Made by a program: the position numbers and the translations under genes. Shown here piece after piece: positions 1 to 64,000 of a stretch of 64,000 nt of DNA. Location: positions 11,681 to 75,680 of IMG/VR virus record IMGVR_UViG_3300028883_000047, one strand, 5' to 3'. The DNA is from a virus. Its lineage: Duplodnaviria > Heunggongvirae > Uroviricota > Caudoviricetes. The notes beneath the pieces are model-generated. The model had not been told where the DNA came from. It saw only the letters and a program-made list of their open reading frames with translations, and made no database searches. The first letter of the stretch is position 1. The number at the start of each line of letters is the position of its first letter.

Positions 1-162
1 TTGCCAGATTAGCGTAGAGTGGCATTGTTTAGATTTGTACCCACGAACCGGGATACATCTTCATGTAAAATTGAATTGTCTCTTTATCGAGAGAAATCAG
101 CGTTCCTACTTTTGCGTACCGAGTAGGTAAGCAGATATGTAATATCATGTTATACTCCTAGT

Positions 163-238
163 TGGCTACCCCTCCAGGACTCGAACCTGAACCGTGAGAG
201 TCAAAGTCTCATGTGCTAACCAATTACACCAAGGGGCA
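163..238 (-). tRNA. tRNA-Gln (anticodon UUG)
   Basis: Manual cloverleaf on minus strand: 7-bp acceptor, GTTCGAGTCC T-arm, anticodon loop CTTTGAC, encoded CCA. Confidence 0.75.
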
Positions 239-245
239 ATAAATT

Positions 246-322
246 TGGCGGAACGTACGGGATTCGAACCCGTGATCTCGACAGTGACAGTGTCGCGTGT
301 TAGGCCTCTACACTAACGCTCC
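246..322 (-). tRNA. tRNA-Asp (anticodon GUC)
   Basis: Minus-strand cloverleaf: acceptor GGAGCGT/ACGTTCC, T-loop TTCGAAT, anticodon loop CTGTCAC, CCA encoded. Confidence 0.75.
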
Positions 323-328
323 ATAAAT

Positions 329-404
329 TGGCGCCGCTGAAGGGAATCGAACCCTCCTGAATCTCGCAGACAACGAGTTGCCATGCCCAGATGACTACAA
401 CGGC
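329..404 (-). tRNA. tRNA, second GUC-anticodon species (Asp-like) with atypical loop TTGTCTG
   Basis: Cloverleaf folds (acceptor GCCGTTG/CAGCGGC, T-loop TTCGATT, CCA) but anticodon loop has U37 and a 27-43 mismatch. Confidence 0.55.
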
Positions 405-410
405 GTAAAT

Positions 411-487
411 TGGGGTGTACGACGGGGATCGAACCCGCATCTGCTTGATTCACAGTCAAGAGCTTTACCAATTAAGCTACATACACC
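411..487 (-). tRNA. tRNA-His (anticodon GUG) with extra 5' G(-1)
   Basis: Anticodon loop CTGTGAA; extra G-1 opposite discriminator C73 typical of tRNA-His; T-loop TTCGATC; CCA encoded. Confidence 0.75.
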
Positions 488-497
488 ATAGAAAATG

Positions 498-526
498 TTG
501 AATATTCATAAATACTAATATATAAT
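498..526 (+). promoter_or_regulatory. sigma70-like promoter on plus strand (TTGAAT-17nt-TATAAT)
   Basis: -35 TTGAAT at 498-503, perfect -10 TATAAT at 521-526, 17-nt spacer; followed by strong SD and ATG at 557. Confidence 0.45.
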
Positions 527-556
527 ACCACCACTTTAATTTTTAGGAGAAATATC

Positions 557-682
557 ATGATGGAATTCATCGCTTCTTGGGGTCCTTACACCGGCATTAT
601 TGCGGCAGTTGTTATTGGCGCAATGGTAACACGTAAGTGTGATTGTTCACTTCTGAGCTGGACACCTGTCTGCAGGAAATAA
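557..682 (+). CDS. small hydrophobic protein (41 aa), plus strand
   Basis: AGGAGA SD 6 nt upstream of ATG; predicted TM peptide MMEFIASWGPYTGIIAAVVIGAMV...; below ORF-track size cutoff. Confidence 0.4.
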   Translation: MMEFIASWGPYTGIIAAVVIGAMVTRKCDCSLLSWTPVCRK

Positions 683-686
683 TGCC

Positions 687-839
687 ATGAGTCCAATGAT
701 AATTGTGTTGTCATTGGCTGGCTTCCTTGTCTTCTCCGGGATGGTGATGGCACTTGGTGCCTTCTTCGCCCGCGAGAAGAAATTGGACGAGGAAGTTGGG
801 ACCACGCATAGTGGGCATCGGTCATCCTCCCACAGCTAA
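687..839 (+). CDS. small membrane protein (50 aa), plus strand
   Basis: ATG 4 nt after previous stop, AGGAAA upstream; hydrophobic N-terminus MSPMIIVLSLAGFLVFSGMVMALGAFF then charged tail. Confidence 0.35.
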   Translation: MSPMIIVLSLAGFLVFSGMVMALGAFFAREKKLDEEVGTTHSGHRSSSHS

Positions 840-856
840 TTACTTCCTCGATAAAT

Positions 857-935
857 TGGTCGGGGTGGTAGGATTCGAACCTACGACCTCCCGGTTCCAG
901 GCCGGGCCGTCTGACCAGACTGACATTACACCCCG
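857..935 (-). tRNA. tRNA with UGG (Pro-like) anticodon; atypical loop CCTGGAA (C33) and irregular D-arm
   Basis: Good acceptor (CGGGGTG/CACCCCG), T-arm GTAGG-TTCGAAT-CCTAC, CCA; anticodon stem CCCGG/CCGGG. Confidence 0.5.
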
Positions 936-1027
936 ATATGCGCGTCCCTAACTTGCGTCGTGTCGTTACAGCGAGAGACGCGCGGCACTCTCTGTACACA
1001 TTGGCATTACACAAGCTACTACTATGT

Positions 1028-1104
1028 TGGTCTCCATGGAGGGATTCGAACCCCCGTGATCTCCGCCCCAAACGGAGTGACTCACCAAACTAGCCTACAT
1101 GGAG
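1028..1104 (-). tRNA. tRNA-Pro (anticodon UGG)
   Basis: Acceptor CTCCATG/CATGGAG, anticodon stem CTCCG/CGGAG loop TTTGGGG, T-loop TTCGAAT, CCA. Confidence 0.7.
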
Positions 1105-1504
1105 ATGGATGTGGCGGCAATATTAACGACCTTTGCTCTTAATACTGGGACGGTCAAGCAGGTGCCACGAAACTAAAAAGGTCTATTATTCACTACCGGA
1201 CCTCATCGGTAGAGTCTTTTAAGGGCGACTGCACCACGTCCCCAAAACGCAGTGCTCCCTTTGTTCTTTCCAGCGGATGCCTTTCGACTTATCCCCGCGT
1301 GGCTGGCACCATCCCTCGCTACAGGTAGGTGAGTTCCGACTCTGTTATCCGGGGAGGAGCTATGCTCAACTCACATGCGTAATAACAGGTCCCGTTCTTA
1401 CGATCGTTATCGGCCTTAAGCGTCCTACCGATAATCAACCTCTTTAAAATTTTACTCTACTTTTCTTTTCTAGTCAACAGTTCTTTTCTAACTTTTTTGA
1501 AGCA

Positions 1505-1545
1505 TTAAAAAAGGCGCTTCAGTTTCCTGTAAGCGCCTTTCTCGG
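1505..1545 (-). terminator. rho-independent terminator (GGCGCTT..AAGCGCC hairpin flanked by A- and T-runs)
   Basis: Stem 1511-1519/1531-1539; on minus strand followed by TTTTTT; ends the leader/ncRNA transcribed from promoter at 1782-1810. Confidence 0.55.
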
Positions 1546-1781
1546 TTTCTTATTTGAGGGTCTAAGGTTTAAATCGTTTCCTTAGTCCTCCCGACGAAAG
1601 GCGCGGTGGTATCATGTAGGCGATACTCGGATCCAAATTCTGGACGGAGGCTGCTCATCCCACAGAAACCGGGCTGTATTGATTGCCACAATTGTGATGA
1701 TAAGCGTCTCATTGAATTCACCAATACCTTTCGTTAAATGTTTAAGTTATATATGCTCTTTCGGAGCGGTTGATGCTGTGC

Positions 1782-1810
1782 ATCTTAGAGTTATTTAGTA
1801 AGTAAGTCAA
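1782..1810 (-). promoter_or_regulatory. sigma70-like early promoter (TTGACT-17-TAAGAT) reading toward tRNA array
   Basis: Minus strand -35 TTGACT (1805-1810), -10 TAAGAT (1782-1787); part of conserved 44-nt cassette also at 35804-35849. Confidence 0.45.
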
Positions 1811-2094
1811 CAAGTTTGTAACTCGTTGATTTAAAGAAGGATTTCCATAGCCCTGTTGTAATTATCTTCAGCGTCTGATGTTACTTTGGGTTCTTTTGGA
1901 AGGGTATCAATCAATCCGAGATCGTAAAGCCACACCTGATCCATCTCATCCATCATCTCGCACTCGCCATCCATTAATGTATCGCAATTCTCGGAACCGC
2001 AGTTGCCTGCAATTCCATTACGATCGCATCCGGATAATCCTACTGGTATATTGCTACTCATAGGGAATGAGTATAGTGAGGCGTGTTGATTAGA

Positions 2095-2361
2095 TCAACG
2101 GTCTTTGTAATATTCGTACAACGTGTCGGCGATAGCAGTAACAACACCGTTACGGAAGATAGCACCAACGCGAGTTAGCAAAGTCGGATCTTCTTTTGCT
2201 TGTTCGGATAACTGAGCTAGTTGTTTAAGGTACTCATCTAGCTTCTGTTGAGCCTGACCGACTGTTAGACGGCCATATCCAGGAATAAGGATCAGTTGAT
2301 CTTCTTCTTTGTAACTCGGAGCGTTAGCTGCTTCGCGTCCTTTCACGTCAGTCATTCTCAT
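2095..2361 (-). CDS. hypothetical protein (88 aa)
   Basis: ORF in co-directional array; no recognisable motif. Confidence 0.4.
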   Translation of the reverse strand: MRMTDVKGREAANAPSYKEEDQLILIPGYGRLTVGQAQQKLDEYLKQLAQLSEQAKEDPTLLTRVGAIFRNGVVTAIADTLYEYYKDR

Positions 2362-2741
2362 TGTAGTACAAAGTCCTTAAATCTAGTTTTAGGATGAGCA
2401 ACCATTTGTAGAGGTCGAGGTTGTTTGAACGTAATGCCCATACCCTTTTTCTTATCCCAGTAGCCATGAGCGAACTTCTGATCACCATCACATGCGATGA
2501 TACGTTCCTCTTCTTCGGAAGTAACCAGTTTATAGTTACCGCCGTGCTCTAGGTCGAGGTCATTCTTCCAGAAACGATCATCCTTGAACCAAAGGTTCTT
2601 GTTGGGACGCTTTTTGATTCTTTCGGAGTTAGGACGACCCTCACGAGGCTGTTGACCAACCTTCGTGTGCTGAGGACTGTTAATTGTCCCCCGTCCGTGG
2701 ACTCTTTCAAAGCCAAATGTTTCGTCTAGTTTCATTACCAA
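2358..2741 (-). CDS. hypothetical protein (127 aa)
   Basis: ORF overlapping neighbours by 4 nt (translational coupling). Confidence 0.45.
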   Translation of the reverse strand: MVMKLDETFGFERVHGRGTINSPQHTKVGQQPREGRPNSERIKKRPNKNLWFKDDRFWKNDLDLEHGGNYKLVTSEEEERIIACDGDQKFAHGYWDKKKGMGITFKQPRPLQMVAHPKTRFKDFVLQ

Positions 2742-3007
2742 CCTGCTACGTCTTCGAGAGCTCTTAGAATTATTTCTTCGTCGATGTTGATCGAGGAACC
2801 TGTATCTGTAGCATAGTCGTAGCTATCTTCTGCCGCTGCGACTAGCAATGGATGCTGACAAAGTTTCATCCACATATTGTCTGGAATGTTTGCTAATGCG
2901 TTTTCAACTTCTGGCGAGAAGGTTTCAGACTGTAGGTAGTCTTCAACCATATCAGCCATCTGATTACTCTCATTCAACAACTGTGATAGTTTCATCTTAC
3001 TTGCCAA
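2735..3007 (-). CDS. hypothetical acidic protein (90 aa)
   Basis: ORF in array; acidic composition. Confidence 0.4.
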   Translation of the reverse strand: MASKMKLSQLLNESNQMADMVEDYLQSETFSPEVENALANIPDNMWMKLCQHPLLVAAAEDSYDYATDTGSSINIDEEIILRALEDVAGW

Positions 3008-4400
3008 CCTTGATCATATAGTCTTTCAGGGAACGCTTCTGACCGCCACTGACGATGAAATCCCAAACAGTATCTGGAATCTTGTGGAACATTGGACCCA
3101 TTAGGCCTGTAGCGAATAACTGAGCCTTCTTCATCTCTTGCAGAGTTCCCTTCTCCAAGTGTCCAAGTATTGTTTCAAAAGCATCAGCAGTATCCATGTA
3201 CAGCTGTGCAGTTTCCATTGCAGTATGCCCAGAGCCTTGCTTCTCCGCATCAGCACGGAACTTGCTAATTGCTGCACGAAGATCGCTCTTGACCTTGTTG
3301 GGAACTTTGACTTTTGTTTCGTAGTCGTCCATTGAAGCATCACCACGCTGATCCAACTGAGTTGGAATCTCACTCTTCACCATCTTAGGGTCAAGAGAGT
3401 TAGCCCATTGCTTATCGCCTTGGCCAACAACGTTAACTGGATTGCTTACTGTATCTTTGTGGGATACCTGGTGTCCGACGTAGTTTAGAGTGCTTTCAGT
3501 CATTTCACACTCTTCTTCTTTTTTGTCTTTCTTAGCAGCCTTGGCAATTCCGCCAGTAGCTTTATCGCCACCCGCTTTCTTCTTATATTCCTTGCCACCC
3601 TTCTCAGCTTTCTTCATGTCCCACATTTCCTGGACGGCTTCAATGCCTTCCATGCTGAACTGAACATCCATATCATCATCAATAGATGCGCGCTGTTCTG
3701 GCGATTGCTGCATTACGCTCATTTCTTCATCGGTAGGCTTACGGACTTTATCCGGCTTAACCATTTCGACCGATCTGTTCTTTTCGTCTGCTGAAGCGTT
3801 AGCCATGCCAGCTGGAATGATACCAACCATGTCTGCCTGTGCGTCAGATAGAACAACAACATATATTCCGTCGTCATAGATTACAACATCTCCATCCTTA
3901 AACTGTTGGCTGGTCGTTGGCTTAGCACCCGGAAGCTCAGACTCATCGACAAGCTGTTTGGCTTTCATCTTAACAGTATACTCTTCATCATCACCTTCGC
4001 CCTTGCCTGAGCCGGAGATTTTGCCTTTCTGAGTACCTTTGGTTTTGACTTTACCGTCTTTGTCCTTATCGATATGGCTTTCTTTCAGTGGTTTAATATT
4101 TGTGCTGATGTTTTCTAGGTCAGAACATAGTTCTTCGATTTCCCCGATTATCTGAGGAATTTCAGCGGACGTATCTGTTGCTGGAGCGGCTTCGAGTGCC
4201 TTTACAGCATTTCGCAGGTGTTGGCACGCCTTGTTGACGCTTTCCTGCTTCTTCGACATGTTAGCCTCATTGGCAGGCTGAACATTCTTTCTGTTTGGCA
4301 CTTCGCGTGCTTCGTTTACTTGTTCTTTTGGCGGGGTAACTTCCAAACTTACATCGATTGGAATACCAGCCATCAGTCGCAATTTGTTACGTGGATGCAT
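2997..4400 (-). CDS. hypothetical large acidic/Lys-rich protein (467 aa), likely late-expressed
   Basis: Long ORF; TATAAATA late-promoter box 33 nt upstream; low-complexity K/E/D-rich segments. Confidence 0.55.
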   Translation of the reverse strand: MHPRNKLRLMAGIPIDVSLEVTPPKEQVNEAREVPNRKNVQPANEANMSKKQESVNKACQHLRNAVKALEAAPATDTSAEIPQIIGEIEELCSDLENISTNIKPLKESHIDKDKDGKVKTKGTQKGKISGSGKGEGDDEEYTVKMKAKQLVDESELPGAKPTTSQQFKDGDVVIYDDGIYVVVLSDAQADMVGIIPAGMANASADEKNRSVEMVKPDKVRKPTDEEMSVMQQSPEQRASIDDDMDVQFSMEGIEAVQEMWDMKKAEKGGKEYKKKAGGDKATGGIAKAAKKDKKEEECEMTESTLNYVGHQVSHKDTVSNPVNVVGQGDKQWANSLDPKMVKSEIPTQLDQRGDASMDDYETKVKVPNKVKSDLRAAISKFRADAEKQGSGHTAMETAQLYMDTADAFETILGHLEKGTLQEMKKAQLFATGLMGPMFHKIPDTVWDFIVSGGQKRSLKDYMIKVGK

Positions 4401-4432
4401 GAGTTAACTCCTACAGTTATCCGGATTTCTTG

Positions 4433-4440
4433 TATTTATA
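4433..4440 (-). promoter_or_regulatory. T4-type late promoter box TATAAATA
   Basis: Exact TATAAATA on minus strand upstream of 2997-4400 ORF. Confidence 0.45.
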
Positions 4441-4446
4441 CAATTG

Positions 4447-4474
4447 CAAACAAAAAGGCCCGCGAATGCGGGCC
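4447..4474 (-). terminator. rho-independent terminator (GGCCCGC-GAAT-GCGGGCC + T-run on minus)
   Basis: GC hairpin followed on minus strand by TTTTTGTTTG; downstream of LemA-like gene. Confidence 0.55.
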
Positions 4475-4500
4475 TCACCGGTTTGGGGGAATTTTCTCAG

Positions 4501-5049
4501 TTATCGCAGCTGGATCGCCTGATCTACACCAGTTTCGAACGCTTCTTGTGCATGTCCGGAGGTGATGATCTTATATTCATCCAGGTTGATCTTCGGATAT
4601 CCCGCAACGCGCAGCCAGAAACCTTTCCACAAATATCCGAGATTTGTTTCATACTGACGCTTTGTGTCGATAAACAGCGTTTGTGCGTTTTCGAACTTAT
4701 TGCGACCAGCTTCCATGACCTGTTGGATCTGCTTGTACAGAGATGCATCTACCTGGCCAGGGTAGTTTTCCTGAATCCACTGGAATGTTGCTTTCGACCC
4801 ATCAGAACCATAGCGGCCGGACATTGCTTCCCTTACCACCTGCGAAAGGTCATCGCGCATCATGCCTGGAACCTGGGCGACCTCCACCACTTTCAGCGAA
4901 TACTGAGCAAGGATGTTCTCCATGTTTTTGTATTCAGCTTTGATGACATTTTCAGCCTCATTGCCGTAGTTGTAGTTGGACACGTACGAACCAACAGCGA
5001 CGGCGATCATGACACCGAGAACACCAATAATTGCAATCAAAGTTTTCAT
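4501..5049 (-). CDS. lemA: LemA-family membrane protein
   Basis: N-terminal TM then typical LemA-family length and composition; ~182 aa. Confidence 0.6.
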   Translation of the reverse strand: MKTLIAIIGVLGVMIAVAVGSYVSNYNYGNEAENVIKAEYKNMENILAQYSLKVVEVAQVPGMMRDDLSQVVREAMSGRYGSDGSKATFQWIQENYPGQVDASLYKQIQQVMEAGRNKFENAQTLFIDTKRQYETNLGYLWKGFWLRVAGYPKINLDEYKIITSGHAQEAFETGVDQAIQLR

Positions 5050-6194
5050 CTATAATATCTCCTGCGGGATTTGTTTCCAGTGAAAAAGTTACCAATAACG
5101 TCGTCAACTTCCTTGTAGTGAAAGAGGACACTCAGGCCTATACTACCACCGATTGCCAAAATAATCGACAAAATAATTACCCACGCCGGTGGTTCAATGG
5201 CGTCTTTTAGGTACTCAAAGTCCTTCATGTGTGGGCGATCGTAGTGACTCGCAATCGTTTCAGTTACAACTGCAGCAAATGTATCCGGTGACAGGGTTCC
5301 AAGACCCTCAACACTATCCCGCAACTTAACATGGAACAGTTCATTGCCTTTGTTCAACGCCCAGGTCATAGCATCAGCCCACGTAATGGTGGTCCCATCA
5401 AGACCTACAAAAACAGTTACATCATTTTTCTCACCACCAAGCCACGCATTCTCCACCGCATACCGGTAAGATGGGTCGTCGATTTCAGTCAGAATAACAA
5501 CAACATTAACCTGCTTTTTAGCGCCAAGTGTTTTCAGAGCTTCATTTAGCTGAGCATTGATCTTGGTGGTCAACTCACCAGGAACTTTCGCTCCAACGCT
5601 CAAAACGCGGTTGATTTTATAGAAGTCGTAAACTTTAGGGTACGTCGGAATCGAATCAGCGTATTGTTTGTTTTTGCCTATGTTGTGAAACAGACTTTCT
5701 GGAACAGCTTGGACGTAATTTGTATACGTGTGTGGCCGTGAAGCAGGTTCACCTATTTTGCAGTTTGTGTAGCTCGCTGGTGGCGGAAAACTATTACGAC
5801 GAGATCTGGACGTAGTGTCAATGCTATCGAACGTCCAGTTACCAACAGTTGAGTATCCGTCATAGCTACGCGTGTAATGGTCCTCGTAACACGTTTGACA
5901 TGTTCTAGTGCATGATCGATTAGAACCGGAACCGGAACAACTCTCGGTACAGTTGCATTCGTATGAGCGAACATAATGGCCATCGACCATCTCTTTCTTC
6001 GTCACCTGCCCGTTCCAGATCTCCACATCAAGAGTTTGGCCGTAGATCCCCATGAACCACACAATCAACGTAAGAACAGTGACACCAAAAATTTGGATGG
6101 CCATTTCTGTCCAATTAATTGTCGTATGCCAAATACGCTTTGCTATAAATGGCCAAGCGAGTGGGAATAGTAACAGTAACAATAAAGTTTCCAT
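5046..6194 (-). CDS. membrane protein with Cys-rich region and TPM-like domain (putative LemA partner)
   Basis: N- and C-terminal TM helices, Cys-rich CxC stretch, central block resembling TPM/YgcG domains; 4-nt overlap with LemA gene. Confidence 0.4.
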   Translation of the reverse strand: METLLLLLLFPLAWPFIAKRIWHTTINWTEMAIQIFGVTVLTLIVWFMGIYGQTLDVEIWNGQVTKKEMVDGHYVRSYECNCTESCSGSGSNRSCTRTCQTCYEDHYTRSYDGYSTVGNWTFDSIDTTSRSRRNSFPPPASYTNCKIGEPASRPHTYTNYVQAVPESLFHNIGKNKQYADSIPTYPKVYDFYKINRVLSVGAKVPGELTTKINAQLNEALKTLGAKKQVNVVVILTEIDDPSYRYAVENAWLGGEKNDVTVFVGLDGTTITWADAMTWALNKGNELFHVKLRDSVEGLGTLSPDTFAAVVTETIASHYDRPHMKDFEYLKDAIEPPAWVIILSIILAIGGSIGLSVLFHYKEVDDVIGNFFTGNKSRRRYYR

Positions 6195-6205
6195 CAGATA
6201 TCTCT

Positions 6206-6228
6206 CGTTACCAGTTTCCGTAGTCAGT
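6206..6228. repeat. 23-nt direct repeat TTACCAGTTTCCGTAGTCAGTTG (copy 1, intergenic)
   Basis: Identical 23-mer recurs at 7216-7238. Confidence 0.8.
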
Positions 6229-6272
6229 TGATTGTTCGAGTATTATACCCAAACTCAAAGAGAAGTCTACCC

Positions 6273-6764
6273 TTATTTGAGATCGTCTAACGCGCTTTTC
6301 TTCAGAACATCCGGAGCATCTTCTGACAAACGTTCTTTCAACACGCGGCGAATAGCAGCGCGGTTTATGTTGAGAATGCCAGACGCTACTGCAAAGCAAA
6401 TAACGGAAAAGATCCAACCGGCCGCAATTAATATGCACCAGTATGCGACGCTAATGCCAAATACGACTGGCTTAAACCGCTGAGAGTCGTATGCAGCCTG
6501 AACTGAACCTTTTTGTTCAATCGCTTTGTCGGCAACATCAGGCCAGAAGTTCTCGTTGACCACCATAACAGCACCAACGACCCCCGCAACCAGTATTGAT
6601 AGTATCGCCATAACGACAACAAAGTTTTCGATGATGCCACCAGCGGTCGCAAACCACTCAAACCCATCAACTGATAGTGCCATACCACCAGGCGAGAAGA
6701 ATGCTGCGAATATGAATAGCGACATGACTATGTACGCTGATACGTAAGACCAGAATGTTTTCAT
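6273..6764 (-). CDS. integral membrane protein (163 aa, ~4 TM)
   Basis: Hydrophobic segments throughout; no recognisable family. Confidence 0.45.
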   Translation of the reverse strand: MKTFWSYVSAYIVMSLFIFAAFFSPGGMALSVDGFEWFATAGGIIENFVVVMAILSILVAGVVGAVMVVNENFWPDVADKAIEQKGSVQAAYDSQRFKPVVFGISVAYWCILIAAGWIFSVICFAVASGILNINRAAIRRVLKERLSEDAPDVLKKSALDDLK

Positions 6765-7219
6765 TTTGTGTTCCCCAACTCAAGACTTAATTGAAACGTG
6801 AAAGTGCCAGCCCTTTCTGTGAGTGCTGGTATCCAACCTATACGTCCATTAACTATACCAGCTATTGGACGTTCAACGTACAGCATACCACCAAAGTAAT
6901 CGCCAGGCAAATTATTGTATCCAGACACAACGCCTGCAAGTATTCCAATATCAATCTCTTCGATTAAAGGATGTTGAAGTGCACCCATAAAGTAGGCGGA
7001 CGTTTTGTCGTAAGAATTAACGTAGAAGCCAGTTTTAAATCCGTACTTCAATGAACGAAAGTCTTCCATTACGCCAATACCCAACCCTGGATTGGTTTCG
7101 TTGTAGTCGTATCCTTGAGTTTTGTAGTGTTTAGATCCGAGGGATAGATCCAACGTGAATTCAGCAGCACTTACCGCGTGTGATGCTATCAAGCACCACA
7201 GTGCTATTAACCACCTCAT
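6761..7219 (-). CDS. secreted beta-rich protein with signal peptide (152 aa)
   Basis: MRWLIALWCLIASHAVSAAEF signal peptide; alternating aromatic/small residues, outer-membrane-like. Confidence 0.45.
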   Translation of the reverse strand: MRWLIALWCLIASHAVSAAEFTLDLSLGSKHYKTQGYDYNETNPGLGIGVMEDFRSLKYGFKTGFYVNSYDKTSAYFMGALQHPLIEEIDIGILAGVVSGYNNLPGDYFGGMLYVERPIAGIVNGRIGWIPALTERAGTFTFQLSLELGNTK

Positions 7220-7238
7220 TACCAGTTTCCGTAGTCAG
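7216..7238. repeat. 23-nt direct repeat TTACCAGTTTCCGTAGTCAGTTG (copy 2, spans stop/start junction)
   Basis: Encodes C-terminal TDYGNW* of 7219-7551 ORF and abuts ATG of 6761-7219. Confidence 0.8.
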
Positions 7239-7551
7239 TTGTCATGAAGTCGGTATCTTCGTTTACTACTTCAGCACGGCCATCAGCCCGCTCGATAATC
7301 GAATGAAGAACTCCAGCACCATAAGCGTTCCTAATACCATACCCTGTCTTACGGCATTGGTAAACTGAACCAGAAAGTCCTTTGAAATAATAGTAGTCGT
7401 CGTCCTCTGTAACGGACTCGACCCCACTATTCATTCTCCACGAATCGCCCGTTGTGTAACCACCACTCCACGAAGCAAATATTTTGTAGTATGGGTAACC
7501 TTTGTCGGTATCAATCTTTATCATCACCCACGTATCAGGTATTGTGTTCAT
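7219..7551 (-). CDS. hypothetical protein (110 aa)
   Basis: ORF in array. Confidence 0.4.
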   Translation of the reverse strand: MNTIPDTWVMIKIDTDKGYPYYKIFASWSGGYTTGDSWRMNSGVESVTEDDDYYYFKGLSGSVYQCRKTGYGIRNAYGAGVLHSIIERADGRAEVVNEDTDFMTTDYGNW

Positions 7552-9506
7552 TATAACATCCCTCTAAACTCATCAATGCCCATTACCTTAACCCCAAGGT
7601 TACGAGCCTTTTTCATCTTGCCGCTGTTGCTGGTTGGGTTGGATGCAACAAGAATCGTAGTTTTGCTGCTGACGGAACTTTGCATGGCGGCACCGTTTGC
7701 CTCAGCAGCTGCCTGAAGCTCTTTATCACGAAAACCAGTAAACACAACTTTCTCACCAACCAACTTTCCGGTAGCCTCAACGGCGGCGCTATAATCGATA
7801 GTGATCAGCCCGTCGGTTTCGAGAGGATCGAGCCACTCAAGAAACTCACTCATGCCGTTTGCAACCTTGCGGGCAGTTTTCTCATCAAATCCTTCAACGT
7901 CGACGAAGTTGTCAGCGTTGCCAAGGAACACAACTTCGTACCCGACCGCGTCGATCAACTTCTTCATTTTCCGCTTGCCGATGCCGCGACCGAAGAAGTG
8001 CGTGGAACCCATCAGCTTCCACAGCGGAATGTTTGTCAGTGCTTTTTTCAGACCGGCGTAAACTTTCTTTCCGTTCTCGCCGAGAATGCTCACCAACTGT
8101 CGTTCAGACAGACGAATAATATCAGACTCAACGAACCCCTTGTATCCATGCAGGGTGGTGATGTTGCCCTTCTTCAAGAACGGAGCTTCGATTGACGCGA
8201 AGAAATCTACCATCTGGTTAATGACAACATCTTCGTGGCCATGATGATTGACCAGCACCGCGTCAACATCAGTTTCATTCCACTCCCAGTCTTGAGCAGG
8301 CTCCTGCCAACAGTCAGCTGGTTGGATAACTTTCTGGATGTACGGAATAACATCACCCGACCGTGTGATTTGAACAATCGCACCAGGACCGATCGTGTTA
8401 TCGTGAATGAACTTTGCATTGAACCCAGTTGCATTCGACACCGTGACGCCAACGAGCTCGACCGGTTCGATCTGGACACGAGGTTTGAGGTACCCATGTT
8501 TGCTTGCATTATATTCAACGTTGACTACGCGAGCGGTAGCAACGTTAGACGCGTCAGCAACTTTGTACTTAATCGCATATGCAGGATTGAGTGTGTCGCG
8601 AGTTGGATTCATCTGATCGCGCTTTGCAGCAAGATTGACATCAATAACGAGACCATCGATCTCATACGACGTAACAGCGCGACGAGCATTCAAATGATTC
8701 GCCAGAGTAGCGTCGGTCATTTCCTTGCCCATCATTGAGGTCCAATATGGAACCTCAAAACCGAGGTCTTCAAGCTCGCGGAGCATCCGAACCTTATCGA
8801 TACCCTCGTAGCCGAGGATATCATATGCAATGAATTTGATGTTCGAGAAGATCAGGTTAACATACGATCTGTGAATTTTTGCGTTCATCAGACCGGCCGT
8901 CATGTTGCGGGCGTTCTTATATGGCCGCCCGCTTTGCGACATCACTTTCTCTTGAACTTTCTTAAAGCCTTCTTCATTGAAGATGACTTCGCCGCGGATG
9001 ACCATCGCCCTGCCGACGTTGATAGGAATACTTTTGAACAGGCGGATGTGACGTGTGATGTCAGCGCCCTCAACACCATTGCCTCGAGAGTATGCAATCT
9101 GGAGGTTGCCGTCTTCGTCGAAAATAACCATCGCAGATGTTCCATCGAGCTTGTCAGTAACGATCATTCCCTGTTCTTGAAGGTTCCAGTTACCAACCCA
9201 GTCACCAATCTCACCGATCTCGACCTGATCGAGAGAACCCATCTGATAAGGAAGTTTGACCTTACCGCCACGGACGTCTGATCCGACACCAATGAAGTAA
9301 ACGTGGTGAGGAGCGATACGGTTGGCATATGACCGAATGCTGTCGTATTGCGGATCGGTGATGAAAGACTCATCCTCGTTGTAGTACATGTGGTCAGCCA
9401 GCTTCAGCAGATTTACCAGCTCGGCAATATCATATGCGTCGAGGTTGCCGTTTTCGATCATGTCGAACGCCATTTCGGCAGCTTTTCCAATGGTTAGTTT
9501 AGTCAT
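7551..9506 (-). CDS. ligA: NAD+-dependent DNA ligase (LigA family)
   Basis: 651 aa; adenylation motif KLDGTSAM (KxDG), LigA-type length and C-terminal domain. Confidence 0.8.
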   Translation of the reverse strand: MTKLTIGKAAEMAFDMIENGNLDAYDIAELVNLLKLADHMYYNEDESFITDPQYDSIRSYANRIAPHHVYFIGVGSDVRGGKVKLPYQMGSLDQVEIGEIGDWVGNWNLQEQGMIVTDKLDGTSAMVIFDEDGNLQIAYSRGNGVEGADITRHIRLFKSIPINVGRAMVIRGEVIFNEEGFKKVQEKVMSQSGRPYKNARNMTAGLMNAKIHRSYVNLIFSNIKFIAYDILGYEGIDKVRMLRELEDLGFEVPYWTSMMGKEMTDATLANHLNARRAVTSYEIDGLVIDVNLAAKRDQMNPTRDTLNPAYAIKYKVADASNVATARVVNVEYNASKHGYLKPRVQIEPVELVGVTVSNATGFNAKFIHDNTIGPGAIVQITRSGDVIPYIQKVIQPADCWQEPAQDWEWNETDVDAVLVNHHGHEDVVINQMVDFFASIEAPFLKKGNITTLHGYKGFVESDIIRLSERQLVSILGENGKKVYAGLKKALTNIPLWKLMGSTHFFGRGIGKRKMKKLIDAVGYEVVFLGNADNFVDVEGFDEKTARKVANGMSEFLEWLDPLETDGLITIDYSAAVEATGKLVGEKVVFTGFRDKELQAAAEANGAAMQSSVSSKTTILVASNPTSNSGKMKKARNLGVKVMGIDEFRGML

Positions 9507-9570
9507 TGATTCTCTCCAGATTTGATAGAATAATTATCTCATCTTTTAGGGTCAAGGTCAACGATTAAAC

Positions 9571-10266
9571 TCACTCATACTGAGGAATTTCCCCATACAC
9601 CGTTTCCAGCTTTTGGCGGAGAAGAGTGATATGAATTCCACGTTCGCGGTACGGATTTCCGAATAGGCCCATAAGGACGCCCGTAATATTCGATACCGGC
9701 GGAGCGAGTGTAGTGGTCGGCTTCTGAACTACGACATGGCCATCTTCAACGACAAATTCAACAACAGGAACCCCACCTTCCGATGTCTCGGCGTTATACA
9801 GATGAGAGCGGAGATTGAGGAAGGGAAATGCTTCTGCAATCTTAGCCCAATCTTCGGCAACGTCCTCGACATCGGGCCACTTTCCGATATTGAATGAGTT
9901 ACAGAAGATGTTACCATCCCAATCACACCAACCATGAGGGCCACCAATGAACGCCGATACGATTCTGGAGTTGTTCAGGTAATGGAGATCAATCTTTCCG
10001 AGGCGGGTGCGAAGCTCAGTTACCTTAGCCCAACGGTCATTGAAGTCTTCGCCATCGTCATCATATGGCAGTCCGAACAAATCACACAGCTCCTGTTCGA
10101 ACCCTTTGTCATTCGACGCATACCGAAAGCTCGGCAGGGTCGAATCTGTTTTGATGCAGATTTCAGCAGCCTGCTCTTCGGTAATCCTTTCGCCAGTAAC
10201 AACAAACGCTGGCCACTTAGGTAGGCTAGTGTTCTTTACGTCGTCTTTGTATTCAATGTTGTTCAT
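9571..10266 (-). CDS. hypothetical protein (231 aa)
   Basis: ORF in array. Confidence 0.45.
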   Translation of the reverse strand: MNNIEYKDDVKNTSLPKWPAFVVTGERITEEQAAEICIKTDSTLPSFRYASNDKGFEQELCDLFGLPYDDDGEDFNDRWAKVTELRTRLGKIDLHYLNNSRIVSAFIGGPHGWCDWDGNIFCNSFNIGKWPDVEDVAEDWAKIAEAFPFLNLRSHLYNAETSEGGVPVVEFVVEDGHVVVQKPTTTLAPPVSNITGVLMGLFGNPYRERGIHITLLRQKLETVYGEIPQYE

Positions 10267-10576
10267 TTTCTTCTACCACTTCTTTGTGCGTCTTAGCGAA
10301 CGCTTCGATCATTCCAGGAACCCATGCTTCGTGTAGGACGCCAGCAAACCACCAGTGACCATCATCGCCCTGAGCGTACTCGATCCATTTCGGATTTTCG
10401 AGTGACTGGTAAACTGCGAATACTCCATCTTCGCCTCCGACTACCCAAGCGTCCACCTCATATGACTCGGGGTCGATATCTACACCATTAGCATCTCTGC
10501 CTTTTGGGTGGAGAATAGAACCACCAGAATGGTAGTTGTGAACAGTAATCCGCATTTTTTCTGCGTATGATTTCAT
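10253..10576 (-). CDS. hypothetical protein (107 aa)
   Basis: ORF in array. Confidence 0.4.
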   Translation of the reverse strand: MKSYAEKMRITVHNYHSGGSILHPKGRDANGVDIDPESYEVDAWVVGGEDGVFAVYQSLENPKWIEYAQGDDGHWWFAGVLHEAWVPGMIEAFAKTHKEVVEENEQH

Positions 10577-10980
10577 GTCTGCACTTCTCCGTAGTATCTG
10601 TACCAGTTAGGACGTTGGGAAATTCTCAGAGCTATCCGTTCGCGAACAATACTCTTGTCACGGTCATTAGGCTCCCAATCATTATACAAGTGCTCGGGCC
10701 ACTTTTCAATCGGGAATTCGAGATCGGCACTGATCCCACGGCGTTGCATCTCTTCGCGAATAGCATTGTACCGTTCGTGAAGATACTTCCCTTTGTTGTA
10801 GAAGAAGTACACGTGCCCGCTGTTCAGAGTGAATTGAGTTGGAACTTTCTTTTCCTGAAACCCGTTTTTACTATTCAGGGTTCGTTGGAGGTTAGCACAC
10901 AACAACCGGATTTCACGATACTCAGCGAGAAGGTGTTGATCCATCAACTCAGAGGGTTCAACGATATTAATTCGCGTCAT
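10573..10980 (-). CDS. denV: endonuclease V (pyrimidine-dimer DNA glycosylase, T4 DenV-like)
   Basis: MTRINIVEPSELMDQHLLAEYREI..RPNWYRYYGE closely parallels T4 DenV N/C termini, 135 aa. Confidence 0.8.
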   Translation of the reverse strand: MTRINIVEPSELMDQHLLAEYREIRLLCANLQRTLNSKNGFQEKKVPTQFTLNSGHVYFFYNKGKYLHERYNAIREEMQRRGISADLEFPIEKWPEHLYNDWEPNDRDKSIVRERIALRISQRPNWYRYYGEVQT

Positions 10981-11201
10981 CGTTTACCTTTCGTTACCTT
11001 ATCGATAGCATCCCATATTGCTTGACGATATTCCATACCGATGGTCATTCGCGCCGACCAGTCAGCGATATCCACGGGAGCACCGAGTTCAACTTTATTG
11101 ACGCCCTTTACCATGCGGATAGCGTTAACAATGTATTCAACATCATCGACTCGATAGTCATCATCGAGTTGGATCGTCAGTGTTCGTACACGATCAGTCA
11201 T
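10977..11201 (-). CDS. hypothetical protein (74 aa)
   Basis: ORF. Confidence 0.35.
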   Translation of the reverse strand: MTDRVRTLTIQLDDDYRVDDVEYIVNAIRMVKGVNKVELGAPVDIADWSARMTIGMEYRQAIWDAIDKVTKGKR

Positions 11202-11551
11202 AAGGCCTCCTGAAACCGTTTGAACTTCGTCTGGAAATGCTGTTCCCGGTTGTATGCATCGATCAGCATCATCAAGTCAATTATTTGAGCATAGTCGAGG
11301 TTGATGGTTTCCGATATGCCGTCCTCATGATGCTTTGCGGTAACTTGAACACCATCACCATGATCAACGAGAACCATGTCGACGGGGTTACTGAGAGCTT
11401 TTGCAGTCCACTGAGAATCCTTATCCCACGGACCGATCACATAACGGTGAGGATCATCCCGACGAGGGGTATGATCAACATGGAGTTCCATGCGATGCAT
11501 GCTATATGTTCCATCACCAGGCTCATTGAGGTAAATTATTTCGTTTGACAT
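11198..11551 (-). CDS. hypothetical protein (117 aa)
   Basis: ORF. Confidence 0.4.
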   Translation of the reverse strand: MSNEIIYLNEPGDGTYSMHRMELHVDHTPRRDDPHRYVIGPWDKDSQWTAKALSNPVDMVLVDHGDGVQVTAKHHEDGISETINLDYAQIIDLMMLIDAYNREQHFQTKFKRFQEAL

Positions 11552-12003
11552 TTGTCGTCCTCGTGTCGGTTGCGGTACTTCATCGTGGTCGTATCAAGCA
11601 CCAAATTAACGATTGGGTTCTTAAAGTAATCGAAGTAGCTCGTTGCTTTACCGAACGAACTCCATTCCTTGATGAACTTTTGAGCGTCAGGATGACGGAT
11701 GAACCATATTGTCAGGTTATAACTCTGAACAGTGCGATACTCATCGTTTCCTATAGCCCACCCAGGCGATCCATCCTTTGCAGGCTTAATATTTTCGTTA
11801 AGCCATTCGATGACCTCAGGTTTCAACATAGGGCACTCAACCAGCGAGTGTGCTGCTATCTTCTCCTCAGTATCATACATCTCGGGATACTGTTCAGAAA
11901 GCCGCTTGATTGTGTCCATTCGTTCCTGACTAGGGACTCTCGTCATCTCTATCAGAGAGTCCCAGTCGTCAGCATCGTACTCGAGTTTGTTGATGTCAAC
12001 CAT
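11536..12003 (-). CDS. hypothetical protein (~156 aa)
   Basis: ORF; start moved to internal Met (MVDINK) to avoid overlap with 12059-12304. Confidence 0.35.
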   Translation of the reverse strand: MVDINKLEYDADDWDSLIEMTRVPSQERMDTIKRLSEQYPEMYDTEEKIAAHSLVECPMLKPEVIEWLNENIKPAKDGSPGWAIGNDEYRTVQSYNLTIWFIRHPDAQKFIKEWSSFGKATSYFDYFKNPIVNLVLDTTTMKYRNRHEDDKCQTK

Positions 12004-12058
12004 GTTCCTCGAATCGAACGTTCCGTCGTCATGATTAGAAGCAGAACACCAGCAGTGG

Positions 12059-12304
12059 TTAATGTGGTGATGCATTTGCTCGTTCCGGGTTATGGTTACG
12101 TACCGCCTCTTCCGAGGTCCGGTACAACAATTCTGGATTACAGAACCACTCACGCCGAAGTCCTGCTTGAACATTACCAGAGAATCCAACCGGCTGATCA
12201 AACACCACGTAAGCAGTTTGAGGATAGCCGGTTTGTTCTTCTCCTATCAACGTTCCAGGAACGTGCGGATTAGCCACATGATAAATGGTTTCGCCATTAT
12301 TCAT
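12059..12304 (-). CDS. hypothetical protein (81 aa)
   Basis: ORF. Confidence 0.35.
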   Translation of the reverse strand: MNNGETIYHVANPHVPGTLIGEEQTGYPQTAYVVFDQPVGFSGNVQAGLRREWFCNPELLYRTSEEAVRNHNPERANASPH

Positions 12305-13439
12305 CTTCCTTCTCCAAATCTTTTAGGCCGAGCTGCTTCCACTTAGACTTCAAGAAGTCTTTGTAGCTGAATTCCTTTCCGGCATACTTGTTCATGGCTA
12401 GCCCAAAGAACATTGTGCCGTTCAATTCTTCCTGGCCGAGGATAGCATACTCTTTACGTTCCAGATGCTTATTGCGCTCATAGAAACGCTCAACAGTATC
12501 AACCATATGGTTGTACTTCTCCTCAACGAATTCTTCCATTTCCGCGATCGTCTGCAATGCAAGAGGATCGTCATGAAACAGAGTCTTCATGTCGTCAGTA
12601 GCTTCTTCCAGCACAGCTTCAAACAAACGACGAGGTGAGTTGATATTATCCTTCGTATGATGCAATGCCAAATACCAAGTCGTTTTGATCTTTACGCGCT
12701 GGCCAGAAGTCAGACGAACCACAAAACCTTCGATGTTCTGCATGTCTGGAATAGACGCAACGAACTTCGCCGGATCGTCGACATTGAACCGTTCAGTCCA
12801 TCGAGCTTGTACTTCCGGATACGCAGAGCCGAACTCGTCCTTATCAAGGTATGAGCCATCGACGATGTAACGGATATTCAGCACCCGCAGCTCTGGCTTT
12901 TCATAGCCAAGAACAATACGGTTGTGTGGAGCAACCCACTCCATATTCACGGTGTATCCGTGCCCGGTCAGGTCAGCGAGCTCGCGGAAGAACGCATCAT
13001 ATACAGCATTCATCATCAGCCACTTTTCAGCATCAACTGCCTGGTCGCTCGACAGAGAGCCCTTAGTCTTTAACCGCAGTGCTCCGTTGGAATCCATATA
13101 TGTAGAGATCAAGGATCCATCAGCCTTATCTTCGATCAGGTCGATCTCAGACAGGTCAAGCTCCATCGTAAACGGATTCTCGTACAGGTTGAAGAACTTT
13201 TCAGGAGGCAAAGCAGCCAATCGCACAGGTACCGCATCCTTACCTTCCTCAGTGATCTCGAACATATGTCCACGACACTCGAGAGCACTCGGCTTACAGA
13301 ACTCAGTGTATGAGGCCAGACGGTAGTTGAAGATACGATACCACGCTCCATTCAACTCCTGGTCGGCATAGTAGAACGCTTCACTCTCGTCGGCGAGAGT
13401 CATCAAGTCATTCCACAGCTGTCGTTGAAAATCGTTCAT
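12297..13439 (-). CDS. rnlA: RNA ligase 1 (T4 Rnl1 / gene 63-like)
   Basis: Strong similarity to T4 Rnl1: ALECRGHMFE, KFFNLYENPFTM, KADGSLISTY nucleotidyl-transferase lysine motif; 380 aa. Confidence 0.85.
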   Translation of the reverse strand: MNDFQRQLWNDLMTLADESEAFYYADQELNGAWYRIFNYRLASYTEFCKPSALECRGHMFEITEEGKDAVPVRLAALPPEKFFNLYENPFTMELDLSEIDLIEDKADGSLISTYMDSNGALRLKTKGSLSSDQAVDAEKWLMMNAVYDAFFRELADLTGHGYTVNMEWVAPHNRIVLGYEKPELRVLNIRYIVDGSYLDKDEFGSAYPEVQARWTERFNVDDPAKFVASIPDMQNIEGFVVRLTSGQRVKIKTTWYLALHHTKDNINSPRRLFEAVLEEATDDMKTLFHDDPLALQTIAEMEEFVEEKYNHMVDTVERFYERNKHLERKEYAILGQEELNGTMFFGLAMNKYAGKEFSYKDFLKSKWKQLGLKDLEKEDE

Positions 13440-13464
13440 TGTTTCTCCACACGAAAAAGCTCAG

Positions 13465-13968
13465 TTAAATTTTGGGTACTATACTGGAAACCATGAATAA
13501 TTTCAACTCACAGTATTCCCTGACTTTGTTGAATTCCTGAATAACGAATCGTTTGACCATCCGCCACACGTCGTCTGCAGCAACCTCGGTTTTGCGAGCA
13601 AATTCTTTACGATGACTGCTAAGCATCGCGTTCGTTAATTGGTTCTTGTTTTTCTTCCTCGTGCGCTTGAGCAGGCTTTGCCATTCAGGTTCATTACGAA
13701 CGATCATAAAGTCTTCATGGGGAAGGTTCCCACGAGCGGTGTTGCATGCGGAACACGAACAGGTCAGATTATCGGCCGTGTTCGTTCCGCCTTTTGATTT
13801 CGGAACAATGTGTTCCACCGATGCCATTTTTCCTGATCGACCAGGCTGGTGGATGGTAGGAACCCACATGCGATTTCCGCAATACACGCAACGGCCGTCT
13901 ACCTTCTTCCACAGCGCATGCAGTTTACGAATAGTTTTTGGATTTGTTGGAATTGGTCTTGAGTTCAT
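13465..13968 (-). CDS. HNH endonuclease
   Basis: CVYCGN..HIVPKSKGGTNTADNLTCSCSACNTARGN HNH motif. Confidence 0.7.
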   Translation of the reverse strand: MNSRPIPTNPKTIRKLHALWKKVDGRCVYCGNRMWVPTIHQPGRSGKMASVEHIVPKSKGGTNTADNLTCSCSACNTARGNLPHEDFMIVRNEPEWQSLLKRTRKKNKNQLTNAMLSSHRKEFARKTEVAADDVWRMVKRFVIQEFNKVREYCELKLFMVSSIVPKI

Positions 13969-14020
13969 AATAGTTCCCCACGTGCGATGAGGAACTATTA
14001 TACGGATTTGACCCTAAAAG

Positions 14021-14752
14021 TCAATAGGGTTCGACGAATCTTTCTTCAGTAATCGCATCAATCATCGTCATCGTTTTGCTACGCCAAGTGTCAATAAACC
14101 AGACGTCGCCGACTTTTAATGCACGTTGAACAGGAGTATGACCGCAGAAATTCAACCGATACCGTTCCGGATGGAACTCGATGCCATGCCCAGCTGGACG
14201 CATGTTAGCAACGTTCTTAGCCGCTTCAGTAACTAAATTCCTAGCCCATACAAGCCTAGCGAATCCCGGATCATTATGATTGATCGCCTCTCCTAGAACT
14301 TTTCTGAAATATGCATCAGGCCAACCCGCTGGCATCTCAGCGTGGACGATTCGGAATGCGTGTTCTTCTCCATCTTCGCCTACCTCAATAACCCACGGCA
14401 GGTCACGAATACGATCTCGCAGCCAGTTATAATCCAGGCCGTATCTTTCGAGGTCATCAAGACACTGAGTTCCTCCGTTGGCTACCCACGTGTCCCACCA
14501 ATCATTGTCGAGGGCCATCAGTTCATGATTGCCTTTGATTGCGTAACGTCGTCCACCTTGAAAGAAATCGAGAACTTTGTAGCTATCAGGGCCACGATCA
14601 ATCATATCACCAACAGTGTATACAACATCTTTCGTTGGGTCGTAGTTCGCTTTTTCCAGCAGGCGCTGGAATATCTCGTAGCGACCGTGAATGTCGCCCA
14701 CGATCAAATGACGGTCATCGTCAAGATCGAGCTTGAGGGTATGATTTAGCAT
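14021..14752 (-). CDS. PPP-family Ser/Thr phosphatase / metallophosphoesterase (lambda-phosphatase-like)
   Basis: GDIHGRYE, GDMIDRG, GNHE metallophosphatase motifs. Confidence 0.75.
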   Translation of the reverse strand: MLNHTLKLDLDDDRHLIVGDIHGRYEIFQRLLEKANYDPTKDVVYTVGDMIDRGPDSYKVLDFFQGGRRYAIKGNHELMALDNDWWDTWVANGGTQCLDDLERYGLDYNWLRDRIRDLPWVIEVGEDGEEHAFRIVHAEMPAGWPDAYFRKVLGEAINHNDPGFARLVWARNLVTEAAKNVANMRPAGHGIEFHPERYRLNFCGHTPVQRALKVGDVWFIDTWRSKTMTMIDAITEERFVEPY

Positions 14753-14770
14753 TCGGAAATTCTACTGGAG

Positions 14771-15361
14771 TTATTCGGTAGGTTCAACGACAACCGTGGT
14801 ACGGTGTTTAATGCCCCACTTGGAAAATGCGAGCTTTCGGTTACTTCCTTCGGTGATAACCTTAACATCAACATTAGTAAAGGTTCTTGCCAGTTGGTTA
14901 GTAACGGAATCAATGGAATCGCCTTCGGTGATGTATGTGTCACCATCAACGTGAACGCGGAATTGGCTTTTTGGTTGACGAGCTTCGTGGAAGATGTGAG
15001 AGCTCATTCGCCAGTCATCCTTCATGCCACGATTTTTCGCAAGCTGTTGAACCGCATACTGCAGATTCTCTTCATATTGCTTCCATGCAGCATCCATGTC
15101 AGGTGTCGGACGCTGAGCGCCTTCAACTTCATATGCTTTGTGAACGAGTTCTAAAGCATTGGCCCACTTCTGTTTGAGGTCTTGGGCTCCCTTGCGGATA
15201 TTGGACTTGATAGCTGTTAGCACATCTTGAGGAAGACGTGACAGATCAGAGCTTTCATTTGCCATAATTAGGTCTTTAAGCAATTTCATCTTCTCTTTCC
15301 AGTTCTTCAGCCAATGCCATGCGGTGATATCTTTCAGCCTTTTCAGACTCACCCCGATCAA
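14771..15361 (-). CDS. hypothetical protein (start uncertain)
   Basis: ORF; N-terminal part overlaps 15276-15500 ORF. Confidence 0.4.
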   Translation of the reverse strand: MIGVSLKRLKDITAWHWLKNWKEKMKLLKDLIMANESSDLSRLPQDVLTAIKSNIRKGAQDLKQKWANALELVHKAYEVEGAQRPTPDMDAAWKQYEENLQYAVQQLAKNRGMKDDWRMSSHIFHEARQPKSQFRVHVDGDTYITEGDSIDSVTNQLARTFTNVDVKVITEGSNRKLAFSKWGIKHRTTVVVEPTE

Positions 15362-15500
15362 GCGCTCGCTCTGCCTGTGATAGTAGAGCTAGGAGTTCTC
15401 GAACTCGAGGGCTACCAGCTTTACGGTATTCCTCAATCTTTTGTTCAATGTCAGGGAACCGAGTTCCCTCAGACAAGTACTCTATAAATCTCATGACCAC
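15276..15500 (-). CDS. hypothetical small protein (74 aa)
   Basis: ORF. Confidence 0.3.
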   Translation of the reverse strand: MVMRFIEYLSEGTRFPDIEQKIEEYRKAGSPRVRELLALLSQAERALDRGESEKAERYHRMALAEELEREDEIA

Positions 15501-15874
15501 TTTCTTTTCAGAATCCAGGTCTTTCCACCGCCCTCAAATTTAATACGATGCAGCTTAAATTTGCCTTCCTTTTGAAGAGCATCAGCGATTGAGGTCATCA
15601 TTTTCTTCTCGTAAGCTGTTTTTGCATGCAGCTTAACTGTATTTCGCTGATTGTTTTTGTACTGCTTGAGAGCTGATACAGCCAGGACGGCAGCGCCTGT
15701 GACTAGACCTGGGTTTGCTTTAAAGAAATCTTTTGCGCCGCCAATCATAGCATTAACCTTTCCGCCCTTGTGCTGCAAGCCCAACGTACGGATAGATTCC
15801 TCGAGTGCTTCCATCAACGGAAGTGCATCGATTTCTTCTTGTTCAGATTCAACGAGTTCGCGTAGTAGTTCCAT
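15491..15874 (-). CDS. hypothetical protein (127 aa)
   Basis: ORF; TATAAATA box lies just upstream. Confidence 0.4.
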   Translation of the reverse strand: MELLRELVESEQEEIDALPLMEALEESIRTLGLQHKGGKVNAMIGGAKDFFKANPGLVTGAAVLAVSALKQYKNNQRNTVKLHAKTAYEKKMMTSIADALQKEGKFKLHRIKFEGGGKTWILKRKWS

Positions 15875-15882
15875 AGTAACTG

Positions 15883-15890
15883 TATTTATA
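15883..15890 (-). promoter_or_regulatory. possible late promoter box TATAAATA (very close to start codon)
   Basis: Exact TATAAATA on minus strand 9 nt upstream of ATG of 15491-15874. Confidence 0.25.
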
Positions 15891-15903
15891 CAGTTGGTCA
15901 GAA

Positions 15904-16242
15904 CTACTCCTGTGGTTTATCGATTCCTAGCTGGAGACGTAATTCTTCGAGTGCTGAGCTAGTATCATCATATTGTTCAAGCCCAAGTTCAAGGCGTTGG
16001 ATGTACTGCTGCAGCATTTTGACAGTTGCCTTATACCGGATAGCTACTTCACCGTCTTTCATATCAGGCGTAATTGAATCGATTGGTAGGGAGTCGGGGC
16101 GGGCTAATTCATTGTAGTTTGGTGCAGGGCAGTATAGAACTGGACGGACAACCTCAACGGTTTCTGTTCGCAATTTCACAGGATTTGCGCCACAACCGGC
16201 CAGCAACGTAACCAAGATGCTTACTGAAATTATTTTGACCAT
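15904..16242 (-). CDS. o-spanin-like outer-membrane lipoprotein
   Basis: Lipobox LLAGC after signal peptide; small; overlaps upstream i-spanin-like gene. Confidence 0.55.
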   Translation of the reverse strand: MVKIISVSILVTLLAGCGANPVKLRTETVEVVRPVLYCPAPNYNELARPDSLPIDSITPDMKDGEVAIRYKATVKMLQQYIQRLELGLEQYDDTSSALEELRLQLGIDKPQE

Positions 16243-16784
16243 TTCAGTTCCCCTTTAGTTGCAGCTTCACGCAACAGTTTCATTGCACCTTCACACGTCT
16301 GTGGAATGGGGCCTTCAAGAATTAGCTGAACTTGCGTATCGCCTTGCTTTTTGAGTTCAATCAACTGAGCGCTGAGTTTGCCTTGGTCTGCTTGGAGTTT
16401 ATGAGACAATGCAGCCCACTTCTCCACTTGAGCATTCGTCGCCGCGATCTCGCCTTTCAGACGTTCGCGGCTCATATCACATTCAATTACTTGCTCTTGT
16501 GCTACCCGAACTTCGTCTTTAGCGTCACTCAACTGCTCCTCATAGTCCTGAACGAGGCCAGGAATCGTGCGAACACCGAACGGTCGTAGCAACTCAAACG
16601 TGACTGTGTTTTGGTATGCAATTACCGCAATAAGAATCCCAAACAGAGCAATTTTCCAATTTTTGAGCAGCGTAGTGACAATACCGCTAGCAGGACCAGC
16701 GATCAATCCAATGGGTATGAACCGAGAGCCAGTTGCGCCTGGCCCCATTTCACCCATTTTAGTCTTTTTGCGCAATCTCATCAT
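16230..16784 (-). CDS. i-spanin-like protein (TM + periplasmic coiled coil)
   Basis: Single TM then long coiled-coil region; gene overlap with lipoprotein ORF typical of Rz/Rz1 or T4 pseT.3/pseT.2 pairs. Confidence 0.55.
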   Translation of the reverse strand: MMRLRKKTKMGEMGPGATGSRFIPIGLIAGPASGIVTTLLKNWKIALFGILIAVIAYQNTVTFELLRPFGVRTIPGLVQDYEEQLSDAKDEVRVAQEQVIECDMSRERLKGEIAATNAQVEKWAALSHKLQADQGKLSAQLIELKKQGDTQVQLILEGPIPQTCEGAMKLLREAATKGELKWSK

Positions 16785-16790
16785 ATCAAA

Positions 16791-17075
16791 TTACTCAGAA
16801 ATCTTTTTGCGTAGAACATGCTCAGTCACTTTAACACGTTCGTTTAAAGTTCTATGAGCGCCTTGTGTGCGTTCAGCTAATACACCAATCTTGCGCACTT
16901 GTTGTTCAAGGCGTAACATTGCCTGCTTCAGAACGCGAATTTGTTCTTGCTGATGCACTATCTGCTTGTCTTGCTCTGCGAGCAATTCCAGAAGTTCTCG
17001 CTGGTTTTTTGGTTGTTTCATCCAGTTATTTAGGCAATTCGCACCGCGCTGTGGTTTGTTTTCCGTAGTTAACAA
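16791..17075 (-). CDS. hypothetical coiled-coil protein (94 aa)
   Basis: ORF. Confidence 0.4.
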   Translation of the reverse strand: MLTTENKPQRGANCLNNWMKQPKNQRELLELLAEQDKQIVHQQEQIRVLKQAMLRLEQQVRKIGVLAERTQGAHRTLNERVKVTEHVLRKKISE

Positions 17076-17295
17076 CCTTTACCACACCGGCGGCTGGATA
17101 CTTGTCAGCTAGCTCGCAAACAGATCGCGGATCTACATCATGTAATACGGCAATCGTTCCAGCGGTTCCGTTCCAGATGTAAGAGATGCCCTGTTCAAAC
17201 ATAGCATCCTGCATTTTGTCTTTGTCTGTTGCTTCAGGTGCAGCCATTGCAGTTGTCGTAGCAGCTACCATCAGCAAAGCGATTAAGTGTTTCAT
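17026..17295 (-). CDS. small secreted protein (signal peptide)
   Basis: MKHLIALLMVAATTTAMAAPEA signal peptide. Confidence 0.4.
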   Translation of the reverse strand: MKHLIALLMVAATTTAMAAPEATDKDKMQDAMFEQGISYIWNGTAGTIAVLHDVDPRSVCELADKYPAAGVVKVVNYGKQTTARCELPK

Positions 17296-17618
17296 TTTAA
17301 TTCCTCCACTAAACTTTCCATTATAAAATCACCTATATGCAATTGGAAATGCTCTTCTAGGTGTTGTTCGACTTCCTTTTCTGTGTAGCCGTATGTTTCG
17401 GCTATCACCTGTGCAGCTCGATCCAACTGGTCAAACTGTTCCTTAAATTCTTGATAGACATCTCCCCGAGCCATCATGCTCATTACCTTTTCCATCGGAT
17501 CACCCGGCAGTGCAGCAATTTGCTTGGCGAGCTTGTTGGAGAAGTACACGAAATTTTCGAGAGCTTGGTGGTACCCAGCTTCACTCATTCCGCTTGGGGT
17601 GGTGCCTTTTTCTTTCAT
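17292..17618 (-). CDS. hypothetical protein (108 aa)
   Basis: ORF. Confidence 0.4.
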   Translation of the reverse strand: MKEKGTTPSGMSEAGYHQALENFVYFSNKLAKQIAALPGDPMEKVMSMMARGDVYQEFKEQFDQLDRAAQVIAETYGYTEKEVEQHLEEHFQLHIGDFIMESLVEELK

Positions 17619-18013
17619 AGCAGTTTCAAATGACCTGTTATCTTATCGATTACTTCGGGATCGCCAGGTCCGATGGCAACTGCAGTGTACGTTGGGGTTC
17701 CATTGAACTCAGTCCGACCTTGGTCCTTGATGATGGCACGAGGTACGTTTGCGTTTTGCGCAGCATCATAGATCCCAAGAAGCTCTTTCTCAGAGTCAAC
17801 ACTCACAGTAATTTTTACGAACGACCCCGACAACCACTGTTCAAGTTCGAGTGTTAGAGGAATGCAAAAATAGTCTTCAGGTCCGTCAGTAGCTTGGATA
17901 AAGCCGGGGTCGATTACTGCTTTCATTGAAGCGTGTGCGCCTTGAGCAACCATCTTGCCCTTACGCATGTTGAGATCCTTGCGAATCACAATTACCTGTT
18001 TAGGTTCATTCAT
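17615..18013 (-). CDS. peptidyl-tRNA hydrolase, PTH2 family-like
   Basis: VIVIRKDLNMRKGKMVAQGAHASM matches PTH2 signature (vvRtDLkMgkGKiaAQ.aHA). Confidence 0.6.
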   Translation of the reverse strand: MNEPKQVIVIRKDLNMRKGKMVAQGAHASMKAVIDPGFIQATDGPEDYFCIPLTLELEQWLSGSFVKITVSVDSEKELLGIYDAAQNANVPRAIIKDQGRTEFNGTPTYTAVAIGPGDPEVIDKITGHLKLL

Positions 18014-18423
18014 TATCTTTTTCTTTTCCTCTTACGAGAGTTCGTATCATCGTTCTTATCATACCACTCCGGAGGCTTCTTTGCAACCCACTTGATGAAC
18101 TTTTGCATTTCCTCACTTTCAATAAGACGTTCCACAGTATGATAATATTGCAGCAATTCATTTTCGCTAAACGTCGCGTGAATTTTCTGATGACATGATT
18201 TATGAATGCGAACGAGGTTGTCTTGTTCGTGAACCTCTTTTGTTCGTGTTTTGTACGTCTTAGGTTTAAGATGGTGGTCCTGCATCTCGCCCCCGAACGG
18301 CCGACCACATATTGGACATAGTTCTTCAGAAGGGGAGTTCATCTTAATATTCCAGTCAGTCGTCTGCACGCGATCAACATCTCGCATTGGGAGAATGATT
18401 TGTTCCCACCAGCATAAAGACAT
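18013..18423 (-). CDS. HNH-type zinc-finger endonuclease-like protein
   Basis: CPICGRPF..HHLKPKT..IHKSCHQKIH. Confidence 0.55.
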   Translation of the reverse strand: MSLCWWEQIILPMRDVDRVQTTDWNIKMNSPSEELCPICGRPFGGEMQDHHLKPKTYKTRTKEVHEQDNLVRIHKSCHQKIHATFSENELLQYYHTVERLIESEEMQKFIKWVAKKPPEWYDKNDDTNSRKRKRKR

Positions 18424-18553
18424 TGTCCTACTGTATTGGTAACAGCACGTAATGTTGCACCACGATTCAGTCGTTCTAGCAATGCGGCGTAAGAATGAAC
18501 AAACTCTCGCTTGTCCATATCAAGATACCGATAGTCTATCGGGGTATCGCCAC

Positions 18554-19036
18554 TTACCATTCCACGTACTCCATCGTTTGCAACACTCTTCGAATCTCTG
18601 TCAACCTATCACAGAACTCTCGTTTCGTCAAGATTGTTTCCCTGGGGTCGGAGTGACCAATCGTATGGTCGAGTTTTCGTAATCCAGTTGCAAGAAGAGC
18701 TTGCTTCGCCCCGTTCTCTGCTTGGAACATAAGAACGTAAGCTCTCCACGTGAGTTCCCCATAGTCTTCTCCATGACGGTCATAGGCCACCCCTCTCCAG
18801 TAGAGGGTTTGGGTGGTTCGCCAGTCGGGTGCTTGTCGTCCATAGTTTCTTGCCTCATGTCCAGTAAGTGTACAACAGTACTTTTGTTTTTCCAAGTCCT
18901 CATACTTTAAGGACTGAAGGAACCCTTCCATCGAAGCACATTCAATACCGTCAATGAAAAAACGGCGCGCTGTTAAGTTAGACAGCGCGCCGTTCTCGGT
19001 TCCGTACCGAATGTTGATCATCTGATGTGGCTCCAT
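18554..19036 (-). CDS. NADAR-domain protein (YbiA-like NAD/ADP-ribose processing N-glycosidase)
   Basis: NLTARRFFIDGIECASMEGFLQSLKY and overall ~160 aa match NADAR/DUF1768 pattern. Confidence 0.55.
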   Translation of the reverse strand: MEPHQMINIRYGTENGALSNLTARRFFIDGIECASMEGFLQSLKYEDLEKQKYCCTLTGHEARNYGRQAPDWRTTQTLYWRGVAYDRHGEDYGELTWRAYVLMFQAENGAKQALLATGLRKLDHTIGHSDPRETILTKREFCDRLTEIRRVLQTMEYVEW

Positions 19037-19066
19037 ACCTATTGGTTGAGCTATTATAGAGTAAAG

Positions 19067-19714
19067 TTATCGTGCGGTCAACGGGAGAGGTTTGTTTGCA
19101 AGTGCGCGATCTATCGTGCATTTTGGGAAGCATTCAAGTGCAGAATCGGGGTTTGCGTTCCAAACTTCAACACCAATCTCTTTTAGTGGGTCAACGATGG
19201 TTAACCAGTTCTTCATCATGCTCTGATAACCTGTTTCAGCATCGATTCGTTTATGACCATCGTGCCAGTGAGATGTTGACTTGTCGCCCCTTTTCCCCCA
19301 TTTCATATCAACACCAAGGAGGTAGATTCGTTTGAATTTCAAATGAACAGCAGCAAGGTTTGTCGCCGCGTATGTTGAGTTCGCGCCATGCTTGAGGCGG
19401 CCTGGATTTGTTTCAAGTCCTGTCGCACCTGTTAGGTGCCAGAGAATAACATCAGGGTGTTGCTCCTCTTTCTGTAAATTAAGAACACCACGCATCAGCT
19501 GACCTTTGTGTTGCAGCATTGCGTCCTTGTGCCTTAGCCAATAATCCCTATCAGTGAAATAAACTATCTGCGCATCAGGAAGGACTTCGTATGAACGGTT
19601 GATAGCGATAACAAACTGCCCTTTGAGTTTGTTCCAGTCAAAGTCTTTCAGCGAAGGGCCGCCCGCTACGATGTAGCAGGCGTTGTTGTATTTTTCCGGA
19701 TGTGCTTCAAACAT
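19067..19714 (-). CDS. DUF115/MAF-like protein (GGPSL motif; glycan-modification accessory)
   Basis: CYIVAGGPSLKDFDWNKL resembles motility-accessory-factor/DUF115 family. Confidence 0.45.
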   Translation of the reverse strand: MFEAHPEKYNNACYIVAGGPSLKDFDWNKLKGQFVIAINRSYEVLPDAQIVYFTDRDYWLRHKDAMLQHKGQLMRGVLNLQKEEQHPDVILWHLTGATGLETNPGRLKHGANSTYAATNLAAVHLKFKRIYLLGVDMKWGKRGDKSTSHWHDGHKRIDAETGYQSMMKNWLTIVDPLKEIGVEVWNANPDSALECFPKCTIDRALANKPLPLTAR

Positions 19715-20690
19715 TGTGTGAAATATCTAATATCTTGTTCTTAATTGCGCTTGGTGAGTTTGATTTGATGAAATACTTATTCATCATAAAGTTTACAAAT
19801 TTGTATATTGGTGTCGTGTCTAGCGACGTTTCAACTAAACTCTCTATGTCAGAAAGGTCATCAGCATCTGTTATACGTGTTGTAACCCAATGATAGTCGC
19901 TATGCCCAGAGCATATTACTCGTTTTCCGTATAATAACGATTCGAACCCCACTCCAGAATTTACAGTAAAAACTGCAGAAGCGTTGGGTATGATCTGGTG
20001 AATCGACCCGTGGGTAATAGTGATAGGCAGAGCAGATTCTAATTGAGTATAATAGTCAAGACGTTTGCTGTAATCGATAGGATGAGGTTTAAATACCACC
20101 CGGTATTTGCTACCTGTTAATCTTTTTGCTACATTAACAACCAATTCATCGGATGTTATATTGGCCCAGTGAGCGACAGTATCGCCCGGAACCTGACCGA
20201 CAACGAAAACATATTCGCCTTCTGGCCGAGCAAAAGCTGCATCTTGTGACATTTTGCTTTGGTTGTTTGCAGCATATTCTTTTACGAAACTCTCCACGAA
20301 TTGACGAGATGTAATTTCGTCCTCTTGTTGTGACATTTCATATAAAGATTGGTTATTTGCTATTTCTGCCCAGCCAGAATACCCTGTGCGGTCAAAGTAA
20401 ATGAACCCAGGAATGTATCCTTTTTTAATGTGCCACACCCGGTCGTATCTACCGTACGTGTGGTGGGCTAACAGAATTTTCTCCGTTGGGATAATTTCTT
20501 TTATCATTTGGGTTATCTCATACTGATACCCGTTTTGCTTAAGCACCTGCTCGAGGTTAAAGAAGAACTCTCGCAAATCTTCCATGTTCATAAAGTGTGT
20601 CGGACGGAGCCACTGATCAGGCCTTGAAATTAAAAACGACTCTTTCATTTTTTTATCCTCACCTTTAATGGATGTTGGAATGACTCCCAC
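19707..20690 (-). CDS. hypothetical protein, possibly capsule/LPS-type glycosyltransferase
   Basis: 327 aa; weak resemblance to Capsule_synth-like proteins; context. Confidence 0.3.
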   Translation of the reverse strand: MGVIPTSIKGEDKKMKESFLISRPDQWLRPTHFMNMEDLREFFFNLEQVLKQNGYQYEITQMIKEIIPTEKILLAHHTYGRYDRVWHIKKGYIPGFIYFDRTGYSGWAEIANNQSLYEMSQQEDEITSRQFVESFVKEYAANNQSKMSQDAAFARPEGEYVFVVGQVPGDTVAHWANITSDELVVNVAKRLTGSKYRVVFKPHPIDYSKRLDYYTQLESALPITITHGSIHQIIPNASAVFTVNSGVGFESLLYGKRVICSGHSDYHWVTTRITDADDLSDIESLVETSLDTTPIYKFVNFMMNKYFIKSNSPSAIKNKILDISHNV

Positions 20691-21313
20691 CCATGGGTTG
20701 TTGGGTTGGCATCAAACGGAAAGTGTGCTTCATTCCCAGCGACATTAAGAAACTGCCGAAGTGACGTTTGTACCAACTTAGGATCTTCGTCTATTTTCAG
20801 TAACAGAAAATCACCAGGACGATTACTAAAGTATGCCTTCGCCTGTTCAACGTGGTCGTTATGTTTTTTAATTAGAAACGAAAGATCAGATAGCTTTGCC
20901 CTTTCCAACGTCCCAAATACGTCACGGTTGCAACGCAAATTCATAGTTCGTGGTTGTGTGTTGTCTCGTATGTGTTTGTCCACGACTTTCTCTTTAAAAG
21001 ACTTTGCCCACTTATTTAGATCTCGAACGGTGCAGATAAATTTAGAATCTGGATACTGAATATCAAGGCGTTGATAATCAGCAAACACGGGAGCATCTAC
21101 GATCGCATCCGCTTTCTCCATTTCATCCAAATGCGTAACATAATGACATGTTTTAAACCCAAGTGATATTAGCGCATGAGCTAAACTTGTTGTTCCCGAA
21201 CGTTGAAGACCGATACCAAATATTTTACCTTTCATCAAAGTGCTCCGTTGCTGTCTTCCAATGCTATCGCAATAACTCAATGCTTTTCTAACGGATTCAT
21301 CGTTTGAGTGCAT
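20645..21313 (-). CDS. sulfotransferase-family protein
   Basis: P-loop-like PAPS-binding GLQRSGTTSLAHAL near N-terminus. Confidence 0.5.
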   Translation of the reverse strand: MHSNDESVRKALSYCDSIGRQQRSTLMKGKIFGIGLQRSGTTSLAHALISLGFKTCHYVTHLDEMEKADAIVDAPVFADYQRLDIQYPDSKFICTVRDLNKWAKSFKEKVVDKHIRDNTQPRTMNLRCNRDVFGTLERAKLSDLSFLIKKHNDHVEQAKAYFSNRPGDFLLLKIDEDPKLVQTSLRQFLNVAGNEAHFPFDANPTTHGWESFQHPLKVRIKK

Positions 21314-22013
21314 CCTCTAACGATATTGATGTTGTGGATGATGAACTGAAATCTTTCCATAGGTCATCAGTTACTTTGTCGTAGTTGCGGTGGGCGTTGC
21401 GAATCTCGCTGTGCCCTGGGACATTTTTACAAATGTACGGATCCATACAATACGCGTTGTGGTGCTTTGCGTATGTAGCGAGAGAGAAATCATATGCCGA
21501 ATTTGGAAATTTTTGTGTTACAAAATTAAGATGTTGATCATAAATTTCAAGCATTGCTTTCCTTCGAATTGCATATGCAAACCCACCATAGAAAAACCCT
21601 GTTTTAGAAAGATTTGGACTGACTTTTGTTAATTTTTCCCGTGGGTTCCCTCCAAGATAAAACATATCCCAATCACTAGGCAATTCCAATATAGCCTGGC
21701 TGAGTCTCTCTATACCACCAGGAACAAAGTCGATGTCGTCTTCCAACAGCAAAAAGTTATCTACTCCTGCGTGAATCGCATGGACTAGCGCCTTGGCTTG
21801 ACTTAAGCAGACACCAAATTCCCCAGGTGGGTATTCAAACGTTGACATTTTGAAATCTTGACTTGGAGGATTAGCCCAAATTCGCTCTACTCGTTCAGCA
21901 ATTCCAACTTGCTGGAATACCTTCGATACAGCTTTCCACCTATCAGAACTTCTTGGTAGATTAACACAGTATATTTTTTCGAAAAAATCAAATGGGTTAG
22001 AACTCATAATCAA
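21297..22013 (-). CDS. glycosyltransferase family 25-like (LPS/LOS biosynthesis type)
   Basis: FEKIYCVNLPRSSDRW N-terminal GT25 signature. Confidence 0.5.
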   Translation of the reverse strand: MIMSSNPFDFFEKIYCVNLPRSSDRWKAVSKVFQQVGIAERVERIWANPPSQDFKMSTFEYPPGEFGVCLSQAKALVHAIHAGVDNFLLLEDDIDFVPGGIERLSQAILELPSDWDMFYLGGNPREKLTKVSPNLSKTGFFYGGFAYAIRRKAMLEIYDQHLNFVTQKFPNSAYDFSLATYAKHHNAYCMDPYICKNVPGHSEIRNAHRNYDKVTDDLWKDFSSSSTTSISLEDALKR

Positions 22014-22566
22014 ATGCCTCTATGTCTTTTTTATAATGGTGAGAAACAAAATCGCTTGAAAAATCTGTATAGACTTTTCGGTAATCGCTCGAAGGGGTGG
22101 AATTTATATGAGGTAACGATAACGTCACGCCAATGCGATTACATATTTCAGAAAAATCATCTACAACATTCTCATACCGTCCAACATAATCGATCACTAT
22201 CGCACCATCGACAGATATCCAATCCATTTGTGGTTTTTGTGTTATTGGAACGACAGGCGTTTGGTATTCGCACGCTTCCGTTGCCCATGAACTTTGCACC
22301 CAATCATCAAATATCATATCTGGTGCAATCCATCCTCGTTTCATGGTAAATTTATACATTGACCATAACCTGTCCCACGGATTGCGTACAAACGCAAACT
22401 TGAATAGTGATCTGACTTGTTCATGTATCGTGGAAATTGGAACGTGAGTATTATACGAAGATAATTGGTGTGCTCCGACTTTAAGTAGAGCAGCAGTCAT
22501 AGAAGATCCCGCATTCTTTGGAATATGAACGAAGGCAAAGTTATGTTTGTGGGATATTAAAGCCAT
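21997..22566 (-). CDS. sulfotransferase-family protein (Sulfotransfer_2-like)
   Basis: FVHIPKNAGSSM motif. Confidence 0.5.
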   Translation of the reverse strand: MALISHKHNFAFVHIPKNAGSSMTAALLKVGAHQLSSYNTHVPISTIHEQVRSLFKFAFVRNPWDRLWSMYKFTMKRGWIAPDMIFDDWVQSSWATEACEYQTPVVPITQKPQMDWISVDGAIVIDYVGRYENVVDDFSEICNRIGVTLSLPHINSTPSSDYRKVYTDFSSDFVSHHYKKDIEAFDYEF

Positions 22567-23193
22567 CTACAATACCCAATTCAATTGTTTAATGTTGCCG
22601 TCGAATGAGCTTTTTCTCAACTCAGACGGAAAAAACAACTTCAACGTATCAATATCTGGACTGTCGAATGTTAGTTTAGGTAATGTAATGGTTTTTTTCG
22701 TCACGATCACGCTTATGTTATAGTCGTACGTTAACACCGAGGCTTGCGAGCAGTCGAATTTGGCCAAAATGAGATTATATAAAAGCAATCCAGCGTTCCA
22801 CAACGAAACATGACCTCCAACAATCATGCTTTTAGCAGGCGGAACGGTGATGCATACCAAACCACCCTCTTTTACGTCTGAATGAATGCGGCTCAAAAAC
22901 ATTCCAACATTTTGTTGATGCTCGAGAGTGTGAGAACACCATATCCCATCGAATTGCTGCTGTAAAGGAGGCAACGAATTATAATCTCCTACTAGATCGT
23001 TCTCAGGAAAAAAATCATTTGTAATAACAGTCAAACCGCAAGATCGCATGTCGTTCGCATGGTAAGATGGAAAGCCTGCGCCGATATCCAGAATATGCGA
23101 TAAGTTGTGTTTCTTACACTTTTCGATAAACATACTCAACGCCTGCCGTGCATGTGCATGTTTTCGTGTACATGAAAATTTGATTTCAGACAT
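22567..23193 (-). CDS. SAM-dependent methyltransferase
   Basis: ILDIGAGFPS motif I. Confidence 0.55.
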   Translation of the reverse strand: MSEIKFSCTRKHAHARQALSMFIEKCKKHNLSHILDIGAGFPSYHANDMRSCGLTVITNDFFPENDLVGDYNSLPPLQQQFDGIWCSHTLEHQQNVGMFLSRIHSDVKEGGLVCITVPPAKSMIVGGHVSLWNAGLLLYNLILAKFDCSQASVLTYDYNISVIVTKKTITLPKLTFDSPDIDTLKLFFPSELRKSSFDGNIKQLNWVL

Positions 23194-23902
23194 CTTTCCA
23201 ATATTCCTCCACCCACGGTGCTGGCTGCAGCGTATACCCCTGAACTTTAGTTGTGTTATTTATTGACTTCGGAATTGACGGTTTTCCGTGATAACATACC
23301 ACTCGCGCATTATCAGGCAGCCCATTGCGACAATGAACTTTAAAGCTAACGAATTGTTCAGGAAATAGATCCTGCCAATATAAACGATCAGATTGTTGAT
23401 GTTCAATCCACTTTTGATCACCGTGCGGCTTTAATGAGTTTATTGCTTGTTGTGGATTGGCGACAAAGGTATTCCATATATGAGAATGTTGACCAGCCTC
23501 CCACGACATCACGCCAGAACCAACAGCCTCACTGCCCAGACCAAATTTATCTCTTCTGTTAGGTTGCATTATACGGTAAAAATCATGCAACACTACAAAC
23601 CCAGTATTATGTTGTAAGATGTCGTCAACGTTGCCTGTGATGAGTGTATCAAGGTCAAAGTAAACGACTCGCCCTGCCAAACCAACACTACTGCTGAACA
23701 AGTATAATTTGTGCCACCACCCTTCTATTCCTTTATGAGGAAGGGGATGAATTGCTACATTGCCATCAATGTTCGTCGCATCGTCTGTAAAGCAATGGAA
23801 CGTAAACGGAATAGATGTGTTTCGCTGAATAGCATAGAATAGCCGGTTGACGTACTCAGACCCATACAACGTTCCGAATTTTAAGCACACTACGTTAACC
23901 AT
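23186..23902 (-). CDS. GT-A type (DXD) glycosyltransferase-like protein
   Basis: FDLDTLI DXD motif. Confidence 0.4.
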   Translation of the reverse strand: MVNVVCLKFGTLYGSEYVNRLFYAIQRNTSIPFTFHCFTDDATNIDGNVAIHPLPHKGIEGWWHKLYLFSSSVGLAGRVVYFDLDTLITGNVDDILQHNTGFVVLHDFYRIMQPNRRDKFGLGSEAVGSGVMSWEAGQHSHIWNTFVANPQQAINSLKPHGDQKWIEHQQSDRLYWQDLFPEQFVSFKVHCRNGLPDNARVVCYHGKPSIPKSINNTTKVQGYTLQPAPWVEEYWKDV

Positions 23903-24545
23903 ATTTTTCTTTCGTCCTTTCGCATGCAGTGCGTGCAGCTTGCTGCTGAGCTTGTCTGGTTGCTAAGTCAAATAATCCATACTTATCGCATTTTTCCAAG
24001 TGCGACTGCTTTACAGTTCTGATATGAGGAGACGTCTCGCTAAACAGGTAGTAACCACCAAACCAGTTTTTGAAATTGGAGCGATTCACTTCCTCACAAT
24101 CGGGGAACAGATCTGCGTAATCGTGAATCACAGCTGGAATCGTTGTTATGCCGAGTTCCGTAGCAATGGTTAACCGACTTCCACCAAATGGTTGGGTGTA
24201 AATTAATTCACTAGCGGCTCGTCGGAAGGCGGGCGGAAGGAATTGTTCATGCCCTTCTACCAACGACATACCAGTTGCTGAGTTTCTCAGTGGACCTGAC
24301 ACAACGCTTATTGGATGGCGTATTCCGTCACGCTTAATTGACTCGCGTAACTTCGTGAAGTGGTTCGTTATTCTATCAAACTCTTCCACCCAACATCTCG
24401 CAAAGTATTGACGAACCTCAATCACATCATCGTCCCACCAGCGTTCGCGGTATTCGTGCGGAAGACGGTTCCACGCCGTAACGTGTTCAGGAGCAAGGCG
24501 GTTAAATATTCTGCTTGGGTTAAGTGTTACGTACCGCAGTTTCAT
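23895..24545 (-). CDS. ParB/sulfiredoxin-fold domain protein
   Basis: GGSRLTIATELGITTIPAVIHDY resembles ParB-N/Srx core. Confidence 0.35.
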   Translation of the reverse strand: MKLRYVTLNPSRIFNRLAPEHVTAWNRLPHEYRERWWDDDVIEVRQYFARCWVEEFDRITNHFTKLRESIKRDGIRHPISVVSGPLRNSATGMSLVEGHEQFLPPAFRRAASELIYTQPFGGSRLTIATELGITTIPAVIHDYADLFPDCEEVNRSNFKNWFGGYYLFSETSPHIRTVKQSHLEKCDKYGLFDLATRQAQQQAARTACERTKEKYG

Positions 24546-24569
24546 ATTTCTATTTACTCTTCCCCAAAA

Positions 24570-25184
24570 TCACGATTTCTCCTTCCACTGATGCCGACGT
24601 TTGCTTTGCGTTTTCCAGCATTTATCGTTGTGGGACAAATAATCATCCCACGCATCAGGAAGATAACGCATCCCTCGCTTTGCGCGAACCTTAGGAGCGA
24701 ACTCTTCATCATCCCACGCATGAACCCAGCGCTTTTCCTGAGTGGAACGGGGATGACGAAACCGCCCGTATGCCGTTCTTCGATGGCTGCCTCGCCGCCA
24801 CTTGGGAATGTGAGGATGACGCTCGTTGTAGTCGGCCTGAATGACGAAGGGGTCAAGAAAATCACCAAAGCTGTCGCGAATAGCATACTGGTGATGGTCG
24901 ACGGGACCATTCTCATCCCAGGCGACGACGCTGGGGTAAAAGTAGTAGCGACGAATACGCCGTCCGAGGAGACGCTCGCGAATCGCAGCGATGCCCTCGA
25001 CGGAACGCTTGAAGCCAAAACCGATGTCGCGGTACTTACGAACAACCGGCCAGTGGTGGAGCAGCTGATCGTAATTGGTGAACTCATAGATCACCTCACC
25101 CTCGTAGGACATGAGGCGAATCCAGTTCTTCTTGGTAGTGTTGTGCATTGTGACCTCCGTTAGATTACCTAACGAAAGCCACAA
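24570..25184 (-). CDS. hypothetical protein (204 aa)
   Basis: ORF; overlapping alternative-frame ORF 24554-25087 judged spurious. Confidence 0.4.
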   Translation of the reverse strand: MWLSLGNLTEVTMHNTTKKNWIRLMSYEGEVIYEFTNYDQLLHHWPVVRKYRDIGFGFKRSVEGIAAIRERLLGRRIRRYYFYPSVVAWDENGPVDHHQYAIRDSFGDFLDPFVIQADYNERHPHIPKWRRGSHRRTAYGRFRHPRSTQEKRWVHAWDDEEFAPKVRAKRGMRYLPDAWDDYLSHNDKCWKTQSKRRHQWKEKS

Positions 25185-25330
25185 CCTCCTTTAATCTGTG
25201 CAATCATGTTTTTACCCATGTGGAAAGTTCTTGCCGCGTTTTGCGTAATACCGTTTCGTGTACCATCGCACTCCAAGGAGCATGATAGCAACGAACAGTG
25301 CATACGCTATAGGAATCCAATACACGCCCA

Positions 25331-25648
25331 TTATTTATCCAGTAAATCTTCGGCCTCTTTGAGACCATCTAAAAACGCATTATACGCTCTACGCTCCTGA
25401 AGGGTCAACATGTCCCAATTGCTCTGCCAATCATTATGACGCTGGTTGCCACACATATAGCAAGAACATGCAGCTAGGCGATCGCACTGTCGTGCAGCCA
25501 TTTCACGCAAATGATCTTGATACTCTTTGCTTTTTGGGGAGTTGTCGTCAGTTGGATAGTACCACCAACGGATGCGCTCAGAACGAAGGGCGTGCTGAAT
25601 CATTCTGGCTCGCTGAGCACGACGCCATGCACGATTTCTTGTGGACAT
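25331..25648 (-). CDS. hypothetical Cys-containing protein (105 aa)
   Basis: ORF. Confidence 0.4.
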   Translation of the reverse strand: MSTRNRAWRRAQRARMIQHALRSERIRWWYYPTDDNSPKSKEYQDHLREMAARQCDRLAACSCYMCGNQRHNDWQSNWDMLTLQERRAYNAFLDGLKEAEDLLDK

Positions 25649-25707
25649 ATTGTATCACCTCTATGCCCACGTCCTACACCTGACGGAATTGTCAGCAGTG
25701 GCGTGGG

Positions 25708-26328
25708 CTACTTAGTGATACAAGTACCATTAGTAGGCCCCTTTATTAGAAATGTCTTTTTCAATTCTTCAATTCCAGTTTTTGGGTTAGGGAGAGTATA
25801 TGACAACACTTCCTTAACCTCAACAAGGTATGGTGGTTTACTCAGATCAATGTTTTGATATCCACCGATTTTTGTGTCTTGATTGAAAGGCCAATCTGGT
25901 TTCCAATCGCCTGTTACTAAGATGTATTTACACTCTGGTAACCGGCGTAAAAAACTCTGAACGATATCCGGTGGCCAATGCATAAGGACATCCTTTACGA
26001 GAATAAGATCAGCTGGCGGTAACGCTTTGGTTGAAATATCTAGTTCATAAAAGCTGATAGTGTCGTTACCGTACTTGCTGGTGTTACTGCTGACCACGTC
26101 GGTGACTACATCGAACCCTTTATAATCAACACCAGACCAATCGATCAGATGCGAGAATTGCCAATCCCCACAACCAGCATCAACGACGGATCTGATATCA
26201 TACTCACGAAGAAACGTTTGGATGTGTTTGACATAAGGTTCTGCGTTCTCAGGCCAAGACCCCCAGCCGGACCCTTTGATCCAAGAGTTCTTGGAGTATA
26301 TGTCACTGAAGATTTGTTGCATTATCAA
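25708..26328 (-). CDS. SAM-dependent methyltransferase
   Basis: VVDAGCGDWQFS motif I. Confidence 0.55.
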   Translation of the reverse strand: MIMQQIFSDIYSKNSWIKGSGWGSWPENAEPYVKHIQTFLREYDIRSVVDAGCGDWQFSHLIDWSGVDYKGFDVVTDVVSSNTSKYGNDTISFYELDISTKALPPADLILVKDVLMHWPPDIVQSFLRRLPECKYILVTGDWKPDWPFNQDTKIGGYQNIDLSKPPYLVEVKEVLSYTLPNPKTGIEELKKTFLIKGPTNGTCITK

Positions 26329-26903
26329 CGATGAGCTTCATCCATGCATGTTTTTGCGTGGTTTCTTCGTTGTTTACCATCATGCGGACGCTTAATTACA
26401 CCCGCTGGTGGTGCGGCCATCAAATCATGTAGCCGTTGTTGTTCTTTCTCAATGTCTTCCAATACGATATTCAACTGGTCAACACTGAAACCCATACTTA
26501 CTAGGTCCTTTGCGGCGATACAATCTGCATCTCTTTCTTCATACTCTAGCCCGTTAATTGGCGTGTTGTATGGTTTAGATAGGTGTCCGAGTTTCCAGTG
26601 CGCACATTCATGTGAGAACACCCACATCTGGAACTCCGGGGAAAACTCCATAAAACTTTTCAAATTGAAGAGAATCGTTGGTTGCCCGGTCAGTGGGTGT
26701 CGAACGGCAGCAGCCGTTGATGCGTTGTGTTGTGATAGTGCTAGCCTATTAACGGCATGGTATTGAACAGGAATATTGAATGCAGAACACACAGGACGGT
26801 TCGTGATCACGCCATGAACATCTACTGGCAGTTTCACCCCTTCAGCAGTCACAAAACCGCTAAATGTTAGTAGAACACCAACAATGAAGGATTTGAAATT
26901 CAT
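26325..26903 (-). CDS. secreted zinc metallopeptidase (HExxH)
   Basis: Signal peptide MNFKSFIVGVLLTFSGFVTA; HECAHWKLGH zincin motif. Confidence 0.55.
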   Translation of the reverse strand: MNFKSFIVGVLLTFSGFVTAEGVKLPVDVHGVITNRPVCSAFNIPVQYHAVNRLALSQHNASTAAAVRHPLTGQPTILFNLKSFMEFSPEFQMWVFSHECAHWKLGHLSKPYNTPINGLEYEERDADCIAAKDLVSMGFSVDQLNIVLEDIEKEQQRLHDLMAAPPAGVIKRPHDGKQRRNHAKTCMDEAHR

Positions 26904-26915
26904 AACCCTTATTTA

Positions 26916-27227
26916 TCATTCACATGGCTCAATCGTAACCATTAGTGGGTGGCCGGCTTCTTTTGCATAGTATGCAGTTATCGACCCTTTCGTTTCCGCG
27001 ATGTCGCGAGTAAATGACCCTGCAATTCCTCGCCCCTTTGTATGAACTTCGTACATGATCATTGATGCTGTAGTTTCAGTGTGGCCGTAATGGGCCATCA
27101 GCATATCAACAACAAAATCCATAGGCGTGAAATCGTCATTGTAGAAGACAACATTCCACATAGGATAGTGTTTCTTCTTTACGTCTTCTTTAGGTTCGGC
27201 GACGGAAACACCTAGCTCTTCGCTCAT
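26916..27227 (-). CDS. clpS: ClpS-like ATP-dependent Clp protease adaptor
   Basis: NVVFYNDDFTPMDFVVDML..ASMIMYEVHTKGRGIAGSFTRDIAETK parallels bacterial ClpS core. Confidence 0.75.
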   Translation of the reverse strand: MSEELGVSVAEPKEDVKKKHYPMWNVVFYNDDFTPMDFVVDMLMAHYGHTETTASMIMYEVHTKGRGIAGSFTRDIAETKGSITAYYAKEAGHPLMVTIEPCE

Positions 27228-27553
27228 CAGTTCAGCTCGCTTTTGGGACGAATCATTTCGAGCTTGTCATCTAGCAACTGCTCGATCTCTTCTATACTAT
27301 AGAAGATGTTGCTGTCAGGGTCAACAGTGCCAGCAGCTGCTGGAAGGAAATACGTTCCGTCGTTGCGTTCACCTATTGTGATCCCACGATCGGGATATTT
27401 TTTGGATTTGAACAGATGATACTTCATATTCGAGCCGACCCTATTCCAAACGACCTCCTGCGCAAGAGGCGGGTTACTGTGCGCAATTTTCACCCGTACG
27501 GACTCGAACCGCTCGGGCCGACTAATTCTTTGGAATGTGTGCTGAAATTGCAC
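27227..27553 (-). CDS. hypothetical protein (true start probably internal)
   Basis: ORF; N-terminal 32 nt overlap with next gene. Confidence 0.35.
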   Translation of the reverse strand: MQFQHTFQRISRPERFESVRVKIAHSNPPLAQEVVWNRVGSNMKYHLFKSKKYPDRGITIGERNDGTYFLPAAAGTVDPDSNIFYSIEEIEQLLDDKLEMIRPKSELN

Positions 27554-27758
27554 CCGGAGCTGGATCTGGGGTGCATGTTATCACGATTCCGTATTCATTA
27601 CCTTCATATGCTTTTTTGGAGGCAGCGCATCGATCGCTATCCAACTGCATGGTCATTGTAGGTATTTTTTCATTATCTGGTGTGATAAAGTTCCACCAAA
27701 CTGTGTCCGCATGCGCGCTTGTTACGACCAACATTAACGCGCCGAATATCCGTTTCAC
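27522..27758 (-). CDS. small secreted protein
   Basis: MKRIFGALMLVVTSAHA signal peptide. Confidence 0.4.
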   Translation of the reverse strand: MKRIFGALMLVVTSAHADTVWWNFITPDNEKIPTMTMQLDSDRCAASKKAYEGNEYGIVITCTPDPAPGAISAHIPKN

Positions 27759-28042
27759 TGAGAATTCCTCAATTTACGAAACGCCAGACTGATTTTATGC
27801 CAGTCATCTGCTTCGATGTAGAATTCGATATTCGGGCCGAACTCATCATTGTACATTGACCCGACCTCTTCACCGTCCTCGCGATCAATTTCATCGCAGA
27901 ACTCTTTGTACCTTTCGTCCAGCACTCCGACCGTTTCCATCAGCTCTGCTAATAGACCAATGTCTTCGTCGGCTTCGATTCGCTCGCGGATTCGAGTAAG
28001 CAAGTTTTCGACCTGCTGAAGATCCCACTCAATATCTCTCAT
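27755..28042 (-). CDS. hypothetical acidic protein (95 aa)
   Basis: ORF. Confidence 0.4.
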   Translation of the reverse strand: MRDIEWDLQQVENLLTRIRERIEADEDIGLLAELMETVGVLDERYKEFCDEIDREDGEEVGSMYNDEFGPNIEFYIEADDWHKISLAFRKLRNSQ

Positions 28043-28045
28043 TGG

Positions 28046-28342
28046 TTAAACACACCCAGTTGGTTTTGGTAAGCCACCATATTTTGCAATCTTCTTCATC
28101 GGACCGGATTCAAACACTTCGTATAGTGCCTTGGCCTTGCGATCCATTCCCAGCTCTTTCGCAAATACGCGAATGGCTGGAACTGTTTGAGTTTCGTCAT
28201 ACATTTCCCGAGCCTTCGTGATGTAGCCCTTGATTTCTTCAGTTATGGTAAACCCATCTTCTTCAGCCATCTGATACATTACGTCTTCTGACCAATTGTT
28301 CATGTCGACCAAAAAGCCGTCACCATCTCTTTCAATACTCAT
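28046..28342 (-). CDS. hypothetical protein
   Basis: ORF; start set at internal Met (MSIERDG) with AAGGA SD so as not to overlap tRNA-Thr. Confidence 0.4.
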   Translation of the reverse strand: MSIERDGDGFLVDMNNWSEDVMYQMAEEDGFTITEEIKGYITKAREMYDETQTVPAIRVFAKELGMDRKAKALYEVFESGPMKKIAKYGGLPKPTGCV

Positions 28343-28363
28343 ACTTCTTATCCTTTCACATTT

Positions 28364-28439
<76 letters not shown>

Positions 28440-28448
28440 AAAATAAGT

Positions 28449-28471
28449 GCGGGGTGGAATTAGTTCCCCGC
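28449..28471 (-). terminator. GC hairpin (GCGGGG..CCCCGC) followed on minus by ACTTATTTT, immediately upstream of tRNA-Thr
   Basis: 6-bp GC stem; T-rich 3' flank on minus strand. Confidence 0.35.
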
Positions 28472-28652
28472 AGCAGTCTGGGCGGCTGGTTACATTCCAA
28501 AACCCCTATGCCCACGTCGCTTATAAAACTCTGCCACATATCTCCAGGATTGCTCACAGACGGTTATGGTTTCCCGTTAGTCCCAGGAGCGTGATCCTAT
28601 GTGGCCAGGACCATGTTCAGTTCAAATATTATATCTTTGATTGTCGTTTATT

Positions 28653-29009
28653 TCAACGAGTACCTTTCTTAGGTGCGTGTTTATCGCAACGAGTAACTAA
28701 CCATCCGCCTCGGCGAAGCTCTCCTGGTTCACCACAGATATCGCAAGTTCTAGCAGCTTCTTCTTCGGCAGCAGCAATAACGTCATGAGCTTCTTGACCA
28801 GCGCCACTCACGTAGTATCGAAGACCGCCGAACTTCTCTTTGATCTGATCGATTTTGTAGTCAGGGTAAATCCGACCGAGAGCTTCGTTCAGTCTAATGA
28901 CGATGGGTAACCATCCTTTGCCGATAGAAGCGCCACATCCCATTCCAGCTTTCAGACGTTTCTGAATATCTTCAGGGAAGTCGCTTTCGTCAACGTAATC
29001 GTTGCTCAT
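28653..29009 (-). CDS. hypothetical protein (118 aa)
   Basis: ORF. Confidence 0.45.
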   Translation of the reverse strand: MSNDYVDESDFPEDIQKRLKAGMGCGASIGKGWLPIVIRLNEALGRIYPDYKIDQIKEKFGGLRYYVSGAGQEAHDVIAAAEEEAARTCDICGEPGELRRGGWLVTRCDKHAPKKGTR

Positions 29010-29041
29010 AGTTTCACCTCATTGTAACTAGACGGGAGCGG

Positions 29042-29115
29042 GTGGGAATCGAACCTCACACTCAGCTAATTTTATTGCATGCATACAGTGCCCATCCCGA
29101 TTCAGTAGCTTAGCT
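29042..29115 (-). ncRNA. tRNA-like element / probable tRNA remnant (T-arm-like GGTTCGATTCC, no matching 5' acceptor)
   Basis: TTCGATT T-loop-like motif inside an 8-bp bulged hairpin; no CCA; no complementary 5' acceptor found within 300 nt. Confidence 0.25.
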
Positions 29116-29312
29116 GTCGCTACCTAGTGTCCTGATCTGGTTATAGGTCCAAACCGTACTTGACTAGTATTTCCAGTCAGCACCAACAAACCATCACATC
29201 GCACAAAGGACCTGTCGCCCCCATTAAAGAACTGGTGCCCATCTTGGATATCGACTGTCAGTACTAACTATCGACCCCACCCATTGTACTGGGGGCGTGG
29301 GCATTAAAAATT

Positions 29313-29418
29313 TGGTGGAGCGAGGGAGGATCGAACTCCCGACCTATGCCTTGCTAAAAACCCTCACCAAGGAAGATCCTTAGCAAGGGCATCGCTCTCC
29401 CGGCTGAGCTACCGCCCC
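29313..29418 (-). tRNA. tRNA-Ala-like gene with ~30-nt insertion in anticodon arm (106 nt; intron-like extended anticodon helix)
   Basis: Acceptor GGGGCGG/TCGCTCC with G3-U70, canonical D-arm (GCTC/GAGC), T-arm GGGAG-TTCGATC-CTCCC, CCA; anticodon stem ATGCC/GGCAT is extended by CTTGCTAA/TTAGCAAG pairing around a 22-nt loop. Confidence 0.55.
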
Positions 29419-29756
29419 ATGAAGAGTGGGTCTATGACCGTCCCCACTCTCTTTGCACTAACGACCTCACGCGTCTAATAGAGTACCTCGTTAATGCTCA
29501 TCCCATTACTTGGATTCGCGCCATGGGGGCGCGCATGTCACTCTTCAACCGTCTGACAAGTAACGTCGACCATCTTATTTGCGTCCGCAGGTCGGGTGGA
29601 CGGGTCAATTCGAAAGCTGACACCAGCCTTATCCAAGGGCTGTAGGGAAATTTGCCGTAGTGTGTTGCAGCACCTGTGCCCGCACCCGTATCGCGGTCAT
29701 GTAGGATATGTCAGCAATACGTATATGATAAAGAAAACCTCAGTGTTTGTCAACTA

Positions 29757-30386
29757 TCAGTTATGATACTCTACCGTAACATCACCGACGCGATGGCGGT
29801 CATTGTTAATATCTAATCGCAATGTTTGCCACGTACTTCCATCAAGTGCGTAGTCAGAGTGGTCTACAACACGAGAACCGAACGGAGAACCGTTCTTATT
29901 CACTGTCAGCTGGGCCGTTGACGCATCGATCGGTGAGTACAGAATCTCCCATTCGGCGTAAGCATCTCGTGTATTTCCGACAATTGCGTTAACGTAGCTA
30001 TTATCCCACGCATCATCTGTATGTCTAAGCGTAACCCAATCATCACCGTCGCGGTATCCGCGAATTTGGAATGGACCGATAATGACGTAATTCAGATAGT
30101 TAGCAAGGTAATCTGCGTTTGCTGTTCTGAGTGTGATTCTGTAGTACGTGTTTCGGTAAAACGTCCACGTATCGAGTTTTTGCGTTCGCGCCGTTCCCGT
30201 GCCATAATAATGATCAATCCACGTACCATTCCCATCTGTTGTCGTGGTTAGGTTTCCTGCTGGATTACCCGGAACAGCAGCCATGTTGCTAAGGTCATTA
30301 GCAACGGTATATAACGTGGTCCAGATGTTTGAACCGGTTCCTTGTGTGTACCCCATCACCAAATACGGCATAACAAATCTCTCCAA
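29757..30386 (-). CDS. hypothetical protein (209 aa)
   Basis: ORF. Confidence 0.45.
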   Translation of the reverse strand: MERFVMPYLVMGYTQGTGSNIWTTLYTVANDLSNMAAVPGNPAGNLTTTTDGNGTWIDHYYGTGTARTQKLDTWTFYRNTYYRITLRTANADYLANYLNYVIIGPFQIRGYRDGDDWVTLRHTDDAWDNSYVNAIVGNTRDAYAEWEILYSPIDASTAQLTVNKNGSPFGSRVVDHSDYALDGSTWQTLRLDINNDRHRVGDVTVEYHN

Positions 30387-30420
30387 TCAAATTGTTTATT
30401 GCCTATTTATGGTGGCAGTT

Positions 30421-30496
30421 TGGAGCTACCGACCGGAATCGAACCGGTGACCTCACCCTTACCAAGGGTGTGCTCTACCTGCTGAGCTACGGTAGC
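30421..30496 (-). tRNA. tRNA-Thr (anticodon GGU)
   Basis: Cloverleaf with anticodon stem CACCC/GGGTG loop TTGGTAA, T-loop TTCGATT, CCA. Confidence 0.75.
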
Positions 30497-30512
30497 ATGA
30501 AACTATTTAGTT

Positions 30513-30587
30513 TGGAGCTCCCTGCCGGAATCGAACCGACCTCTCAGCATTACGAATGCCGTGCATCACCGACAATGCTTAGGGAGC
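30513..30587 (-). tRNA. tRNA-Thr (anticodon CGU)
   Basis: Anticodon loop TTCGTAA; A8; T-loop TTCGATT; CCA. Confidence 0.65.
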
Positions 30588-30592
30588 AAATT

Positions 30593-30669
30593 TGGTAGGA
30601 CCGGAGGGAGTCGAGCCCTCGACCTCCGCAATGTCGCTGCGGCGCTCTGACCAACTGAGCTACGGTCCT
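30593..30669 (-). tRNA. tRNA with GAC (Val) anticodon; atypical loop GCGACAT (C33) and T-loop CTCGACT
   Basis: Acceptor AGGACCG/CGGTCCT, D GCTC/GAGC, anticodon stem CCGCA/TGCGG, CCA. Confidence 0.5.
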
Positions 30670-31180
30670 ATAATTCGTCTTTGTACTTTTTCATCAGATC
30701 TTTGAGGAGCTTCTTTTCATCGAGAATCTTCTTCTCTTCAGCTTTCGCCTTCTTTGCTTTTTCGTTGCGCCGACGCACCTTTGCTTGCTCACGCTTCTTG
30801 ATCCGAGTGATTACTTGCGCGTCTGTTTCAGGTATATCCGCCTCGAGGTATACTTCAAGATAGTGTGTTACGGACGAATCACAACTGTAATAGTCACTAT
30901 CTTCTCCCCTACGGATCATACGACGAGCGTCGCGAGGAAGGTCGAACTCTTCGGTTTGTTCGTCGAACCACTTGTTAACTTCTGTCAGCAACGCGTCGAT
31001 CGACAACCCCGAATCAAGACCAGAGTCGAGGTTAGCGATGTAGTCCGCACGAGTGGATGTTAGTTGCTGAGTTATCGAGTTTCGTTCCTTATCAATGTCG
31101 AAGTTTGTCTTCACCCAATCGGCAGTGATGTCATTGATCCTCGTTATTCCTTTCGTCTTGTCCGTCATCACCATCTCCAA
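30668..31180 (-). CDS. hypothetical protein with acidic core and Lys-rich C-terminal tail (170 aa)
   Basis: ORF. Confidence 0.45.
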   Translation of the reverse strand: MEMVMTDKTKGITRINDITADWVKTNFDIDKERNSITQQLTSTRADYIANLDSGLDSGLSIDALLTEVNKWFDEQTEEFDLPRDARRMIRRGEDSDYYSCDSSVTHYLEVYLEADIPETDAQVITRIKKREQAKVRRRNEKAKKAKAEEKKILDEKKLLKDLMKKYKDEL

Positions 31181-31184
31181 GATT

Positions 31185-31259
<75 letters not shown>

Positions 31260-31261
<2 letters not shown>

Positions 31262-31586
31262 AATGTAAGTATACATTACCATATACTATTGCCAAAAATA
31301 CAACATTTAACACTATCAGCATTTGGTATGTGATCCACCGAAAAAGGATAACCGAAAGAATAGCAAATGCAGTTAGTTTGTATGTTGCTAATCCGACAGT
31401 GCCACCATATTCAATCACAGGACGAATAAATGGGTTCATTTCAACTGCCGCACCGTATGTTGCAACATTGCTTACGGTCGATATAAAATCAAGAAGGTTT
31501 ACCGCAACAAAAGCGATCCAAAGAAGGACGACGGAATTTTCGTTGCTGAAGTTTCGTTCTAATGTTAGGTCTATGCTTAGGGCCAT
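31260..31586 (-). CDS. small membrane protein (start uncertain)
   Basis: Hydrophobic ORF; overlaps 31489-31887 ORF by 98 nt so one start is likely internal. Confidence 0.35.
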
Positions 31587-31887
31587 ATACCTCTTTCCTC
31601 CAACCTAATCGTGGTCCAAAGTCACATGCTGGACGAACAACGAATCGGTTACGATCAGGATCCCACCCAACATATCCATCACAGGGACTATGTTTTTTTA
31701 TAGTCAGATGAGGGCAGATTTCACTACGAACCCATCCAAACACTCTACCATAACCATCCATCACACCCCAATACCAAGTACGGTCGGGCCTATATGGTTT
31801 CCTCAGCTTTCTGCGAACATTCACTGAAAGATTGCTACTGCCAAAGCAGCTACAAGACTCCAGCCTGTGGCGACACCATAATGCCAC
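31489..31887 (-). CDS. hypothetical Cys/Arg-rich protein (132 aa)
   Basis: ORF. Confidence 0.35.
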   Translation of the reverse strand: MALWCRHRLESCSCFGSSNLSVNVRRKLRKPYRPDRTWYWGVMDGYGRVFGWVRSEICPHLTIKKHSPCDGYVGWDPDRNRFVVRPACDFGPRLGWRKEVYGPKHRPNIRTKLQQRKFRRPSLDRFCCGKPS

Positions 31888-32009
31888 CAGACCTCAAGGT
31901 CTTTTGGGCCTACGGATGCTCCACCGGCAGTATACGTTGAGTTGATCTTGCTCTTTGCTCTGACGAACAGAAGAACGGTCAGTAGTGCAACAAATATCCA
32001 TGCAAACAT
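31821..32009 (-). CDS. small membrane protein (62 aa)
   Basis: Two hydrophobic helices. Confidence 0.35.
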   Translation of the reverse strand: MFAWIFVALLTVLLFVRAKSKINSTYTAGGASVGPKDLEVWWHYGVATGWSLVAALAVAIFQ

Positions 32010-32040
32010 CTCACATATCCTCGTATGTGGTTAATGAATT

Positions 32041-32116
32041 TGGCTCCTGCGGGAGGGCTCGAACCTCCGACAAGTCGATTAACAGTCGACCACTCTACCA
32101 ACTGAGTTACACAGGA
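32041..32116 (-). tRNA. tRNA-Asn (anticodon GUU)
   Basis: Anticodon stem GTCGA/TCGAC loop CTGTTAA; T-loop TTCGAGC; CCA. Confidence 0.7.
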
Positions 32117-32198
32117 ATAAAATAGTTACCCCATAATAATATATTTTATAGGGTAAGTCAACTCGCGGGACTTACGCTCCGTTCAGCTGCCCTACGTT

Positions 32199-32272
32199 TG
32201 GTAGCTCCTACTGGAATCGAACCAGTGTCTTCGCCTTGTAAGGGCGATGCTAATCCCCTCAGCTAAGGAGCT
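32199..32272 (-). tRNA. tRNA-Val (anticodon UAC)
   Basis: Anticodon stem TCGCC/GGCGA loop CTTACAA; T-loop TTCGATT; CCA. Confidence 0.7.
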
Positions 32273-32538
32273 ATATTTTTCAGTACTTTGTCCAACCACC
32301 AATCTGGTAGATCGTTATCATCATACAGTTCGCGCTTAAAAAGCAACCCGCGCTCAATGTCTTCTTTCCACATCGCAACGGTTACGTTTAGCATTTTCTT
32401 TCCTATGTAATAACCGTTGGATGGTTTGCAGTGAACATCACCATAACTTTCAGACAAGAACAGCTCCAACATACTCTCTTCGCTGTAATCAGAGCACTCT
32501 AACCAACTACGCGAAAAGTATTTGTACACTTCGCACAT
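32263..32538 (-). CDS. hypothetical protein (91 aa)
   Basis: ORF. Confidence 0.4.
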   Translation of the reverse strand: MCEVYKYFSRSWLECSDYSEESMLELFLSESYGDVHCKPSNGYYIGKKMLNVTVAMWKEDIERGLLFKRELYDDNDLPDWWLDKVLKNIAP

Positions 32539-32600
32539 CCGTCTGAACTTTTTACTTACTCTCCTAGGTTTGCTTGGCGCTGAGTCATTTCGTTATCCTC

Positions 32601-32816
32601 TCAATCTTCGCGGATAACTCTCAGAGCCTCCACCTTAGTGAAATCGGGAATCATGTTCCCGTTATAAATCAACCTCCAAGTACCATCTGGCAACTCATCA
32701 AGGTGGATCATTCGCTTGCTCGTCTTAACAGCAGTCGCTTTAGAGAGTATGAGCTCTTCGCCTGTACCCTCAATCTTAATCGCGCGTTTCATCAACAACC
32801 TCCATTGCACGATCAA
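32601..32816 (-). CDS. hypothetical protein (71 aa)
   Basis: ORF. Confidence 0.35.
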   Translation of the reverse strand: MIVQWRLLMKRAIKIEGTGEELILSKATAVKTSKRMIHLDELPDGTWRLIYNGNMIPDFTKVEALRVIRED

Positions 32817-33054
32817 ATTGTGCTGCTTGGTGTTTTCCGAACAGTTCCTTAACGGATGTAGCTGCTCGTTCAGCTAGGCTCAAGGCTTGTAGCAACAACG
32901 CTCCTGTCCGAGCATCGCCTTCCGTTTCTCCAGTAGCCAACGCTTTCTGATACGATTGGTAGATTTCAGGATCAACATAGATGCGTTCACCTTCGTTCGT
33001 TATCAGATTGTCAAAGTAGTGCAATTGTTTTTCTTTATCGAATGCGAATGACAT
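32776..33054 (-). CDS. hypothetical protein (92 aa)
   Basis: ORF. Confidence 0.4.
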   Translation of the reverse strand: MSFAFDKEKQLHYFDNLITNEGERIYVDPEIYQSYQKALATGETEGDARTGALLLQALSLAERAATSVKELFGKHQAAQFDRAMEVVDETRD

Positions 33055-33076
33055 CTCTATCTCCTATTGTTGTAGT

Positions 33077-33151
33077 TGGAGCCCTGTGCCAGATTCGAAC
33101 TGACTTCCGCGACGTTACAAGGGTCGGCTTCACCATCAAAGTTTACAGGGC
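33077..33151 (-). ncRNA. aberrant tRNA-like gene (possible 9-nt anticodon loop CCTTGTAAC, weak D-arm)
   Basis: Canonical acceptor GCCCTGT/ACAGGGC, T-arm GTCAG-TTCGAAT-CTGGC and CCA, but D-stem mismatched and anticodon stem needs a bulge. Confidence 0.4.
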
Positions 33152-33217
33152 GAAATCAAGACGCATTTTACTTTTCAGATTAACGGTCTGGTGTATAAAA
33201 TTGCTGTTAGCGTCTTT

Positions 33218-33295
33218 TGGTGGGAGCACAGGGATTCGAACCCTGATCAGCCGGATTAAGAGTCCGGGGTACTAGCCTATTTGTACGACACTCCC
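33218..33295 (-). tRNA. tRNA-Lys (anticodon CUU)
   Basis: Anticodon stem CCGGA/TCCGG loop CTCTTAA; D GTAC/GTAC; T-loop TTCGAAT; CCA. Confidence 0.7.
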
Positions 33296-33301
33296 ATAAT
33301 T

Positions 33302-33377
<76 letters not shown>

Positions 33378-33429
33378 ATACTGTTGGTCTTTGATACCCA
33401 GGACCAATGTCTAAAGACTGGGATAGATA

Positions 33430-33627
33430 TTATCTAATTCTTCTAATCGAAGAGCGTAGCTTCATGCGGCGAATATACCGCTTGAGTTTACTACCTGATA
33501 GCTTACGCCCCATGTTTGTCTTACGGAGCTTCTGCTTCAGTCGCATTCTTCTCATCATCTTACGATATCGAGAACCACGCTTCCTCCGACCATGATGTAC
33601 TTTCTTTCTATCATGTCTCGCAGGCAT
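33430..33627 (-). CDS. extremely basic small protein (65 aa, ~50% Arg/Lys)
   Basis: AGGAGA SD 7 nt upstream of ATG; sequence MPARHDRKKVHHGRRKRGSRYRKMMRRMRLKQKLRK... Confidence 0.45.
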   Translation of the reverse strand: MPARHDRKKVHHGRRKRGSRYRKMMRRMRLKQKLRKTNMGRKLSGSKLKRYIRRMKLRSSIRRIR

Positions 33628-33819
33628 CTTATTTCTCCTAGCTGGTTAATCATTTGATTCCCATGCCAGCTAGGCTTGCTAGCTGGCGATCAGCTAGCAA
33701 CTTCATTAACGTGTTTCATCTCCTTCCCTCCTATGAGGTTAGTTGTTTGGTGAGGCGTCTACTAGGAGCAGCCGATCTTAGTCCGTCGCTGCTCCGTTCG
33801 GGAGTACTCACACGCCTCA

Positions 33820-34125
33820 TTATTCTTTGTCAGGGTATTGAGCATCAACTTCCTCAATGTATGCATAAGGACTTTGCCCTGGCTCAAACATTTTGATGTT
33901 CTTAAAGCCATTCTCTTCGGTGATTAGGCTTTCGTCCTCGTTGATTGAACCTTCATACTTTCCGGCGCCTTTTTTGTTCATCAAGGCGCCAGTTGCTGGA
34001 TCAATACTCCCCCACTTGGTGTGCGGTTTGCCGATAGGCTCAACATAGTACTGCTTGCCCGTTCGGATCGATACCACAATGTGGCGTCCAGTATGATCTG
34101 TGTCTGTGAGGAATTGTGCCCTCAA
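33820..34125 (-). CDS. hypothetical protein (101 aa)
   Basis: ORF. Confidence 0.4.
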   Translation of the reverse strand: MRAQFLTDTDHTGRHIVVSIRTGKQYYVEPIGKPHTKWGSIDPATGALMNKKGAGKYEGSINEDESLITEENGFKNIKMFEPGQSPYAYIEEVDAQYPDKE

Positions 34126-34170
34126 GTCTTTAGTTACCCCATTTTCGTTCTCCTGTTGTTGGGTTGTAAT

Positions 34171-34246
34171 TGGTAGGCCGCCTGGGACTCGAACCCAGAT
34201 CTGCCGGATTAAAAGTCCGGTGTTCTAGCCATTGAACTAACGACCC
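34171..34246 (-). tRNA. tRNA-Lys (anticodon UUU)
   Basis: Anticodon stem CCGGA/TCCGG loop CTTTTAA; T-loop TTCGAGT; CCA; acceptor has three G-U pairs. Confidence 0.6.
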
Positions 34247-34252
34247 ATTGTT

Positions 34253-34329
34253 TGGTACGCCCGGTTGGAATCGAACCAACTCCGATCTGGTTAAAAGCCA
34301 GGTGTGCAATGCCTTTACACTACGGACGC
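34253..34329 (-). tRNA. tRNA-Lys (anticodon UUU), second copy
   Basis: Anticodon stem CTGG/CCAG loop CTTTTAA; T-loop TTCGATT; CCA. Confidence 0.6.
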
Positions 34330-34335
34330 ATAATT

Positions 34336-34414
34336 TGGTGGAGAATATCGGACTCGAACCGATCTGATTTCTCGGGTGCAAGCCGAGTGTCCACCCCTGG
34401 CAGACCCATTCCCC
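34336..34414 (-). tRNA. tRNA-Ala (anticodon UGC)
   Basis: G3-U70, anticodon stem CTCGG/CCGAG loop CTTGCAC; T-loop TTCGAGT; CCA; 3-bp D-stem. Confidence 0.6.
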
Positions 34415-34422
34415 ATATTGTT

Positions 34423-34500
34423 TGGCTGTGTCGGTAGGGCTCGAACCTACACTCCCCGCTTTCAAATGACGGCCCGTCGTTCGGGAGCTCTGCCACGACT
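34423..34500 (-). ncRNA. tRNA-like element (canonical T-arm GTAGG-TTCGAGC-CCTAC plus CCA; 5' half non-canonical)
   Basis: 3' half looks like a tRNA but I could not find a complementary 5' acceptor strand; possibly degenerate or type-II tRNA misfolded by hand. Confidence 0.3.
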
Positions 34501-34762
34501 AATCAGCTTTCGTTTCATGTTCATCTGTCTTTTCGGCTTGTACGATCGAATGGAAGCATCCACGCATCATCATTTCGAACTGTGATGCGTTTTGACAGCC
34601 TATAGTATGTTACTAATAACCTTTCGCCTTTGAGTCTTACAACACAATAAATCTGTCCGGTTCCGCCAAGAACCAGAAGGCCCATAGTCTCTTTATTGGA
34701 CGTGATTTTGGATTGGCGTCCTACTAACACATCCTCAGATGGAATTGGGCAATACCACAAAC

Positions 34763-34839
34763 TGGCTCCGGTAAGAGGGATCGAACCTCTCTACACCTCG
34801 GTTAACAGCCGAGTTGGTTTCTCCATTGACCATACCGGA
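34763..34839 (-). tRNA. tRNA-Asn (anticodon GUU), second copy; irregular D-arm
   Basis: Anticodon stem CTCGG/CCGAG loop CTGTTAA; T-loop TTCGATC; CCA. Confidence 0.55.
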
Positions 34840-34845
34840 ATAAAT

Positions 34846-34923
34846 TGGTAGCTCTCGCCAGGGTCGAACTGGCCACCTCTCGATTATCGGTCGAGTGCTC
34901 TACCTACCATGAGCTAGAGAGCT
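34846..34923 (-). tRNA. tRNA with GAU (Ile) anticodon, second copy; atypical loop CCGATAA (C33)
   Basis: Acceptor AGCTCTC/GAGAGCT, D GCTC/GAGC, anticodon stem CTCGA/TCGAG, T-loop TTCGACC, CCA. Confidence 0.55.
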
Positions 34924-35050
34924 ATAATGGTGTCGTTACCCTCGACACCAAGGTTTTCTTTGTCGCTCGGATTTTGTTACATCACCGAGGCCGCCCCTTC
35001 AGTTTTTAGCGTGGACTAGCAGGCTCGTTCCGCATCCCACGTTTGTATGA

Positions 35051-35569
35051 TTACTCAACAACTACTGTGTTGAGATTGACACTGGTTAAATTTTCAAAGT
35101 AACCGTGCCATGGAACATGAACGTCATACTCTCGTCCATCTTCCAGAACTAACCGAACTGTGTAAGGTTCGAAAGTCTTTTCCAACTTCTTCAGTTCAGC
35201 TTGTTCCTTCTTCGAAACTCCATAATAGGAGCGTCGATTCAACTTCTCATAGAGGTCATTATGAGCCTCTAAACGTCGCACATTTTCCTTTGCGACTTCT
35301 AGGTCCGAATACAGACCTATGAATTCTAACTGTCCTTCGTCGTGTCCAAAGCTATCGCCAGTCGAGTAAACAGCATGAACCAAATGATAGTTACGAGAAG
35401 GGTCTAATTCAAACTCTGTAGACAGATCATAATAATCTTTGTCGCCTACCTGAGTCACCGAGCGAACACTATGCTCTGCCCATGTGTCATCTCGATCCCA
35501 CTCATCATCTGGGTCAGCGTATCGAGATACCCCGCCCCACGTATCATAATTAACTTTTACTTGTGCCAT
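35051..35569 (-). CDS. hypothetical protein (172 aa)
   Basis: ORF. Confidence 0.45.
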   Translation of the reverse strand: MAQVKVNYDTWGGVSRYADPDDEWDRDDTWAEHSVRSVTQVGDKDYYDLSTEFELDPSRNYHLVHAVYSTGDSFGHDEGQLEFIGLYSDLEVAKENVRRLEAHNDLYEKLNRRSYYGVSKKEQAELKKLEKTFEPYTVRLVLEDGREYDVHVPWHGYFENLTSVNLNTVVVE

Positions 35570-35587
35570 ATCTTTTCACTCACGCAA

Positions 35588-35622
35588 TAAAAAAGCCCCT
35601 TGCTTTCGCTTGGGGCTTTTCT
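35588..35622. terminator. bidirectional rho-independent terminator (AAGCCCC..GGGGCTT with A- and T-runs)
   Basis: Hairpin 35593-35618 flanked by AAAAAA and TTTT. Confidence 0.5.
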
Positions 35623-35786
35623 TGAAACTTTGGCTTCTGTTTGTTCTTACAAGCCAGGTCCTTCAATCGAAACCCCATCGCGCTGTGTAGCATTAATATT
35701 TGCTACTGCCTTCGCGTTTTTAATTGTGGTTACGATTGTGAACATTGTTGTGTTTCCTAGTAATTAGTGCTCATTAAGTTAGACAC

Positions 35787-35815
35787 ATTGTAAGTTTATT
35801 TAGTAGTTAAGTCAA
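35787..35815 (-). promoter_or_regulatory. sigma70-like early promoter (TTGACT-17-TACAAT) reading toward tRNA array 2
   Basis: Minus strand -35 TTGACT (35810-35815), -10 TACAAT (35787-35792); conserved cassette shared with 1782-1836. Confidence 0.45.
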
Positions 35816-35835
35816 CAGTTTTATAACTCGTTGAT

Positions 35836-36990
35836 TTACCGCTTATTATCCGCACCGAGCTTGTGCATGACGGCTCCAATCACTTTTGTTCCGGGTTGAT
35901 TGAACAGCCCTGCCTTGTACAAGTAACGATAAACATCTATGATTGTTCGTCCTTGGTCAACGTTATCATCAGCAAGAACGTATATTGTGTTGTTGGTTCG
36001 CTTTGGTGCTTTTGCGCCCTTTTTGATTTTAACACGGTCATATATGTGGCGACGGATGCCACCATGCAAGCTGTGAACCTTACGTTGTTTCGCGTCATCC
36101 GATACCGGTTGGCCAGCTACATCATAAAACTGTTCTTCCGTTTTCTGCAGGAAGGCTAGATCGGCCTGGTATAGTTTCACATCCTGTTCAGGAGTTTGGG
36201 GATCGTTGATCTTCTTGTCTAAAAACGCCTGTGCGCGTTCAATGAATGCTAGAACCTGCTCTTCAGAGCGACCGCCAGATTGGTATTCATCAATGAGGTT
36301 TTTGTATAGATTGACCAACTTATCAGGATTCATATCCTTACCACCAGCTATACCCATCTTGTAATCAAGATTTTGTTCCAGTATATCATGAACGCTCGCT
36401 ACTTTGCCTCGTGCCCCCAACTCGCTAGAGATTGCATTCGCAAATTTTCCCGGCAGCTCTGACGACGATGGTATTGGAATAATTATGATGTTATCTGATC
36501 GTTCCATATCCCTAAAGTTAGAGCCTTCAATCTGCCTCATGACAGATTTGGCAGACTGTTGCAGCATCTGCTCCATTGCTTCGGGCGTAGTACTATGACC
36601 ATTACGTCCCTTCAGAGCATCAAGTATTCTGTTATATTGTTCGCGTTCTGCTGACCGCGAACCGCCCGGATCGAGCGACATTCCGTAAAATGTCGGCACT
36701 GATGTTTGAAAAGTGTCCTTGTTGTAGTGTGGTCGGAATTCGTCTTGTTCCTTCCGAGAGAATACATCAAAGTTACCTGTACCAACATTACGTGGGGCTT
36801 CAATCTTTATTCGGTTGCCAACCTTCTTTGATTTTAAGCCACTCATCCGCTTAGTCATAATCTCATCATTTTGGCCTGGTGTAGATGAATCGTACCCCAA
36901 TACAAACTTTCCATCGGCGTTCTGCGAAAAGGTATAACCTTCCGTTAACAGACGGACGGGAACTGGTTTTATGACTTCAAATAATTTCAT
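35836..36990 (-). CDS. large protein with C-terminal type-I phosphoribosyltransferase-like PRPP-binding motif
   Basis: IYVLADDNVDQGRTIID resembles the PRPP loop (hhhDDhhxTGxT) of PRTases / PRPP synthetases; N-terminal 250 aa unassigned. Confidence 0.4.
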   Translation of the reverse strand: MKLFEVIKPVPVRLLTEGYTFSQNADGKFVLGYDSSTPGQNDEIMTKRMSGLKSKKVGNRIKIEAPRNVGTGNFDVFSRKEQDEFRPHYNKDTFQTSVPTFYGMSLDPGGSRSAEREQYNRILDALKGRNGHSTTPEAMEQMLQQSAKSVMRQIEGSNFRDMERSDNIIIIPIPSSSELPGKFANAISSELGARGKVASVHDILEQNLDYKMGIAGGKDMNPDKLVNLYKNLIDEYQSGGRSEEQVLAFIERAQAFLDKKINDPQTPEQDVKLYQADLAFLQKTEEQFYDVAGQPVSDDAKQRKVHSLHGGIRRHIYDRVKIKKGAKAPKRTNNTIYVLADDNVDQGRTIIDVYRYLYKAGLFNQPGTKVIGAVMHKLGADNKR

Positions 36991-37208
36991 TGTGCGGTCA
37001 GGTAATGGCTAATAGCAGCGAGTGCCGCTTCAATTTTTCTTGGTTGGTTTTTGAACTCAGGTAGTTGTTCGAGACGCATTTTAGCTACACGGAGCATTTC
37101 ATCGTCGTTCCAGCGACCCTCTTCAGCAAACTGATCAATGATCTCATCTGCCAGGTTCTTTAGCATGCCTTGGGCACTCTCAATAAGAAGGTATTCAGCA
37201 AATCTCAT
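36987..37208 (-). CDS. hypothetical protein (73 aa)
   Basis: ORF, 4-nt overlap coupling. Confidence 0.4.
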   Translation of the reverse strand: MRFAEYLLIESAQGMLKNLADEIIDQFAEEGRWNDDEMLRVAKMRLEQLPEFKNQPRKIEAALAAISHYLTAQ

Positions 37209-37450
37209 TACGCTACCTCGTTAAAATCCTTCATCTGTGTGTAATTCATTTCTTGATCAATAGCAGCGAGCACATCCGAGTGGAACCGGTTCGCTAGCTT
37301 CTGAGCTAGTTCACGAGTTGCTTTTGGATTACCTCTGGCTTTGTATTGTGCTGCATTGATAAACTGGCGAGCAATACCATCCGCGGTGTTCTTGGAACGA
37401 TCGCGAGGAATGAACTCCGCCTGAACTTCTAGTAACGTTGAAATTTTCAT
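37208..37450 (-). CDS. hypothetical protein (80 aa)
   Basis: ORF. Confidence 0.4.
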   Translation of the reverse strand: MKISTLLEVQAEFIPRDRSKNTADGIARQFINAAQYKARGNPKATRELAQKLANRFHSDVLAAIDQEMNYTQMKDFNEVA

Positions 37451-37698
37451 TACGCTACCCTGGTATCATATTCCACTAGAGCGGCTGCTTTATCAACAAA
37501 CACATTTGACTCAGCAAATTCTACCGTTCCGGCGTTTCCAGCAAGACGAATATCATACTTAATGGTGGTTGCGGTCACGAGCACGTCAATACGAACGCGA
37601 AGAACGACACCATGTGTTACATACGGTTTACTATCACATTTGTGGATAACATAAACCTCTGCATTGGGTTCAAAACCGTAACTTACAGGACTAGCCAT
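37450..37698 (-). CDS. hypothetical protein (~83 aa)
   Basis: Start set at Met (MASPVSYGFE) preceded by GGAGAAA SD and late promoter box; the longer ORF start would contain the promoter box. Confidence 0.4.
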   Translation of the reverse strand: MASPVSYGFEPNAEVYVIHKCDSKPYVTHGVVLRVRIDVLVTATTIKYDIRLAGNAGTVEFAESNVFVDKAAALVEYDTRVA

Positions 37699-37721
37699 AA
37701 CAATTTCTCCAGTGTTTTTTG

Positions 37722-37729
37722 TATTTATA
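37722..37729 (-). promoter_or_regulatory. T4-type late promoter box TATAAATA
   Basis: Exact TATAAATA ~24 nt upstream of SD+ATG at 37698. Confidence 0.4.
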
Positions 37730-37736
37730 AAAGACA

Positions 37737-37768
37737 ATAAAAAAGGCCGCCCGAAGGCGGCCTTTTTG
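37737..37768. terminator. bidirectional rho-independent terminator (GGCCGCC-CGAA-GGCGGCC with A/T runs)
   Basis: Perfect 7-bp GC stem, AAAAAA upstream and TTTTT downstream. Confidence 0.6.
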
Positions 37769-37791
37769 CACCAGCGTTGCGCTAGTTATTA

Positions 37792-39333
37792 CTACTTACC
37801 AGCAGTGGGAATCCCACGGTCATAGTTCAGGCGTTTTGCGGCGTCCATCGTCATAATGTTCATGAAGTTGGATACCTCACTATTTTCGCCGGTCGGAACA
37901 CCATCAGCAGAGCCGCCAGTTACGAACACCTGAGCAGGTACTTTACGGTTGGCGAATGCGTCTGCCCATACTTTCTGGATCTCGATTTCAGCATCCAGTT
38001 TCTGCTGCAAAGCGTTGTCACCAGCGATGCGTGCTTCACGTTCGTACTTGTCGGCGTCAGCCAGTACTTTGATACGCTCAGCATCGATGTCGGCTTTTTC
38101 CTTCTGTACCTGAGCGGTCTGCTTGTCGATCTCAGCCTGTTCCAACTGCTTATTGGCAGCAATCAGAGCCAACCGTTTTTCAGTTTCAGCTTCGGTCGTT
38201 GCCTTGATCTGAACCTTTTTTGCGGTGGCTTGCTCTTCAGCAACCTCACGATCACCCTTGGCGATTGCCAGCAACCGCTGTTCTTCTTCCTGAACACGCT
38301 TTTCCTGTGCGATTGCACGGTCAGCGGCAGCCTGCTGTTTCAACTGCATACGCTCAACGAACTTCTGGTTCGGGACGAGATCAGTAACGCGAGCTTCAAT
38401 CACCTGGATACCGTAGTCGGTGAACTTCTGCTCTTTGCGTTCGTACGTACCATCTGCACGAAGTTTTTTCTCAACAACCCACTTCGTCTTCATCGCTTCA
38501 CCGAAATCGCCTTGGTCAGTTCCGAGGTCAGCAGCAGCGGTGCCTTTTGCCTGAGCAGTAGGATCGGCAACTTTAATCTGATGGCGAGTGACGAGGTAGA
38601 TGCCGTTCTGCATCTGGTTTTCGAACTCAGCGTTGAACTCCGTACGACGACCGCTGTAGTACTCTTCAGCTGCCATCAACGAACCGGTGGCCTGCAGAGT
38701 TTCTTTGAACGCAGGAACCAGAGCGGTGTTCAGCAGGTTTTCAGGGGTACGATATTCGTGTGCCATTGTCAGGAACGACTCACGGTCAACCGGAATACGA
38801 TAACGAACCGTCGCGAAGATTTTCGAATCCACCTGGTCCAACATGACGACGCTCAGTCCTTGAAGGTTAGCAGATGTCGAGCCTTCGGTGCCATCTTCAC
38901 CAGTTTCCAGATCAGGGCGTCCATCACCGTCTTTGTCGGTGTAAGGAACTGCCTGAACAGACATAGCCTTTTTCCATGGGTTGATGCGGCCAAACAGATG
39001 GTACGCATAACCAACATCATCGATTACGCGTTCTTCACCCATAATGGTACGAACGTGATATACGTAACCGGGTTCAGCGTAAAAGAAGATTTTGTTAAAC
39101 AGCCCAAGGCCGAGAAACGTGATGGTCAACACCACCAGTCCAGTTCGAACGGCGGTTGGAACCGGGAATGCTTCTGCTTCCATCAGCCGTTCAATGTCAG
39201 CTTCATCAACGTTTTTTGCTTTCGCGTTGATGCGCATGCGTTCAAGTTTCGCTGCGTGCTGGGATTTAAAAATACTGATACCAATGATACCAGCAATCAT
39301 AACGACTGCAAATACAATCCAGATCATGTTCAA
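37792..39333 (-). CDS. SPFH/band-7 (flotillin/prohibitin-like) membrane protein with long coiled-coil
   Basis: N-terminal TM, SPFH-like core, then 150-aa Glu/Ala/Lys/Gln coiled coil; 513 aa. Confidence 0.5.
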   Translation of the reverse strand: MNMIWIVFAVVMIAGIIGISIFKSQHAAKLERMRINAKAKNVDEADIERLMEAEAFPVPTAVRTGLVVLTITFLGLGLFNKIFFYAEPGYVYHVRTIMGEERVIDDVGYAYHLFGRINPWKKAMSVQAVPYTDKDGDGRPDLETGEDGTEGSTSANLQGLSVVMLDQVDSKIFATVRYRIPVDRESFLTMAHEYRTPENLLNTALVPAFKETLQATGSLMAAEEYYSGRRTEFNAEFENQMQNGIYLVTRHQIKVADPTAQAKGTAAADLGTDQGDFGEAMKTKWVVEKKLRADGTYERKEQKFTDYGIQVIEARVTDLVPNQKFVERMQLKQQAAADRAIAQEKRVQEEEQRLLAIAKGDREVAEEQATAKKVQIKATTEAETEKRLALIAANKQLEQAEIDKQTAQVQKEKADIDAERIKVLADADKYEREARIAGDNALQQKLDAEIEIQKVWADAFANRKVPAQVFVTGGSADGVPTGENSEVSNFMNIMTMDAAKRLNYDRGIPTAGK

Positions 39334-39400
39334 TTTCTCCTAAAAGGGTTAGCCAAAATTTAAGCGACAGGGAGGAGTATACGGGTGATAGAAACCGAAA

Positions 39401-39562
39401 TCAAGGGTTTTGCTTGAAAAGTTTCTCAATGCTGGCTAAACGCTGGAGTTCTGGATCAAGCGCAGTTTTAAGCAGTTCTTCTTGCTCTGGCGATAGCTCA
39501 GGTTCTTCTTTTAACCCAAGCTCCGCGAGCACTTTTTGGATGGTAGCGTCTTTCTCATTCAT
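39401..39562 (-). CDS. small hypothetical protein (53 aa)
   Basis: Uninterrupted minus-strand ORF in the 270-nt gap; weak SD. Confidence 0.25.
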   Translation of the reverse strand: MNEKDATIQKVLAELGLKEEPELSPEQEELLKTALDPELQRLASIEKLFKQNP

Positions 39563-39580
39563 GATAGTATTTAGAACGAG

Positions 39581-39606
39581 AAAAGGGGGCCGAAGCCCCC
39601 TTTTAT
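39581..39606 (-). terminator. terminator hairpin GGGGGCCGAAGCCCCC + T-run
   Basis: Same 16-nt hairpin sequence recurs at 50171-50186. Confidence 0.5.
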
Positions 39607-40751
39607 TACACCACCTCCTTTATTTTTTCAAGGCGTGTTTGGTCTATTGCGAGCCCTATCTGCTCGCCCTTGAGAACGGCTTGTTGCTCGACAGTTAGGG
39701 TTGCAAAAGACACTTTCCTCGCTTCCCTAAACGCCGTTAGTAGGGCATCCATCCCTGACTCAATCCTACTATCAAAACTAGCAAACCCCAACGCTGAACT
39801 CAATTCAACCATATCATCCGGACGTCTGAATGCATCAAGCATGTGGAGTGCTTTCAGTACCTTCTCTGGATCATGTTGTTCAGCAGCACGATCTTTCAAG
39901 TAACGCAGCAACCTGTTAAACTTCGTTGCCAGCCGCTGGATATCGTTAGGTGCTTTCAACCGAACATAGAACTCATCTGCTTTATCCAGATCGACCAATG
40001 ACGTCAGTAGCATGTACCGAACAAACATATCAGCGTTACGCAACGCTGCACGAGACAATCCATATCCAGAGTGAATCAACGACCGACCGAGTTCCGGAAA
40101 CAATACGTCCTTCGCGCCGCATGCCTCCAAAGTCCAGAAGAACTTGGTTGGTTGTTCAGCCGTTAGTGCACCCTCAAGCTCTTTCCATACCCGTTCTTCG
40201 GTTAGGTGATCAAGCTCACCTGATTTAACCAACGAACGCATCAGGTCCATCGTCTCAGGAGCGACGCTAAAATTGTACCTAGCAGCGAATCGAGCAACAC
40301 GTAGAACACGGACTGGATCTTCAGCAAACGCATCTGACACGTGCCGAAGAACTCCATTACGAAGGTCCTCAACACCACCATAAGGATCGATGATTTCATC
40401 AGACAGCTTTGCGAAACCAGCCTCGTTCCAACTCAGAACTTCGCGCGCCATGGCATTGCACGTCAGGTCACGACGGAGCAGATCTTCTTCGATCGTGATC
40501 TCCGGATCGCTGTACACTTCGAAACCGTGATAGCCTTCACCAGTCTTCTTTTCAGTCCGAGCAAGAGCGTATTCGTCACGTGTCTTTGGATGATGAAAAA
40601 CAGGGAACGCTTGAGCTTCGATAGGAATATACCCCAGCGTTTTCATGTCTACCGCGGTAGCGCCGGTCACGACGAAATCATGATCTTTAGCTTCACGACC
40701 AAGAACTCTATCGCGCACATAGCCGCCAACAATGTAAAACTTGATTGTCAC
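39606..40751 (-). CDS. cca: tRNA nucleotidyltransferase (CCA-adding enzyme)
   Basis: MTIKFYIVGGYVRDRVLGREAKDHDFVVTGAT: GG(x)VRD + DxD head-domain motifs; 381 aa. Confidence 0.75.
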   Translation of the reverse strand: MTIKFYIVGGYVRDRVLGREAKDHDFVVTGATAVDMKTLGYIPIEAQAFPVFHHPKTRDEYALARTEKKTGEGYHGFEVYSDPEITIEEDLLRRDLTCNAMAREVLSWNEAGFAKLSDEIIDPYGGVEDLRNGVLRHVSDAFAEDPVRVLRVARFAARYNFSVAPETMDLMRSLVKSGELDHLTEERVWKELEGALTAEQPTKFFWTLEACGAKDVLFPELGRSLIHSGYGLSRAALRNADMFVRYMLLTSLVDLDKADEFYVRLKAPNDIQRLATKFNRLLRYLKDRAAEQHDPEKVLKALHMLDAFRRPDDMVELSSALGFASFDSRIESGMDALLTAFREARKVSFATLTVEQQAVLKGEQIGLAIDQTRLEKIKEVV

Positions 40752-40960
40752 TTAATGACCTTTAATCCTTCGCCACTCATCAGAGGGTAGATAACAATTT
40801 CTTGGAGACGCGCAACGGTGGTTGCTTTGTCGACCTGGCGTAGAAAACCAGGAACCTTTTCTTTCCACTTGAACTGTTCGATAGCTTCACGCGCGAACGT
40901 TTTTGCTTCCTCGAGGTCAGTGGGCCAGTTTGATGCATTTACGTATTGGTCTAATGACAT
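40748..40960 (-). CDS. hypothetical protein (70 aa)
   Basis: ORF coupled to cca. Confidence 0.4.
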   Translation of the reverse strand: MSLDQYVNASNWPTDLEEAKTFAREAIEQFKWKEKVPGFLRQVDKATTVARLQEIVIYPLMSGEGLKVIK

Positions 40961-40999
40961 GGTCGTCTCCTCTCAATAAACTTACGTCATTATATGCAA

Positions 41000-41920
41000 T
41001 TACCCCATTTGGGTCAACATCTCTTCGGCTTCTTCTGTGGTAATCACGTTACGGAAATCTGGAATTGACGGAAGTGCGATATTGTAGACATTCTGAATTT
41101 CCAACCACACCCGAGGAATAGTAAATTCCTGCTCCCGAACCAGAGTTATATTGCCCCAGTCATATGAATCTTCGGGACAGGTGAACGTATCATGTTTCTG
41201 AAACGGAGGAAGAACCACTCTATTTTCATCAGCAGTGGTTTTATTCCCCTGCGAACACTCGTATATGGTTCTGAGCATGTCTTTCAACTCAATCCCACCA
41301 TTCTTTTTGATCATTATCATTGCTTGAGCAATGATATCTTCGCCTCCAATCACAGAGCGAGGATAATAATGTTCAAACGTAGGATCATATGAACCGTCGG
41401 CACGTTTACGAACCCACGCATCGAATGACATTAATCCTGTGTACACTTTAACAAGATCGTGAATCATGTTGCCAATGTTGCGAATAGCAACATCGATATC
41501 ATTCCTATATTCTTCTGTGTTGGAATCCATTTTCAATAAACCCGTTGAGCACATTACTGTATATCGATGAATGTGCTTCAGTTTAGTATGGAACTTACGG
41601 AAAGATGATTGAAAGTCTTCTTCCTTCCTTAGATATTCGTCAATTGATTTCTTTTGTCGTTCAACGTCTTTCTTAGCGCGACGAATATCTCGGAGTCGGT
41701 CACGTACTGCAGGAACGAACCTGTTGCGTTTTCCACTATATCTTTCAATATACCACTCGCATGATTTTTCATTCATACGGAGCAATGCTCGTCTAAAATC
41801 GAGAGCAATTTCATCAGGAGTAATACGACGAAGAGCTTCTCCCTCGCATGTAAGGACTAAACTACCAGTGAGTGGTCCTTCTGTGTATTTTGGTGGTGTT
41901 ATAGTTGTTTCTTGTGCCAT
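41000..41920 (-). CDS. hypothetical protein (306 aa)
   Basis: ORF. Confidence 0.45.
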   Translation of the reverse strand: MAQETTITPPKYTEGPLTGSLVLTCEGEALRRITPDEIALDFRRALLRMNEKSCEWYIERYSGKRNRFVPAVRDRLRDIRRAKKDVERQKKSIDEYLRKEEDFQSSFRKFHTKLKHIHRYTVMCSTGLLKMDSNTEEYRNDIDVAIRNIGNMIHDLVKVYTGLMSFDAWVRKRADGSYDPTFEHYYPRSVIGGEDIIAQAMIMIKKNGGIELKDMLRTIYECSQGNKTTADENRVVLPPFQKHDTFTCPEDSYDWGNITLVREQEFTIPRVWLEIQNVYNIALPSIPDFRNVITTEEAEEMLTQMG

Positions 41921-41938
41921 TTAGGCATTATATACAAC

Positions 41939-42280
41939 TTACCAATAGCGGGCAATCATAGATTCCATGCGTTCAACGCCAACGGGGTTCGCGCTGTGAA
42001 CGTAAACCTCTTTAGGAACGGGGCCGAGTTCATTTACTTTGCGGTCAATCATCCACATAAGAATATCGTAGCCGGTCAGCTCTTTATTGCCGACAAACGA
42101 CGCCAGGTCATGATCAAGTGAAACGACTTCGAATTCGATTAATTCGAGTTTGAGAAGAGCTTCCCACGCGCTGCGAGCAGAACACCACTCCGGGCCATAG
42201 CTGACAGGAATAGGTCGAACATCGTCAACCCACAACGAAGTAAAACCGCTCATTGAACAATCTCCCAATATATCCATCAA
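41939..42280 (-). CDS. hypothetical protein (113 aa)
   Basis: ORF. Confidence 0.4.
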   Translation of the reverse strand: MMDILGDCSMSGFTSLWVDDVRPIPVSYGPEWCSARSAWEALLKLELIEFEVVSLDHDLASFVGNKELTGYDILMWMIDRKVNELGPVPKEVYVHSANPVGVERMESMIARYW

Positions 42281-42326
42281 GATAGTATACGGGGTATTTA
42301 GGGTGATTGCAACGATTATAGGATAA

Positions 42327-42797
42327 TTATTCGCACCAGTTTTTGGTTTTAGTTCCGCCGAAGTACTCGACTGCGAGACCTTCCTGAATCATTTTATCAG
42401 CGACATTTACTTCTACACCAGTTTCTATGTTAATAACATACGCATCTGCGAGAACACGACCACCATACTTATCCCAGCTGTAGCCTTTTAAGCTCAACAT
42501 ATTGCCGTTGTCTTTAATCAATTGCTTCAAGTATGCGGTGGCGGCGAGTGCTAGTTCAGCTTCTTTGATACACTGAGCTCTGCTGAGCTTTCCAGTTTCT
42601 GCATAACTTGCTGCTGGCATTTCAGGAGTGTCAATGCCATATATGCGAACACTGACGACATCTAATGGATTAGGAAGAGTTAACCTTGTTTTTACAGTAT
42701 CCCCATCATACACTTCAAGGATAGGGACGATGAGACTTTCTTCTGCTACTGCCGTAAAAGAAAACAGCAGCAGAATTGTTGCTAGAAAGTGTTTCAT
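42327..42797 (-). CDS. secreted thermonuclease (staphylococcal nuclease-like)
   Basis: Signal peptide; EVYDGDTVKTRL..RIYGIDTPE SNase catalytic pattern. Confidence 0.6.
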   Translation of the reverse strand: MKHFLATILLLFSFTAVAEESLIVPILEVYDGDTVKTRLTLPNPLDVVSVRIYGIDTPEMPAASYAETGKLSRAQCIKEAELALAATAYLKQLIKDNGNMLSLKGYSWDKYGGRVLADAYVINIETGVEVNVADKMIQEGLAVEYFGGTKTKNWCE

Positions 42798-43648
42798 TAT
42801 TGGTTAGGGTTAGCTAACGCCTGAGCTTTGTACTTGTAATAGTACGTATTCGCACCAGCAGCTGTCATATCAAGCTCGTTGCGAAGCTGAGCTTTGATCT
42901 CACGAGGAGCTAAACCTTGCTGAATGCCAGCAGAAACTAGAGCAGCTGCACGTTGTGCTTTACTTTCACCACCCTGGTAAGCATGTTCGCCAGCAGGGCG
43001 GGCCTGAGCACGCTGTTGGATTTCTGGACGAGTATCTCCGTGTCCACGCAGTTCGCGAGCAATTCGAGCGGATTTGATCTCTGGTCGGAATTCCATTCCA
43101 GACCGAGCTCCATGACGCAAGCGGCCACGGGCATCGTGTGGAGCTTTCTCAGCTCCAGTTTCTGCATCCATTCCAGTGGTCTGTTCCCACTTGTTCACAG
43201 CAGACTCAATATCTTTTTCTTCCTGAGCTCGGCGCTTATACTCTTCTTCGCCTTTCCAATCACCAACCATAGAACCCATCTTGCCAATCGTTCCGCTATA
43301 CAGCGAATCGAACTCGTCGGCAATATATGATTGAATCTGTTGGTTTGCACCTTCTGAACCAAACTCATCCAGGAAAGAACGAGCGAGTTTAAGAGCTGCA
43401 GGTTTGTGTTGTGGGTCTTTGACTAATTCTTGATACATTGGAAGACTGCGAATGTATTCGCGAACATCTACACCATTCTGCTCAGTCATGAAGAAGTTTT
43501 TGAATGTCAGACCTTCGTTAGTCTTTTGAAGGCAAGCAGCAATTGCTTGGTTGTGTGCATCTTTCTTGTTCATACGTTTGTTTGCACGACCGCGAGGATG
43601 CTTATCCTTCCATTCGCTCATGCATGCTCCCATTTTATCTTTTGCCAT
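42797..43648 (-). CDS. hypothetical protein (283 aa)
   Basis: ORF. Confidence 0.45.
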   Translation of the reverse strand: MAKDKMGACMSEWKDKHPRGRANKRMNKKDAHNQAIAACLQKTNEGLTFKNFFMTEQNGVDVREYIRSLPMYQELVKDPQHKPAALKLARSFLDEFGSEGANQQIQSYIADEFDSLYSGTIGKMGSMVGDWKGEEEYKRRAQEEKDIESAVNKWEQTTGMDAETGAEKAPHDARGRLRHGARSGMEFRPEIKSARIARELRGHGDTRPEIQQRAQARPAGEHAYQGGESKAQRAAALVSAGIQQGLAPREIKAQLRNELDMTAAGANTYYYKYKAQALANPNQ

Positions 43649-43735
43649 TGATCAACTCCAGAGATATTGTGTTCTGGTATTTAGTACCCACGCAAAATAG
43701 CGAAAGGGTTTCGTTGGCAGTATTTATAGGGAATG

Positions 43736-44605
43736 TTACAAGAACTGAGTGATTTCTCGTGGAAGTTTCATCTTTCCGACAACTGACTTGGCGCGTTCCG
43801 CTGCTTTTTTGAATATTTTTTCCTGATCAGCACTATCAAACCGCCGGTGAATCAAGCGTATCACGCTTTCAGCGTCTTCAACCTCGCAGGGATCTGTCGG
43901 ACAGCCGAACATTAGTGCCAGTGCTGTGCGAGGATCGTTGATGACAATATCATCATCAATAACATCACGCGTTAAGGGGAACTTTTCTTTAATATCGTTT
44001 AGTGTGGAAGTCTTCAGGGTTTTGAGGTACCCAGATCCATCCTTGCGTTCGGGACGATATTGGTAAATTCGACGCAATCCTTTGTTTAAGTCAAACGTTC
44101 GGCCAATACGAACAGTCAGAATTGGATTATTTCGATCTACCCAGTTGTATCCAAAATAATCAACTCCCTCTTGGTTCACTTGTGCAGCCACCCCCATTAA
44201 CAACATCGTACGGACAGCACCTTTGTAGTCACTATCAGAAGCTGCTGGTGACCAATAAGCAAAATTAGCCCATTCGATATTATCAGTGAACATCAGGTCC
44301 ACTTGAACAGCTTGGCCGTCAATGTCAATAGCATACGATTGAACACCCAATCCTGGCATATCTTTAAATTCTAGGATATATGGACCAGCAAAGGACATAC
44401 TCTCCTTCACCATGTCAGGATGGTATGTGTTCAAATCTACCGCAAGATCAATATCATTAGACCATGGAGCTTTCCCCGTAGACCCCAGTGGATGCAAATC
44501 CACAACAGGAACGGAAGAAAAGTGAGAAACCGTTTCGATTACATTTGGAATTTTTGATATTGATACAGGAGTTGTTCCTGCTTCTTTTGTTGCGTAGCCG
44601 CCCAT
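43736..44605 (-). CDS. Pol-beta-superfamily nucleotidyltransferase-like protein
   Basis: PLGSTGKAPWSNDIDLAV: G[SG] followed by DxD in beta-strand context; 289 aa. Confidence 0.4.
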   Translation of the reverse strand: MGGYATKEAGTTPVSISKIPNVIETVSHFSSVPVVDLHPLGSTGKAPWSNDIDLAVDLNTYHPDMVKESMSFAGPYILEFKDMPGLGVQSYAIDIDGQAVQVDLMFTDNIEWANFAYWSPAASDSDYKGAVRTMLLMGVAAQVNQEGVDYFGYNWVDRNNPILTVRIGRTFDLNKGLRRIYQYRPERKDGSGYLKTLKTSTLNDIKEKFPLTRDVIDDDIVINDPRTALALMFGCPTDPCEVEDAESVIRLIHRRFDSADQEKIFKKAAERAKSVVGKMKLPREITQFL

Positions 44606-44617
44606 GAGGCCCTCCAG

Positions 44618-44773
44618 TTATTCTTGGAGGGATTGTACCTCGTCCTTTAGCTGTTCAGCAAGCTCTCGAGCGATTGAAAGATCCTCTTCCATCATCTCTC
44701 TATCCTCGATAGATTGGATCATGGAGTCGATTTTATCAATTAATTCGTCAAGAAAAATGTCACGTCCTTGCAT
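44618..44773 (-). CDS. small coiled-coil protein (51 aa)
   Basis: Minus-strand ORF MQGRDIFLDELIDKIDSMIQSIEDREMMEEDLSIARELAEQLKDEVQSLQE, stop overlaps GGAGGG SD of next gene. Confidence 0.3.
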   Translation of the reverse strand: MQGRDIFLDELIDKIDSMIQSIEDREMMEEDLSIARELAEQLKDEVQSLQE

Positions 44774-44820
44774 TAAGAGTACCTAAAAGTTAATGTCCTG
44801 GCTATATAGACGTCGGTTCC

Positions 44821-45024
44821 TTAACAACCAGCATCTGTACATTCGCTAATTAACTTATCGAGGTCATCTTTGCGCTTTTCGCAACGCTGTACGTGATCAT
44901 CAAACACAAACGGTTTGATATTTTTATGGCATATAGGACATTGATGACAACACGCCATAATGTGCATTACGCCTTCTTGAACATGACACATGCAGTCACA
45001 TTCATCAAAGTCTACAGCACTCAT
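44821..45024 (-). CDS. small Cys-rich zinc-finger protein (67 aa)
   Basis: CxxC..CxxC..CxxC pattern. Confidence 0.4.
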   Translation of the reverse strand: MSAVDFDECDCMCHVQEGVMHIMACCHQCPICHKNIKPFVFDDHVQRCEKRKDDLDKLISECTDAGC

Positions 45025-45212
45025 CCCAACAGCAGTTCCTTACCCTCTGCAGTTACAGGCACGACTTCTGCAATTGCTTGTAGCTCAGGAGCTAGCTTCA
45101 TTTTTTCAGTTTCAGCTAACTGCATTGAATTAAACGGAATTGTCATGTTCTGTCCATTTACTCGGACAACATAATAGATCACTGTATTATCATTAAGAAT
45201 TTGATTGTTCAT
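45021..45212 (-). CDS. hypothetical protein (63 aa)
   Basis: ORF. Confidence 0.35.
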   Translation of the reverse strand: MNNQILNDNTVIYYVVRVNGQNMTIPFNSMQLAETEKMKLAPELQAIAEVVPVTAEGKELLLG

Positions 45213-45221
45213 ATTTTTACC

Positions 45222-45677
45222 TCAGGGCCATTCACATACGTATGTATTAACCCTAGACCACTTGCTGTCCGCAAACTTAATAATCGGCTCGACTTCTTTT
45301 TCCCAGTCAAGCCCACCCAGTCCTGCACCAATTTTGGGGATGTATAGTGGAAGGTGGTACATATCTGCCCACGCATATGCATCCCACAAAGACAATTCAA
45401 TAGCCTTAGGATCAGCGAATCGACCGTTTTTTCCGTAAAACACCTGCGTGTAGCAATTAGCAACGAATAGTTCATCTCCCATTCCGACGTTGATGACGTG
45501 GCAGGAACTTAACATTGCTTTACCTTTCGGTGCGTTCATGTAACGGTCGTAGACGATTGGCCACTTCTCTTTAATGGCTTTAGCCACGCCAGAACCCATT
45601 GCATGTTGACAGTTAACACCATGAGCTATTACGCCCATGGTCACTGTAGTAATATCTTTGTGGACGTATTCAATCAT
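45222..45677 (-). CDS. macro domain protein (ADP-ribose binding/processing)
   Basis: VTMGVIAHGVNCQHAMGSGVAKAI matches macro-domain N-terminal glycine-rich signature. Confidence 0.7.
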   Translation of the reverse strand: MIEYVHKDITTVTMGVIAHGVNCQHAMGSGVAKAIKEKWPIVYDRYMNAPKGKAMLSSCHVINVGMGDELFVANCYTQVFYGKNGRFADPKAIELSLWDAYAWADMYHLPLYIPKIGAGLGGLDWEKEVEPIIKFADSKWSRVNTYVCEWP

Positions 45678-45973
45678 TATCCGATACCGTACTTTTCGTA
45701 ACCCATCTCAGCAAGAAGCTCGAATGCAGCCTCGGTAGTATCCTGATCGATAGGCTTAGCTGATGCAACGCTATACAGGAAGTTGAGCATTTTTTCGTGT
45801 TCACGAGCAATCGGGTGGTAATGGCTCATGTCAATGGTCAGAGCCTTTTCGCGCGTAACATAACCAGAAATGATTTCAGGATGAGTCCAGCCGTTGATGC
45901 CAACCATCTCCCATCCCTGTTTAATTAACTGATGATCAATCTCATCTTTTGGCTCACGTATGTAGCGAGGCAC
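45677..45973 (-). CDS. hypothetical protein (98 aa)
   Basis: ORF. Confidence 0.4.
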   Translation of the reverse strand: MPRYIREPKDEIDHQLIKQGWEMVGINGWTHPEIISGYVTREKALTIDMSHYHPIAREHEKMLNFLYSVASAKPIDQDTTEAAFELLAEMGYEKYGIG

Positions 45974-46233
45974 TATTCTTTCTCCTGTTCCTTTCTTAAT
46001 TGTTCAAAGTATTCGCGCTCTTCGTCAGATATTACGCGCTCAATTTCTTGCCAACTCCCCGCTTGACACATATCGCAACCGGGGTAATGTCCTTGATGAT
46101 GACTACATATACTGTACCACATAAACATCTTCCCGTCCTTTAGAAGCACCGGCTCGAGAAAATAGTTATAGCTATTGAGCAGGTACTCCGAAGGCAGACC
46201 ATCAGACATTATGTTGGGCGTACTATCAGTCAT
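45973..46233 (-). CDS. hypothetical protein (86 aa)
   Basis: ORF. Confidence 0.4.
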   Translation of the reverse strand: MTDSTPNIMSDGLPSEYLLNSYNYFLEPVLLKDGKMFMWYSICSHHQGHYPGCDMCQAGSWQEIERVISDEEREYFEQLRKEQEKE

Positions 46234-46597
46234 TCTGCAGCTGTTCTAGAATCTCGCCAGGAACTTCGAGGTTCACAGCTCCTACCACTTCTGGCTCAGT
46301 ACGGAAGCGGGTAACATCACCATTCTCAAATCGCTTTTGATCTTCATATGGTGCTGCGACAATCCGATAGTACTCTTTACTTATAGCATCAAGAACGCCC
46401 AGTGCGTCATTGATCTGTGTATAACGAGTTGAATCACGATCACCATACACCATCATCAGCAAACGGGTAACTGCGTAGTTAATGTTACCTTCCATATTGT
46501 TCTGATCATCATCAATCTCCATATCGACGAGTGTTTGATGCAGCTGCTCGATTGCGGGATCGAGCACGTCCCTTTTGTCTTGTTTAATGTACGGCAT
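46226..46597 (-). CDS. hypothetical protein (123 aa)
   Basis: ORF. Confidence 0.4.
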   Translation of the reverse strand: MPYIKQDKRDVLDPAIEQLHQTLVDMEIDDDQNNMEGNINYAVTRLLMMVYGDRDSTRYTQINDALGVLDAISKEYYRIVAAPYEDQKRFENGDVTRFRTEPEVVGAVNLEVPGEILEQLQND

Positions 46598-46651
46598 GTT
46601 TACCTCTTAAATTGCGTTTATGTGCTATAAATTACCTACTGACCGAAGCCC

Positions 46652-47377
46652 TTACTCGTCTTTCATTTCTTCCAACGCTTGAGCTTCAAGATATTCGATG
46701 AAAAATTCATAACGGTCTTTCATGTCTTCGTGTACTTCCTTGACTATCCTAACACTGTCTTTACTATACAAGGGCGAAACTTTAGAAACGAAATGGTGTT
46801 TGTCTTTCTTGAATGGTTCACCACTCAGCGAACACAAATAGTACTCGCCACCATGATGATTACCGTAGATGTCGCGTTTCAGGATTCCTTCTGGAAGCCT
46901 GTCCATGTACTCCATGCAATCATCGAAGTTAGTAAAGATTTTCGTAGATAATGCATGCAACCAACCGGGAACTTCTTTCTGCCAATTCTCCCATGCCGAT
47001 ACTACAAACACAGGAATATCATACAGAAAGGCAAATTGTGCTTCAGATATTGTTCCAGCTCCCCGTCGGACGCTTTCGTCATAGTACAATATAACAGCGT
47101 CTGTATCATTTTTAAGCAGTTCGAGGTCAGTGAAGACAAAGTGTTTACGGATGTTTGCTTTGCGTAGGAGCTCGTCGTCCTCACCAAAGTCCATGTATAG
47201 CTTTCCGTGTTCGGAAGCATACGCTTTGTCGAGAGCGGTAATATCGAGAGGGAAGTAACCCAACTCCCGCAATGCATCTGCAATCACGAGCCGCCATTCG
47301 CCACCTAAATCGATAGCATGTTCCATTCCCCCCGAGAGGTAAATGTTACCCCTTGGATACTTTGGATGCTTGATCAT
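46652..47377 (-). CDS. nucleoside 2-deoxyribosyltransferase-like (NDT/DNPH1-fold) protein
   Basis: NIYLSGGM near N-terminus and RRGAGTISEAQFAFLYDIPVFVV resembling the NDT catalytic Glu motif. Confidence 0.45.
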   Translation of the reverse strand: MIKHPKYPRGNIYLSGGMEHAIDLGGEWRLVIADALRELGYFPLDITALDKAYASEHGKLYMDFGEDDELLRKANIRKHFVFTDLELLKNDTDAVILYYDESVRRGAGTISEAQFAFLYDIPVFVVSAWENWQKEVPGWLHALSTKIFTNFDDCMEYMDRLPEGILKRDIYGNHHGGEYYLCSLSGEPFKKDKHHFVSKVSPLYSKDSVRIVKEVHEDMKDRYEFFIEYLEAQALEEMKDE

Positions 47378-47592
47378 GCCTTTTCTGGTTCCTTGTACTT
47401 AACCATCGCTTGAACGAAGATTTTGTTGTTTGTTGCTGGAATAACGTACTCCATGATTTCGCCGTTGAGAACGTAGCCTTCTTTAATGAGCTCGTTTACA
47501 CCTATTTCAACGTCAAGAGGTGACCCCTTGATAATACGAAATACTGCTGGTCTTGCCTTGTATCTTGTTTCGGTCCACTTCCATTCACTCAT
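47374..47592 (-). CDS. hypothetical protein (72 aa)
   Basis: ORF. Confidence 0.35.
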   Translation of the reverse strand: MSEWKWTETRYKARPAVFRIIKGSPLDVEIGVNELIKEGYVLNGEIMEYVIPATNNKIFVQAMVKYKEPEKA

Positions 47593-48184
47593 CTTCTATT
47601 ACCCTCTCATGCACGTGAATCAATAATCTTTCTTTACTGTCACTATTAGCTACATTAAACACAGGAATACCATTCCGGTCTGCCAACGCTATCGCTTGGC
47701 CAGTACCGCCAGTCATTCTGGTGCGGTCTGCTTCTCTTTCGCAGCCATCTGGAGTCCAGCATACAACAAAGTCCACGGGATCATCAAGGGTCTGACCTAG
47801 CACCTGATAACAATTCCGTGCCATTAACTTCTTAGCACCCTGACTGAGATATTGCCACCGATCGCCATACACTTCTTCCGCTAATGATAATGCTTCAGGT
47901 GTAATCACATGGAAGGGAGAAGGATGATCATTAAACCCCTTCCAGGGAACAAAGATTTCCTTTCTCCCCTCCACAACATCACACCCTCTTTCAAAAGCAG
48001 TGTCAGCACCTTCAGCAGCACCACTACGCAGCACAAACTTGAAATGGATGCCACACAAAACTTGACCAAGGGCGGTCATCCACTCCAGCACTTCCTTTGG
48101 AGCTTTTCGAGAGCCTATACCAGCATATGAAATCATGCGGTCCACTGAAGCATTCCACGTAACTGGTAGTTGAAGGCATGCCAA
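47585..48184 (-). CDS. SLOG-superfamily (DprA/LOG-like Rossmann) protein
   Basis: YAGIGSRKAP..RSGAAEGADTAFERG resembles DprA/Smf/YspA SLOG core. Confidence 0.45.
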   Translation of the reverse strand: MACLQLPVTWNASVDRMISYAGIGSRKAPKEVLEWMTALGQVLCGIHFKFVLRSGAAEGADTAFERGCDVVEGRKEIFVPWKGFNDHPSPFHVITPEALSLAEEVYGDRWQYLSQGAKKLMARNCYQVLGQTLDDPVDFVVCWTPDGCEREADRTRMTGGTGQAIALADRNGIPVFNVANSDSKERLLIHVHERVIEDE

Positions 48185-48251
48185 TAATAAGGCAAGTGTT
48201 CAATGATGCTAAAGAAAGCAGCAATCTCTACAGGACAAATATGAAAATGCA

Positions 48252-49568
48252 TTAGTTCTCCAAATTAGTCAACTTGCCATACTTTTTGTTTTTGACCCAA
48301 TGACGGAACATTTCGATATACGCTTTTACATTATCATATGATGAAAGACGTCTATCCAGAGCTCGGTAACCAGAATCGATATCGTCAGCGAACTCTTCTG
48401 CGGCAACGTCAATCACTTGTGGATGCCACAGAGCTGTCCAGAAAATACGATCATACTGTTCTTGATCGACGAAAGCAAGAGTACGCTTCAGAGTTATCAT
48501 GTCCATCAAATCTTCGTATGCATCTCGGTCGAAACGGTCCACGCTTTCATCGACTGCTTGTTCAAGCAGCTCCATCATGCGTTCTTCCGTTCCCCTTGTC
48601 ACATCGCAACCGAACACCGCGTATGGTTTATATGCCATTTGGTCATCGTACAACCACAGACTATAAGTTAACCCATTCTTTTCACGAATGAGATCGGTCA
48701 TTGATATTGGAGATAAACTAGACAAGTATCGATTACCTACACGAGCAGCCACCACATTAATGTCACCCATCGTATCGAAAAGCAGAGCGGTCATGACCTG
48801 CTCGGACGGATTATCGATTGTGGTATCTAGCATCGTCGGTTCGGAGATGTAATCACGATACGCCTTTCCGATGTGGTTACACAACTCAGTGCTATCTGGC
48901 GCAGGGAATCGACTGAGCTCCGCGTCTACCGTTGCTGTAATTTCTTCTTTAGTTAAAACAGTCGGGTCGTATGTGATGTTGAACACCATATCACCCTGTG
49001 TCAGAAAGATAGCTTTGATCATCTGAGCGTCTTCCAGGGTGGTAGCGTCGACGGACTCTGGCGTACCAAGAATATTGTCATGTTCAGTATCGTATCCGCA
49101 GAATGCAGGCATCACACTGAAATGGAACATTGTTTGATCATCGTCATTATACCGCTTTACTTCATTGTATACGGTTTTCTTTTCCGTTTGAAATTCTTCG
49201 TCTGTTAACAGAGATAGGTCATTCAGGCCGTAGTTGAGCACTAATCGAATAGCTGTCCGCATCCGCGATGATGTAGTCTTAAACCAGTAGTTGATACGCT
49301 CGTGATCCGTGGACGCGTTGTATGTTCCTTCTTTCTTTAGAGCTTGCATCAGCTCATCGGTAGTGTAGTCTTTACAACACCTGAAACCGAGGTGTTCTAC
49401 AAGATGAGATAGTCCGAATACGTTTCGCCCGGTGATATCGTATACCGCACGCTCGACATGCGCGCCCATTTTGTTAATGATTTCAAATTTGAAGAGGTTT
49501 GATCCTGGCAGGGTGAGAAATTGATATTGCCGACCGTCGATGGTTTCACGGGTGAAGGTTTTATTCAT
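48252..49568 (-). CDS. M16 (pitrilysin/insulinase)-family metallopeptidase-like protein
   Basis: GLSHLVEHLGF inverted zinc motif HxxEH; 438 aa. Confidence 0.5.
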   Translation of the reverse strand: MNKTFTRETIDGRQYQFLTLPGSNLFKFEIINKMGAHVERAVYDITGRNVFGLSHLVEHLGFRCCKDYTTDELMQALKKEGTYNASTDHERINYWFKTTSSRMRTAIRLVLNYGLNDLSLLTDEEFQTEKKTVYNEVKRYNDDDQTMFHFSVMPAFCGYDTEHDNILGTPESVDATTLEDAQMIKAIFLTQGDMVFNITYDPTVLTKEEITATVDAELSRFPAPDSTELCNHIGKAYRDYISEPTMLDTTIDNPSEQVMTALLFDTMGDINVVAARVGNRYLSSLSPISMTDLIREKNGLTYSLWLYDDQMAYKPYAVFGCDVTRGTEERMMELLEQAVDESVDRFDRDAYEDLMDMITLKRTLAFVDQEQYDRIFWTALWHPQVIDVAAEEFADDIDSGYRALDRRLSSYDNVKAYIEMFRHWVKNKKYGKLTNLEN

Positions 49569-49613
49569 TATCGCTCCTTATGATAGTTATAGAGCGTATG
49601 ATACACAATTTTT

Positions 49614-49964
49614 CTATAGTAGAGAAGGGTTATCAATATCCGTGATATATACAATTCTCTTTTTCAATGACCGTGCAATTTCTATTTCATCTTGAACACC
49701 AACGGAATCTTCCCACCCCTCAATGCACAAAACATGAACCACCTCACACATTTCCATGCCACGAACGCAAAGATCCTTCCAAAATTCATAATCGGTTGGA
49801 AGTGGGTGATCTTTAAGTATTGGATGAATATACGCAAGAACAGAGAACGCAAGAATGTCGTTTGAGGCAAGTTGCGCAACATAACGCTGCGCAACTTTCA
49901 CCCGTTCTTCTATTACGTTCTGGTCAGGATCGCTGTAGGGCGAACTTACAAAAACGTCAAGCAT
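49614..49964 (-). CDS. DUF1937/NDT-fold small protein
   Basis: MLDVFVSSPYSDPD N-terminus typical of DUF1937. Confidence 0.35.
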   Translation of the reverse strand: MLDVFVSSPYSDPDQNVIEERVKVAQRYVAQLASNDILAFSVLAYIHPILKDHPLPTDYEFWKDLCVRGMEMCEVVHVLCIEGWEDSVGVQDEIEIARSLKKRIVYITDIDNPSLL

Positions 49965-50164
49965 AATTAATACCCAGTAGCAATGAACACAAATTGGTCA
50001 TATTAGTTTCCGTACAAAATAGTTGTCTGTTCAGACTGTTCCCGAATTTCTGAGAAACTCCATTCTTTAACGATTTTTCCGTTTTCAAATACAGTTTCCA
50101 ACAGGCCTCCAGGCTGTCCTTCTGGAGATTAATAAAGCGTACTCGATTTCAAGAAGAGAGAAAA

Positions 50165-50190
50165 GGGTGAGGGGGCCGAAGCCCCCTCTT
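50165..50190 (-). terminator. terminator hairpin GGGGGCCGAAGCCCCC (second copy)
   Basis: Immediately downstream of nadV stop; T-rich flank. Confidence 0.5.
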
Positions 50191-50194
50191 TTCG

Positions 50195-51622
50195 TTACCA
50201 GTTGGTGGTTTCTTCTACTCGAGCTCGAACTTCACTGAAAGTCCAATCTACTAACTGTTCTCCATCTTTCCAAACAGTCTGCAGAAGTCCATTATCTTGT
50301 CCTTCAGGGCCAGTATAGTACTCACCATCATCACCGCGGTACAGGTCCAGCCGACCCTTTTTACTACGCTTCCCGGAATCAGTGACAGGATCTTTGAATA
50401 CATCAACATCTTTGCCATTGATCTCAGCCCAACTTGCTTTCATCGCGAACTTCAACGTATCGCGGTTAACTTGCTGCAGCAGAGCCCCGCCCTGACCGAA
50501 TACCGCATTGTCGGCACTGAAACCATAACCACGCAGCGCTGCCAGAATATCACGAATGCTATCAGTGGTAATTCCATCACCCTGCAGTATGCGAACATTG
50601 TTCAGCACTTTGTACCCTTTACTATTCACGGTACTGCCAAACGTTGCGTCGAGTAGCATTGCTACCTTGCAAACCACTTCAGCCGGATCGCCACTATCGG
50701 GGCGAACAACAAGCGTAGAACCAGAATTAATCACTTGGGCCTTCAGCTCTTTGCCCCAATATTCTTCAACCGCATTGAAGATGTCGTAGCTGTCAGACAC
50801 CACCGCAACGATAGGGTACTTACCTGCGAACTGTTCTAACATATTCTTGTATGCGTCCAGTTCACCGTCTTTGGTCCAGGTGGTAATTGAGCTGTGTTCT
50901 GCTGCAGGCACGGAGAATGCAGTCACGTCACTTTCGTTGTAGTACTTCATGCTGTACAGCATACCGGTAATGGTATCAGTTCCCATGAAATTAACCAGGT
51001 GAGCGGCGCCACCGATGCCTGCGCTTTCTTTTGAGCTTACGCCGCGCGCGCCGAAATCATGCAGTTTGAACATCAGGCCAGCCATTGCTTCTTCATCTGC
51101 AGTTTCTTTCAGGTACTGGCGAATAACCTGTTTGCTTGACCAGCTATTGGTAGCAACAGTTACCGGATACCAGATTGCCCGCAAAATTGACGTCTCGATG
51201 TATGAGGTCAGCCAAAACGCTTCGGGATCGGTGTTAATAACCTGAACCATTACGTTTCGAGTTCCGACAACGGTGCCTTCAGGCAACGCTCTGATTTCAA
51301 GGGGCAACCAGCCATTGTAAGCAGTCAGGATGTATTCCCAACCTTCGCGGTTGAATGGTTCGCCGTGCAACTGGAACATCAGTTCAGCAGCATTGATTTC
51401 TTCCTGGGTGATTGGTTTGCTCAGATACTTCTTGATCCACATCTGCAGCCCGAAGAAAACAGTACGGTCGTATTTGCCACCACGGCTTTCGATGTAAGAA
51501 GAAACTCGCTTGGTTCCTGGTGGGTATTGCAACCAGTGAGATGCTTTATAACTGTCTACGTCAGCAATGATGCTGTCCAGCAGAGTGTCGATTTGATTGG
51601 TGTTGAGTGCTTGTGCGTTCAT
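50195..51622 (-). CDS. nadV: nicotinamide phosphoribosyltransferase (NAMPT/NadV)
   Basis: 475 aa NAMPT-length protein with characteristic composition; GGAGGATTTCCA SD; late promoter upstream. Confidence 0.75.
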   Translation of the reverse strand: MNAQALNTNQIDTLLDSIIADVDSYKASHWLQYPPGTKRVSSYIESRGGKYDRTVFFGLQMWIKKYLSKPITQEEINAAELMFQLHGEPFNREGWEYILTAYNGWLPLEIRALPEGTVVGTRNVMVQVINTDPEAFWLTSYIETSILRAIWYPVTVATNSWSSKQVIRQYLKETADEEAMAGLMFKLHDFGARGVSSKESAGIGGAAHLVNFMGTDTITGMLYSMKYYNESDVTAFSVPAAEHSSITTWTKDGELDAYKNMLEQFAGKYPIVAVVSDSYDIFNAVEEYWGKELKAQVINSGSTLVVRPDSGDPAEVVCKVAMLLDATFGSTVNSKGYKVLNNVRILQGDGITTDSIRDILAALRGYGFSADNAVFGQGGALLQQVNRDTLKFAMKASWAEINGKDVDVFKDPVTDSGKRSKKGRLDLYRGDDGEYYTGPEGQDNGLLQTVWKDGEQLVDWTFSEVRARVEETTNW

Positions 51623-51712
51623 TGGAAATCCTCCAAGTCAATTTGTGATCCCGCGAAGGTCTATCCTCGTTGGGGTTAAGTTAGTGACCAGTTCCTGGCC
51701 AGCTGTTGAGTA

Positions 51713-51720
51713 TATTTATA
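51713..51720 (-). promoter_or_regulatory. T4-type late promoter box TATAAATA upstream of nadV
   Basis: Exact TATAAATA on minus strand ~90 nt upstream of nadV ATG. Confidence 0.35.
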
Positions 51721-51979
51721 CTCGATTCATTTCATACCGTCAAGGGTCTTATACAATTCCCATTGCTCTATCATAGTCACGTTTTTTGGCGTTCTCACTG
51801 AATATAGCCTTCGTTGTCATTCATTCCACGAATAGCATTATCGCCAAGACCATCGCCTTGAACGTTTAGCCACTCATCTGGAACATCACGCTTCTTACGC
51901 TTTTCGTCTTTGAATTTGCGTTTCAGTTCTTTTGGATCTTTTCTGACAATATCACGAAGTTTCATGTGAGTATTTAGTA

Positions 51980-52930
51980 TTATACTCTAGCAATCGTTGC
52001 GAACCGCTCTCCAGTCTGCCAATGTTTGCCATCAGCCGCCGGCCGAGCATGAACAGTCATGCGGTATCGTCCCGGTTCGACGTTGAGTGATACCTCGATC
52101 CAATCCTCAAGTGTTTTGTCATCGATTTCTTGCTCAGCACCACGGTTCTTGAGATACTCATAATCCGCTGCACTGAACCACCACAGATCGGTGCAAATAG
52201 AGCCCCGATCATCCCCAAGATCCAACACAGGGTTATCATCATCGTCGTACCCTGGGTTGCCTACTGTAATGATGTCAAACATGTCCACATACACGCCAGG
52301 ACATGAGTTGCCTACGAACGCGTGAAGCATGTTCGATTCGGCATAGTCTTGTACGGTTTTCTTGATTTCGCTGCTGTAGTTGACGTATCGGTCTTTGTCC
52401 GCTTCCGGAACGAACGGGCGAAAATCATTGGCGAATACCAATCGACCACTCGGAACATCAATCTCAACTGTGTAGTCTTTGATACCACCTGACTCGGAAC
52501 AAGCGGGAGTATCTTCTACGTACACATGCTGTTTGTTGTGTGGTTTTAACTCGAACAGTTCACCAGTCCACCAAATGTCTACACGTTCACCACACTCACC
52601 ACACGTCTCGGTTCGTATCAGGGTGGGCAACTGAACTTCCTCACCATCCCGATGCCCGTAGAAAAAGAGAGACATGGGATCCAATAGCTTATCGTATATC
52701 CAGCTCCATGGCCGATCATAATCCAATGTCGTATCGGGTAATGCAACAGGGCCTTCTTTCTGAGAGAAATGTCCGTTGAAATCTACGAGAAGTTCTCCAT
52801 TACGGAGCTGGTGTTTCATAGTATCCAGCACTGACGGGTTCGGCGGTAGTTCGTTGTTCGCCCATGCAACCTTTTCCTCTTCCAGGCGCTTCTCATACTC
52901 CCGTTTGAACTTATCCATATCAAAGTCCAT
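51980..52930 (-). CDS. hypothetical protein (~316 aa)
   Basis: ORF; start moved to internal Met (MDFDMDKF) to limit overlap. Confidence 0.4.
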   Translation of the reverse strand: MDFDMDKFKREYEKRLEEEKVAWANNELPPNPSVLDTMKHQLRNGELLVDFNGHFSQKEGPVALPDTTLDYDRPWSWIYDKLLDPMSLFFYGHRDGEEVQLPTLIRTETCGECGERVDIWWTGELFELKPHNKQHVYVEDTPACSESGGIKDYTVEIDVPSGRLVFANDFRPFVPEADKDRYVNYSSEIKKTVQDYAESNMLHAFVGNSCPGVYVDMFDIITVGNPGYDDDDNPVLDLGDDRGSICTDLWWFSAADYEYLKNRGAEQEIDDKTLEDWIEVSLNVEPGRYRMTVHARPAADGKHWQTGERFATIARV

Positions 52931-53474
52931 GCTCTTTCTCCAAGAATACCAAAAGCTCCTCAACCAATAGAGGGCCGGTGTAAAAAGTATCATAGTCATA
53001 CCCACCAGCGTCTAACGTGGCGGTAATCATATTATCAATTTCTGTAGCCTCGTCCAAAGACCTTTCACGGCCCCATTCCTGATATTCTTCTGGACGGTTT
53101 AAAACGATGTTTATATTGTCGTACGTCTGGAATTGTTTATGGACGAGCTTGGTGAACTCAGGCAGTGCAGGCCATGGCCGTGTTCCGTGTTGCTTTTGGT
53201 TCATCTGAGGATATATTGCAGACAATAGAATTGGACTATCGATGATTGCCCAATCAACATGCTCAATCAGACGCTGCAACCGCCAGTTCTGTTCAGCGAA
53301 GATGTACTCCTGCTGTTCCAACATCGTGCCAAGCTGACCAGCATAAACAAGGTCCTTTGCATATTCGGTTGCAAGTTCGACTTTGCAGCCCATTAGCTTC
53401 ATTCTGTAGAACAAACCAGCGGCAGTTGTGCTTTTGCCCGAACCTGGTCCACCGAAGAGGTTGATTACTTTCAT
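52920..53474 (-). CDS. P-loop nucleotide/nucleoside kinase-like protein (PNK-kinase or NR-kinase-like)
   Basis: VINLFGGPGSGKST Walker A close to T4 Pnk (GCPGSGKST) and NadR-NRK P-loops. Confidence 0.45.
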   Translation of the reverse strand: MKVINLFGGPGSGKSTTAAGLFYRMKLMGCKVELATEYAKDLVYAGQLGTMLEQQEYIFAEQNWRLQRLIEHVDWAIIDSPILLSAIYPQMNQKQHGTRPWPALPEFTKLVHKQFQTYDNINIVLNRPEEYQEWGRERSLDEATEIDNMITATLDAGGYDYDTFYTGPLLVEELLVFLEKEHGL

Positions 53475-53800
53475 TCCACGACCCTCACGATTTCGTCCGC
53501 AATGAATTCTTCGATTGGATAATGCCCGTAATCTTCCTCGTACATATGCTTGATGTAGTCACGATACGTCTTCCCTACCCAATATGTGAGTTCTTCATCT
53601 ACTCGATGCCACATGGGACCACGCCACTTATCGTTTTTGTATGTCGTATCCCAACCGCCACTCTCACTATACATCGGGGACTCAGTCGTAGGACGAATGT
53701 AGTCGCCCTTTTCGATTTTATCATCGATTGATAATACACGAAGAGTGCAACCGAGCATCATGTAGTTGATGCCGTCTTTTGTTTGTGGCTTAGACATCAT
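53471..53800 (-). CDS. hypothetical protein (109 aa)
   Basis: ORF. Confidence 0.4.
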   Translation of the reverse strand: MMSKPQTKDGINYMMLGCTLRVLSIDDKIEKGDYIRPTTESPMYSESGGWDTTYKNDKWRGPMWHRVDEELTYWVGKTYRDYIKHMYEEDYGHYPIEEFIADEIVRVVE

Positions 53801-54059
53801 TACCTCTTGGCCGGAGAATGTCCGTCGCGCGCAGGGATGTGATTGTGTGTGGCGATCTCGGACTTATTAGTGCGGAACTGTTGATATACCGAACATACAG
53901 TTCGCCATGTTGCGATCTCTCAACAACAACCTGCAACGTTGCCGGTCCATGAGACCCTTGCGTATGCAGGTGGTAGTTACCAACAGGAACACCCTCCCAC
54001 GGATATGCGTATATTGTTGGTTGTTCCGGTGGCTCTGCCACAACATTATAAGGCATCAT
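53790..54059 (-). CDS. hypothetical protein (89 aa)
   Basis: ORF. Confidence 0.35.
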   Translation of the reverse strand: MMPYNVVAEPPEQPTIYAYPWEGVPVGNYHLHTQGSHGPATLQVVVERSQHGELYVRYINSSALISPRSPHTITSLRATDILRPRGNDV

Positions 54060-55100
54060 TTACAATTTTCCAATCATGTCGTTGATAATGTGAAAGTGAT
54101 CTTCAAATAGCTGATCTTCCATACTCTTGAAGGTACTCAAAGGAACCCAGCGAGCTTTATCAGCATCATCGCTTCCCTTAACTTTTGGCAACGGGCCAGG
54201 AGGTAGTTCAATCAGAAATGCATGAGTGATTGTTCTACCACGAAGGGATCGTGAAGGATGATCATACACGTCTTGTGCCTTGATCGATCCACTCAGAACC
54301 GGTCCAGGAACCTTAATCTTGGTTTCTTCACGCAACTCTCGAACGACTGCTTGTCTGATCCTTTCAGCCGGATCCAGGAAGCCTCCAGGAAGCGCCCACA
54401 AGCCACGACCAGGTTCAGCACGACGACGAACAAGAAGAATATGACCAGACTGAATAACCACAGCATCAACTGTGACAAATGTAGGAGCATATGGAGCACC
54501 CTCCCATGCTTGTTTGTATGTGTTGATGAAGGTGTACTCACGAGTGAGTTGTTCGAACTCAGGGGTTAGAGTGAACGCCTTCAGGTAATCGTGGATCGCT
54601 GTAGGGAGTTTACGGCCAACCTGGAAGTCAAAATCATCATCTTCCATGGTAAACAGAGCTTCACGAACGTCAGATGCATGTATGTCTTCAATGTTGCCGA
54701 CATCGATCAGATCCCACTGAGGAAACATCGACAGGTAGTAAGAACTTTCATCCTTTGAGTGACCGATGATACCAACCTTAGCATCGATACCTGCCAGTGC
54801 AATGACAGTGTCTTGTACCTGCTGAGCCCATTGCTGGTCATTATACAGGATATCGCGAAGAGGAGCGACCATAACGCGATCACGTACGGTCTGAGGTAGC
54901 GAGGTTCGGATCATATCGCCTCGCTCCTGCCACGTCCAGGGGTTTTTGATTGTTCGTGGTTGCATTGCAGACCCAGCAAGAACGATCAGGTGTTCAGCCT
55001 GCTTGAGAGCCTGCTTCATCAACTCAATATGCGCGAGGTGTGGGGGCTGGAAGCGCCCGATGTAAACTATGTAATCATATTTCATTTGGAATTCCTCCAA
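54060..55100 (-). CDS. natV: bifunctional NMN adenylyltransferase / Nudix ADP-ribose pyrophosphatase (NatV-like)
   Basis: IGRFQPPHLAHIELM (NadM-type NMNAT motif) and GGFLDPAERIRQAVVRELREETKI Nudix box. Confidence 0.8.
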   Translation of the reverse strand: MEEFQMKYDYIVYIGRFQPPHLAHIELMKQALKQAEHLIVLAGSAMQPRTIKNPWTWQERGDMIRTSLPQTVRDRVMVAPLRDILYNDQQWAQQVQDTVIALAGIDAKVGIIGHSKDESSYYLSMFPQWDLIDVGNIEDIHASDVREALFTMEDDDFDFQVGRKLPTAIHDYLKAFTLTPEFEQLTREYTFINTYKQAWEGAPYAPTFVTVDAVVIQSGHILLVRRRAEPGRGLWALPGGFLDPAERIRQAVVRELREETKIKVPGPVLSGSIKAQDVYDHPSRSLRGRTITHAFLIELPPGPLPKVKGSDDADKARWVPLSTFKSMEDQLFEDHFHIINDMIGKL

Positions 55101-55142
55101 TAAAGTGAAGCACTCAGGTCTATCCCGAATGCATATAGTATC

Positions 55143-55661
55143 TTAGTTTTTGGGTTTAAAATCAACATGCCTGCGCAGACTTTCTACGCGTGCGAGATCA
55201 CCCTTTCCCCCCAATCCTAGAATGTCAATCATCTCGATGGTTTCTTTTAGGGTCAAACCGTACACGCCATTGGTTTGAACCAGCGGTTGGTCACCGTAGA
55301 AATCGCTATCATCATCCACGATGACATACCTGTCTACTTGACGCGTTTCCAACCACTCATTAATTTCATCACCTCTCCCAATCGAACCGATACGAGCGCT
55401 TCGTGGAGTTACACCTTCAATTGGTGGTTGAAACCATCCGAAAGATGAAAAGAATCCATCGAACCAAGCTGGATCGCGGCCTATTCTCCACGTGGATGAT
55501 ATCACAATCCTAGCATCCGTCTGGTCACATATAAACCGCAATAGACCCACCTTGACGGGGTCTGCGTCATCTAACCGAACAGATCGATTAATCGTGTTTG
55601 CTCCTACTGCATATTCAACGGAATTGAGCACACCATCAATATCGAGGAATAGTATCTTCAT
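55143..55661 (-). CDS. HAD-superfamily phosphatase (PNK-phosphatase-like)
   Basis: MKILFLDIDGVLNS: DxDG(T/V) HAD motif I. Confidence 0.55.
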   Translation of the reverse strand: MKILFLDIDGVLNSVEYAVGANTINRSVRLDDADPVKVGLLRFICDQTDARIVISSTWRIGRDPAWFDGFFSSFGWFQPPIEGVTPRSARIGSIGRGDEINEWLETRQVDRYVIVDDDSDFYGDQPLVQTNGVYGLTLKETIEMIDILGLGGKGDLARVESLRRHVDFKPKN

Positions 55662-56029
55662 GTCATTAATGATTTAAGAAAGGCGAACGTCCACGTCAGT
55701 GACATTATGTGAATAAACTGATCGATGCCTATTGTAACGAAAAAATTATGTCGGTCTTCCTTTTCCCAGTAACTTTTCGCTACGCGAGAAGACACATAAT
55801 CAGTAGCATAGTGTAGAACTGCATTGACGGCTAAAAAGCCAATTGCTAGTATAAACGGAAAAGTAAAGAACGCTATAAAAGCAAACGGCATTGTGTATAT
55901 GGCAACATGGCGAGTAAGCACCATATCATCTGAACTCTTGTTCTTTGCCGTTTCGTCTGACTGTAAGAAGAAATCTCCAATCAAATGAGCAAGCAAAAGA
56001 CCGAACAAATCAATTATCGTTATTTCCAT
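55658..56029 (-). CDS. small membrane protein (DUF3307-like)
   Basis: Start at MEITIIDLF..HLIGDFFLQS; 3 TM. Confidence 0.35.
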   Translation of the reverse strand: MEITIIDLFGLLLAHLIGDFFLQSDETAKNKSSDDMVLTRHVAIYTMPFAFIAFFTFPFILAIGFLAVNAVLHYATDYVSSRVAKSYWEKEDRHNFFVTIGIDQFIHIMSLTWTFAFLKSLMT

Positions 56030-56468
56030 CTCTGTTCCTTTTAAACAAACTTTGCCACCAGCGAATGCTCTCGTTTTCTGGTATCGTGGGCTTATTCGCA
56101 TACTCCGTAGGTGGTGGAGGGGTTTTCTTCTGTGGCTCAATGCGCACAGGAATGTTGTCATACTTAACAACGAATTCTTTTTTGTACCATGCGTTGAGAA
56201 CTTCAAACATGCGGGCGTCGTCTAAATTACCTTCCCATAACATCTTACCCATTCTGAAGTCATACGGTTGACCATCGTTGTTGGGGAATGTTACATGAAA
56301 CGAAGTGTCTGGCTTACCACCAGAGGACGCACCCATCTCATCGATAATCTCTTTTGCTTCCTGAACTGTAACAACGATCTCTTTAGGCAACCCGCCTTTC
56401 TTTTCCGTAGCTTCCACAAGCTCTCGGAAAGAGACTTCGTACTTGTTTTTAATCTTCATTACAGCCAT
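56010..56468 (-). CDS. hypothetical protein (152 aa)
   Basis: ORF. Confidence 0.4.
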   Translation of the reverse strand: MAVMKIKNKYEVSFRELVEATEKKGGLPKEIVVTVQEAKEIIDEMGASSGGKPDTSFHVTFPNNDGQPYDFRMGKMLWEGNLDDARMFEVLNAWYKKEFVVKYDNIPVRIEPQKKTPPPPTEYANKPTIPENESIRWWQSLFKRNRDGNNDN

Positions 56469-56653
56469 TAATCAAAGCTCGATTGTAAGTCATCTACAGC
56501 AAACGATAATCGGTCAGCCCATTTCTCAAGCCCGTCAGCGATGCGCTCATTACACACACTCTCGCTCATTGACGTAAGAGTGTCATTACGAAGCGATTTA
56601 GCTTCATCACGCATCTCATCTGCAATCATTTCAATTACACTATAATTGTCCAT
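56468..56653 (-). CDS. hypothetical protein (61 aa)
   Basis: ORF. Confidence 0.3.
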   Translation of the reverse strand: MDNYSVIEMIADEMRDEAKSLRNDTLTSMSESVCNERIADGLEKWADRLSFAVDDLQSSFD

Positions 56654-57503
56654 TTCTGTAATTCCACCCTAACTTCTCACGAAGGACCTCAAAGTAGTTC
56701 CAGTCATCATTGCGCCAGATATCAACGAACCGGTGTTTGGTGATCTCAACATTCATCTTATGAGTTGAGTACACATAGTTGTTATCTGACAGCAAGCATA
56801 TGTCCTTGACTCGATCAGTAGCATTTGCTTCAATCCGAACCACATCATTTTCACTAACAACAACAGGACGAGAAGAAATAGTATGAGCAGCCAAAGGAAC
56901 GATTTGCATTGCACGAGATGTTGGAGCCATGATAGCACCACCAGCGCTCATTGCGTATGCAGTTGATCCGGTAGCAGTCGTTACGATCACACCATCACCA
57001 GCTTGTCGAGCTACATGCGAGTCGTTGACGAACACATCATACGTCATCTGGTTCTTTCGTGTCTTCGTGGTGACTAAGAACTCGTTAACAGCCACAGAGT
57101 CTATTTTCCTGTAGTCGTTTGGCTGCGTGGTCGATGAGCTGATCAACATTCGACTGTCGCGCTTCCATGGCTTCTCGCCGTTTAGTAGTGACAGCAGTAG
57201 TGTTTCAAAACTTGCATGATCGACACTACCATTCGTTAAGAAACCTAAATGACCGAAGTTAAACCCAATGACGGTACCGAACGGCGTACTTGCAGCAGCT
57301 TTCATTGCAGCCAACATAGTTCCATCCCCGCCAAGGGCGATGAATAACGGTGATCTGTCATCAATTAGGTGCCGGTCATCATATGAAAGAACCCGGCCGC
57401 CCTCACGATCGACCACTCTCCTGATTGTATCGATCATATGGAGAGTGGATGGATCATCTTTAGTATCCAGTTTCGGAACGTACACGACATTGTTAAAAAT
57501 CAT
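56640..57503 (-). CDS. nadK: NAD+ kinase
   Basis: FIALGGDGTMLAAMK (GGDGT) and NFGHLGFL motifs. Confidence 0.8.
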   Translation of the reverse strand: MIFNNVVYVPKLDTKDDPSTLHMIDTIRRVVDREGGRVLSYDDRHLIDDRSPLFIALGGDGTMLAAMKAAASTPFGTVIGFNFGHLGFLTNGSVDHASFETLLLSLLNGEKPWKRDSRMLISSSTTQPNDYRKIDSVAVNEFLVTTKTRKNQMTYDVFVNDSHVARQAGDGVIVTTATGSTAYAMSAGGAIMAPTSRAMQIVPLAAHTISSRPVVVSENDVVRIEANATDRVKDICLLSDNNYVYSTHKMNVEITKHRFVDIWRNDDWNYFEVLREKLGWNYRNGQL

Positions 57504-58426
57504 CAGAGTTCGACCTTTCCGGTTTTCTGGAAGTTAAGCATACGCTCAATAGGCTTGCGGGCCATTCGCATTTGCGTTTCATTTAAGTAATCAATTTTCG
57601 TGCCAAGACCGGCAGAAGCCTGCAGAACTTTTTTAACAGAGTTCAGCTTCATATACGGACACTGATTACACTGACAACCAGAGTAGATAGGCGCTTGACG
57701 GATGTCTAGTTCTGGTCGTTCTTCGCGCATATTATACAGAAGACCGTCTTCGGTTGCAACAAAAACGGTTGCAACACTACCTTTGAATTCTCTGATCCAG
57801 TTGAGCATTCCATGAGTTGACCCAACATAGTCGGCCATCTTGAGAATGGGTAACGGGCTCTCTGGGTGAGCAAGAACGAACTTAGGTCCATCTGTCCATC
57901 CACGCATAGCAGCTTTCAGTTCATCTTCTTTGAACTTATCATGAACCTCGCATACCGCTTCCCACACAGGCATATTGTACCCATACGTGTAGTTTAAGTA
58001 TTCACCCATGTTGCGGTCAGGGGAAAATATTACTTTCTTACCCTGATCGTAGATGTCCTTGATCACATCATCGACGATGCGAGAAGTAACAATGATGTCA
58101 GACATCGCCTTGTGGATTGCAGATGAGTTTATGTACGAAACATGAACGTGGTCGGAGTACTGTTGCCTCCATTTACGAAGTCTGCTGATGTTTGTTTGTT
58201 CAACAAGAGAGCAAGTCGACCCACCATCAGGTAGTATCACTTCTGCTTCGGGGTTAAGGATCTTTGCAGTTTCAGCCATAAAACGAACACCGGCGAAGAC
58301 TATTCGCTTGGGTTTGTGCTCGACAGCTTTCTGTGCAAGGTCTAATGAGTCACCAACGTAGTCAGCCATTTGCTGAACGTCAGGCGTTGTGTAGTAGTGT
58401 GCGAGTATGAGTGTATCTTTGCTCAT
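57503..58426 (-). CDS. nadA: quinolinate synthase A (NadA) homolog
   Basis: LILAHYYTTPDVQQMADYVGDSL, VRFMAETAKIL, HPESP, CxxC near C-terminus parallel E. coli NadA; start at MSKDT with GGAGGATTTCCAG SD. Confidence 0.75.
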   Translation of the reverse strand: MSKDTLILAHYYTTPDVQQMADYVGDSLDLAQKAVEHKPKRIVFAGVRFMAETAKILNPEAEVILPDGGSTCSLVEQTNISRLRKWRQQYSDHVHVSYINSSAIHKAMSDIIVTSRIVDDVIKDIYDQGKKVIFSPDRNMGEYLNYTYGYNMPVWEAVCEVHDKFKEDELKAAMRGWTDGPKFVLAHPESPLPILKMADYVGSTHGMLNWIREFKGSVATVFVATEDGLLYNMREERPELDIRQAPIYSGCQCNQCPYMKLNSVKKVLQASAGLGTKIDYLNETQMRMARKPIERMLNFQKTGKVEL

Positions 58427-58509
58427 CTGGAAATCCTCCAAACGTTTATGGTGCACGGTGGGTCTATCCCACTGGCTTACTATTAGTATATATGGCTACA
58501 CGCTACCCG

Positions 58510-59733
58510 TCAAGGGTCAAGTGTCGAGTGAATATCGTTTCTTGTTGGTCCTTGACTGATATAGTCAAATGTGTTTTGGACGATGCTTTCATTGAATCCG
58601 GAATTATGATGGTGCCATCTACCTCCTTTTATTAAAGAGTAAGTGAACCCATTACGTGGCAACTGGTCCACGCACGTCATAGTTCTAGTCATCTGAACAT
58701 CATAGTATTCATTATGCTCATTACCGTATAGAGCAAAATCTTTACTTGTGACACTCTCGAATAGATCCAAATCTAAAGGTGCATACCGCAATCCATGCTG
58801 CCATTCGTTGTGGACGTTCGTGTTGTCCTTAACCCACTCCGGCATGGATTGTTCGAACGCTAAAGGACCGGCACCATGGCGGGTCGTATACGCTCTGGTG
58901 ACATAATTCACATTCATCTGTCGGAAGTTGGTTACCAATTGTTCCATGATCACCGAAATGTTACGCATTCCTGTGTTGGAACGAGTGACGTGAGGAAAGT
59001 GTCCATAGTCCTGATCTAGTAACAACCCCTGAGCGCCTTCGAAGATTGTATCTCGATCCCAAATTGCATCATAGTATCGAACTTCAACATGATCCATCAT
59101 GTAAGTCAAATCCATAATGAAGTCTTCGAATAGTTGCTCATTGTTGATCACATCACGGAACACTTGTCCTACATTATTGAGATCGACTCGCTGAGGAACA
59201 TACTCTTCACGAAGACGAACAAAGTCTTCATGCAGCATATCTTTATTAATCTGAGCGAGATATGACATCCCCCACACTAGGTGCATTCGCTTACGGCGTT
59301 CAAACGTCTCACCAAAGCCAACACCACAACTACCATGAGGATCTTCACCGCGCATGTGCTCAAGTGATTGATTGATCAGCATCTCAAAAGGAGATGTCAC
59401 CGGCGCATGTGGATGAATATAAACTGTTGGTGCAAAGCCAAAATCCTTAACGAACTGTCGATGCTCACGAGCAAACAGAATTGGATTGACCACAAAGAAC
59501 TCACTAAGGTACGTAGGTGCACCAGCAAACGTACCAGAAGAAAAGTGAGAGAACACATGACGTCTACCATCTGGTGTTACCACCGTATGCCCTGCTTGTG
59601 CGCCACCGTTGGACCGAACCACCACTGGATTGGTGAGAGCGGAAGCATAGTAGTCAGTCATCAACCCTTTGCCTTCATCTCCGTACCCACCACCAATAAT
59701 AGCGACAGCTTGAAACTCTTCAGTAGACATCAC
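58510..59733 (-). CDS. adenylosuccinate synthetase (PurA)-family homolog, divergent (PurZ-like candidate)
   Basis: GGGYGDEGKG P-loop, GGAQAGHT, FEGAQGLLLDQDYGHFPHVTRSNT, TRHGAGP motifs of PurA family; 407 aa. Confidence 0.7.
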   Translation of the reverse strand: MMSTEEFQAVAIIGGGYGDEGKGLMTDYYASALTNPVVVRSNGGAQAGHTVVTPDGRRHVFSHFSSGTFAGAPTYLSEFFVVNPILFAREHRQFVKDFGFAPTVYIHPHAPVTSPFEMLINQSLEHMRGEDPHGSCGVGFGETFERRKRMHLVWGMSYLAQINKDMLHEDFVRLREEYVPQRVDLNNVGQVFRDVINNEQLFEDFIMDLTYMMDHVEVRYYDAIWDRDTIFEGAQGLLLDQDYGHFPHVTRSNTGMRNISVIMEQLVTNFRQMNVNYVTRAYTTRHGAGPLAFEQSMPEWVKDNTNVHNEWQHGLRYAPLDLDLFESVTSKDFALYGNEHNEYYDVQMTRTMTCVDQLPRNGFTYSLIKGGRWHHHNSGFNESIVQNTFDYISQGPTRNDIHSTLDP

Positions 59734-59748
59734 GTGTTCTCCGTTTGC

Positions 59749-60678
59749 TCAGAAGCGAACAACCTTCATTGCATCATCATAGTCGGTGCCTGCATCGAGA
59801 TCCTTGATTGCATCGGCAACTACCAGCGAAGTGTCACCACTCCAGCTTTTTGCAACATCAGCCTTGTCTGCACCATTGACCACCTGGATGATCGAGACGA
59901 TCGTTTCTGCGAGCTTTTCGTGGTCTTCCAACCACACTGCCCGTTCACCAAGAGCTTCACGCCAGGTGGTTTTTACGCGGTCAGGCTTCCAGCGAGCGTG
60001 AGAACCTTCTGCGATCATGATGTGGAAGCAGTGGTACATCTTGCTCGCACGTTCGAGAATTTCTATGAACGGCATGTCCACTTCGATTGCAGCCGAGTCG
60101 CCCATCACTTTGCGGACGGCATCCACGGAAGTCATCGGTGGAGCTTCCTCATCACCAATAGTGAAGATGTAGCCTTTCTTATTCCGCTTCTCAAACGCAT
60201 CAGTTGATGTGTGGAATGCGCCGAAGTAGTAAGGCAGGTCGTACGACTCGAAGCCATTACCGCCACCGTTTCCTTCGATGTAAATCTTCTCGAGCCATTC
60301 GGCAGCAACAAGATCTGCTTCGAACTGTCCGATCTGGAACGGTGCCTTATCGAACATCACAGCATCGCCAACTGCCATTGGCATTACCTGCGGATCGGTT
60401 ACAGGCTTGCGTTCGTAGATTTCCTTGAACAGTGTTGCCAAACCTTCTTTAACAATATGTTCGGCAAGGTACCCCATCGATCCAGTTACGTCAGTAGCGA
60501 TAATGATCGGGGTGCTTTCGGGGTTGAGGTCACTGTCACGAGCCTCCCGCATAGTAACACCGCGCGGATCCATATCAGCATGGAGGCCAGAACTCGTAAA
60601 AATTTGTGACCGTGTTTTCGTTGAAGTTGTGCTGGAATACGTCGTCCAGTCAGCGGATGATGATCTTGAGTAACCCAT
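59749..60678 (-). CDS. von Willebrand factor A (vWA) domain protein
   Basis: IIATDVTGSMGYLAE MIDAS DxSxS motif. Confidence 0.6.
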   Translation of the reverse strand: MGYSRSSSADWTTYSSTTSTKTRSQIFTSSGLHADMDPRGVTMREARDSDLNPESTPIIIATDVTGSMGYLAEHIVKEGLATLFKEIYERKPVTDPQVMPMAVGDAVMFDKAPFQIGQFEADLVAAEWLEKIYIEGNGGGNGFESYDLPYYFGAFHTSTDAFEKRNKKGYIFTIGDEEAPPMTSVDAVRKVMGDSAAIEVDMPFIEILERASKMYHCFHIMIAEGSHARWKPDRVKTTWREALGERAVWLEDHEKLAETIVSIIQVVNGADKADVAKSWSGDTSLVVADAIKDLDAGTDYDDAMKVVRF

Positions 60679-60692
60679 TGTAGTTCTCCTGG

Positions 60693-61733
60693 TTAGTAAA
60701 TGTCATTAATGTTGACGTCAAATGCGATAAACTTGCGCTTACCGAAGCTCTTTTCCAGCGTTTTTTCCCAACCACCATATTCAGACACAGCGTCTGGTCC
60801 AGAAGGTGATCTGATCCAATTTAGCATTGGGTTGGGTACATCCTTTCGGGAAAGAAGAGACATACCAACCAGCGTTGGATCACCTAGGCAACCAATAGCA
60901 ACACCTTTGACCGCTTGTCGATCATACGCCGTGTTGGCTACCTTTTCATCGAAGACTTTGTTAGGGAGAACTTTGAGCAGCTCACGTGGAATTGCCTTCA
61001 GTTTACTTCCAGTCTTCACCGCGAACCACCAACCACCGAGCAAAAACGCTGCATGATTTTTTGGGTCAACAAAAACGGTTGTTGGTAGTATTGAGTTATG
61101 GCAAATACCTACATGATCCAAGAATGTCGCTATATTATACAGCGAACTCGTTATCCACGCAACGTGTTTAGGATCAATGCGGTTATCTGGCATATAGTCA
61201 ATAAGGTCTTGAAGTAAGACGGTTCCTTCGGGTTTTTCAAATACAGCTACCAAACCAATGCTGGTTTTCTTATCAATGAGTTTAACCTTCGGGAAGAGCC
61301 TCTTAAACTCCGTTTCAAGTTTATTGTTAGGATATTTGATTTGTCGGATCATCTTTATGCCGTTATCAAACAAGTCTTCCTGATCCTTGTCGATTACGTA
61401 CATTAGAGTATTGTCGCCGATATACATCTTGCCCATTTCGAATTCACGCATTGTTTTATAACGGAATCGAAAGGTTTTATGATCATGAGTACTGAACGTA
61501 ATTGATGCTTCTCCAGCCCACGAGTCAGTAGCTATTTTACCCTTTGCTGTTTCAGCAAGGTCCATTAGATGCTTAAAAACCGATTCTGCATTGTCGATAG
61601 TGCTGGTATCAGGATGCCACTTTTTGCGGAGGCGCATGAACTGATAACGAAAACTGTCTTTTGAGAATAGTTTTTCAGGATCTTTTGAATCGATCTTGAG
61701 AATTTGTTCGGCAGATAATGACATTGGGTCCAT
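60693..61733 (-). CDS. J-domain (DnaJ-like HPD) protein fused to protein-kinase-like domain
   Basis: RLRKKWHPDTS..ESVFKHLMDL J-domain signature; C-terminal HNSILPTTVFVDPKN kinase-like catalytic loop; GGAGGATTTCCA SD. Confidence 0.5.
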   Translation of the reverse strand: MDPMSLSAEQILKIDSKDPEKLFSKDSFRYQFMRLRKKWHPDTSTIDNAESVFKHLMDLAETAKGKIATDSWAGEASITFSTHDHKTFRFRYKTMREFEMGKMYIGDNTLMYVIDKDQEDLFDNGIKMIRQIKYPNNKLETEFKRLFPKVKLIDKKTSIGLVAVFEKPEGTVLLQDLIDYMPDNRIDPKHVAWITSSLYNIATFLDHVGICHNSILPTTVFVDPKNHAAFLLGGWWFAVKTGSKLKAIPRELLKVLPNKVFDEKVANTAYDRQAVKGVAIGCLGDPTLVGMSLLSRKDVPNPMLNWIRSPSGPDAVSEYGGWEKTLEKSFGKRKFIAFDVNINDIY

Positions 61734-61789
61734 TGGAAATCCTCCAAAACTTTGACCAGAAGAGAAGTCTATCTTCTCTTGGATGAGGA

Positions 61790-61797
61790 TATTTATA
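61790..61797 (-). promoter_or_regulatory. T4-type late promoter box TATAAATA
   Basis: Exact match ~57 nt upstream of ATG at 61733. Confidence 0.35.
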
Positions 61798-61960
61798 CAA
61801 CGAACACAAGAAGGCGTCAAGGGTTTTATGAAATAATTAAATTAAGACCCAAGGCAGTAAAAAGGACAAGTGCAGCCAGACAAACTGTCGCGAGAGCTAG
61901 AATCATCAAATCGCGCAGAGCAGCTAACAGTTTAATAAAAGAATCGTATATTTTCATCTT

Positions 61961-61990
61961 AAAAAAAGAGGCGCCGAAGCGCCTCTTTTT
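61961..61990. terminator. bidirectional rho-independent terminator (GAGGCGC-CGAA-GCGCCTC with A/T runs)
   Basis: AAAAAAA + 7-bp GC stem + TTTTT. Confidence 0.6.
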
Positions 61991-62006
61991 ACCAGCTCGG
62001 TTGTGG

Positions 62007-62651
62007 TTATCTGTTGCCGCCAGGGCCATTACCCTGACCGCCACCGTTACCATTACCAGCGCCTGGGCCACCGCCCTGTCCAGCACCTGGGCCACCGCCT
62101 TGGTGACCGCCAGAGCCGCCACGCTGACCGCCCATAGCACCTTTGCTACCCCATGGACCAGTTCCATCACCACCACGTGGTGAGTTATATCCTGGGATAC
62201 CAGCTCCTGGATGACCACCGACGTTACCAGCTCCTGGATGACCACCGACGTTACCAGAACCACGGACGTGAGTAGGATCATTCCGGTCAAAATTACCAGA
62301 ACCGTCTTTGTTGCCCATCCCCTGATGCTGTTTTGCAGAAACACCAGCGCCGACTGATGGAGTCTCTGGCGTTCCAGCACCTGGATCAACAGTTGGATCG
62401 CCACCTAGGCCTGCGTTACCTGGTACGCCGCCGCTACCTGGATTGCCAGCATCGCCTGGATTACCTGCGTTACCTGGATTGCCAGCATCGCCTGGCTTTC
62501 CATCCTGAAAAGCGCCATCCTGTCCGATGTAGTTCATGCCGCCGGAAGCGCCACCTACCTGCTGACCACCTGGAGCATTTGCTCCATCGAAACCAGCCAT
62601 GAGTGGGCCTGCTGCTAACAGGCCCACGATTAATACCATTGAGTACTTCAT
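62007..62651 (-). CDS. secreted collagen-like Gly-rich repeat protein
   Basis: Signal peptide MKYSMVLIVGLLAAGPLMAG; G-X-Y runs GNPGNAGNPGDAGNPG...; alternative-frame ORF 61826-62404 judged spurious. Confidence 0.5.
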   Translation of the reverse strand: MKYSMVLIVGLLAAGPLMAGFDGANAPGGQQVGGASGGMNYIGQDGAFQDGKPGDAGNPGNAGNPGDAGNPGSGGVPGNAGLGGDPTVDPGAGTPETPSVGAGVSAKQHQGMGNKDGSGNFDRNDPTHVRGSGNVGGHPGAGNVGGHPGAGIPGYNSPRGGDGTGPWGSKGAMGGQRGGSGGHQGGGPGAGQGGGPGAGNGNGGGQGNGPGGNR

Positions 62652-62763
62652 TGTTTTATCTCCTTAAAAATAAGATGCCCATTTTCCTCGAGCGGGTGTA
62701 TTTAGGGGGTTTGAGCCGTTTAGCAACAATCCTGGATATACTGTGGGAAACTACGATATGGAC

Positions 62764-63087
62764 TTACCGAAATAAGAAGGACGACACATGCCCGCCAAGA
62801 TTACTTTGGTGATGTGTTTCGTCAGAAACTGGATTTGACGCCCGTTTCATCATTTTGACTTTGTTCGCTATACGCTTCGCCTTGCCAATGTTTGAATTGC
62901 GTCGAGGAGTTTGTTTTTTACGCTCGGCGTCAACGTACGACTTGTCTATTGGCGTGTAGTTCGCATCTTCATTGTCCCGACGTTGCATCGGATCTTGAAC
63001 TGCATCTAGGTCTGCGTATAACTCAAATAATTTCACTTTATTTCCTTTGGCGGCATTTTGAGGATTTCTGTCTTGAGCCAAGCCCAA
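62764..63087 (-). CDS. basic hypothetical protein (107 aa)
   Basis: ORF. Confidence 0.35.
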   Translation of the reverse strand: MGLAQDRNPQNAAKGNKVKLFELYADLDAVQDPMQRRDNEDANYTPIDKSYVDAERKKQTPRRNSNIGKAKRIANKVKMMKRASNPVSDETHHQSNLGGHVSSFLFR

Positions 63088-63440
63088 AACTTAACAGCCC
63101 CAACCAACACTGTTTTGTCGAACTTGGGTACCTTTAATGCGTCCATCTCCTCTCCAAACTCATCATTAGCCCGTTTCCAATCTCGAGTTTTGATGAGAAT
63201 ATAATCATGAACAATGGCAGCACCAAAGTATTTACCGGTCGGAGAAAACCTCCACCACAGGAACCAAGGAATGCTGGCACCATCAGTGATGAATCCTTTT
63301 GGAGCCGTAACCATACCGTTCCATGAGGTATAATCTTGCAATAACTCCCATCGAGCGCGTTTCCACCAATGCTCTGGTGGAATGTGTTTTACGTGAATTC
63401 CATCACGATGAACTTCCCTATTCATGCAGCCCTCCCGCAT
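63033..63440 (-). CDS. DUF1353-family phage protein
   Basis: GFITDGASIPWF and HDY motifs. Confidence 0.5.
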   Translation of the reverse strand: MREGCMNREVHRDGIHVKHIPPEHWWKRARWELLQDYTSWNGMVTAPKGFITDGASIPWFLWWRFSPTGKYFGAAIVHDYILIKTRDWKRANDEFGEEMDALKVPKFDKTVLVGAVKFWAWLKTEILKMPPKEIK

Positions 63441-63475
63441 TTCTGCGAATGTGTGTTCTCTCGGGCGTATTTATT

Positions 63476-63916
63476 TTAGAATGGAAAAAATGAGCCAAAG
63501 AATGACATTGGCTTGCTGATGTTGCGCATATCGCGCTGCATCATATGGGTATTTGCATTCATCCCATGAATTGCATGATTCATTTGATTCATCGATTGAC
63601 GCATTTGTGACATTTCGTCGCGGATTGGTGCTACGTCACTCATCTTCTCGTTTACTGATGCTAAATGAGATTCAATTTGTTGCATGTTATGCGACATTGT
63701 CGTCATTTCATGTGCTATTGTGGACATATTTTCATTAACACTAACAGCGAGATAATGAACATCACGAGTTAGGTTATAGATTAGATAGAAGCCGTATGCT
63801 GCTAATATAATGAACGCAAACAGGGCAGGATACACTACGAGTTTGATCCGGTTTGCTGAATCTTGTATTAAGTTGCACAGGCGGTGAACGCCATGCGTGT
63901 CTTGTTGAGCATCCAT
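63476..63916 (-). CDS. membrane protein with Met/Asn/Gln/His-rich repetitive C-terminal region
   Basis: Single TM then MSxxxxM periodic repeats. Confidence 0.4.
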   Translation of the reverse strand: MDAQQDTHGVHRLCNLIQDSANRIKLVVYPALFAFIILAAYGFYLIYNLTRDVHYLAVSVNENMSTIAHEMTTMSHNMQQIESHLASVNEKMSDVAPIRDEMSQMRQSMNQMNHAIHGMNANTHMMQRDMRNISKPMSFFGSFFPF

Positions 63917-64000
63917 GCTCAGTATTTATCAATCCGTGGTGAGCTCAATTACGAGCTTAGGGTTGAAGTCAGGATTCAGCTCATGACCGTAGTATCCACG

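Follow-up and report, generated by a model that had tools for sequence, protein, structure and literature searches.

A phage tRNA-Ala(UGC) gene carries a 30-nt insert that zips its anticodon loop into a long hairpin, and the same architecture recurs in four further genes recovered from metagenomes. We tentatively read the insert as a conserved intervening sequence of a functional phage tRNA, a protein-dependent intron located between nucleotides 36 and 37; the sequence comparisons below point this way, and we put the reading a little short of an even chance. The gene lies in a 64-kb stretch of phage DNA, which was analysed as a whole and is referred to here as the window.

A tRNA-Ala gene with a closed anticodon loop

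The gene and its parts are organized as follows.

29313–29418, minus strand: whole 106-nt tRNA-Ala(UGC) gene including the insert and the encoded CCA (Rfam RF00005; aragorn -i)
29383–29418, minus strand: 5′ exon, tRNA nucleotides 1–36, with the acceptor strand containing G3, the D arm, ATGCC, and C32 U33 U34 G35 C36
29353–29382, minus strand: 30-nt insert TAAGGATCTTCCTTGGTGAGGGTTTTTAGC at 36/37 (aragorn -i and sequence reading)
29313–29352, minus strand: 3′ exon, with A37 A38, GGCAT, the variable loop, the T arm, the acceptor strand containing U70, A73 and CCA

The Rfam tRNA model matches positions 29316–29418 over model positions 1–71 with 50.1 bits (gathering score 29), and its alignment leaves a 34-nt unaligned block inside the anticodon loop. 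ARAGORN does not call the 29313–29418 gene in default mode, and in intron mode reports a tRNA-Ala(tgc) with a 30-nt intron, its sole intron call across the 64-kb window. The intron-aware finder and the covariance model both recover the gene of the original prediction, a minus-strand Ala-type tRNA of 106 nt with a 30-nt anticodon-loop insert. As had also been read, the gene body has G3:U70 in the acceptor stem, normal D and T arms and an encoded CCA; A73 is present too. The Rfam score, G3:U70 and A73 are those of an elongator tRNA-Ala; the 7-nt anticodon loop of an elongator is absent, 37 nt lying between the anticodon-stem strands and folding as a closed helix. A 7-nt loop arises only upon loss of 30 nt, and excision at the size originally proposed restores CUUGCAA with its UGC anticodon. 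In the window copy two further placements of the insert yield an identical product, 36/37 being among the compatible positions. Insert-less phage tRNA-Ala(UGC) genes (Erythrobacter phage XM05 and Tunturi_5) align to the exons with one clean gap inside the loop, between CUUGC and AA, and by this alignment the exons look functional. The locus is probably no assembly artefact, because the identical tRNA and insert is present in contigs of an ENA and of a Logan assembly, which may share reads (source samples ERZ27252208 and SRR8554434); over 2,086 bases, one Logan contig departs from the window at a single position.

The insert and the anticodon stem fold into a single extended arm.

29346–29392, minus strand: extended anticodon arm, a 20-bp helix with a 6-nt loop (MFE folds, covariation)
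29366–29371, minus strand: hairpin loop CUUGGU, to which length variation of the insert within the family is confined
29372–29374, minus strand: invariant UUC atop the 5′ strand, exactly 7 nt past UUGCU (alignment A1)
29363–29365, minus strand: conserved GAG atop the 3′ strand (GGG in homolog L244), pairing with UUC and including an invariant U·G

The arm comprises the 5-bp ATGCC/GGCAT stem, a bulged C32 (29387), a 15-bp helix that includes four G·U pairs, and the loop. Its MFE is −24.2 kcal/mol versus −11.75±2.56 for shuffled sequences (z = −4.86), with 0/200 shuffles as good. An 8-bp continuation of the stem around a 22-nt loop had been proposed; one G was counted twice in that helix, which is really 7 bp plus the bulged C32, and the supposed loop is itself paired, leaving 6 nt. 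The two exon junctions are 2 bp apart with 3′-overhang polarity in both bulge variants (a 5+2 split plus a 1-nt bulge). The arm is thus about two turns of near-perfect double-stranded RNA with an RNase III-type junction offset, and the helix measures 19–20 bp in all five family members.

A family of hairpin-bearing tRNA-Ala genes

The metagenome scan yielded four further tRNA-Ala(UGC) genes (L244, L235, L242 and L248) with a 26–29 nt hairpin at the same position, which together with the window gene constitute the family (n = 5; alignment A1). All four tRNAs reach the Rfam gathering score with the full model, and G3:U70 is present in 5/5 members. The flanks of the four homologs have nothing in common with the window, and GC content ranges from 36% to 45%. 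Their contigs are short, and the presence of a ligase is readable for the window only.

Paired cells make up 95.6% in alignment A1, and 16 pairs are doubly changed, which 0/500 shuffles match; pairing falls to about 50% when the register is shifted. Covarying pairs account for 10/20 of the arm helix (4/5 in the anticodon stem and 6/11 in the insert). Stem length is fixed and length variation is confined to the loop (gap columns of 2–6 nt; folded loops of 3–6 nt). The original prediction allowed for a disrupted pseudogene; the retention of the hairpin with compensatory changes in five divergent genomes speaks against it. Each arm contains 1–4 G·U pairs, and the sense strands fold at −15 to −25 kcal/mol versus −8 to −20 kcal/mol for the antisense strands. 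Judging from these alignments and folds, selection acts on the structure of the arm, at the RNA level and on the sense strand. A DNA palindrome was considered and rejected, the antisense folding much worse than the sense, and so was a repeat or mobile element, as the insert occurs once in the window, has no second copy across the 3.2 Mb of loci examined and resembles no other insert there.

Bases U33, U34, G35, C36, A37 and A38 are invariant in 5/5 members and position 32 is C or U (YUUGC/AA), a pattern that, with five sequences and a roughly estimated p of ~0.04, is no more than suggestive. In L244 and L248 the end of the insert has changed from GC to UA and C32 to U, moving the bulge from C32 to C36 and leaving the anticodon untouched; in these two genes a valid Ala loop, with a purine at 37, results from the 36/37 junction and no other. 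The top pairs U45·G56, U46-A55 and C47-G54 do not covary, the sole change being U46-A55 to U·G in one member. This invariant UUC/GAG top with its U·G wobble suggests a specific protein-binding site; we know of no need for such a site on the part of RNase III.

Two other tRNA genes of the window are informative.

34336–34414, minus strand: second tRNA-Ala(UGC), uninterrupted and divergent, with an unusual D arm (ARAGORN, Rfam)
34171–34246, minus strand: tRNA-Lys(UUU), uninterrupted, whose ortholog in L366 is interrupted

A canonical tRNA-Ala(UGC) had been predicted at the first of these positions; a gene is present there but is hardly canonical, being 79 nt long with an odd D arm and scoring 37.1 bits with Rfam versus 50.1 for the insert-bearing gene. 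In L244 a divergent uninterrupted tRNA-Ala(UGC) adjoins the insert-bearing gene and resembles the second copy of the window, to which it looks homologous. The L244 copy falls below the Rfam threshold, which leaves the insert-bearing gene as the best tRNA-Ala of its 16-tRNA array. A similar zipped insert occurs in a tRNA-Gly(GCC) of L353, and the window, L244 and L353 each also have an uninterrupted tRNA of the same anticodon, which fits either a non-redundant, non-decoding insert-bearing copy or relaxed selection on that copy.

Locus L366 belongs to a syntenic relative of the window phage (59% amino-acid identity for the query protein). Its tRNA-Lys (46.6 bits with the Rfam tRNA model at L366 5340–5478) contains a 66-nt insert (5374–5439) between U34 and U35, a junction fixed by alignment to the uninterrupted window gene, and its exons are 100% and 97.8% identical to the window gene (blastn). 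Bacterial LysRS reads the anticodon, and the intact exons therefore argue for splicing. The predicted fold of this insert has the opposite stagger, with the 3′ exon beginning 2 nt above the 5′ cut, such that a single RNase III rule cannot fit all inserts of the lineage. By this comparison of orthologs, the lineage of the window phage tolerates anticodon-loop inserts.

Further searches delimit the distribution of the family. Among GenBank phages, megablast, blastn and tblastn queries with the locus, its tRNA and the adjacent ORF turned up no relative of this locus. The NAMPT of the window has only distant jumbo-phage relatives. In IMG/VR the exact insert had 0 matches, the neighbouring ORF had no relatives, and loci selected through DsrC were 80 unrelated contigs with hardly any tRNAs. 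An Ala-specific gapped pattern gave five false matches in IMG/VR (ordinary tRNA-Ala genes with GTTCGA downstream by chance) and a family-specific pattern two; the family-specific pattern had eight matches in GTDB genomes, all by chance, and the element is in no cellular genome sampled. A generic IMG/VR scan for a D arm, a long gap and a T loop returned mostly Tyr/Ile-type introns, many of them on giant-virus contigs, along with neighbouring tRNAs fused by ARAGORN, none of it comparable. Upstream, the 204-aa ORF has a single homolog, whose 1-kb contig ends before the tRNA. The 118-aa downstream ORF has 47, and the contexts examined have other tRNAs in the slot or none (e.g. tRNA-Met in L375, and an uninterrupted, loosely similar tRNA-Ala(UGC) in L376). 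Apart from the report on Lak phages discussed below, full-text searches of the literature brought up no account of hairpin-type tRNA introns in phages.

Putative splicing and alternative fates of the transcript

Three genes of the window encode proteins with predicted functions in RNA end processing.

12297–13439, minus strand: T4-type RNA ligase 1 (Rnl1; Pfam RNA_lig_T4_1 1.1e-18, T4_Rnl1_C 1.5e-19)
14021–14752, minus strand: calcineurin-type metallophosphoesterase near Rnl1 (Pfam Metallophos 4.5e-13)
39606–40751, minus strand: nucleotidyltransferase of the CCA-adding or poly(A) polymerase family (Pfam PolyA_pol 6.7e-19, plus an RNA-binding domain)

These Pfam matches bear out the T4-type Rnl1 and CCA enzyme of the original prediction. 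Its kinase/phosphatase pair is represented by the phosphatases only (the metallophosphoesterase and a HAD_SAK_2 protein), the sole P-loop protein in the window being a NadR-like AAA_28. Among the ~70 ORFs scanned in the 64 kb there is no Pfam match to a polynucleotide kinase, an RNase III or a splicing endonuclease (EndA/Sen). Rnl1 contains the tRNA-specific C-terminal domain and is encoded 16 kb from the insert-bearing tRNA, making it a candidate sealing enzyme; the metallophosphoesterase at 14021–14752 is a possible RNA end-healing phosphatase. In enzymatic terms, T4 Pnkp plus Rnl1 match the fungal heal-and-seal ligase. Gene content resembles that of bacterial phages, with a LigA-type ligase, ClpS, TusE/DsrC and T4 gp30.3, and the many tRNAs all have an encoded CCA; the host is evidently bacterial.

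If the insert is an intron, the transcript would fold as a cloverleaf in which the 26–30 nt following C36 pair with the anticodon-loop bases to form a fixed rod of 19–20 bp, and this rod would be a processing signal rather than the end product. A double-strand-specific endonuclease would cleave after C36 and before A37, at sites 2 bp apart across the helix and ~11 bp below the hairpin loop. Excision would free an 11-bp hairpin bearing a 2-nt 3′ overhang, and the tRNA body would keep hold of the two halves, which end in a 3′-OH and a 5′-phosphate. The nick would then be joined by an ATP-dependent tRNA ligase like T4 Rnl1, giving a 76-nt tRNA with the 7-nt loop YUUGCAA, and the sealed junction of the window tRNA would read GAUGCCCUUGC followed directly by AAGGCAU. 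Host RNase III is the simplest candidate for the nuclease, because the five members have no common flanking genes; a ruler-type enzyme reading the UUC/GAG top is the alternative. We infer the removal itself, the identities of the nuclease and ligase and the exact cut sites from sequence and fold. That phages have, in addition, an undescribed protein-only form of tRNA splicing, with a hairpin intron, excision by a double-stranded RNA endonuclease and resealing by Rnl1, is a broader claim that we consider rather unlikely.

The transcript could instead be a stable, non-decoding tRNA-like RNA that is active in its 106-nt form, with the rigid 20-bp arm and its UUC/GAG top as the functional part, an interpretation that we regard as somewhat unlikely yet worth serious attention. 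The tRNA body would allow maturation by RNase P and CCA processing, make the RNA stable and perhaps let AlaRS charge it via G3:U70, and since AlaRS ignores the anticodon the unspliced RNA could be charged and act unaltered. The 106-nt RNA might be a decoy or sponge that draws off a host nuclease or toxin directed at tRNA-Ala, might display a protein-binding hairpin on a tRNA scaffold, or might donate alanine outside translation. Consistent with such an RNA, hairpin length and the top three pairs are conserved as sequence, beyond pairing, and Ala is among the few identities independent of the anticodon (AlaRS and tmRNA are the generally known cases). The window and L244 keep their separate, homologous-looking uninterrupted tRNA-Ala(UGC) genes, the body, even with its insert, is more canonical at 50.1 bits than the other tRNA-Ala(UGC) of the phage at 37.1, and a splicing nuclease was not found among the ~70 window ORFs scanned. 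However, were the helix all that counts, U33–C36 and A37–A38 would be expected to covary like the other pairs, and they are instead invariant, with the helix repaired around them. Inserts are also present in tRNA-Gly(GCC) of L353 and tRNA-Lys(UUU) of L366, whose synthetases do read the anticodon, and the standing of the L244 gene as the best tRNA-Ala of 16 tRNAs is likewise against a non-decoding role.

The excised hairpin of ~30 nt might itself be the product, with the tRNA as its carrier and a double-strand nuclease processing it out, much as pre-miRNA hairpins are linked to tRNAs in murine gammaherpesvirus 68. The fixed hairpin length, conserved top motif and RNase III-like geometry of the product would suit this, but conservation of the anticodon-loop bases, and of the entire tRNA body, is left unexplained, and we think it improbable. 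A role as a base-pairing guide is unlikely, because the stem sequence covaries freely except at three pairs.

We give marginally less credence still to a tRNA pseudogene, broken by chance insertion or by a small palindromic mobile element and tolerated given the second tRNA-Ala(UGC). An uninterrupted isoacceptor is indeed present alongside in three genomes, and we know of no machinery in bacteria for short tRNA introns; but chance breakage sits poorly with five divergent genomes that share the architecture and G3:U70, keep the cloverleaf intact and the stem length fixed, and show 16 doubly changed pairs, and with a structure that depends on G·U pairs and is much weaker on the opposite strand.

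Comparison with known systems and implications

In bacteria and their viruses tRNA introns are, to our knowledge, thought to be removed solely by self-splicing group I ribozymes, and enzyme-driven tRNA splicing is regarded as an archaeal and eukaryal trait. Bacterial 23S rRNAs (Salmonella, Yersinia, Leptospira) reportedly contain intervening sequences excised by RNase III, as Burgin et al. are said to have described in 1990. In these, as here, an extra helix replaces a terminal loop and provides an RNase III-type substrate giving 2-nt 3′ overhangs; they differ in being ~90–150 nt long and in leaving fragments that are not religated, whereas a cut tRNA needs sealing to decode. For the insert-bearing tRNA, the action of RNase III is a proposal. 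The gene also recalls tmRNA and Ala-accepting tRNA-like RNAs in its G3:U70 identity and in the long helix replacing the anticodon arm, but the D arm is normal and there are neither pseudoknots nor a tag reading frame; ARAGORN makes no tmRNA call and Rfam matches tmRNA only in an 8-nt fragment of the CCA end.

Group I introns occur in bacterial and phage tRNA genes (PMC3984707, PMC13011429) and likewise interrupt bacterial-type tRNA genes at the anticodon loop, but they exceed 200 nt and have a catalytic core (P3–P9). The insert, at 30 nt, has no plausible catalytic fold and no match to an intron family in an Rfam scan at gathering or E-value thresholds, in agreement with the initial view that it is far below group I size.

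Archaeal and eukaryal tRNA introns are cut by EndA/Sen at a bulge-helix-bulge and the exons are joined by Trl1 or RtcB (PMC4090602, PMC3400036). They resemble the insert in being short, lying in the anticodon loop, pairing with loop bases and needing an endonuclease and a ligase for removal, and the original prediction saw their geometry mirrored here. The arm is instead one continuous helix of 20 bp whose single bulge is 1 nt, with the junctions 2 bp apart inside it and at 36/37 rather than the canonical 37/38, and the host is evidently bacterial; two 3-nt bulges flanking a 4-bp helix are found neither in the window arm nor in the four homologs. An intron of this type, cut by EndA/Sen and then healed and sealed, is extremely improbable despite the paired loop bases and the RNA ligase and phosphatase genes, given the missing 3-nt bulges and 4-bp central helix, a 3′ junction inside the helix at 36/37, no match to the endonuclease family among the ~70 window ORFs and the bacterial-phage-like gene content.

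T4 repairs tRNA-Lys cleaved by PrrC with Pnkp and Rnl1 (PMC3400036). The ligase family is the same as that proposed for the spliced tRNA-Ala, and in both the tRNA is broken in the anticodon loop with the body holding the halves; the T4 break is host-inflicted damage, whereas here it would be programmed maturation of the phage's own tRNA.

The closest precedent is the set of short enigmatic tRNA introns in Lak megaphages (Devoto et al., bioRxiv 10.1101/356790; Nat Microbiol 2019, PMC6784885), which occur in Phe, Gly, Thr and Tyr tRNAs, some containing a tRNA-like fold, and for which no structural rule or covariation is reported (PMC6784885). Like these, the inserts described here are short non-group-I insertions in tRNAs of large bacteriophages, conserved between genomes and without a known splicing mechanism, and they too vary in presence between related genomes, as with tRNA-Lys of L366 and the window. 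The Ala family differs in being a fixed-length hairpin that zips the anticodon loop at 36/37 in T4-like environmental phages, as compared with the published description of the Lak introns.

Short tRNA insertions of huge phages have been noted once and termed enigmatic, and the hairpin family offers a small test case, comprising five sequences with an 11-bp hairpin of fixed length, a unique junction and a predicted enzyme pair. Standard bacterial finders miss such genes, as ARAGORN does here in default mode, and phage tRNA repertoires are therefore under-counted. If the RNA is not spliced, it would belong to a new class of RNAs that are shaped like a tRNA but have the anticodon blocked, and might serve as a decoy in the arms race between phages and hosts over tRNAs. 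If it is spliced, phages would have independently built cut-and-seal tRNA splicing from a general double-stranded RNA nuclease and a repair ligase, hinting at a role for Rnl1 in the numerous phages for whose hosts no anticodon nuclease is known. Were the protein-only pathway to hold, Rnl1 would be a constitutive splicing ligase in addition to its function in repair, and the enigmatic introns of huge phages would gain a mechanism.

Gene content and tRNA set of the phage

The window derives from an uncultivated phage for which no close relative was found among GenBank phages, and nearly all of its genes lie on a single strand. Pfam matches include an NAD-dependent DNA ligase, T4 Rnl1 with its C-terminal domain, a CCA-adding-type enzyme, NAMPT and NadA, together with NAD kinase, ClpS, a DsrC/TusE-like protein, T4 gp30.3, a HAD_SAK_2 phosphatase, a Macro domain and an SNase-like nuclease. 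The original prediction had named an end-repair set of Rnl1, a kinase/phosphatase pair and a CCA enzyme; the ligase, phosphatase and CCA-adding-type enzyme are present, but neither a polynucleotide kinase nor an RNase III gene was found among the ~70 window ORFs scanned. The loci of most concern here are as follows.

29313-29418, minus strand: tRNA-Ala(UGC) gene with a 30-nt insert in the anticodon loop
34336-34414: uninterrupted tRNA-Ala(UGC)
34171-34246: tRNA-Lys(UUU)
12297-13439: Rnl1 with tRNA-specific C-terminal domain (Pfam)
45222-61820: dense NAD-related cluster (NAMPT, NMNAT-Nudix, NAD kinase, NadA and a NadR-like AAA_28 kinase)
L366:5340-5485 (JGI 3300040801 Ga0450804_0032324; contig of a syntenic relative): tRNA-Lys(UUU) with an insert, compared with window 34171-34246

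The NAD-related cluster also contains adenylosuccinate synthetase, the Macro domain and the HAD_SAK_2 phosphatase, and may constitute an NAD-replenishing counter-defence module.

CCA is encoded in all 22 window tRNAs. Same-anticodon pairs occur in 163-1104 and 28364-34923 (Thr-UGU, Lys-UUU, Ala-UGC, Asn-GUU, Ile-GAU, Asp-GUC and Pro-UGG), and in several of these one member scores well with Rfam while its partner is divergent or under the gathering score. The tRNA-Ala(UGC) at 34336-34414 is present as predicted but is not canonical. It belongs to a recurrent phage variant (also at L244:3101-3175, on a metagenome contig, and in IMG/VR loci L266-L365) with an unusual D arm (GGGGAAUGGG...GGGGUGG...) and a T arm and acceptor, GATCGGTTCGANNCCGATATTCTCCACCA, that we take to be of the Bacteroidota tRNA-Ala type, which may hint at the host. 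Just upstream, 34420-34500 (minus strand) contains a T-arm-like GTAGGTTCGAGCCCTAC, then ...ACAGCCAAAC, and is called by low-threshold ARAGORN only, which reads it as an aberrant tRNA whose anticodon has 4 bases.

Upstream of the insert-bearing gene, a sigma-70-like promoter match (29725-29753, minus strand; TTGACA—17 nt—TATCAT, 11/12) lies at the 3′ end of the preceding ORF ~300 nt ahead of the tRNA, and the intervening 338 nt are without an ORF. Directly downstream, 29032-29222 (minus strand) has a T-arm-like GAGGTTCGATTCCCAC and a 9-bp acceptor-like pairing (AUGGGGGCG/CGCUCCCGU) enclosing ~190 nt; it goes uncalled by both ARAGORN and Rfam, and folding gives no significant signal (z = -1.2). 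In two other loci (L371 and L372), a homolog of the adjoining 118-aa gene lies close to a phage tmRNA.

An alanine tRNA gene with a hairpin in its anticodon loop

The gene at 29313-29418 (minus-strand sequence GGGGCGGTAGCTCAGCCGGGAGAGCGATGCCCTTGCTAAGGATCTTCCTTGGTGAGGGTTTTTAGCAAGGCATAGGTCGGGAGTTCGATCCTCCCTCGCTCCACCA) matches the full Rfam tRNA model (positions 1-71; window 29316-29418) and scores 50.1 bits where the gathering score is 29, leaving a 34-nt unaligned block inside the anticodon loop. ARAGORN reports 21 other tRNAs by default and misses this one; with intron detection it returns tRNA-Ala(tgc) of 76 nt plus a 30-nt intron, the sole intron call in the 64-kb window. Because these matches coincide with a G3:U70 acceptor stem, ordinary D and T arms, A73 and an encoded CCA, the predicted tRNA-Ala with a 30-nt anticodon-loop insert is confirmed, including by covariance model. 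Removal of 30 nt after loop position 3, 4 or 5 always restores CUUGCAA with the expected UGC anticodon. Contigs of ENA and Logan assemblies are 99.95-100% identical to the window over the fetched stretches, and the ENA contig and one Logan contig hold the tRNA with its insert unchanged, so that this is probably not an assembly error, although both assemblies may derive from the same reads. No second copy of the insert was found elsewhere in the window.

The minimum-free-energy fold is a cloverleaf whose anticodon arm comprises the 5-bp ATGCC/GGCAT stem, a bulged C32 and, above it, a 15-bp helix that includes four G.U pairs and ends in a 6-nt CUUGGU loop. The original description of an 8-bp helix around a 22-nt loop undercounts this paired arm and uses one G twice. 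The isolated arm folds at -24.2 kcal/mol, compared with -11.75±2.56 for dinucleotide shuffles (z = -4.86), and 0/200 shuffles fold as well. The suggested likeness to eukaryal and archaeal introns is not supported: the fold lacks the 3-nt bulges and 4-bp central helix of a bulge-helix-bulge and the insert is thus not of that class, for which position and host type are also wrong. A group I intron is rejected, as anticipated, by the small size of the insert and the lack of an Rfam match.

A family of five and evidence for selection on the hairpin

A metagenome scan for tRNA-Ala-like genes with 40-70 nt between D arm and T loop yielded 44 loci, many of them tandem-duplication artefacts. Four (L244, L235, L242 and L248) share the architecture of the window gene, with YUUGC followed by a 26-29 nt hairpin, AA and the anticodon-stem strand, and all four match the full Rfam model above threshold (52-58 bits). 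Their contigs have 36% to 45% GC, and their flanks have nothing in common with the window, nor with each other beyond the tRNA itself. The L244 gene sits in a 16-tRNA array, and L235 has a weak T4 Gp23 match and an HNH gene adjoining its tRNAs; these two and the window look phage-derived, while the L242 and L248 contigs are too short for such judgement. Searched with a family-specific pattern, neither IMG/VR nor a set of 185,579 species-representative genomes yielded a member, and no interrupted tRNA-Ala was found in GenBank phages. The hairpin insert is a rare element, seen in the searched collections on metagenomic contigs alone.

In the five-sequence alignment all length differences are confined to the hairpin loop, the 3′ strand is gap-free, and in every member exactly 7 nt separate UUGCU from UUC. 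With the window gene's structure as reference, 95.6% of cells are paired (mean of 500 shuffles, 78.6%) and 16 pairs are changed on both sides (shuffled mean 8.8; 0/500 reach the observed value); sliding the register by 1-3 columns reduces pairing to ~50%. Ten of the 20 pairs in the arm helix covary, six of them within the insert, whereas U37-A64, U45.G56 and C47-G54 are invariant and U46-A55 differs only in L244 (U.G). Folding energies of the arm range from -15.2 to -25.2 kcal/mol on the sense strand and from -8.3 to -19.7 on the antisense strand; this strand specificity excludes a DNA palindrome and points to a role at the RNA level. A disrupted tRNA pseudogene, an alternative named in the original prediction, is disfavoured, since it leaves unexplained the length confinement, the covariation and the sense-specific fold of a hairpin kept at the same place in four further tRNA-Ala genes.

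Fate of the insert

Judged from sequence comparison, there is slightly less than an even chance that the insert is a protein-dependent hairpin intron that is spliced out. Loop bases U33, U34, G35, C36, A37 and A38 are invariant in the family (position 32 is C or U) beside covarying pairs in the anticodon stem (4/5) and insert (6/11). This contrast favours removal, though only suggestively (p of ~0.04 by a rough estimate). L244 and L248 have UA in place of GC as the final two intron bases and U in place of C at position 32; this keeps the helix but shifts its register, moving the bulge from C32 to C36 with the anticodon untouched. Aligned with uninterrupted phage tRNA-Ala(UGC) genes (Erythrobacter phage XM05 and Tunturi_5), family exons show a single clean gap in CUUGC|AA; XM05 and the L235 exons are 96.6% identical over the aligned part.

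Two syntenic relatives of the window phage (L366 and L367; 59-63% amino-acid identity) were recovered. The L366 ortholog of the window tRNA-Lys(UUU) carries a 66-nt insert between U34 and U35, at a junction that is unique by comparison with the window allele, and its exons match the window gene at 100% and 97.8% identity. Bacterial LysRS requires the anticodon, so the intact exons argue that this lineage is able to splice anticodon-loop inserts. In its predicted fold the 66-nt insert has three hairpins and a short stem that closes them, a cloverleaf-like arrangement.

On a phage-like IMG/VR contig, a tRNA-Gly(GCC)-like gene (L353:529-636) carries a 32-nt insert whose hairpin zips up the anticodon loop as in the window gene. 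It has U73, a GCGGGA acceptor and an 18-bp helix from the zipped loop, and adjoins an uninterrupted tRNA-Gly(GCC) (199-272); a suppressor-type tRNA(CUA) and a permuted tmRNA are also present.

A less likely but serious rival is that the gene yields a stable, non-decoding tRNA-like RNA. Such an RNA would agree with the uninterrupted same-anticodon tRNAs alongside the interrupted ones in the window, L244 and L353, among which the Ala copies in the window and in L244 seem to be homologs; the unspliced RNA would be charged by AlaRS, and the sequence-conserved helix top resembles a putative protein-binding site. The covarying pairs around unchanged loop bases and the L366 tRNA-Lys speak for splicing.

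If the insert is spliced, the junction would be 36/37, because L244 and L248 allow no division other than 5+2 (YUUGC | AA) if an alanine loop with purine 37 is to result. The two junctions then lie 2 bp apart with 3′-overhang polarity in both bulge variants, given a conserved single 5′-strand bulge, with ~11 bp between them and the loop and 9 bp down to the base of the arm (roughly the middle of two dsRNA turns). RNase III products have a 2-bp stagger with a 3′ overhang. A double-strand endonuclease of similar geometry could cut at both junctions; RNase III-type cuts would leave 3′-OH and 5′-phosphate ends, which an Rnl1-type ATP-dependent ligase could seal without a healing step. With no neighbouring genes in common among the five members, the most economical candidate would be a ubiquitous host nuclease. 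The specific route of RNase III with Rnl1 is a proposal of rather low probability and calls for caution on three points: the invariant UUC/GAG top is not among the known requirements of RNase III, the stagger predicted for the L366 insert runs the opposite way, which argues against a single RNase III rule, and neither an RNase III gene nor a polynucleotide kinase turned up in the window.

Several other oversized tRNA-like genes were encountered. A tRNA-Lys(UUU)-like gene (L138:618-728; IMGVR_UViG_3300010430_000038) has a 36-nt hairpin insert and a 22-bp closed anticodon arm, in which the junction stagger would be 3 bp, not 2. A separate family of Ala-identity (G3:U70) RNAs on metagenome contigs (L219, L223, L226, L232, L238, L241 and L245; 106-114 nt, most 113-114 nt) has normal D and T arms and a conserved structured insert of ~38 nt (GUCGCCGCCACCUCGUCUGCG...CGCGGACCGAAGGUCGAUGGUUAUC) replacing the anticodon loop. 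Genes of several apparent identities in IMG/VR (L122, L133, L158, L168 and L190) and metagenomes (L210, L215, L225, L229, L230 and L243) have inserts with a hairpin and then a conserved (G)ACAGCAA motif, and these may be the 'enigmatic' introns of Lak megaphages.

Structurally, the window insert comes closest to the intervening sequences that RNase III excises from some 23S rRNAs; the closest enzymatic analogue is T4 PrrC/Pnkp/Rnl1 tRNA repair (PMC3400036). The nearest precedent is the set of highly conserved short introns in Lak megaphage tRNAs, reported without a structure rule or mechanism by authors who were aware of no previous example in phages and suspected them to be common in large phages (PMC6784885). 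We file the window insert with this known but unexplained kind, the short phage tRNA introns.

Follow-up and report, generated by a model that had tools for sequence, protein, structure and literature searches.

Rebuilding of NAD+ by the phage is a known means of overcoming host defence. The NARP2 pathway of KVP40 (NadV-NatV) overcomes NAD+-depleting defences experimentally (10.1101/2024.02.11.579819), and NARP3 combines a PnuC-like transporter with a NadR-like enzyme (PMC13464706). Passages of a survey of jumbo-phage neighbourhoods (Iyer et al. 2022, PMC9503650) describe Macro, NADAR, SLOG, Nudix, and DUF4326 genes, sometimes beside NadV/NadM, and the viral DrHyd/NDT superfamily members reported in those passages are of the ARC type only. 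In addition, the T4 gp30.3/AdfN family, which belongs to the NADAR superfamily, strips DarT1 ADP-ribose marks off DNA (PMC11825919).

Here, we analysed a 64,000-nucleotide stretch (the window) of IMG/VR record IMGVR_UViG_3300028883_000047, whose source genome is an uncultured huge phage and kin of Ralstonia phage RsoM2USA. A preliminary description had singled out a co-directional island at 45222-51622; an ORF check found all of the minus-strand ORFs named there, and profile searches confirmed their families (Table 1). The list was correct in what it named but left out DUF6899, three small ORFs, and the continuation of the NAD block to about 58.5 kb; the interval makes up only the downstream half of a ~13 kb block (45.2-58.5 kb). 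Co-directionality, though true, is uninformative: the minus strand of the window carries all 21 tRNAs and almost every long ORF. The clustering goes beyond chance, and relatives at only 40-65% protein identity show it in the same order. Loci with NAD genes come mostly from a single collinear phage lineage, and their synteny is thus not independent evidence of functional coupling.

Table 1. Features of the NAD block and the distant NADAR gene, by window position (L numbers denote loci compared with the window)
Feature	Position	Strand	Evidence or context
gp30.3/AdfN-family NADAR	18554..19036	(-)	Pfam Phage_30_3 2.3e-43
Macro domain protein, 151 aa	45222..45677	(-)	DarG/TARG1 class; Pfam, PADLOC, PDB
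Hypothetical protein, 98 aa	45677..45973	(-)	homologues in L026, L114; 1-base overlap with each neighbour
Hypothetical protein, 86 aa	45973..46233	(-)	homologues in L113, L114; 8-base overlap with DUF6899
DUF6899 protein, 123 aa	46226..46597	(-)	constant downstream partner of NDT-fold gene
NDT-fold (DrHyd superfamily) protein, 241 aa	46652..47377	(-)	fold; YLSGG and GAGTISE motifs
Small protein, 72 aa	47374..47592	(-)	weakly DUF1737-like
SLOG/DprA-like protein, 183 aa from ATG	47585..48136	(-)	phrog_768; open frame to 48184
M16 (pitrilysin-type) metallopeptidase, 438 aa	48252..49568	(-)	Pfam 2e-12; HLVEH motif
DUF1937, small NDT-fold protein, 116 aa	49614..49964	(-)	family match; elsewhere only L113
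Non-coding relic, C-terminal end of second NAMPT gene	50006..50128	(-)	NAMPT-DUF1937 spacer
GC-rich hairpin, 8 pairs, 7 GC	50169..50188	(-)	directly 3' of NAMPT stop codon
NAMPT (NadV)	50195..51622	(-)	NF006629; Pfam NAMPT_N, NAPRTase; phrog_448
AAA_28 P-loop protein, 184 aa	52920..53474	(-)	synteny: between NadM and NAMPT in relatives
Bifunctional NadM-Nudix	54060..55100	(-)	NF003786; Pfam CTP_transf_like, NUDIX
HAD_SAK_2 phosphatase-like protein	55143..55661	(-)	conserved in L113
NAD kinase	56640..57503	(-)	Pfam; homologues near NDT-fold gene in 6/18 loci
Quinolinate synthase NadA	57503..58456	(-)	Pfam NadA 3.3e-85; also in L060, L082

NAMPT (475 aa from its ATG) scores 638 bits against NCBIfam NF006629 (cut-off 405), and the NadM-Nudix protein scores 461.8 bits against NF003786 (cut-off 397). 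The latter is, from its domain content, a predicted NMN adenylyltransferase plus ADP-ribose pyrophosphatase, the second NARP2 enzyme, and its gene stands 2.4 kb upstream of NAMPT with five ORFs between, one of them AAA_28. With this pair, the NAD+ regeneration proposed in the preliminary description is better supported than had been claimed. The AAA_28 protein found no relative in a PDB search; AAA_28 is the Pfam family to which the kinase domain of NadR belongs. Downstream, the relic aligns with the stop-to-stop NAMPT frame at residues 444-478 (51% identity, E 9e-7); this frame starts five codons before the ATG, and the match thus corresponds to approximately residues 439-473 of the 475-aa protein. 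The hairpin is likely a transcript end or stabiliser, and together with the 230-bp spacer it would argue against a single operon for NAMPT and the genes downstream.

The macro domain protein clears the cut-off of the Pfam Macro model (3e-5), falls far below that of the NCBIfam DarG model (1.6e-10), and matches PADLOC DarG at 6.6e-14, while its best PDB match is 5m3i (M. tuberculosis DarG macrodomain, 9e-8). Among 18 well-flanked loci, 8 have the macro gene on the downstream side of DUF6899. The SLOG protein matches phrog_768 (DprA-like) at 1e-51 and Pfam DprA at only 0.033; some of its 3538 homologues carry PF02481, PF18306, or a fused PF14216 (DUF4326), and the gene is present in 10 of the 18 well-flanked loci. 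The gene previously called NADAR was borne out as such by its match to Phage_30_3, a family in the NADAR superfamily (PMC11825919); it stands 26 kb away from the NAD block, and a PF08719 NADAR occupies the corresponding place beside NAD block genes in relatives. The proposed removal of ADP-ribose marks is supported for this gp30.3-like gene, by its place in the AdfN family, but less so for the macro domain, in which Gln replaces the catalytic Lys80 of DarG, as it does in 6/6 phage homologues.

The NDT-fold protein ends in a zinc-ribbon-like hairpin (three of its four Cys are Ser in the window copy) followed by helices and has no Pfam match at E <=0.1. It is found in phage or metagenome sequences only, and a motif search across the genomes of 185,579 bacterial and archaeal species returned no relatives. 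DUF6899, whose N-terminal MPYI is invariant and whose three-helix bundle is not an enzyme-like fold, follows within 2 kb downstream in 47 of the 50 non-redundant loci that could be tested (median gap to the NDT-fold gene 22 bp). In eight loci (L009, L011, L014, L016, L017, L020, L021, and L022) the pair occurs with no other likeness to the window within 10 kb, judged against minus-strand window ORFs of >=60 aa, and its neighbours there include DHFR, exonuclease, and gp32-like SSB genes. The 72-aa ORF shares 4 bases with the NDT-fold gene and 8 with SLOG, and in L003, L027, and L113 its homologue or a DUF1737 match directly precedes the NDT-fold gene, whereas in L026 it is ~1 kb upstream; the 98-aa and 86-aa hypothetical proteins gave no match in family searches. 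With its occurrence in such varied contexts, the pair looks like a separate phage-only two-gene module. Distant NDT-fold relatives carry additional dNMP-kinase-like, HAD-phosphatase, DeoC, or HD domains in fusion, which points to nucleotide-pool chemistry rather than ADP-ribose signalling; these relatives match at E 1e-13 to 1e-22 across the NDT domain alone, and their substrate may differ. The NDT-fold protein may nevertheless work in NAD or ADP-ribose chemistry, since an NDT-like gene lies within 10 kb of an NAD or ADP-ribose gene in 13 of the 18 well-flanked loci, often right after NADAR.

The M16 peptidase, whose HxxEH motif had been correctly read in the translation, is rare among cultured phages and occupies this position in just two other loci, L113 (84% identity) and L049 (47%). 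It was probably inserted and kept in one subclade, and DUF1937 is kept only in the closest relative. The closest relative contig retains the whole gene order, and the window's exact order, DUF1937 and M16 included, is found in L113 and L114; on the folds and on this joint retention of the full set, the preliminary description stands. Wider relatives retain NAMPT, NADAR, SLOG, NDT-like, DUF6899, and macro genes. For example, L003 reads NadM, AAA_28, NAMPT, NADAR, SLOG, small ORF, NDT-like, DUF6899, macro, and the same set is rearranged, gapped, or broken by unrelated insertions in L004, L008, L015, L025, L026, L030, L031, L049, L055, L066, L082, and L104.

Taken as a whole, the locus is probably best explained, in our view with moderate confidence, as an NAD+-centred block joined by an ADP-ribose set and a separate NDT-fold/DUF6899 module. 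By family membership, NAMPT would convert nicotinamide and PRPP to NMN, and NadM-Nudix would convert NMN to NAD+ and could also cleave ADP-ribose; the two would form a NARP2 pathway that NAD kinase and NadA extend. The block may maintain NAD+ supply during infection, which would help the phage withstand NAD+-depleting host defences and would feed its own NAD-dependent DNA ligase, while macro, SLOG, and the relatives' PF08719 NADAR would be the ADP-ribose-derivative processing set that survey passages describe from jumbo phages. The NDT-fold/DUF6899 pair would be a mobile module lying in the NAD block by happenstance, in which the NDT-fold protein would most probably be an N-glycosidase or transglycosylase with a nucleotide or nucleoside substrate and DUF6899 its small helical partner.

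The preliminary description had instead read all genes of the interval as one integrated counter-defence toolkit, in which NAMPT restores NAD+, macro and NADAR remove DarT-type ADP-ribose marks, and the NDT-fold, SLOG, and DUF1937 proteins break down nucleotide immune signals. The nearest relative does retain the entire set in order, NADAR, SLOG, NDT-like, and macro genes adjoin in many relatives, AdfN-family NADARs counter DarTG1 (PMC11825919), NDT-like retron effectors hydrolyse NAD(P)+, and viral Macro, NADAR, and SLOG are proposed as ADP-ribose signal degraders in parts of the survey (PMC9503650). We nonetheless regard such integration as unlikely: at least eight loci with unrelated flanks have the NDT-like/DUF6899 pair without any of the window's NAD or ADP-ribose genes within 10 kb, the fusions of distant NDT-fold relatives indicate deoxynucleotide metabolism, Lys80 is absent from the macro domain, M16 and DUF1937 are narrowly kept (in only three and two loci, window counted) and showed no tie to NAD, and the NDT-like, SLOG, M16, and DUF1937 proteins have no PADLOC or other defence-related match. 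It is possible, if rather doubtful, that the block mainly feeds NAD(P)+ to the phage's own NAD-dependent enzymes during a long infection and does not serve counter-defence. Consistent with this, a gene for an NAD-dependent DNA ligase lies in the window (7551-9506), NadA and NAD kinase are biosynthetic and not salvage-after-attack enzymes, the latent period of RsoM2USA is given as 270 min in a passage of PMC8504454, and NARP2 makes excess NAD+ even when no defence system is present, yet NARP2 also defeats NAD+-depleting systems (both 10.1101/2024.02.11.579819). Moreover, it is hard to see what macro, SLOG, and the AdfN-like NADAR would contribute to simple supply, and the supply and counter-defence readings are compatible, not mutually exclusive.

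It seems quite improbable that the macro, HAD_SAK_2, cREC, and SNase proteins serve tRNA repair together with an RNA ligase and a CCA-adding-type enzyme, cleaning up ADP-ribose by-products and RNA ends while the NAD supply feeds the pathway. The repair genes sit outside the interval, KptA/Tpt1 was not found among the part of the ORFs scanned, and Rnl1-type ligation is not known to leave a 2'-phosphate, which counts against this reading. In its favour are the 21 tRNA genes, a T4 Rnl1-type RNA ligase, a metallophosphatase, the HAD_SAK_2 protein, and an SNase in the window, a PolyA_pol-family nucleotidyltransferase at 39606-40751, a cREC_REC protein as the relatives' homologue of the 41939-42280 ORF, the phosphatase label of the macro protein's PHROG (phrog_335), and the tie of Macro and NADAR to RNA repair in survey passages (PMC9503650). 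We consider it very unlikely that the NDT-fold protein acts as a toxic N-glycosidase (for example, an NADase or nucleotide hydrolase) kept in check by DUF6899 as inhibitor or regulator in a toxin-antitoxin-like or exclusion module. Strict adjacency in varied contexts, a small helical partner, homing endonucleases that often adjoin or are fused to the NDT-fold gene, and retron NDT-like effectors, i.e., toxic NAD(P)+ hydrolases restrained by a partner, would fit. However, there is no PADLOC match, toxin-antitoxin modules usually reach cellular genomes, in which the motif search came up empty, and 75% identity of the NDT-fold protein where NAMPT has only 42% fits a metabolic enzyme.

Compared with known systems, the claim that the combination is not a described one is only partly right, since NARP2 and, in survey passages, jumbo-phage Macro/NADAR/SLOG/Nudix genes with NadV/NadM are published. 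The AAA_28 protein recalls NARP3 by lying within an NAD block, but no adenylyltransferase domain is fused to it, a PnuC was not detected, and it is a putative kinase at most. The macro protein resembles the macrodomain of the DarTG2 antitoxin DarG (PDB 5m3i, 5m31) by its best PDB and PADLOC matches and differs in Lys80 and in lacking both the C-terminal DarT-binding domain and a DarT neighbour. The gene at 18554-19036 is a putative counterpart of AdfN (T4 gp30.3), an orphan NADAR that undoes the ADP-ribosylation of DNA by DarT1 (PMC11825919). As in KVP40, a NAMPT-clade phosphoribosyltransferase and a putative bifunctional NadM-Nudix occur in one phage, but here the two genes are non-adjacent and the block adds NAD kinase, NadA, and an HAD phosphatase. 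As in the jumbo-phage neighbourhoods of the survey passages (PMC9503650), a standalone macro and SLOG lie beside NadV and NadM, a PF08719 NADAR stands there in relatives, and DUF4326 fusions occur among the SLOG homologues; the survey passages searched make no mention of the NDT-fold/DUF6899 pair, M16, or DUF1937. Unlike nucleoside 2'-deoxyribosyltransferase, DNPH1 (Rcl), and MilB, the NDT-fold protein adds a long helix and its zinc-ribbon-like C-terminal extension and keeps a constant DUF6899 partner, and it is this pairing, a widespread uncharacterised phage-only module, that is new here.

The window derives from an uncultured huge phage of the lineage of the Ralstonia jumbo phage RsoM2USA (343.8 kb), its nearest cultured relative, in which tblastn found NAMPT at 59% and the 241-aa NDT-fold ORF at 52% identity. 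By megablast, the interval from the macro gene to NAMPT had no close relative among GenBank phages, and homologous contigs from public metagenomes reached 340-380 kb. ORF translation of the window recovered every ORF named in the preliminary description, which had joined the macro, NDT-fold, SLOG, M16, DUF1937, NAMPT and NADAR genes into a single counter-defence toolkit (Table). GC content is even across the interval (0.43-0.48), and its genes are indeed co-directional, yet this is uninformative because nearly all long ORFs of the window lie on the minus strand. Elsewhere in the window, which holds 21 tRNA genes, a NAD-dependent DNA ligase, a T4 Rnl1-type RNA ligase and a metallophosphatase make up a phage-encoded NAD+ consumer and tRNA-repair set, and a separate run of genes (two sulfotransferases, several methyltransferases, a capsule-synthesis-like protein and an MptE-like protein), within which GC is lower (0.41, at 20-24 kb), has the appearance of a cluster for modifying glycans or small molecules, of a kind unusual in phage.

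Table. Positions and supporting matches of window features (an empty cell means that no value is reported)
Feature	Position	Strand	Match or remark
NAD-dependent DNA ligase	7551-9506	-	
T4 Rnl1-type RNA ligase	12297-13439	-	
Metallophosphatase	14021-14752	-	
gp30.3/AdfN-family NADAR	18554-19036	-	Pfam Phage_30_3, 2e-43, 147.8 bits vs cut-off 36
Sulfotransferase/methyltransferase gene run	19067-26328	-	
289-aa ORF	43736-44605	-	GS...DxD motif
Macro, 151 aa	45222-45677	-	Pfam Macro 3e-5; PADLOC DarG 6.6e-14; PDB 5m3i 9e-8
DUF6899, 123 aa	46226-46597	-	
NDT-fold protein, 241 aa	46652-47377	-	
SLOG / DprA-like	47585-48184 (likely start ATG at 48136)	-	phrog_768 1.2e-51
M16 peptidase	48252-49568	-	HLVEH (HxxEH zinc motif); Pfam Peptidase_M16 2e-12, 47.5 bits vs cut-off 22.3
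DUF1937	49614-49964	-	Pfam 9e-17; PDB 1t1j 2e-7
NAMPT relic, 41 codons	50006-50128	-	E 9e-7 vs resident NAMPT
Strong GC hairpin	50169-50188		
NAMPT (NadV)	50195-51622	-	NF006629, 638 bits vs cut-off 405; Pfam NAMPT_N + NAPRTase
AAA_28 P-loop protein	52920-53474	-	generic Pfam match
NadM-Nudix, NMN adenylyltransferase / ADP-ribose pyrophosphatase	54060-55100	-	NF003786, 461.8 bits vs cut-off 397
HAD_SAK_2 phosphatase	55143-55661	-	
NAD kinase	56640-57503	-	
Quinolinate synthase NadA	57503-58456	-	Pfam 3e-85
Adenylosuccinate-synthetase-like gene	58510-59733	-	Pfam 2e-41

Depleting NAD+ is among the commonest ways in which bacteria resist phages, and the phage pathways that reconstitute it are a recent discovery. 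The NAD block of this phage extends upstream past the interval first noted, adding AAA_28, NadM-Nudix, HAD_SAK_2, NAD kinase and NadA, and the window holds both components of NARP2, an NAMPT-clade phosphoribosyltransferase and NadM-Nudix, each above its curated cut-off. Judged from these family assignments, the earlier claim that the phage would regenerate NAD+ is well founded, since the two enzymes would together constitute a pathway of published mechanism, the NadV/NatV route of phage KVP40, which overcomes NAD+-depleting defences (10.1101/2024.02.11.579819). Among about 50 window ORFs scanned, none matched a PRPP-synthetase-like protein (Adps, the NARP1 partner). The AAA_28 protein was considered as a NadR-type ribosylnicotinamide kinase, an assignment that is unproven, the Pfam match being generic and no PDB relative being found. 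NadA recurs in two of the metagenomic relative loci (L060 and L082), and no NadB or NadC was detected near it; de novo NAD synthesis genes are uncommonly carried by phages. Adjoining NadA is a divergent adenylosuccinate-synthetase-like gene, whose best PDB matches are bacterial PurA (2e-19); L012 and L013 have homologues of it close to the NDT-like gene. We set aside its assignment as PurZ (2-aminoadenine genome), no PurZ-named chain being among the PDB matches listed at E 1e-5 or better.

The GC hairpin lies directly 3' of the NAMPT stop codon and is followed by a 230-bp spacer, which suggests that NAMPT is transcribed separately from the genes downstream. The spacer retains a remnant of a further NAMPT gene, namely its C-terminal end, 51% identical to the resident enzyme at about residues 439-473 of its 475 aa, apparently a scar left by replacement or partial duplication of the gene; taken with the wide spread of NAMPT identity across relatives (42% to 80%), it suggests that the resident NAMPT may itself be a replacement in this lineage. 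The genes running from SLOG to macro are tightly packed, overlapping by 1-8 bases (SLOG/72-aa ORF, 8; 72-aa ORF/NDT-like, 4; DUF6899/86-aa ORF, 8; the next two junctions, 1 and 1), which suggests co-translation. A sigma-70 promoter scan returned 33 sites against 28.2 ± 5.4 in shuffled sequence, i.e., no excess.

Removal of ADP-ribose had also been proposed, and here the candidate proteins differ. It is plausible for the NADAR protein, which belongs to the Phage_30_3 family of T4 gp30.3/AdfN. AdfN is a DNA ADP-ribosylglycohydrolase of the NADAR superfamily and acts against DarTG1, and removal of ADP-ribose from guanine in DNA has been demonstrated for it and for further phage NADARs (PMC11825919). 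For the macro protein it is uncertain. This is a DarG/TARG1-class macrodomain, covering positions 1-140 of the 329 of the PADLOC DarG model and matching the M. tuberculosis DarG macrodomain (PDB 5m3i), but where DarG has its catalytic Lys80, the window protein and five phage homologues have an aligned Gln, the C-terminal DarT-binding domain is absent from its 151 aa, and its neighbours are small hypothetical ORFs in place of an adjacent DarT gene. The substituted Lys and the missing domain keep the protein from being classed as DarG, though it may still bind or hydrolyse some ADP-ribose derivative. Just downstream of macro, in the window and in many relatives (L004, L005, L012, L030, L041, L048, and L049), is an ORF of 289 aa in the window, with no match in Pfam or PADLOC, whose motif resembles that of a Pol-beta-type nucleotidyltransferase. 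The SLOG protein has a weak Pfam DprA match of its own (0.033) and 3538 homologues, some with PF02481, PF18306, or a DUF4326 fusion (PF14216; protein clusters P0195, P0206, and P0221), and NADAR adjoins SLOG in L003 and L015.

Gene order was compared across the relative loci. In the closest relatives, contigs L113 and L114, the NDT-like protein is 86% identical and the window gene order, whose co-conservation had been put forward as a check, is kept exactly: HAD_SAK_2, NAD kinase, NadM-Nudix, AAA_28, NAMPT, DUF1937, M16, SLOG, a GIY-YIG homing endonuclease (other strand), a 72-aa ORF, NDT-like, DUF6899, two small ORFs, and macro. L049 (61% identity) has NAMPT, M16 (47%), SLOG, NDT-like, DUF6899, and macro, and more distant relatives are without M16 and DUF1937, most of them with a PF08719 NADAR between NAMPT and the NDT-like gene. 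L003, for example, runs NadM, AAA_28, NAMPT, NADAR, SLOG, a small ORF, NDT-like, DUF6899, macro, to which L004 adds NAD kinase. At positions 1-3336, a few kb upstream of NadM, L003 also encodes a Cas2-fused Cas3 of type I-F style together with a Cas1-like gene, i.e., a phage-encoded CRISPR-Cas system or remnant. Locally built profiles served to count presence in 112 loci. Of these, 18 non-redundant loci had 8 kb or more of sequence on each side, and one or more NAD or ADP-ribose genes were present in 13 of the 18 (SLOG, 10; NADAR, 10; NAMPT, 8; macro, 8; NAD kinase, 6). This synteny may reflect descent as much as functional linkage, because most of the NAD/ADP-ribose loci form one collinear lineage. 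Membership of the NDT-fold, DUF1937 and M16 genes in a common toolkit found no support. M16 and DUF1937 are absent from the more distant relatives; outside the window, M16 was seen in L113/L114 and L049, and its second domain (Peptidase_M16_C) scores 16.7 bits, below the Pfam cut-off of 23.

The partner that the NDT-fold gene does keep is DUF6899, found 3' of it on the same strand in 47 of the 50 non-redundant loci with enough downstream sequence (median gap 22 bp). At eight loci (L009, L011, L014, L016, L017, L020, L021, and L022) the pair is all that resembles window minus-strand ORFs of 60 aa or more within 10 kb, and its neighbours there, read by eye from translations and not from a family scan, appear to include a capsid-protein-like and SprT-like protease set, MORN-repeat proteins with a TnpB-like protein, TROVE-like, DHFR and exonuclease genes, and PhoH with gp32-like SSB and baseplate genes. 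The NDT-fold family comprises 443 homologues, the best 120 of them at 57-87% identity, and is better conserved than NAMPT. A conserved-motif scan of 185,579 species genomes found no NDT-like relative, and among cultured phages tblastn found the family in RsoM2USA only. DUF6899 is wider still (1102 homologues) and also solitary, as in Roseobacter phage CRP-7, where it follows the DNA polymerase gene; it is a predicted bundle of three helices whose N-terminal MPYI is invariant, and its model had no informative structural neighbour. Full-text literature searches found no mention of DUF6899 and nothing on the function of YtoQ, and no PADLOC model matched the NDT-like, DUF6899, SLOG, M16 or DUF1937 proteins. 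A small gene, DUF6794, absent from the window, lies beside the pair in three loci (L025 11122-11538, L026 8745-9176, and L030 5620-5991) and is fused to a full-length NDT-like member in P0369, and may be a third module component. Some genes of the NDT-like family also have a homing endonuclease beside or inside them, either GIY-YIG or a LAGLIDADG fused in the gene call (L113 8586-9317, L114 12-743, L025 6825-7577, P0404, P0443, and P0473); such neighbours and insertions are typical for conserved phage nucleotide-metabolism genes.

What the NDT-fold protein does is best approached from its motifs and its fusions. It has a Rossmann-like NDT fold, its model matching PDB 1t1j, the entry also matched by DUF1937, and no Pfam match at E 0.1 or better, PF05014 included; more remote members of its subfamily score close to the PF05014 cut-off or under it. 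Y13 (in YLSGG) and E112 (in G108-T-I-S-E112) are invariant in 26 aligned sequences, as are many basic residues, and distant relatives keep (G/A)G(T/S)xxE with an invariant Glu and a strand-1 Tyr in 12 of 13 (V in one); judged by motif, these would correspond to the NDT-type strand-1 Tyr and GxGTxxE nucleophile motif. Most homologues (alignment A1) have a C-terminal CxxC...CxxC hairpin, three of whose four Cys are replaced by Ser in the window subclade (11 of the 26 sequences), where a zinc site seems to have been lost and the remainder conserved. In an exhaustive profile search, full-length clusters numbered about 27 (E 1e-30 or better), and the motifs recurred in over 150 further clusters whose members are shorter (150-180 aa); one relative is fused to a dNMP-kinase-like domain (P0442), another to a HAD phosphatase (P0479), and a third lies inside a 3010-aa polyprotein also with DeoC aldolase and HD domains (P0398).

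Such fusion partners favour (deoxy)nucleotide chemistry like that of DNPH1, and we judge the chances about even that the protein is a nucleotide or nucleoside N-glycosidase or transglycosylase. Its frequent place right after NADAR keeps a NAD- or ADP-ribose-related substrate in consideration, and NDT-like retron effectors hydrolyse NAD(P)+ (PMC12673091); we regard such a substrate as rather unlikely here, and the probability left over falls to some other activity. It is a long shot that NDT-fold and DUF6899 (with DUF6794 where present) form an undescribed phage-only N-glycosidase/transglycosylase system for a NAD-related ribosyl substrate. That system may destroy a cyclic ADP-ribose-type immune signal, or may make nicotinamide riboside from nicotinamide and a nucleoside, in which case the product would feed AAA_28 (if a kinase) and NadM and open a PRPP-independent route to NAD+, in effect a fourth NAD+ reconstitution pathway. 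Were the pair to act on NAD-derived molecules it would represent a new enzyme class in phage counter-defence, and were it to act on deoxynucleotides, a new phage nucleotide-pool enzyme.

Together, these results place the locus next to systems already described. The survey of Iyer et al. 2022 (PMC9503650) reports that Macro, NADAR, SLOG and Nudix occur together and share neighbourhoods in jumbo phages, that NADAR adjoins NadM and NadV in NAD+-making phages, and that these proteins are proposed to degrade small ADP-ribose signals or toxins; the viral SLOG described there and the window SLOG family share DUF4326 fusions and NADAR adjacency. According to the survey, the members of the DrHyd (NDT) superfamily in viruses are of the ARC type only, so the NDT-fold family lies outside it. 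NARP2 accounts for NAMPT and NadM of the window, but is a two-gene system, whereas the set of this clade is fuller (NadA, NAD kinase, NadM-Nudix, NAMPT, AAA_28, and HAD phosphatase). From the earlier interpretation, then, NAD+ rebuilding stands, ADP-ribose removal by the macro protein is uncertain, and the inclusion of NDT-fold, DUF1937 and M16 in one toolkit lacks support. The locus is a richer form of the known phage NAD/ADP-ribose region, in which ADP-ribose-processing genes sit alongside a fuller NAD set in one clade of huge phages, and NDT-fold/DUF6899 is an uncharacterised, widespread, phage-only two-gene module.

Follow-up and report, generated by a model that had tools for sequence, protein, structure and literature searches.

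What does a phage gain from carrying a quinolinate synthase and an NAD kinase together with the salvage enzymes NadV and NatV, and how are these genes controlled? The window analysed here is a 64,000-nt stretch of DNA from an uncultured large phage, part of a genome that is probably larger than 200 kb. Its minus strand holds an NAD(P) cassette (50195-61789) with intact genes for NadV, NatV, a divergent NAD kinase and a full-length NadA, and between these core genes lie an AAA_28 P-loop kinase, a HAD_SAK_2 phosphatase and a DUF3307 membrane protein. A sequence-only reading had listed NadV, NatV, the NAD kinase, NadA, the P-loop kinase, the HAD phosphatase and an NAD-dependent DNA ligase, and each of them was recovered where it had been placed or close by.

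7551-9506, minus strand: NAD-dependent DNA ligase, 651 aa, an NAD consumer elsewhere in the window
50169-50188, unstranded: GC-rich hairpin followed by a T-run directly past the NadV stop, a probable terminator closing the NAD cassette
50195-51622, minus strand: NadV, nicotinamide phosphoribosyltransferase, 475 aa (Pfam NAPRTase and NAMPT_N)
51795-51965, minus strand: ORF call, 56 aa, no family
51980-52930, minus strand: 316-aa protein, called as a gene in a sister contig; phrog_33592 (function not assigned), E 4e-17
52920-53474, minus strand: AAA_28 P-loop small-molecule kinase, 184 aa, candidate nicotinamide riboside kinase (Pfam AAA_28, E 5e-12)
53471-53800, minus strand: ORF call, 109 aa
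53790-54059, minus strand: ORF call, 89 aa
54060-55085, minus strand: NatV, bifunctional NMN adenylyltransferase/Nudix protein of the NadM family, 341 aa (CTP_transf_like and NUDIX)
55143-55661, minus strand: HAD_SAK_2 phosphatase, 172 aa (Pfam, E 8e-27; DIDGV motif I read in the translation)
55658-56029, minus strand: DUF3307 small membrane protein, 123 aa (Pfam; phrog_2470 membrane protein)
56010-56468, minus strand: ORF call, 152 aa, weakly conserved in the phage contig L001
56468-56653, minus strand: ORF call, 61 aa
56640-57503, minus strand: NAD kinase, 287 aa, divergent phage clade (Pfam); its start overlaps the NadA stop
57503-58426, minus strand: NadA, quinolinate synthase, 307 aa (PF02445 and NF006878 above cut-off)
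58510-59733, minus strand: divergent adenylosuccinate-synthetase-like protein (Pfam, E 2e-41; phrog_1211)
59749-60678, minus strand: 309-aa protein, phrog_2971; its homologue in contig L002 has a weak VWA_CoxE match
60693-61733, minus strand: 346-aa protein, first gene of the upstream operon, bearing a leader (weak PHROG 'kinase' match)

Judged by their family scores, NadV and NatV are full members of their own families. NadV reaches 638 bits against the NCBIfam model NF006629 (cut-off 405), which places it with the NAMPT-type enzymes, and NatV reaches 461.8 bits against NF003786 (cut-off 397), the model for bifunctional NMNAT-Nudix proteins; a protein of Xanthomonas phage LucasX is 50% identical to NatV. 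For NadA, the PF02445 domain spans the full length (286 bits, cut-off 27, E 3e-85), and the score of 315.6 bits against NF006878 (cut-off 294) is at the equivalog level, while that against TIGR00550 is marginally under its cut-off (262.3 vs 262.9 bits). The sequence-only reading had let its NadA call hinge on the Fe-S ligands, and all three cysteines are kept together with the catalytic residues. C72, C159 and C256 (307-aa numbering) align with the [4Fe-4S] cysteines of T. maritima NadA, which we take to be C81, C168 and C254 and on which the residue equivalence rests. These cysteines are invariant in 74 of 74 aligned sequences, and 11 further active-site columns (His, Tyr, Asn, Ser, Glu, Thr) are conserved in 72-74 of the 74 and in all 7 sequences from a phage context. 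By sequence, the protein has all the hallmarks of an active quinolinate synthase. The cassette end proposed earlier, 58456, did include NadA, but the GTG at this position is not its start, which is the ATG at 58426.

Both domains of the NAD kinase score above the gathering cut-off (PF01513, 37.4 vs 25.5; PF20143, 77.3 vs 23.7), and the GGDGT motif is formed by residues 58-62. Aligned to Y. pestis NADK (4hao), the motifs GGDG, NxGxLGFL, NE and TGSTAY..SAGG, which characterise NAD kinases, are all conserved. The equivalog level is not reached (best NCBIfam score 172.8 vs 316), and among the nearest named proteins of bacteria none exceeds 34% identity. The protein thus reads as a member of the NAD_kinase family from a divergent phage clade with all catalytic motifs kept. 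Its preferred substrate may be NAD, NADH, ATP or polyphosphate. Its start overlaps the NadA stop (TGATG), an overlap that is retained in contigs L226 and L228, and by sequence the two genes are translationally coupled. As an NAD kinase is found at only 1 of 80 NatV loci, it represents a lineage trait and no general need.

The remaining genes of the de novo pathway were not detected. In agreement with the earlier claim that NadA comes without a phage NadB or NadC, neither turned up in the window, nor in any of six related phage contigs; NadB, NadC and PnuC were likewise not found in the window and ~90 related phage loci. Among ~75 window ORFs, mostly of ~100 aa or more, there was no Pfam match to NadB or NadC and no NMN_transporter match that would denote a PnuC-type nicotinamide riboside transporter, and tblastn with E. 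coli NadB and NadC detected neither. NadD and NadE were not seen in the visible 64 kb either. Since NadA alone makes only quinolinate, its contribution would depend on host enzymes.

Taken together, we consider it probable (about 0.72) that the locus is a conserved cassette which keeps up the NAD and NADP pools of the infected cell, an enlarged NARP2-type route under one inherited translational control element; the idea of an extended NadV and NatV route, put forward earlier, is borne out by the gene identifications. NadV would convert nicotinamide and PRPP to NMN, and NatV would convert NMN and ATP to NAD+. By strengthening the oxygen-labile Fe-S step, NadA may lift the flux through the host de novo pathway; NadC, NadD and NadE would come from the host, as would NadB unless iminoaspartate has another source. 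Part of the rebuilt NAD+ would be turned into NADP+ by the NAD kinase, which could feed NADPH-dependent nucleotide synthesis and refill the NADP pool, another possible target of NADase defences. Beside NatV, the AAA_28 kinase may add a step from nicotinamide riboside to NMN. By analogy with NARP2, the cassette may have an anti-defence role.

The NARP2 or KVP40-type pathway (PMC13464706, PMC9503650) likewise has NadV and NatV close together on one strand, leading from nicotinamide to NAD+ in two steps, whereas it is described without the NadA, NAD kinase, NadR-kinase-like kinase, HAD phosphatase and DUF3307 protein found here. Phage NAD routes in the literature of 2022-2026 comprise salvage or reconstitution only (PMC9503650; PMC13464706), and quinolinate synthase and NAD kinase were found in no phage report. 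Compared with bacterial NadA (T. maritima 4p3x, P. horikoshii 1wzu), the phage protein matches in length, domain, cysteines and active site, but it has no NadB or NadC alongside in the window, is coupled to an NAD kinase gene and stands under a leader of the nadV/nadM type.

The cassette is not a one-off but is conserved across independent phage contigs. The order NadA-NADK-(HAD)-NatV-(AAA_28)-NadV occurs in six or more further contigs of uncultured phages, the longest of 363 kb. In the 363-kb contig L001 the order is g375-vWA-PurA-like-NadA-NADK-NatV-NadV, and the cassette was also found in L226, L227, L228, L073, L101, L012 and L002.

Several of the genes also share their initiation region. 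TTGGAGGATTTCCA is present exactly before NadA, NadV and the 346-aa gene (60693-61733) and with one mismatch before NatV, and no further near-match occurs at a gene start in the 64 kb. An identical translation-initiation context had been proposed for these genes; it is real and far beyond chance, although identity holds for three starts and not for NatV. The coordinated expression suggested from it was right but understated, as the shared sequence is half of a structured RNA leader of ~60 nt that lies 5' of the gene and consists of two hairpins, HP1 and HP2, joined by a G-poor linker. HP1 combines a variable stem with a near-invariant GAUAGAC loop. The loop of HP2 displays the Shine-Dalgarno (SD) sequence, and the hairpin reaches up to the AUG or over it; often the AUG lies within HP2. 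The window contains four copies, each at a gene start in the NAD region (NadA, NatV, NadV and one neighbouring operon), and minimum free energy folds give both hairpins in all four.

61731-61789, minus strand: leader copy 1, HP1 loop 61767-61773, cmsearch 60.3 bits, with TTGACG-N17-TATAAA on its 5' side
58485-58513, minus strand: sigma-70-like promoter TTGACG-17-TATACT, directly upstream of leader copy 2
58424-58484, minus strand: leader copy 2 (NadA), HP1 loop 58462-58468, SD hairpin, 52.7 bits, fold z -2.8
55083-55140, minus strand: leader copy 3 (NatV), HP1 loop 55118-55124, SD hairpin GGAGGAATTCC, 59.1 bits, z -3.1
51620-51681, minus strand: leader copy 4 (NadV), HP1 loop GATAGAC at 51659-51665, SD hairpin, cmsearch 50.2 bits

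The promoter at 58485-58513 would make HP1 the 5' end of the NadA transcript. Using a covariance model, we found the leader at 67 of 71 IMG/VR NatV loci, with 115 of 117 matches on the coding strand, at 65 of 80 bacterial nadM/nadV loci and in two cultured phages. Where a start codon lies downstream, 96 of 134 matches precede NatV or NadV. L226-L228 have it in front of NadA, NatV and NadV, and in contig L103 a DUF3307-like gene bears it. Beyond phages, it occurs in Gammaproteobacteria, Campylobacterota, an alphaproteobacterial MAG and a cyanobacterial MAG. In the alignments 87.5% of cells are paired, compared to 52% in shuffles and 35-44% with the partners slid, the pair counts being somewhat inflated in alignments A3 and A4, which were fitted to the covariance model; the bacterial set gives the same picture of covariation as the phage set. 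Rfam returned no family at E <= 1 for the window copies, the two cultured phages and five bacterial loci. The leader is thus a conserved structured RNA absent from Rfam and common to phage NAD genes and bacterial nadV/nadM.

Within the proposed cassette, expression would be divided among three to four units with this leader at the head of each. The leader would have come with nadV/nadM from bacteria and may tune the translation of each cistron to one common signal, either a small NAD-related ligand or a protein binding the HP1 loop. That the leader is a protein operator, with an RNA-binding protein on the HP1 loop repressing or activating translation at HP2, we regard as possible, though tentatively. 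Hairpins bound by proteins usually take this shape, with a defined loop sequence on a stem whose sequence is free; the leader is always found together with nadM or nadV in phages and bacteria alike, and it functions as a transferable module in different hosts. As it travels with these genes, NatV/NadM or NadV are the obvious candidate binders in an autogenous control, a type of translational regulation known for T4 gp43 and gp32. On the other hand, we know of no RNA-binding activity for either NatV/NadM or NadV, and the presence of both enzymes was verified at only part of the loci with a leader copy.

It appears rather unlikely that the leader senses a metabolite directly, as a new class of small riboswitch for NAD+, NMN, ADP-ribose, nicotinamide or PRPP; the ligand would then open or close HP2, so that translation of the salvage genes is on when NAD falls. 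The link to nadV/nadM across distant bacteria and unrelated phages would fit such a sensor, as would the presence of one copy at the ribosome-binding site of each cistron, the frequent location of the AUG within HP2 and loop nucleotides that are near-invariant while the stems covary. To our knowledge, no single host protein spans the taxonomic range of the leader. However, only ~12 nucleotides are conserved, all in the two terminal loops, which leaves very little for a ligand pocket; there was no sign of a conserved internal loop, junction or pseudoknot, and by eye the HP1 and HP2 loops are not complementary to each other. We see only a small chance that the leader represents an undescribed class of NAD-status-sensing regulatory RNA common to bacterial nadV/nadM and the phages that captured them. 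If so, phages would switch on NAD rebuilding, including the NadA de novo and NADK NADP branches, only during destruction of the host NAD.

The leader resembles the NAD+ riboswitches of class I (nadA motif) and class II (pnuC motif) in being a cis-acting 5' RNA of NAD genes, and class II involves the ribosome-binding site, too. It differs in its two simple hairpins with conserved terminal loops, in its genes (nadV/nadM) and in its taxa, and with no Rfam match at E <= 1 we rejected an assignment to these known classes. NrtR operators share the bacterial target genes, as 21-bp DNA palindromes with conserved GT-N7-AC arms upstream of nadV/nadM (PMC2330246), whereas in the leader it is the asymmetric centre that is fixed and the arms that change in a compensating manner, and a copy is found at each ribosome-binding site, only on the coding strand. 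PeSLs (PMC2839356, PMC4122927), described as promoter-terminator composites within T4-like genomes, are similar as units of promoter and stem-loop that move with accessory genes between phages; unlike them, the leader lies between promoter and start codon and has an SD hairpin, a fixed loop, specificity for NAD genes and bacterial occurrences.

For the AAA_28 kinase, the AF2 model (pLDDT 91.8) is most similar to the NadR kinase domain 8x7f_A (TMq 0.72, rmsd 3.6 Å, 16% identity), closely followed by thymidylate and deoxynucleoside kinases, and its profile match in the PDB sequences is a deoxynucleoside kinase. We treat it as a candidate nicotinamide riboside kinase. NARP3 pairs a PnuC transporter with a NadR-like RNK-NMNAT (PMC13464706), and a kinase predicted to resemble the NadR kinase domain beside an NMN adenylyltransferase makes a branch from nicotinamide riboside over NMN to NAD+ plausible here; unlike in NARP3, the kinase is separate (184 aa), the adenylyltransferase is of the NadM and not the NadR type, and PnuC was not found in the window. 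Alternatively, the P-loop kinase and the HAD phosphatase could be a split polynucleotide kinase-phosphatase for tRNA repair and mere passengers of the cassette. The HAD_SAK_2 name refers to RNA-repair proteins, the window holds a T4 Rnl1-type RNA ligase, a CCA-adding enzyme and 21 tRNAs, and in the cultured phages RcXuper and Astolliot natV/nadV adjoin annotated RNA ligase and polynucleotide kinase genes. Apart from the model and the profile match, with no polynucleotide kinase among the 50 best matches listed, the gene positions argue against this. The kinase gene comes right after NatV in over ten contigs (at 9 of 80 IMG/VR NatV loci, plus L226 and L227), while the phosphatase, which recurs in L228 and L002, lies between NADK and NatV in L228. 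A repair function is thus improbable.

A role of NadA outside NAD supply, in another Fe-S dehydratase-type reaction or linked to the adenylosuccinate-synthetase-like enzyme, is very unlikely. NadB and NadC were found in no phage locus, and the divergent PurA-like gene, whose product likewise uses aspartate, adjoins NadA in the window and in L001; but it is not beside NadA in L002, L226, L227 and L228. Furthermore, NadA scores above its equivalog cut-off, retains 14 ligand and catalytic columns that are invariant in 72-74 of 74 sequences, is 67-69% identical to the housekeeping NadA of Chromobacteriaceae and shares its leader with NadV and NatV in at least seven contigs. That same identity, and NadA, NadC and NADK matches in the GenBank phage collection that all look like mislabelled bacterial DNA, could suggest a bacterial origin of the NadA/NADK stretch, through a chimeric assembly or the flank of a prophage, but this is hardly credible, as the stretch shares strand and G+C with its surroundings, overlaps phage-type neighbours, is flanked by phage genes on both sides, carries the cassette's own leader and was assembled independently in the same arrangement from different samples, in contigs of up to 363 kb.

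The adenylosuccinate-synthetase-like protein itself scores 43.8 against the PurZ model NF038379 (cut-off 300) and 118 against the PurA models (cut-off 402); with a match at the PHROG level only, an assignment to PurZ of the aminoadenine pathway was rejected. Its gene, of uncertain membership in the NAD cassette, is a conserved neighbour that is syntenic in L001, L084 and L087.

Every gene between 47.5 and 62 kb of the window lies on the minus strand, and the G+C content of the cassette region is uniform (0.44-0.48). Family scans upheld each of the gene identifications made for the NAD module in the sequence-only reading, and the NAD-dependent DNA ligase at 7551-9506 proved to be real. Gene starts were revised using the gene calls of a sister contig and ribosome-binding sites.

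Genes of the NAD cassette in the window
50195-51622, minus strand: NadV, nicotinamide phosphoribosyltransferase (NAPRTase and NAMPT_N domains; NF006629, 638 bits, cut-off 405)
52920-53474, minus strand: AAA_28 P-loop protein, between cassette genes (family scan)
54060-55085, minus strand: NatV, NMN adenylyltransferase/Nudix (cytidylyltransferase and Nudix domains; NF003786, 462 bits, cut-off 397)
55143-55661, minus strand: HAD_SAK_2 phosphatase, between cassette genes (family scan)
55658-56029, minus strand: DUF3307 membrane protein, between cassette genes (family scan)
56640-57503, minus strand: NAD kinase (two Pfam domains above threshold; NCBIfam equivalogs all below cut-off, best 173 versus 316)
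57503-58426, minus strand: NadA, quinolinate synthase (PF02445, E 3e-85; NF006878, 316 bits, cut-off 294)

Several small ORFs interspersed among these genes gave no match in the family scans. Judged from their sequences, the enzymes that convert nicotinamide via NMN to NAD+, make quinolinate and phosphorylate NAD are intact. The order and coupling of the cassette genes are conserved.

The alignment of NadA to solved structures of the enzyme spans its full length (E 1e-47), and the HxY, YxN, TS, CxxH, HPE and ST motifs are in register. The three cysteine ligands of the Fe-S cluster, whose possible absence had been raised in the sequence-only reading, are all aligned and conserved. In an alignment of 74 relatives, which takes in all seven sequences with verified phage context, the 14 cysteine and motif columns are kept in 72 to 74 sequences; the protein therefore looks functional and under purifying selection. 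Its closest named relatives are the housekeeping NadA proteins of Chromobacteriaceae and allies (Vogesella, Chromobacterium, Laribacter; 67-69% identity). Dozens of metagenome-only proteins are closer (70-84% identity) and, in a rough neighbour-joining tree, share a clade with the proteins of the window and of a 204-kb phage contig. The description of NadA as orphaned holds at every locus examined, as tblastn with the E. coli NadB and NadC sequences found no match in the window or in ~90 related loci. Searching GenBank phages by tblastn for NadA, NADK and NadC returned low-identity matches only; these were rejected as precedents, since they have bacterial nadB/nadC/nadA neighbours or are tiny fragments and were thus treated as mislabelled bacterial DNA. 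Several phage-labelled records (OR846844, OR848117, CAKLQH020000046, MT838004 and others) carry nadK as well as nadA alongside nadC; they include fragments of Listeria phages LM 4-11-1 and LM 4-14-1, Acinetobacter phage MD-2021a contigs and some human-gut 'Bacteriophage sp.' entries, and look like bacterial DNA.

The GGDG, NxGxLGFL and NE motifs and the glycine-rich TGSTAY..SAGG segment of the NAD kinase align with the Yersinia enzyme (4hao). Its relatives form a metagenome-only clade (35-75% identity), while named bacterial kinases reach at most 34%; unlike the bacterial-looking NadA, it therefore belongs to an old, fast-evolving phage lineage of its family. The start codon of the kinase shares one base with the stop codon of NadA (TGATG), which suggests that the two are translationally coupled. 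For the AAA_28 P-loop kinase, a single-sequence search of the PDB gave no informative match, and a profile of 40 homologues matched only a deoxynucleoside kinase among the PDB sequences (E 9e-4). Its AlphaFold model (pLDDT 91.8) is closest in both TM-score and rmsd to the NadR kinase domain (8x7f_A; TMq 0.72, 3.6 Å, 16% identity), followed by thymidylate and deoxynucleoside kinases (TMq 0.53-0.67). The NadR-like model and the fixed place of the gene after NatV make a nicotinamide riboside kinase our best guess for this candidate.

The cassette recurs in other contigs, one of them from IMG/VR and three metagenome contigs reached via NadA relatives.

Related cassettes (x, other gene)
L001, 363-kb IMG/VR contig: g375-vWA-PurA-like-NadA-NADK-x-NatV-NadV (34-68% protein identity)
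L226, metagenome contig: NadA-NADK-x-x-NatV-AAA_28-...-NadV-M16 peptidase
L227, metagenome contig: NAD ligase ... NadA-NatV-AAA_28-...-NadV ... Macro
L228, metagenome contig: NadA-NADK-HAD_SAK_2-NatV-x-NadV

NadA also adjoins NatV in two further loci (L073 and L101), lies near a HAD_SAK_2 gene in L002 and stands at the head of a gene in the 204-kb contig (L012). In the 80 IMG/VR loci with the most similar NatV, NadV was present in 61, the AAA_28 kinase in nine, each time directly downstream of NatV, NadA in three and NADK in one. Hence, the NadV and NatV core is common, and the extension by NadA and NADK is characteristic of one group of large phages. A search for related IMG/VR loci seeded with exact NADK peptides gave no match, because such seeds are too strict for a fast-evolving protein. 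In L226, an intein-interrupted IMPDH gene (3894-6158) lies upstream of the cassette.

The cassette is thus real and recurrent, related to NARP2 and modestly novel at the gene level; the more surprising part is a leader shared by its units. The common initiation context that had been noticed before several of the genes is present as TTGGAGGA(T/A)TTCCA before the ATG of NadA, NadV, NatV and a gene for a 346-aa protein (60693-61733), and is part of a structured leader. A hairpin (HP1) lies 19-24 nt upstream of each shared sequence, with the loop GATAGAC every time and stems that vary and compensate (AGAGAA/TTCTCT, GTGG/CCAC, CATTCGG/CTGAGTG, CGAG/CTTCG); no further hairpin of this kind occurs in the 64 kb. 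Minimum free energy folding gave two hairpins in all four copies, the second (HP2) with the Shine-Dalgarno GGA in its loop and the AUG paired or abutted. The copies at NadA and at 61.7 kb are preceded by TTGACG-N17-TATAcT/TATAAA, so that the transcript begins with the hairpin. A structured leader at the ribosome-binding site is therefore common to the cassette units.

When IMG/VR was scanned for the exact DNA pattern, 55 stretches came up, most of which had neither a stem nor a start codon and were discarded as chance; the 13 with both lie before NatV, NadV, NadA or small unknown genes. A covariance model built from 14 seeds picked with the exact pattern, whose E-values are rough owing to a shortened calibration, matched 67 of 71 IMG/VR NatV loci (115 of 117 matches on the coding strand) and 65 of 80 bacterial nadM loci (78 of 79). 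A start codon follows 134 of the phage matches; these lie before NatV (51), NadV (45), NadA (three) and the 346-aa gene (two), and the remainder before a radical-SAM-like gene, a DUF3307-like gene and members of a few small families. In L226-L228, NadA, NatV and NadV are each headed by the leader, as are natV and nadV alike in the cultured Xanthomonas phage LucasX and Rhodobacter phage RcXuper; with default filters, the model did not find it in phages DLP_6, Astolliot, RSP15 and phiN3. In bacteria, including Pseudoalteromonas, Thiothrix, Hahella, Marinobacter, Microbulbifer, Sulfurovum, a Kordiimonadaceae MAG and a Gloeobacterales MAG, the matches sit directly 5' of nadV or nadM. As bacterial and phage genes carry it alike, the phages inherited the leader along with the genes, and NadA gained it in this lineage.

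In two phage contigs, the leader (L074 8286-8354, L104 5126-5182) precedes the radical-SAM-like gene, which encodes a 310-aa protein with a CxxxCxxC motif; in a third (L103 9905-9953), it precedes the gene for the DUF3307-like membrane protein, and the small leader-headed families measure 81, 108, 117-125 and 152 aa. The leader precedes a NadA 66% identical to that of the window in a 12.6-kb Burkholderiales MAG contig binned as bacterial (L149 2027-2998), which may be a phage contig inside a bacterial bin. By eye, the third pair below the GAUAGAC loop is a purine-purine mismatch (CAGG...CC(A/G)G) in many gammaproteobacterial nadV copies (e.g. L158 4069-4130, L161, L191, L163) but not in the window's phage copies.

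The secondary structure was evaluated on the hit alignments as fitted to the covariance model. Standard pairs filled 87.5% of pair cells in the phage set and 87.3% in the bacterial set, versus 51.7% and 56.5% with the 3' letters shuffled and 35-44% and 34-47% with the partners slid by 1-3 columns. Cells changed on both sides numbered 549 and 306 (185 and 102 after shuffling), and none of 500 shuffles in either set matched the observed pairing and double-change values. In 193 distinct instances, the HP1 loop is GAUAGAC in 88% and GA(A/C/G)AGAC in the rest, the linker has a median length of 12 nt with 10% G, and the HP2 loop reads GGAUU, GGAGU, GGAAC or GGAGC.

A CsrA-type site was considered for the GGA in the HP2 loop, but as a general explanation it fails on the presence of the leader in lineages that, to our knowledge, lack CsrA. 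A PeSL cassette, as described, has a different order of parts and was rejected, since the leader also occurs in bacteria. NrtR operators, which in some bacteria regulate nadV/nadM, were rejected as well: these 21-bp palindromes have conserved arms (PMC2330246), the opposite of the pattern in the leader. Kissing loops, or a pseudoknot that would join the GAUAGAC loop to the Shine-Dalgarno loop or linker, were rejected because inspection by eye showed no complementarity. No Rfam 15 family matched the window copies, two cultured phages or five bacterial loci at E <= 1, and a full-text search with partial journal coverage returned no report of such an element. Because of this incomplete coverage, we put the probability that the leader is undescribed at about two in three.

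At the gene level, a survey of phage NAD systems names only NadV, NadM and NadR (PMC9503650), and the phage routes named against NAD-depleting immunity are NARP1-3, by salvage or reconstitution (PMC13464706). As far as can be told, quinolinate synthase and NAD kinase are thus new to phages; the literature searched, with most subscription journals outside its coverage and hence weak evidence, reported no phage NadA or NADK. The cassette may keep NAD(P) up during infection, which would benefit the NAD-consuming ligase of the phage as well as nucleotide synthesis that depends on NADPH; in analogy to NARP2, it could counter NADase defences. NadA might reinforce the host's de novo pathway at the labile Fe-S step. 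The leader would couple translation of all units to one signal, with a ligand and a protein as rival readings. With a de novo enzyme plus an NAD kinase in a conserved phage cassette, the contest would widen to include quinolinate synthesis and the NADP pool; the question also arises why NadA is the sole de novo step worth carrying. The leader offers a testable handle on the control of salvage pathway II (nadV/nadM) in many bacteria outside the NrtR, NiaR and NadR regulon work; its occurrence in cultured phages (LucasX, RcXuper) and culturable Pseudoalteromonas, Thiothrix, Hahella and Marinobacter makes experiments feasible now.

The window belongs to a large phage and encodes 21 tRNAs, a T4 Rnl1-type RNA ligase, a CCA-adding enzyme, a gp30.3 homologue, PTH2 and a Macro domain. 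Megablast of the cassette region against GenBank phages (50,697 records) gave no match and no close relative; the best NatV match there, from the Xanthomonas jumbo phage LucasX, is 50% identical. A gene trio adjoins the cassette in the window (58510-61733), in L001 (4921-9019) and in two further loci (L084, L087). It encodes the 346-aa unknown protein, a phrog_2971/VWA-like protein and a divergent adenylosuccinate-synthetase-like protein, and its first gene bears the NAD leader in the window and L001. The synthetase-like protein matches the PurA model at residues 8-296 only and lies below the PurA and PurZ cut-offs; an identity as PurZ was rejected on the curated value. Just downstream of the cassette, Macro domain, DprA/SLOG-like, M16 peptidase and DUF1937 nucleoside-deoxyribosyltransferase-like proteins (45222-45677, 47585-48184, 48252-49568, 49614-49964) are candidates for ADP-ribose or NAD-conflict functions; the DprA/SLOG-like protein has a homologue in L001, and the M16 peptidase is also beside NadV in L226.

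The tRNA genes form two minus-strand arrays (163-1104 and 28364-34923), with Asp, Pro, Lys, Thr, Asn and Ile duplicated. The RNA ligase, a calcineurin-like phosphoesterase, the PTH2 peptidyl-tRNA hydrolase and the CCA-adding enzyme make up an RNA-repair and translation set (12297-13439, 14021-14752, 17615-18013, 39606-40751); in the cultured phages RcXuper and Astolliot, annotated RNA ligase and polynucleotide kinase genes directly adjoin natV/nadV. A low-G+C island at ~19000-24000 (0.41 versus ~0.46) encodes a capsule-synthesis-like protein, an MptE-like protein, methyltransferases and two or three sulfotransferases, and thus resembles a block for the modification of glycans or small molecules. 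Genes for two HNH endonucleases and for the T4 gp30.3 homologue are found at 13465-13968, 18013-18423 and 18554-19036.
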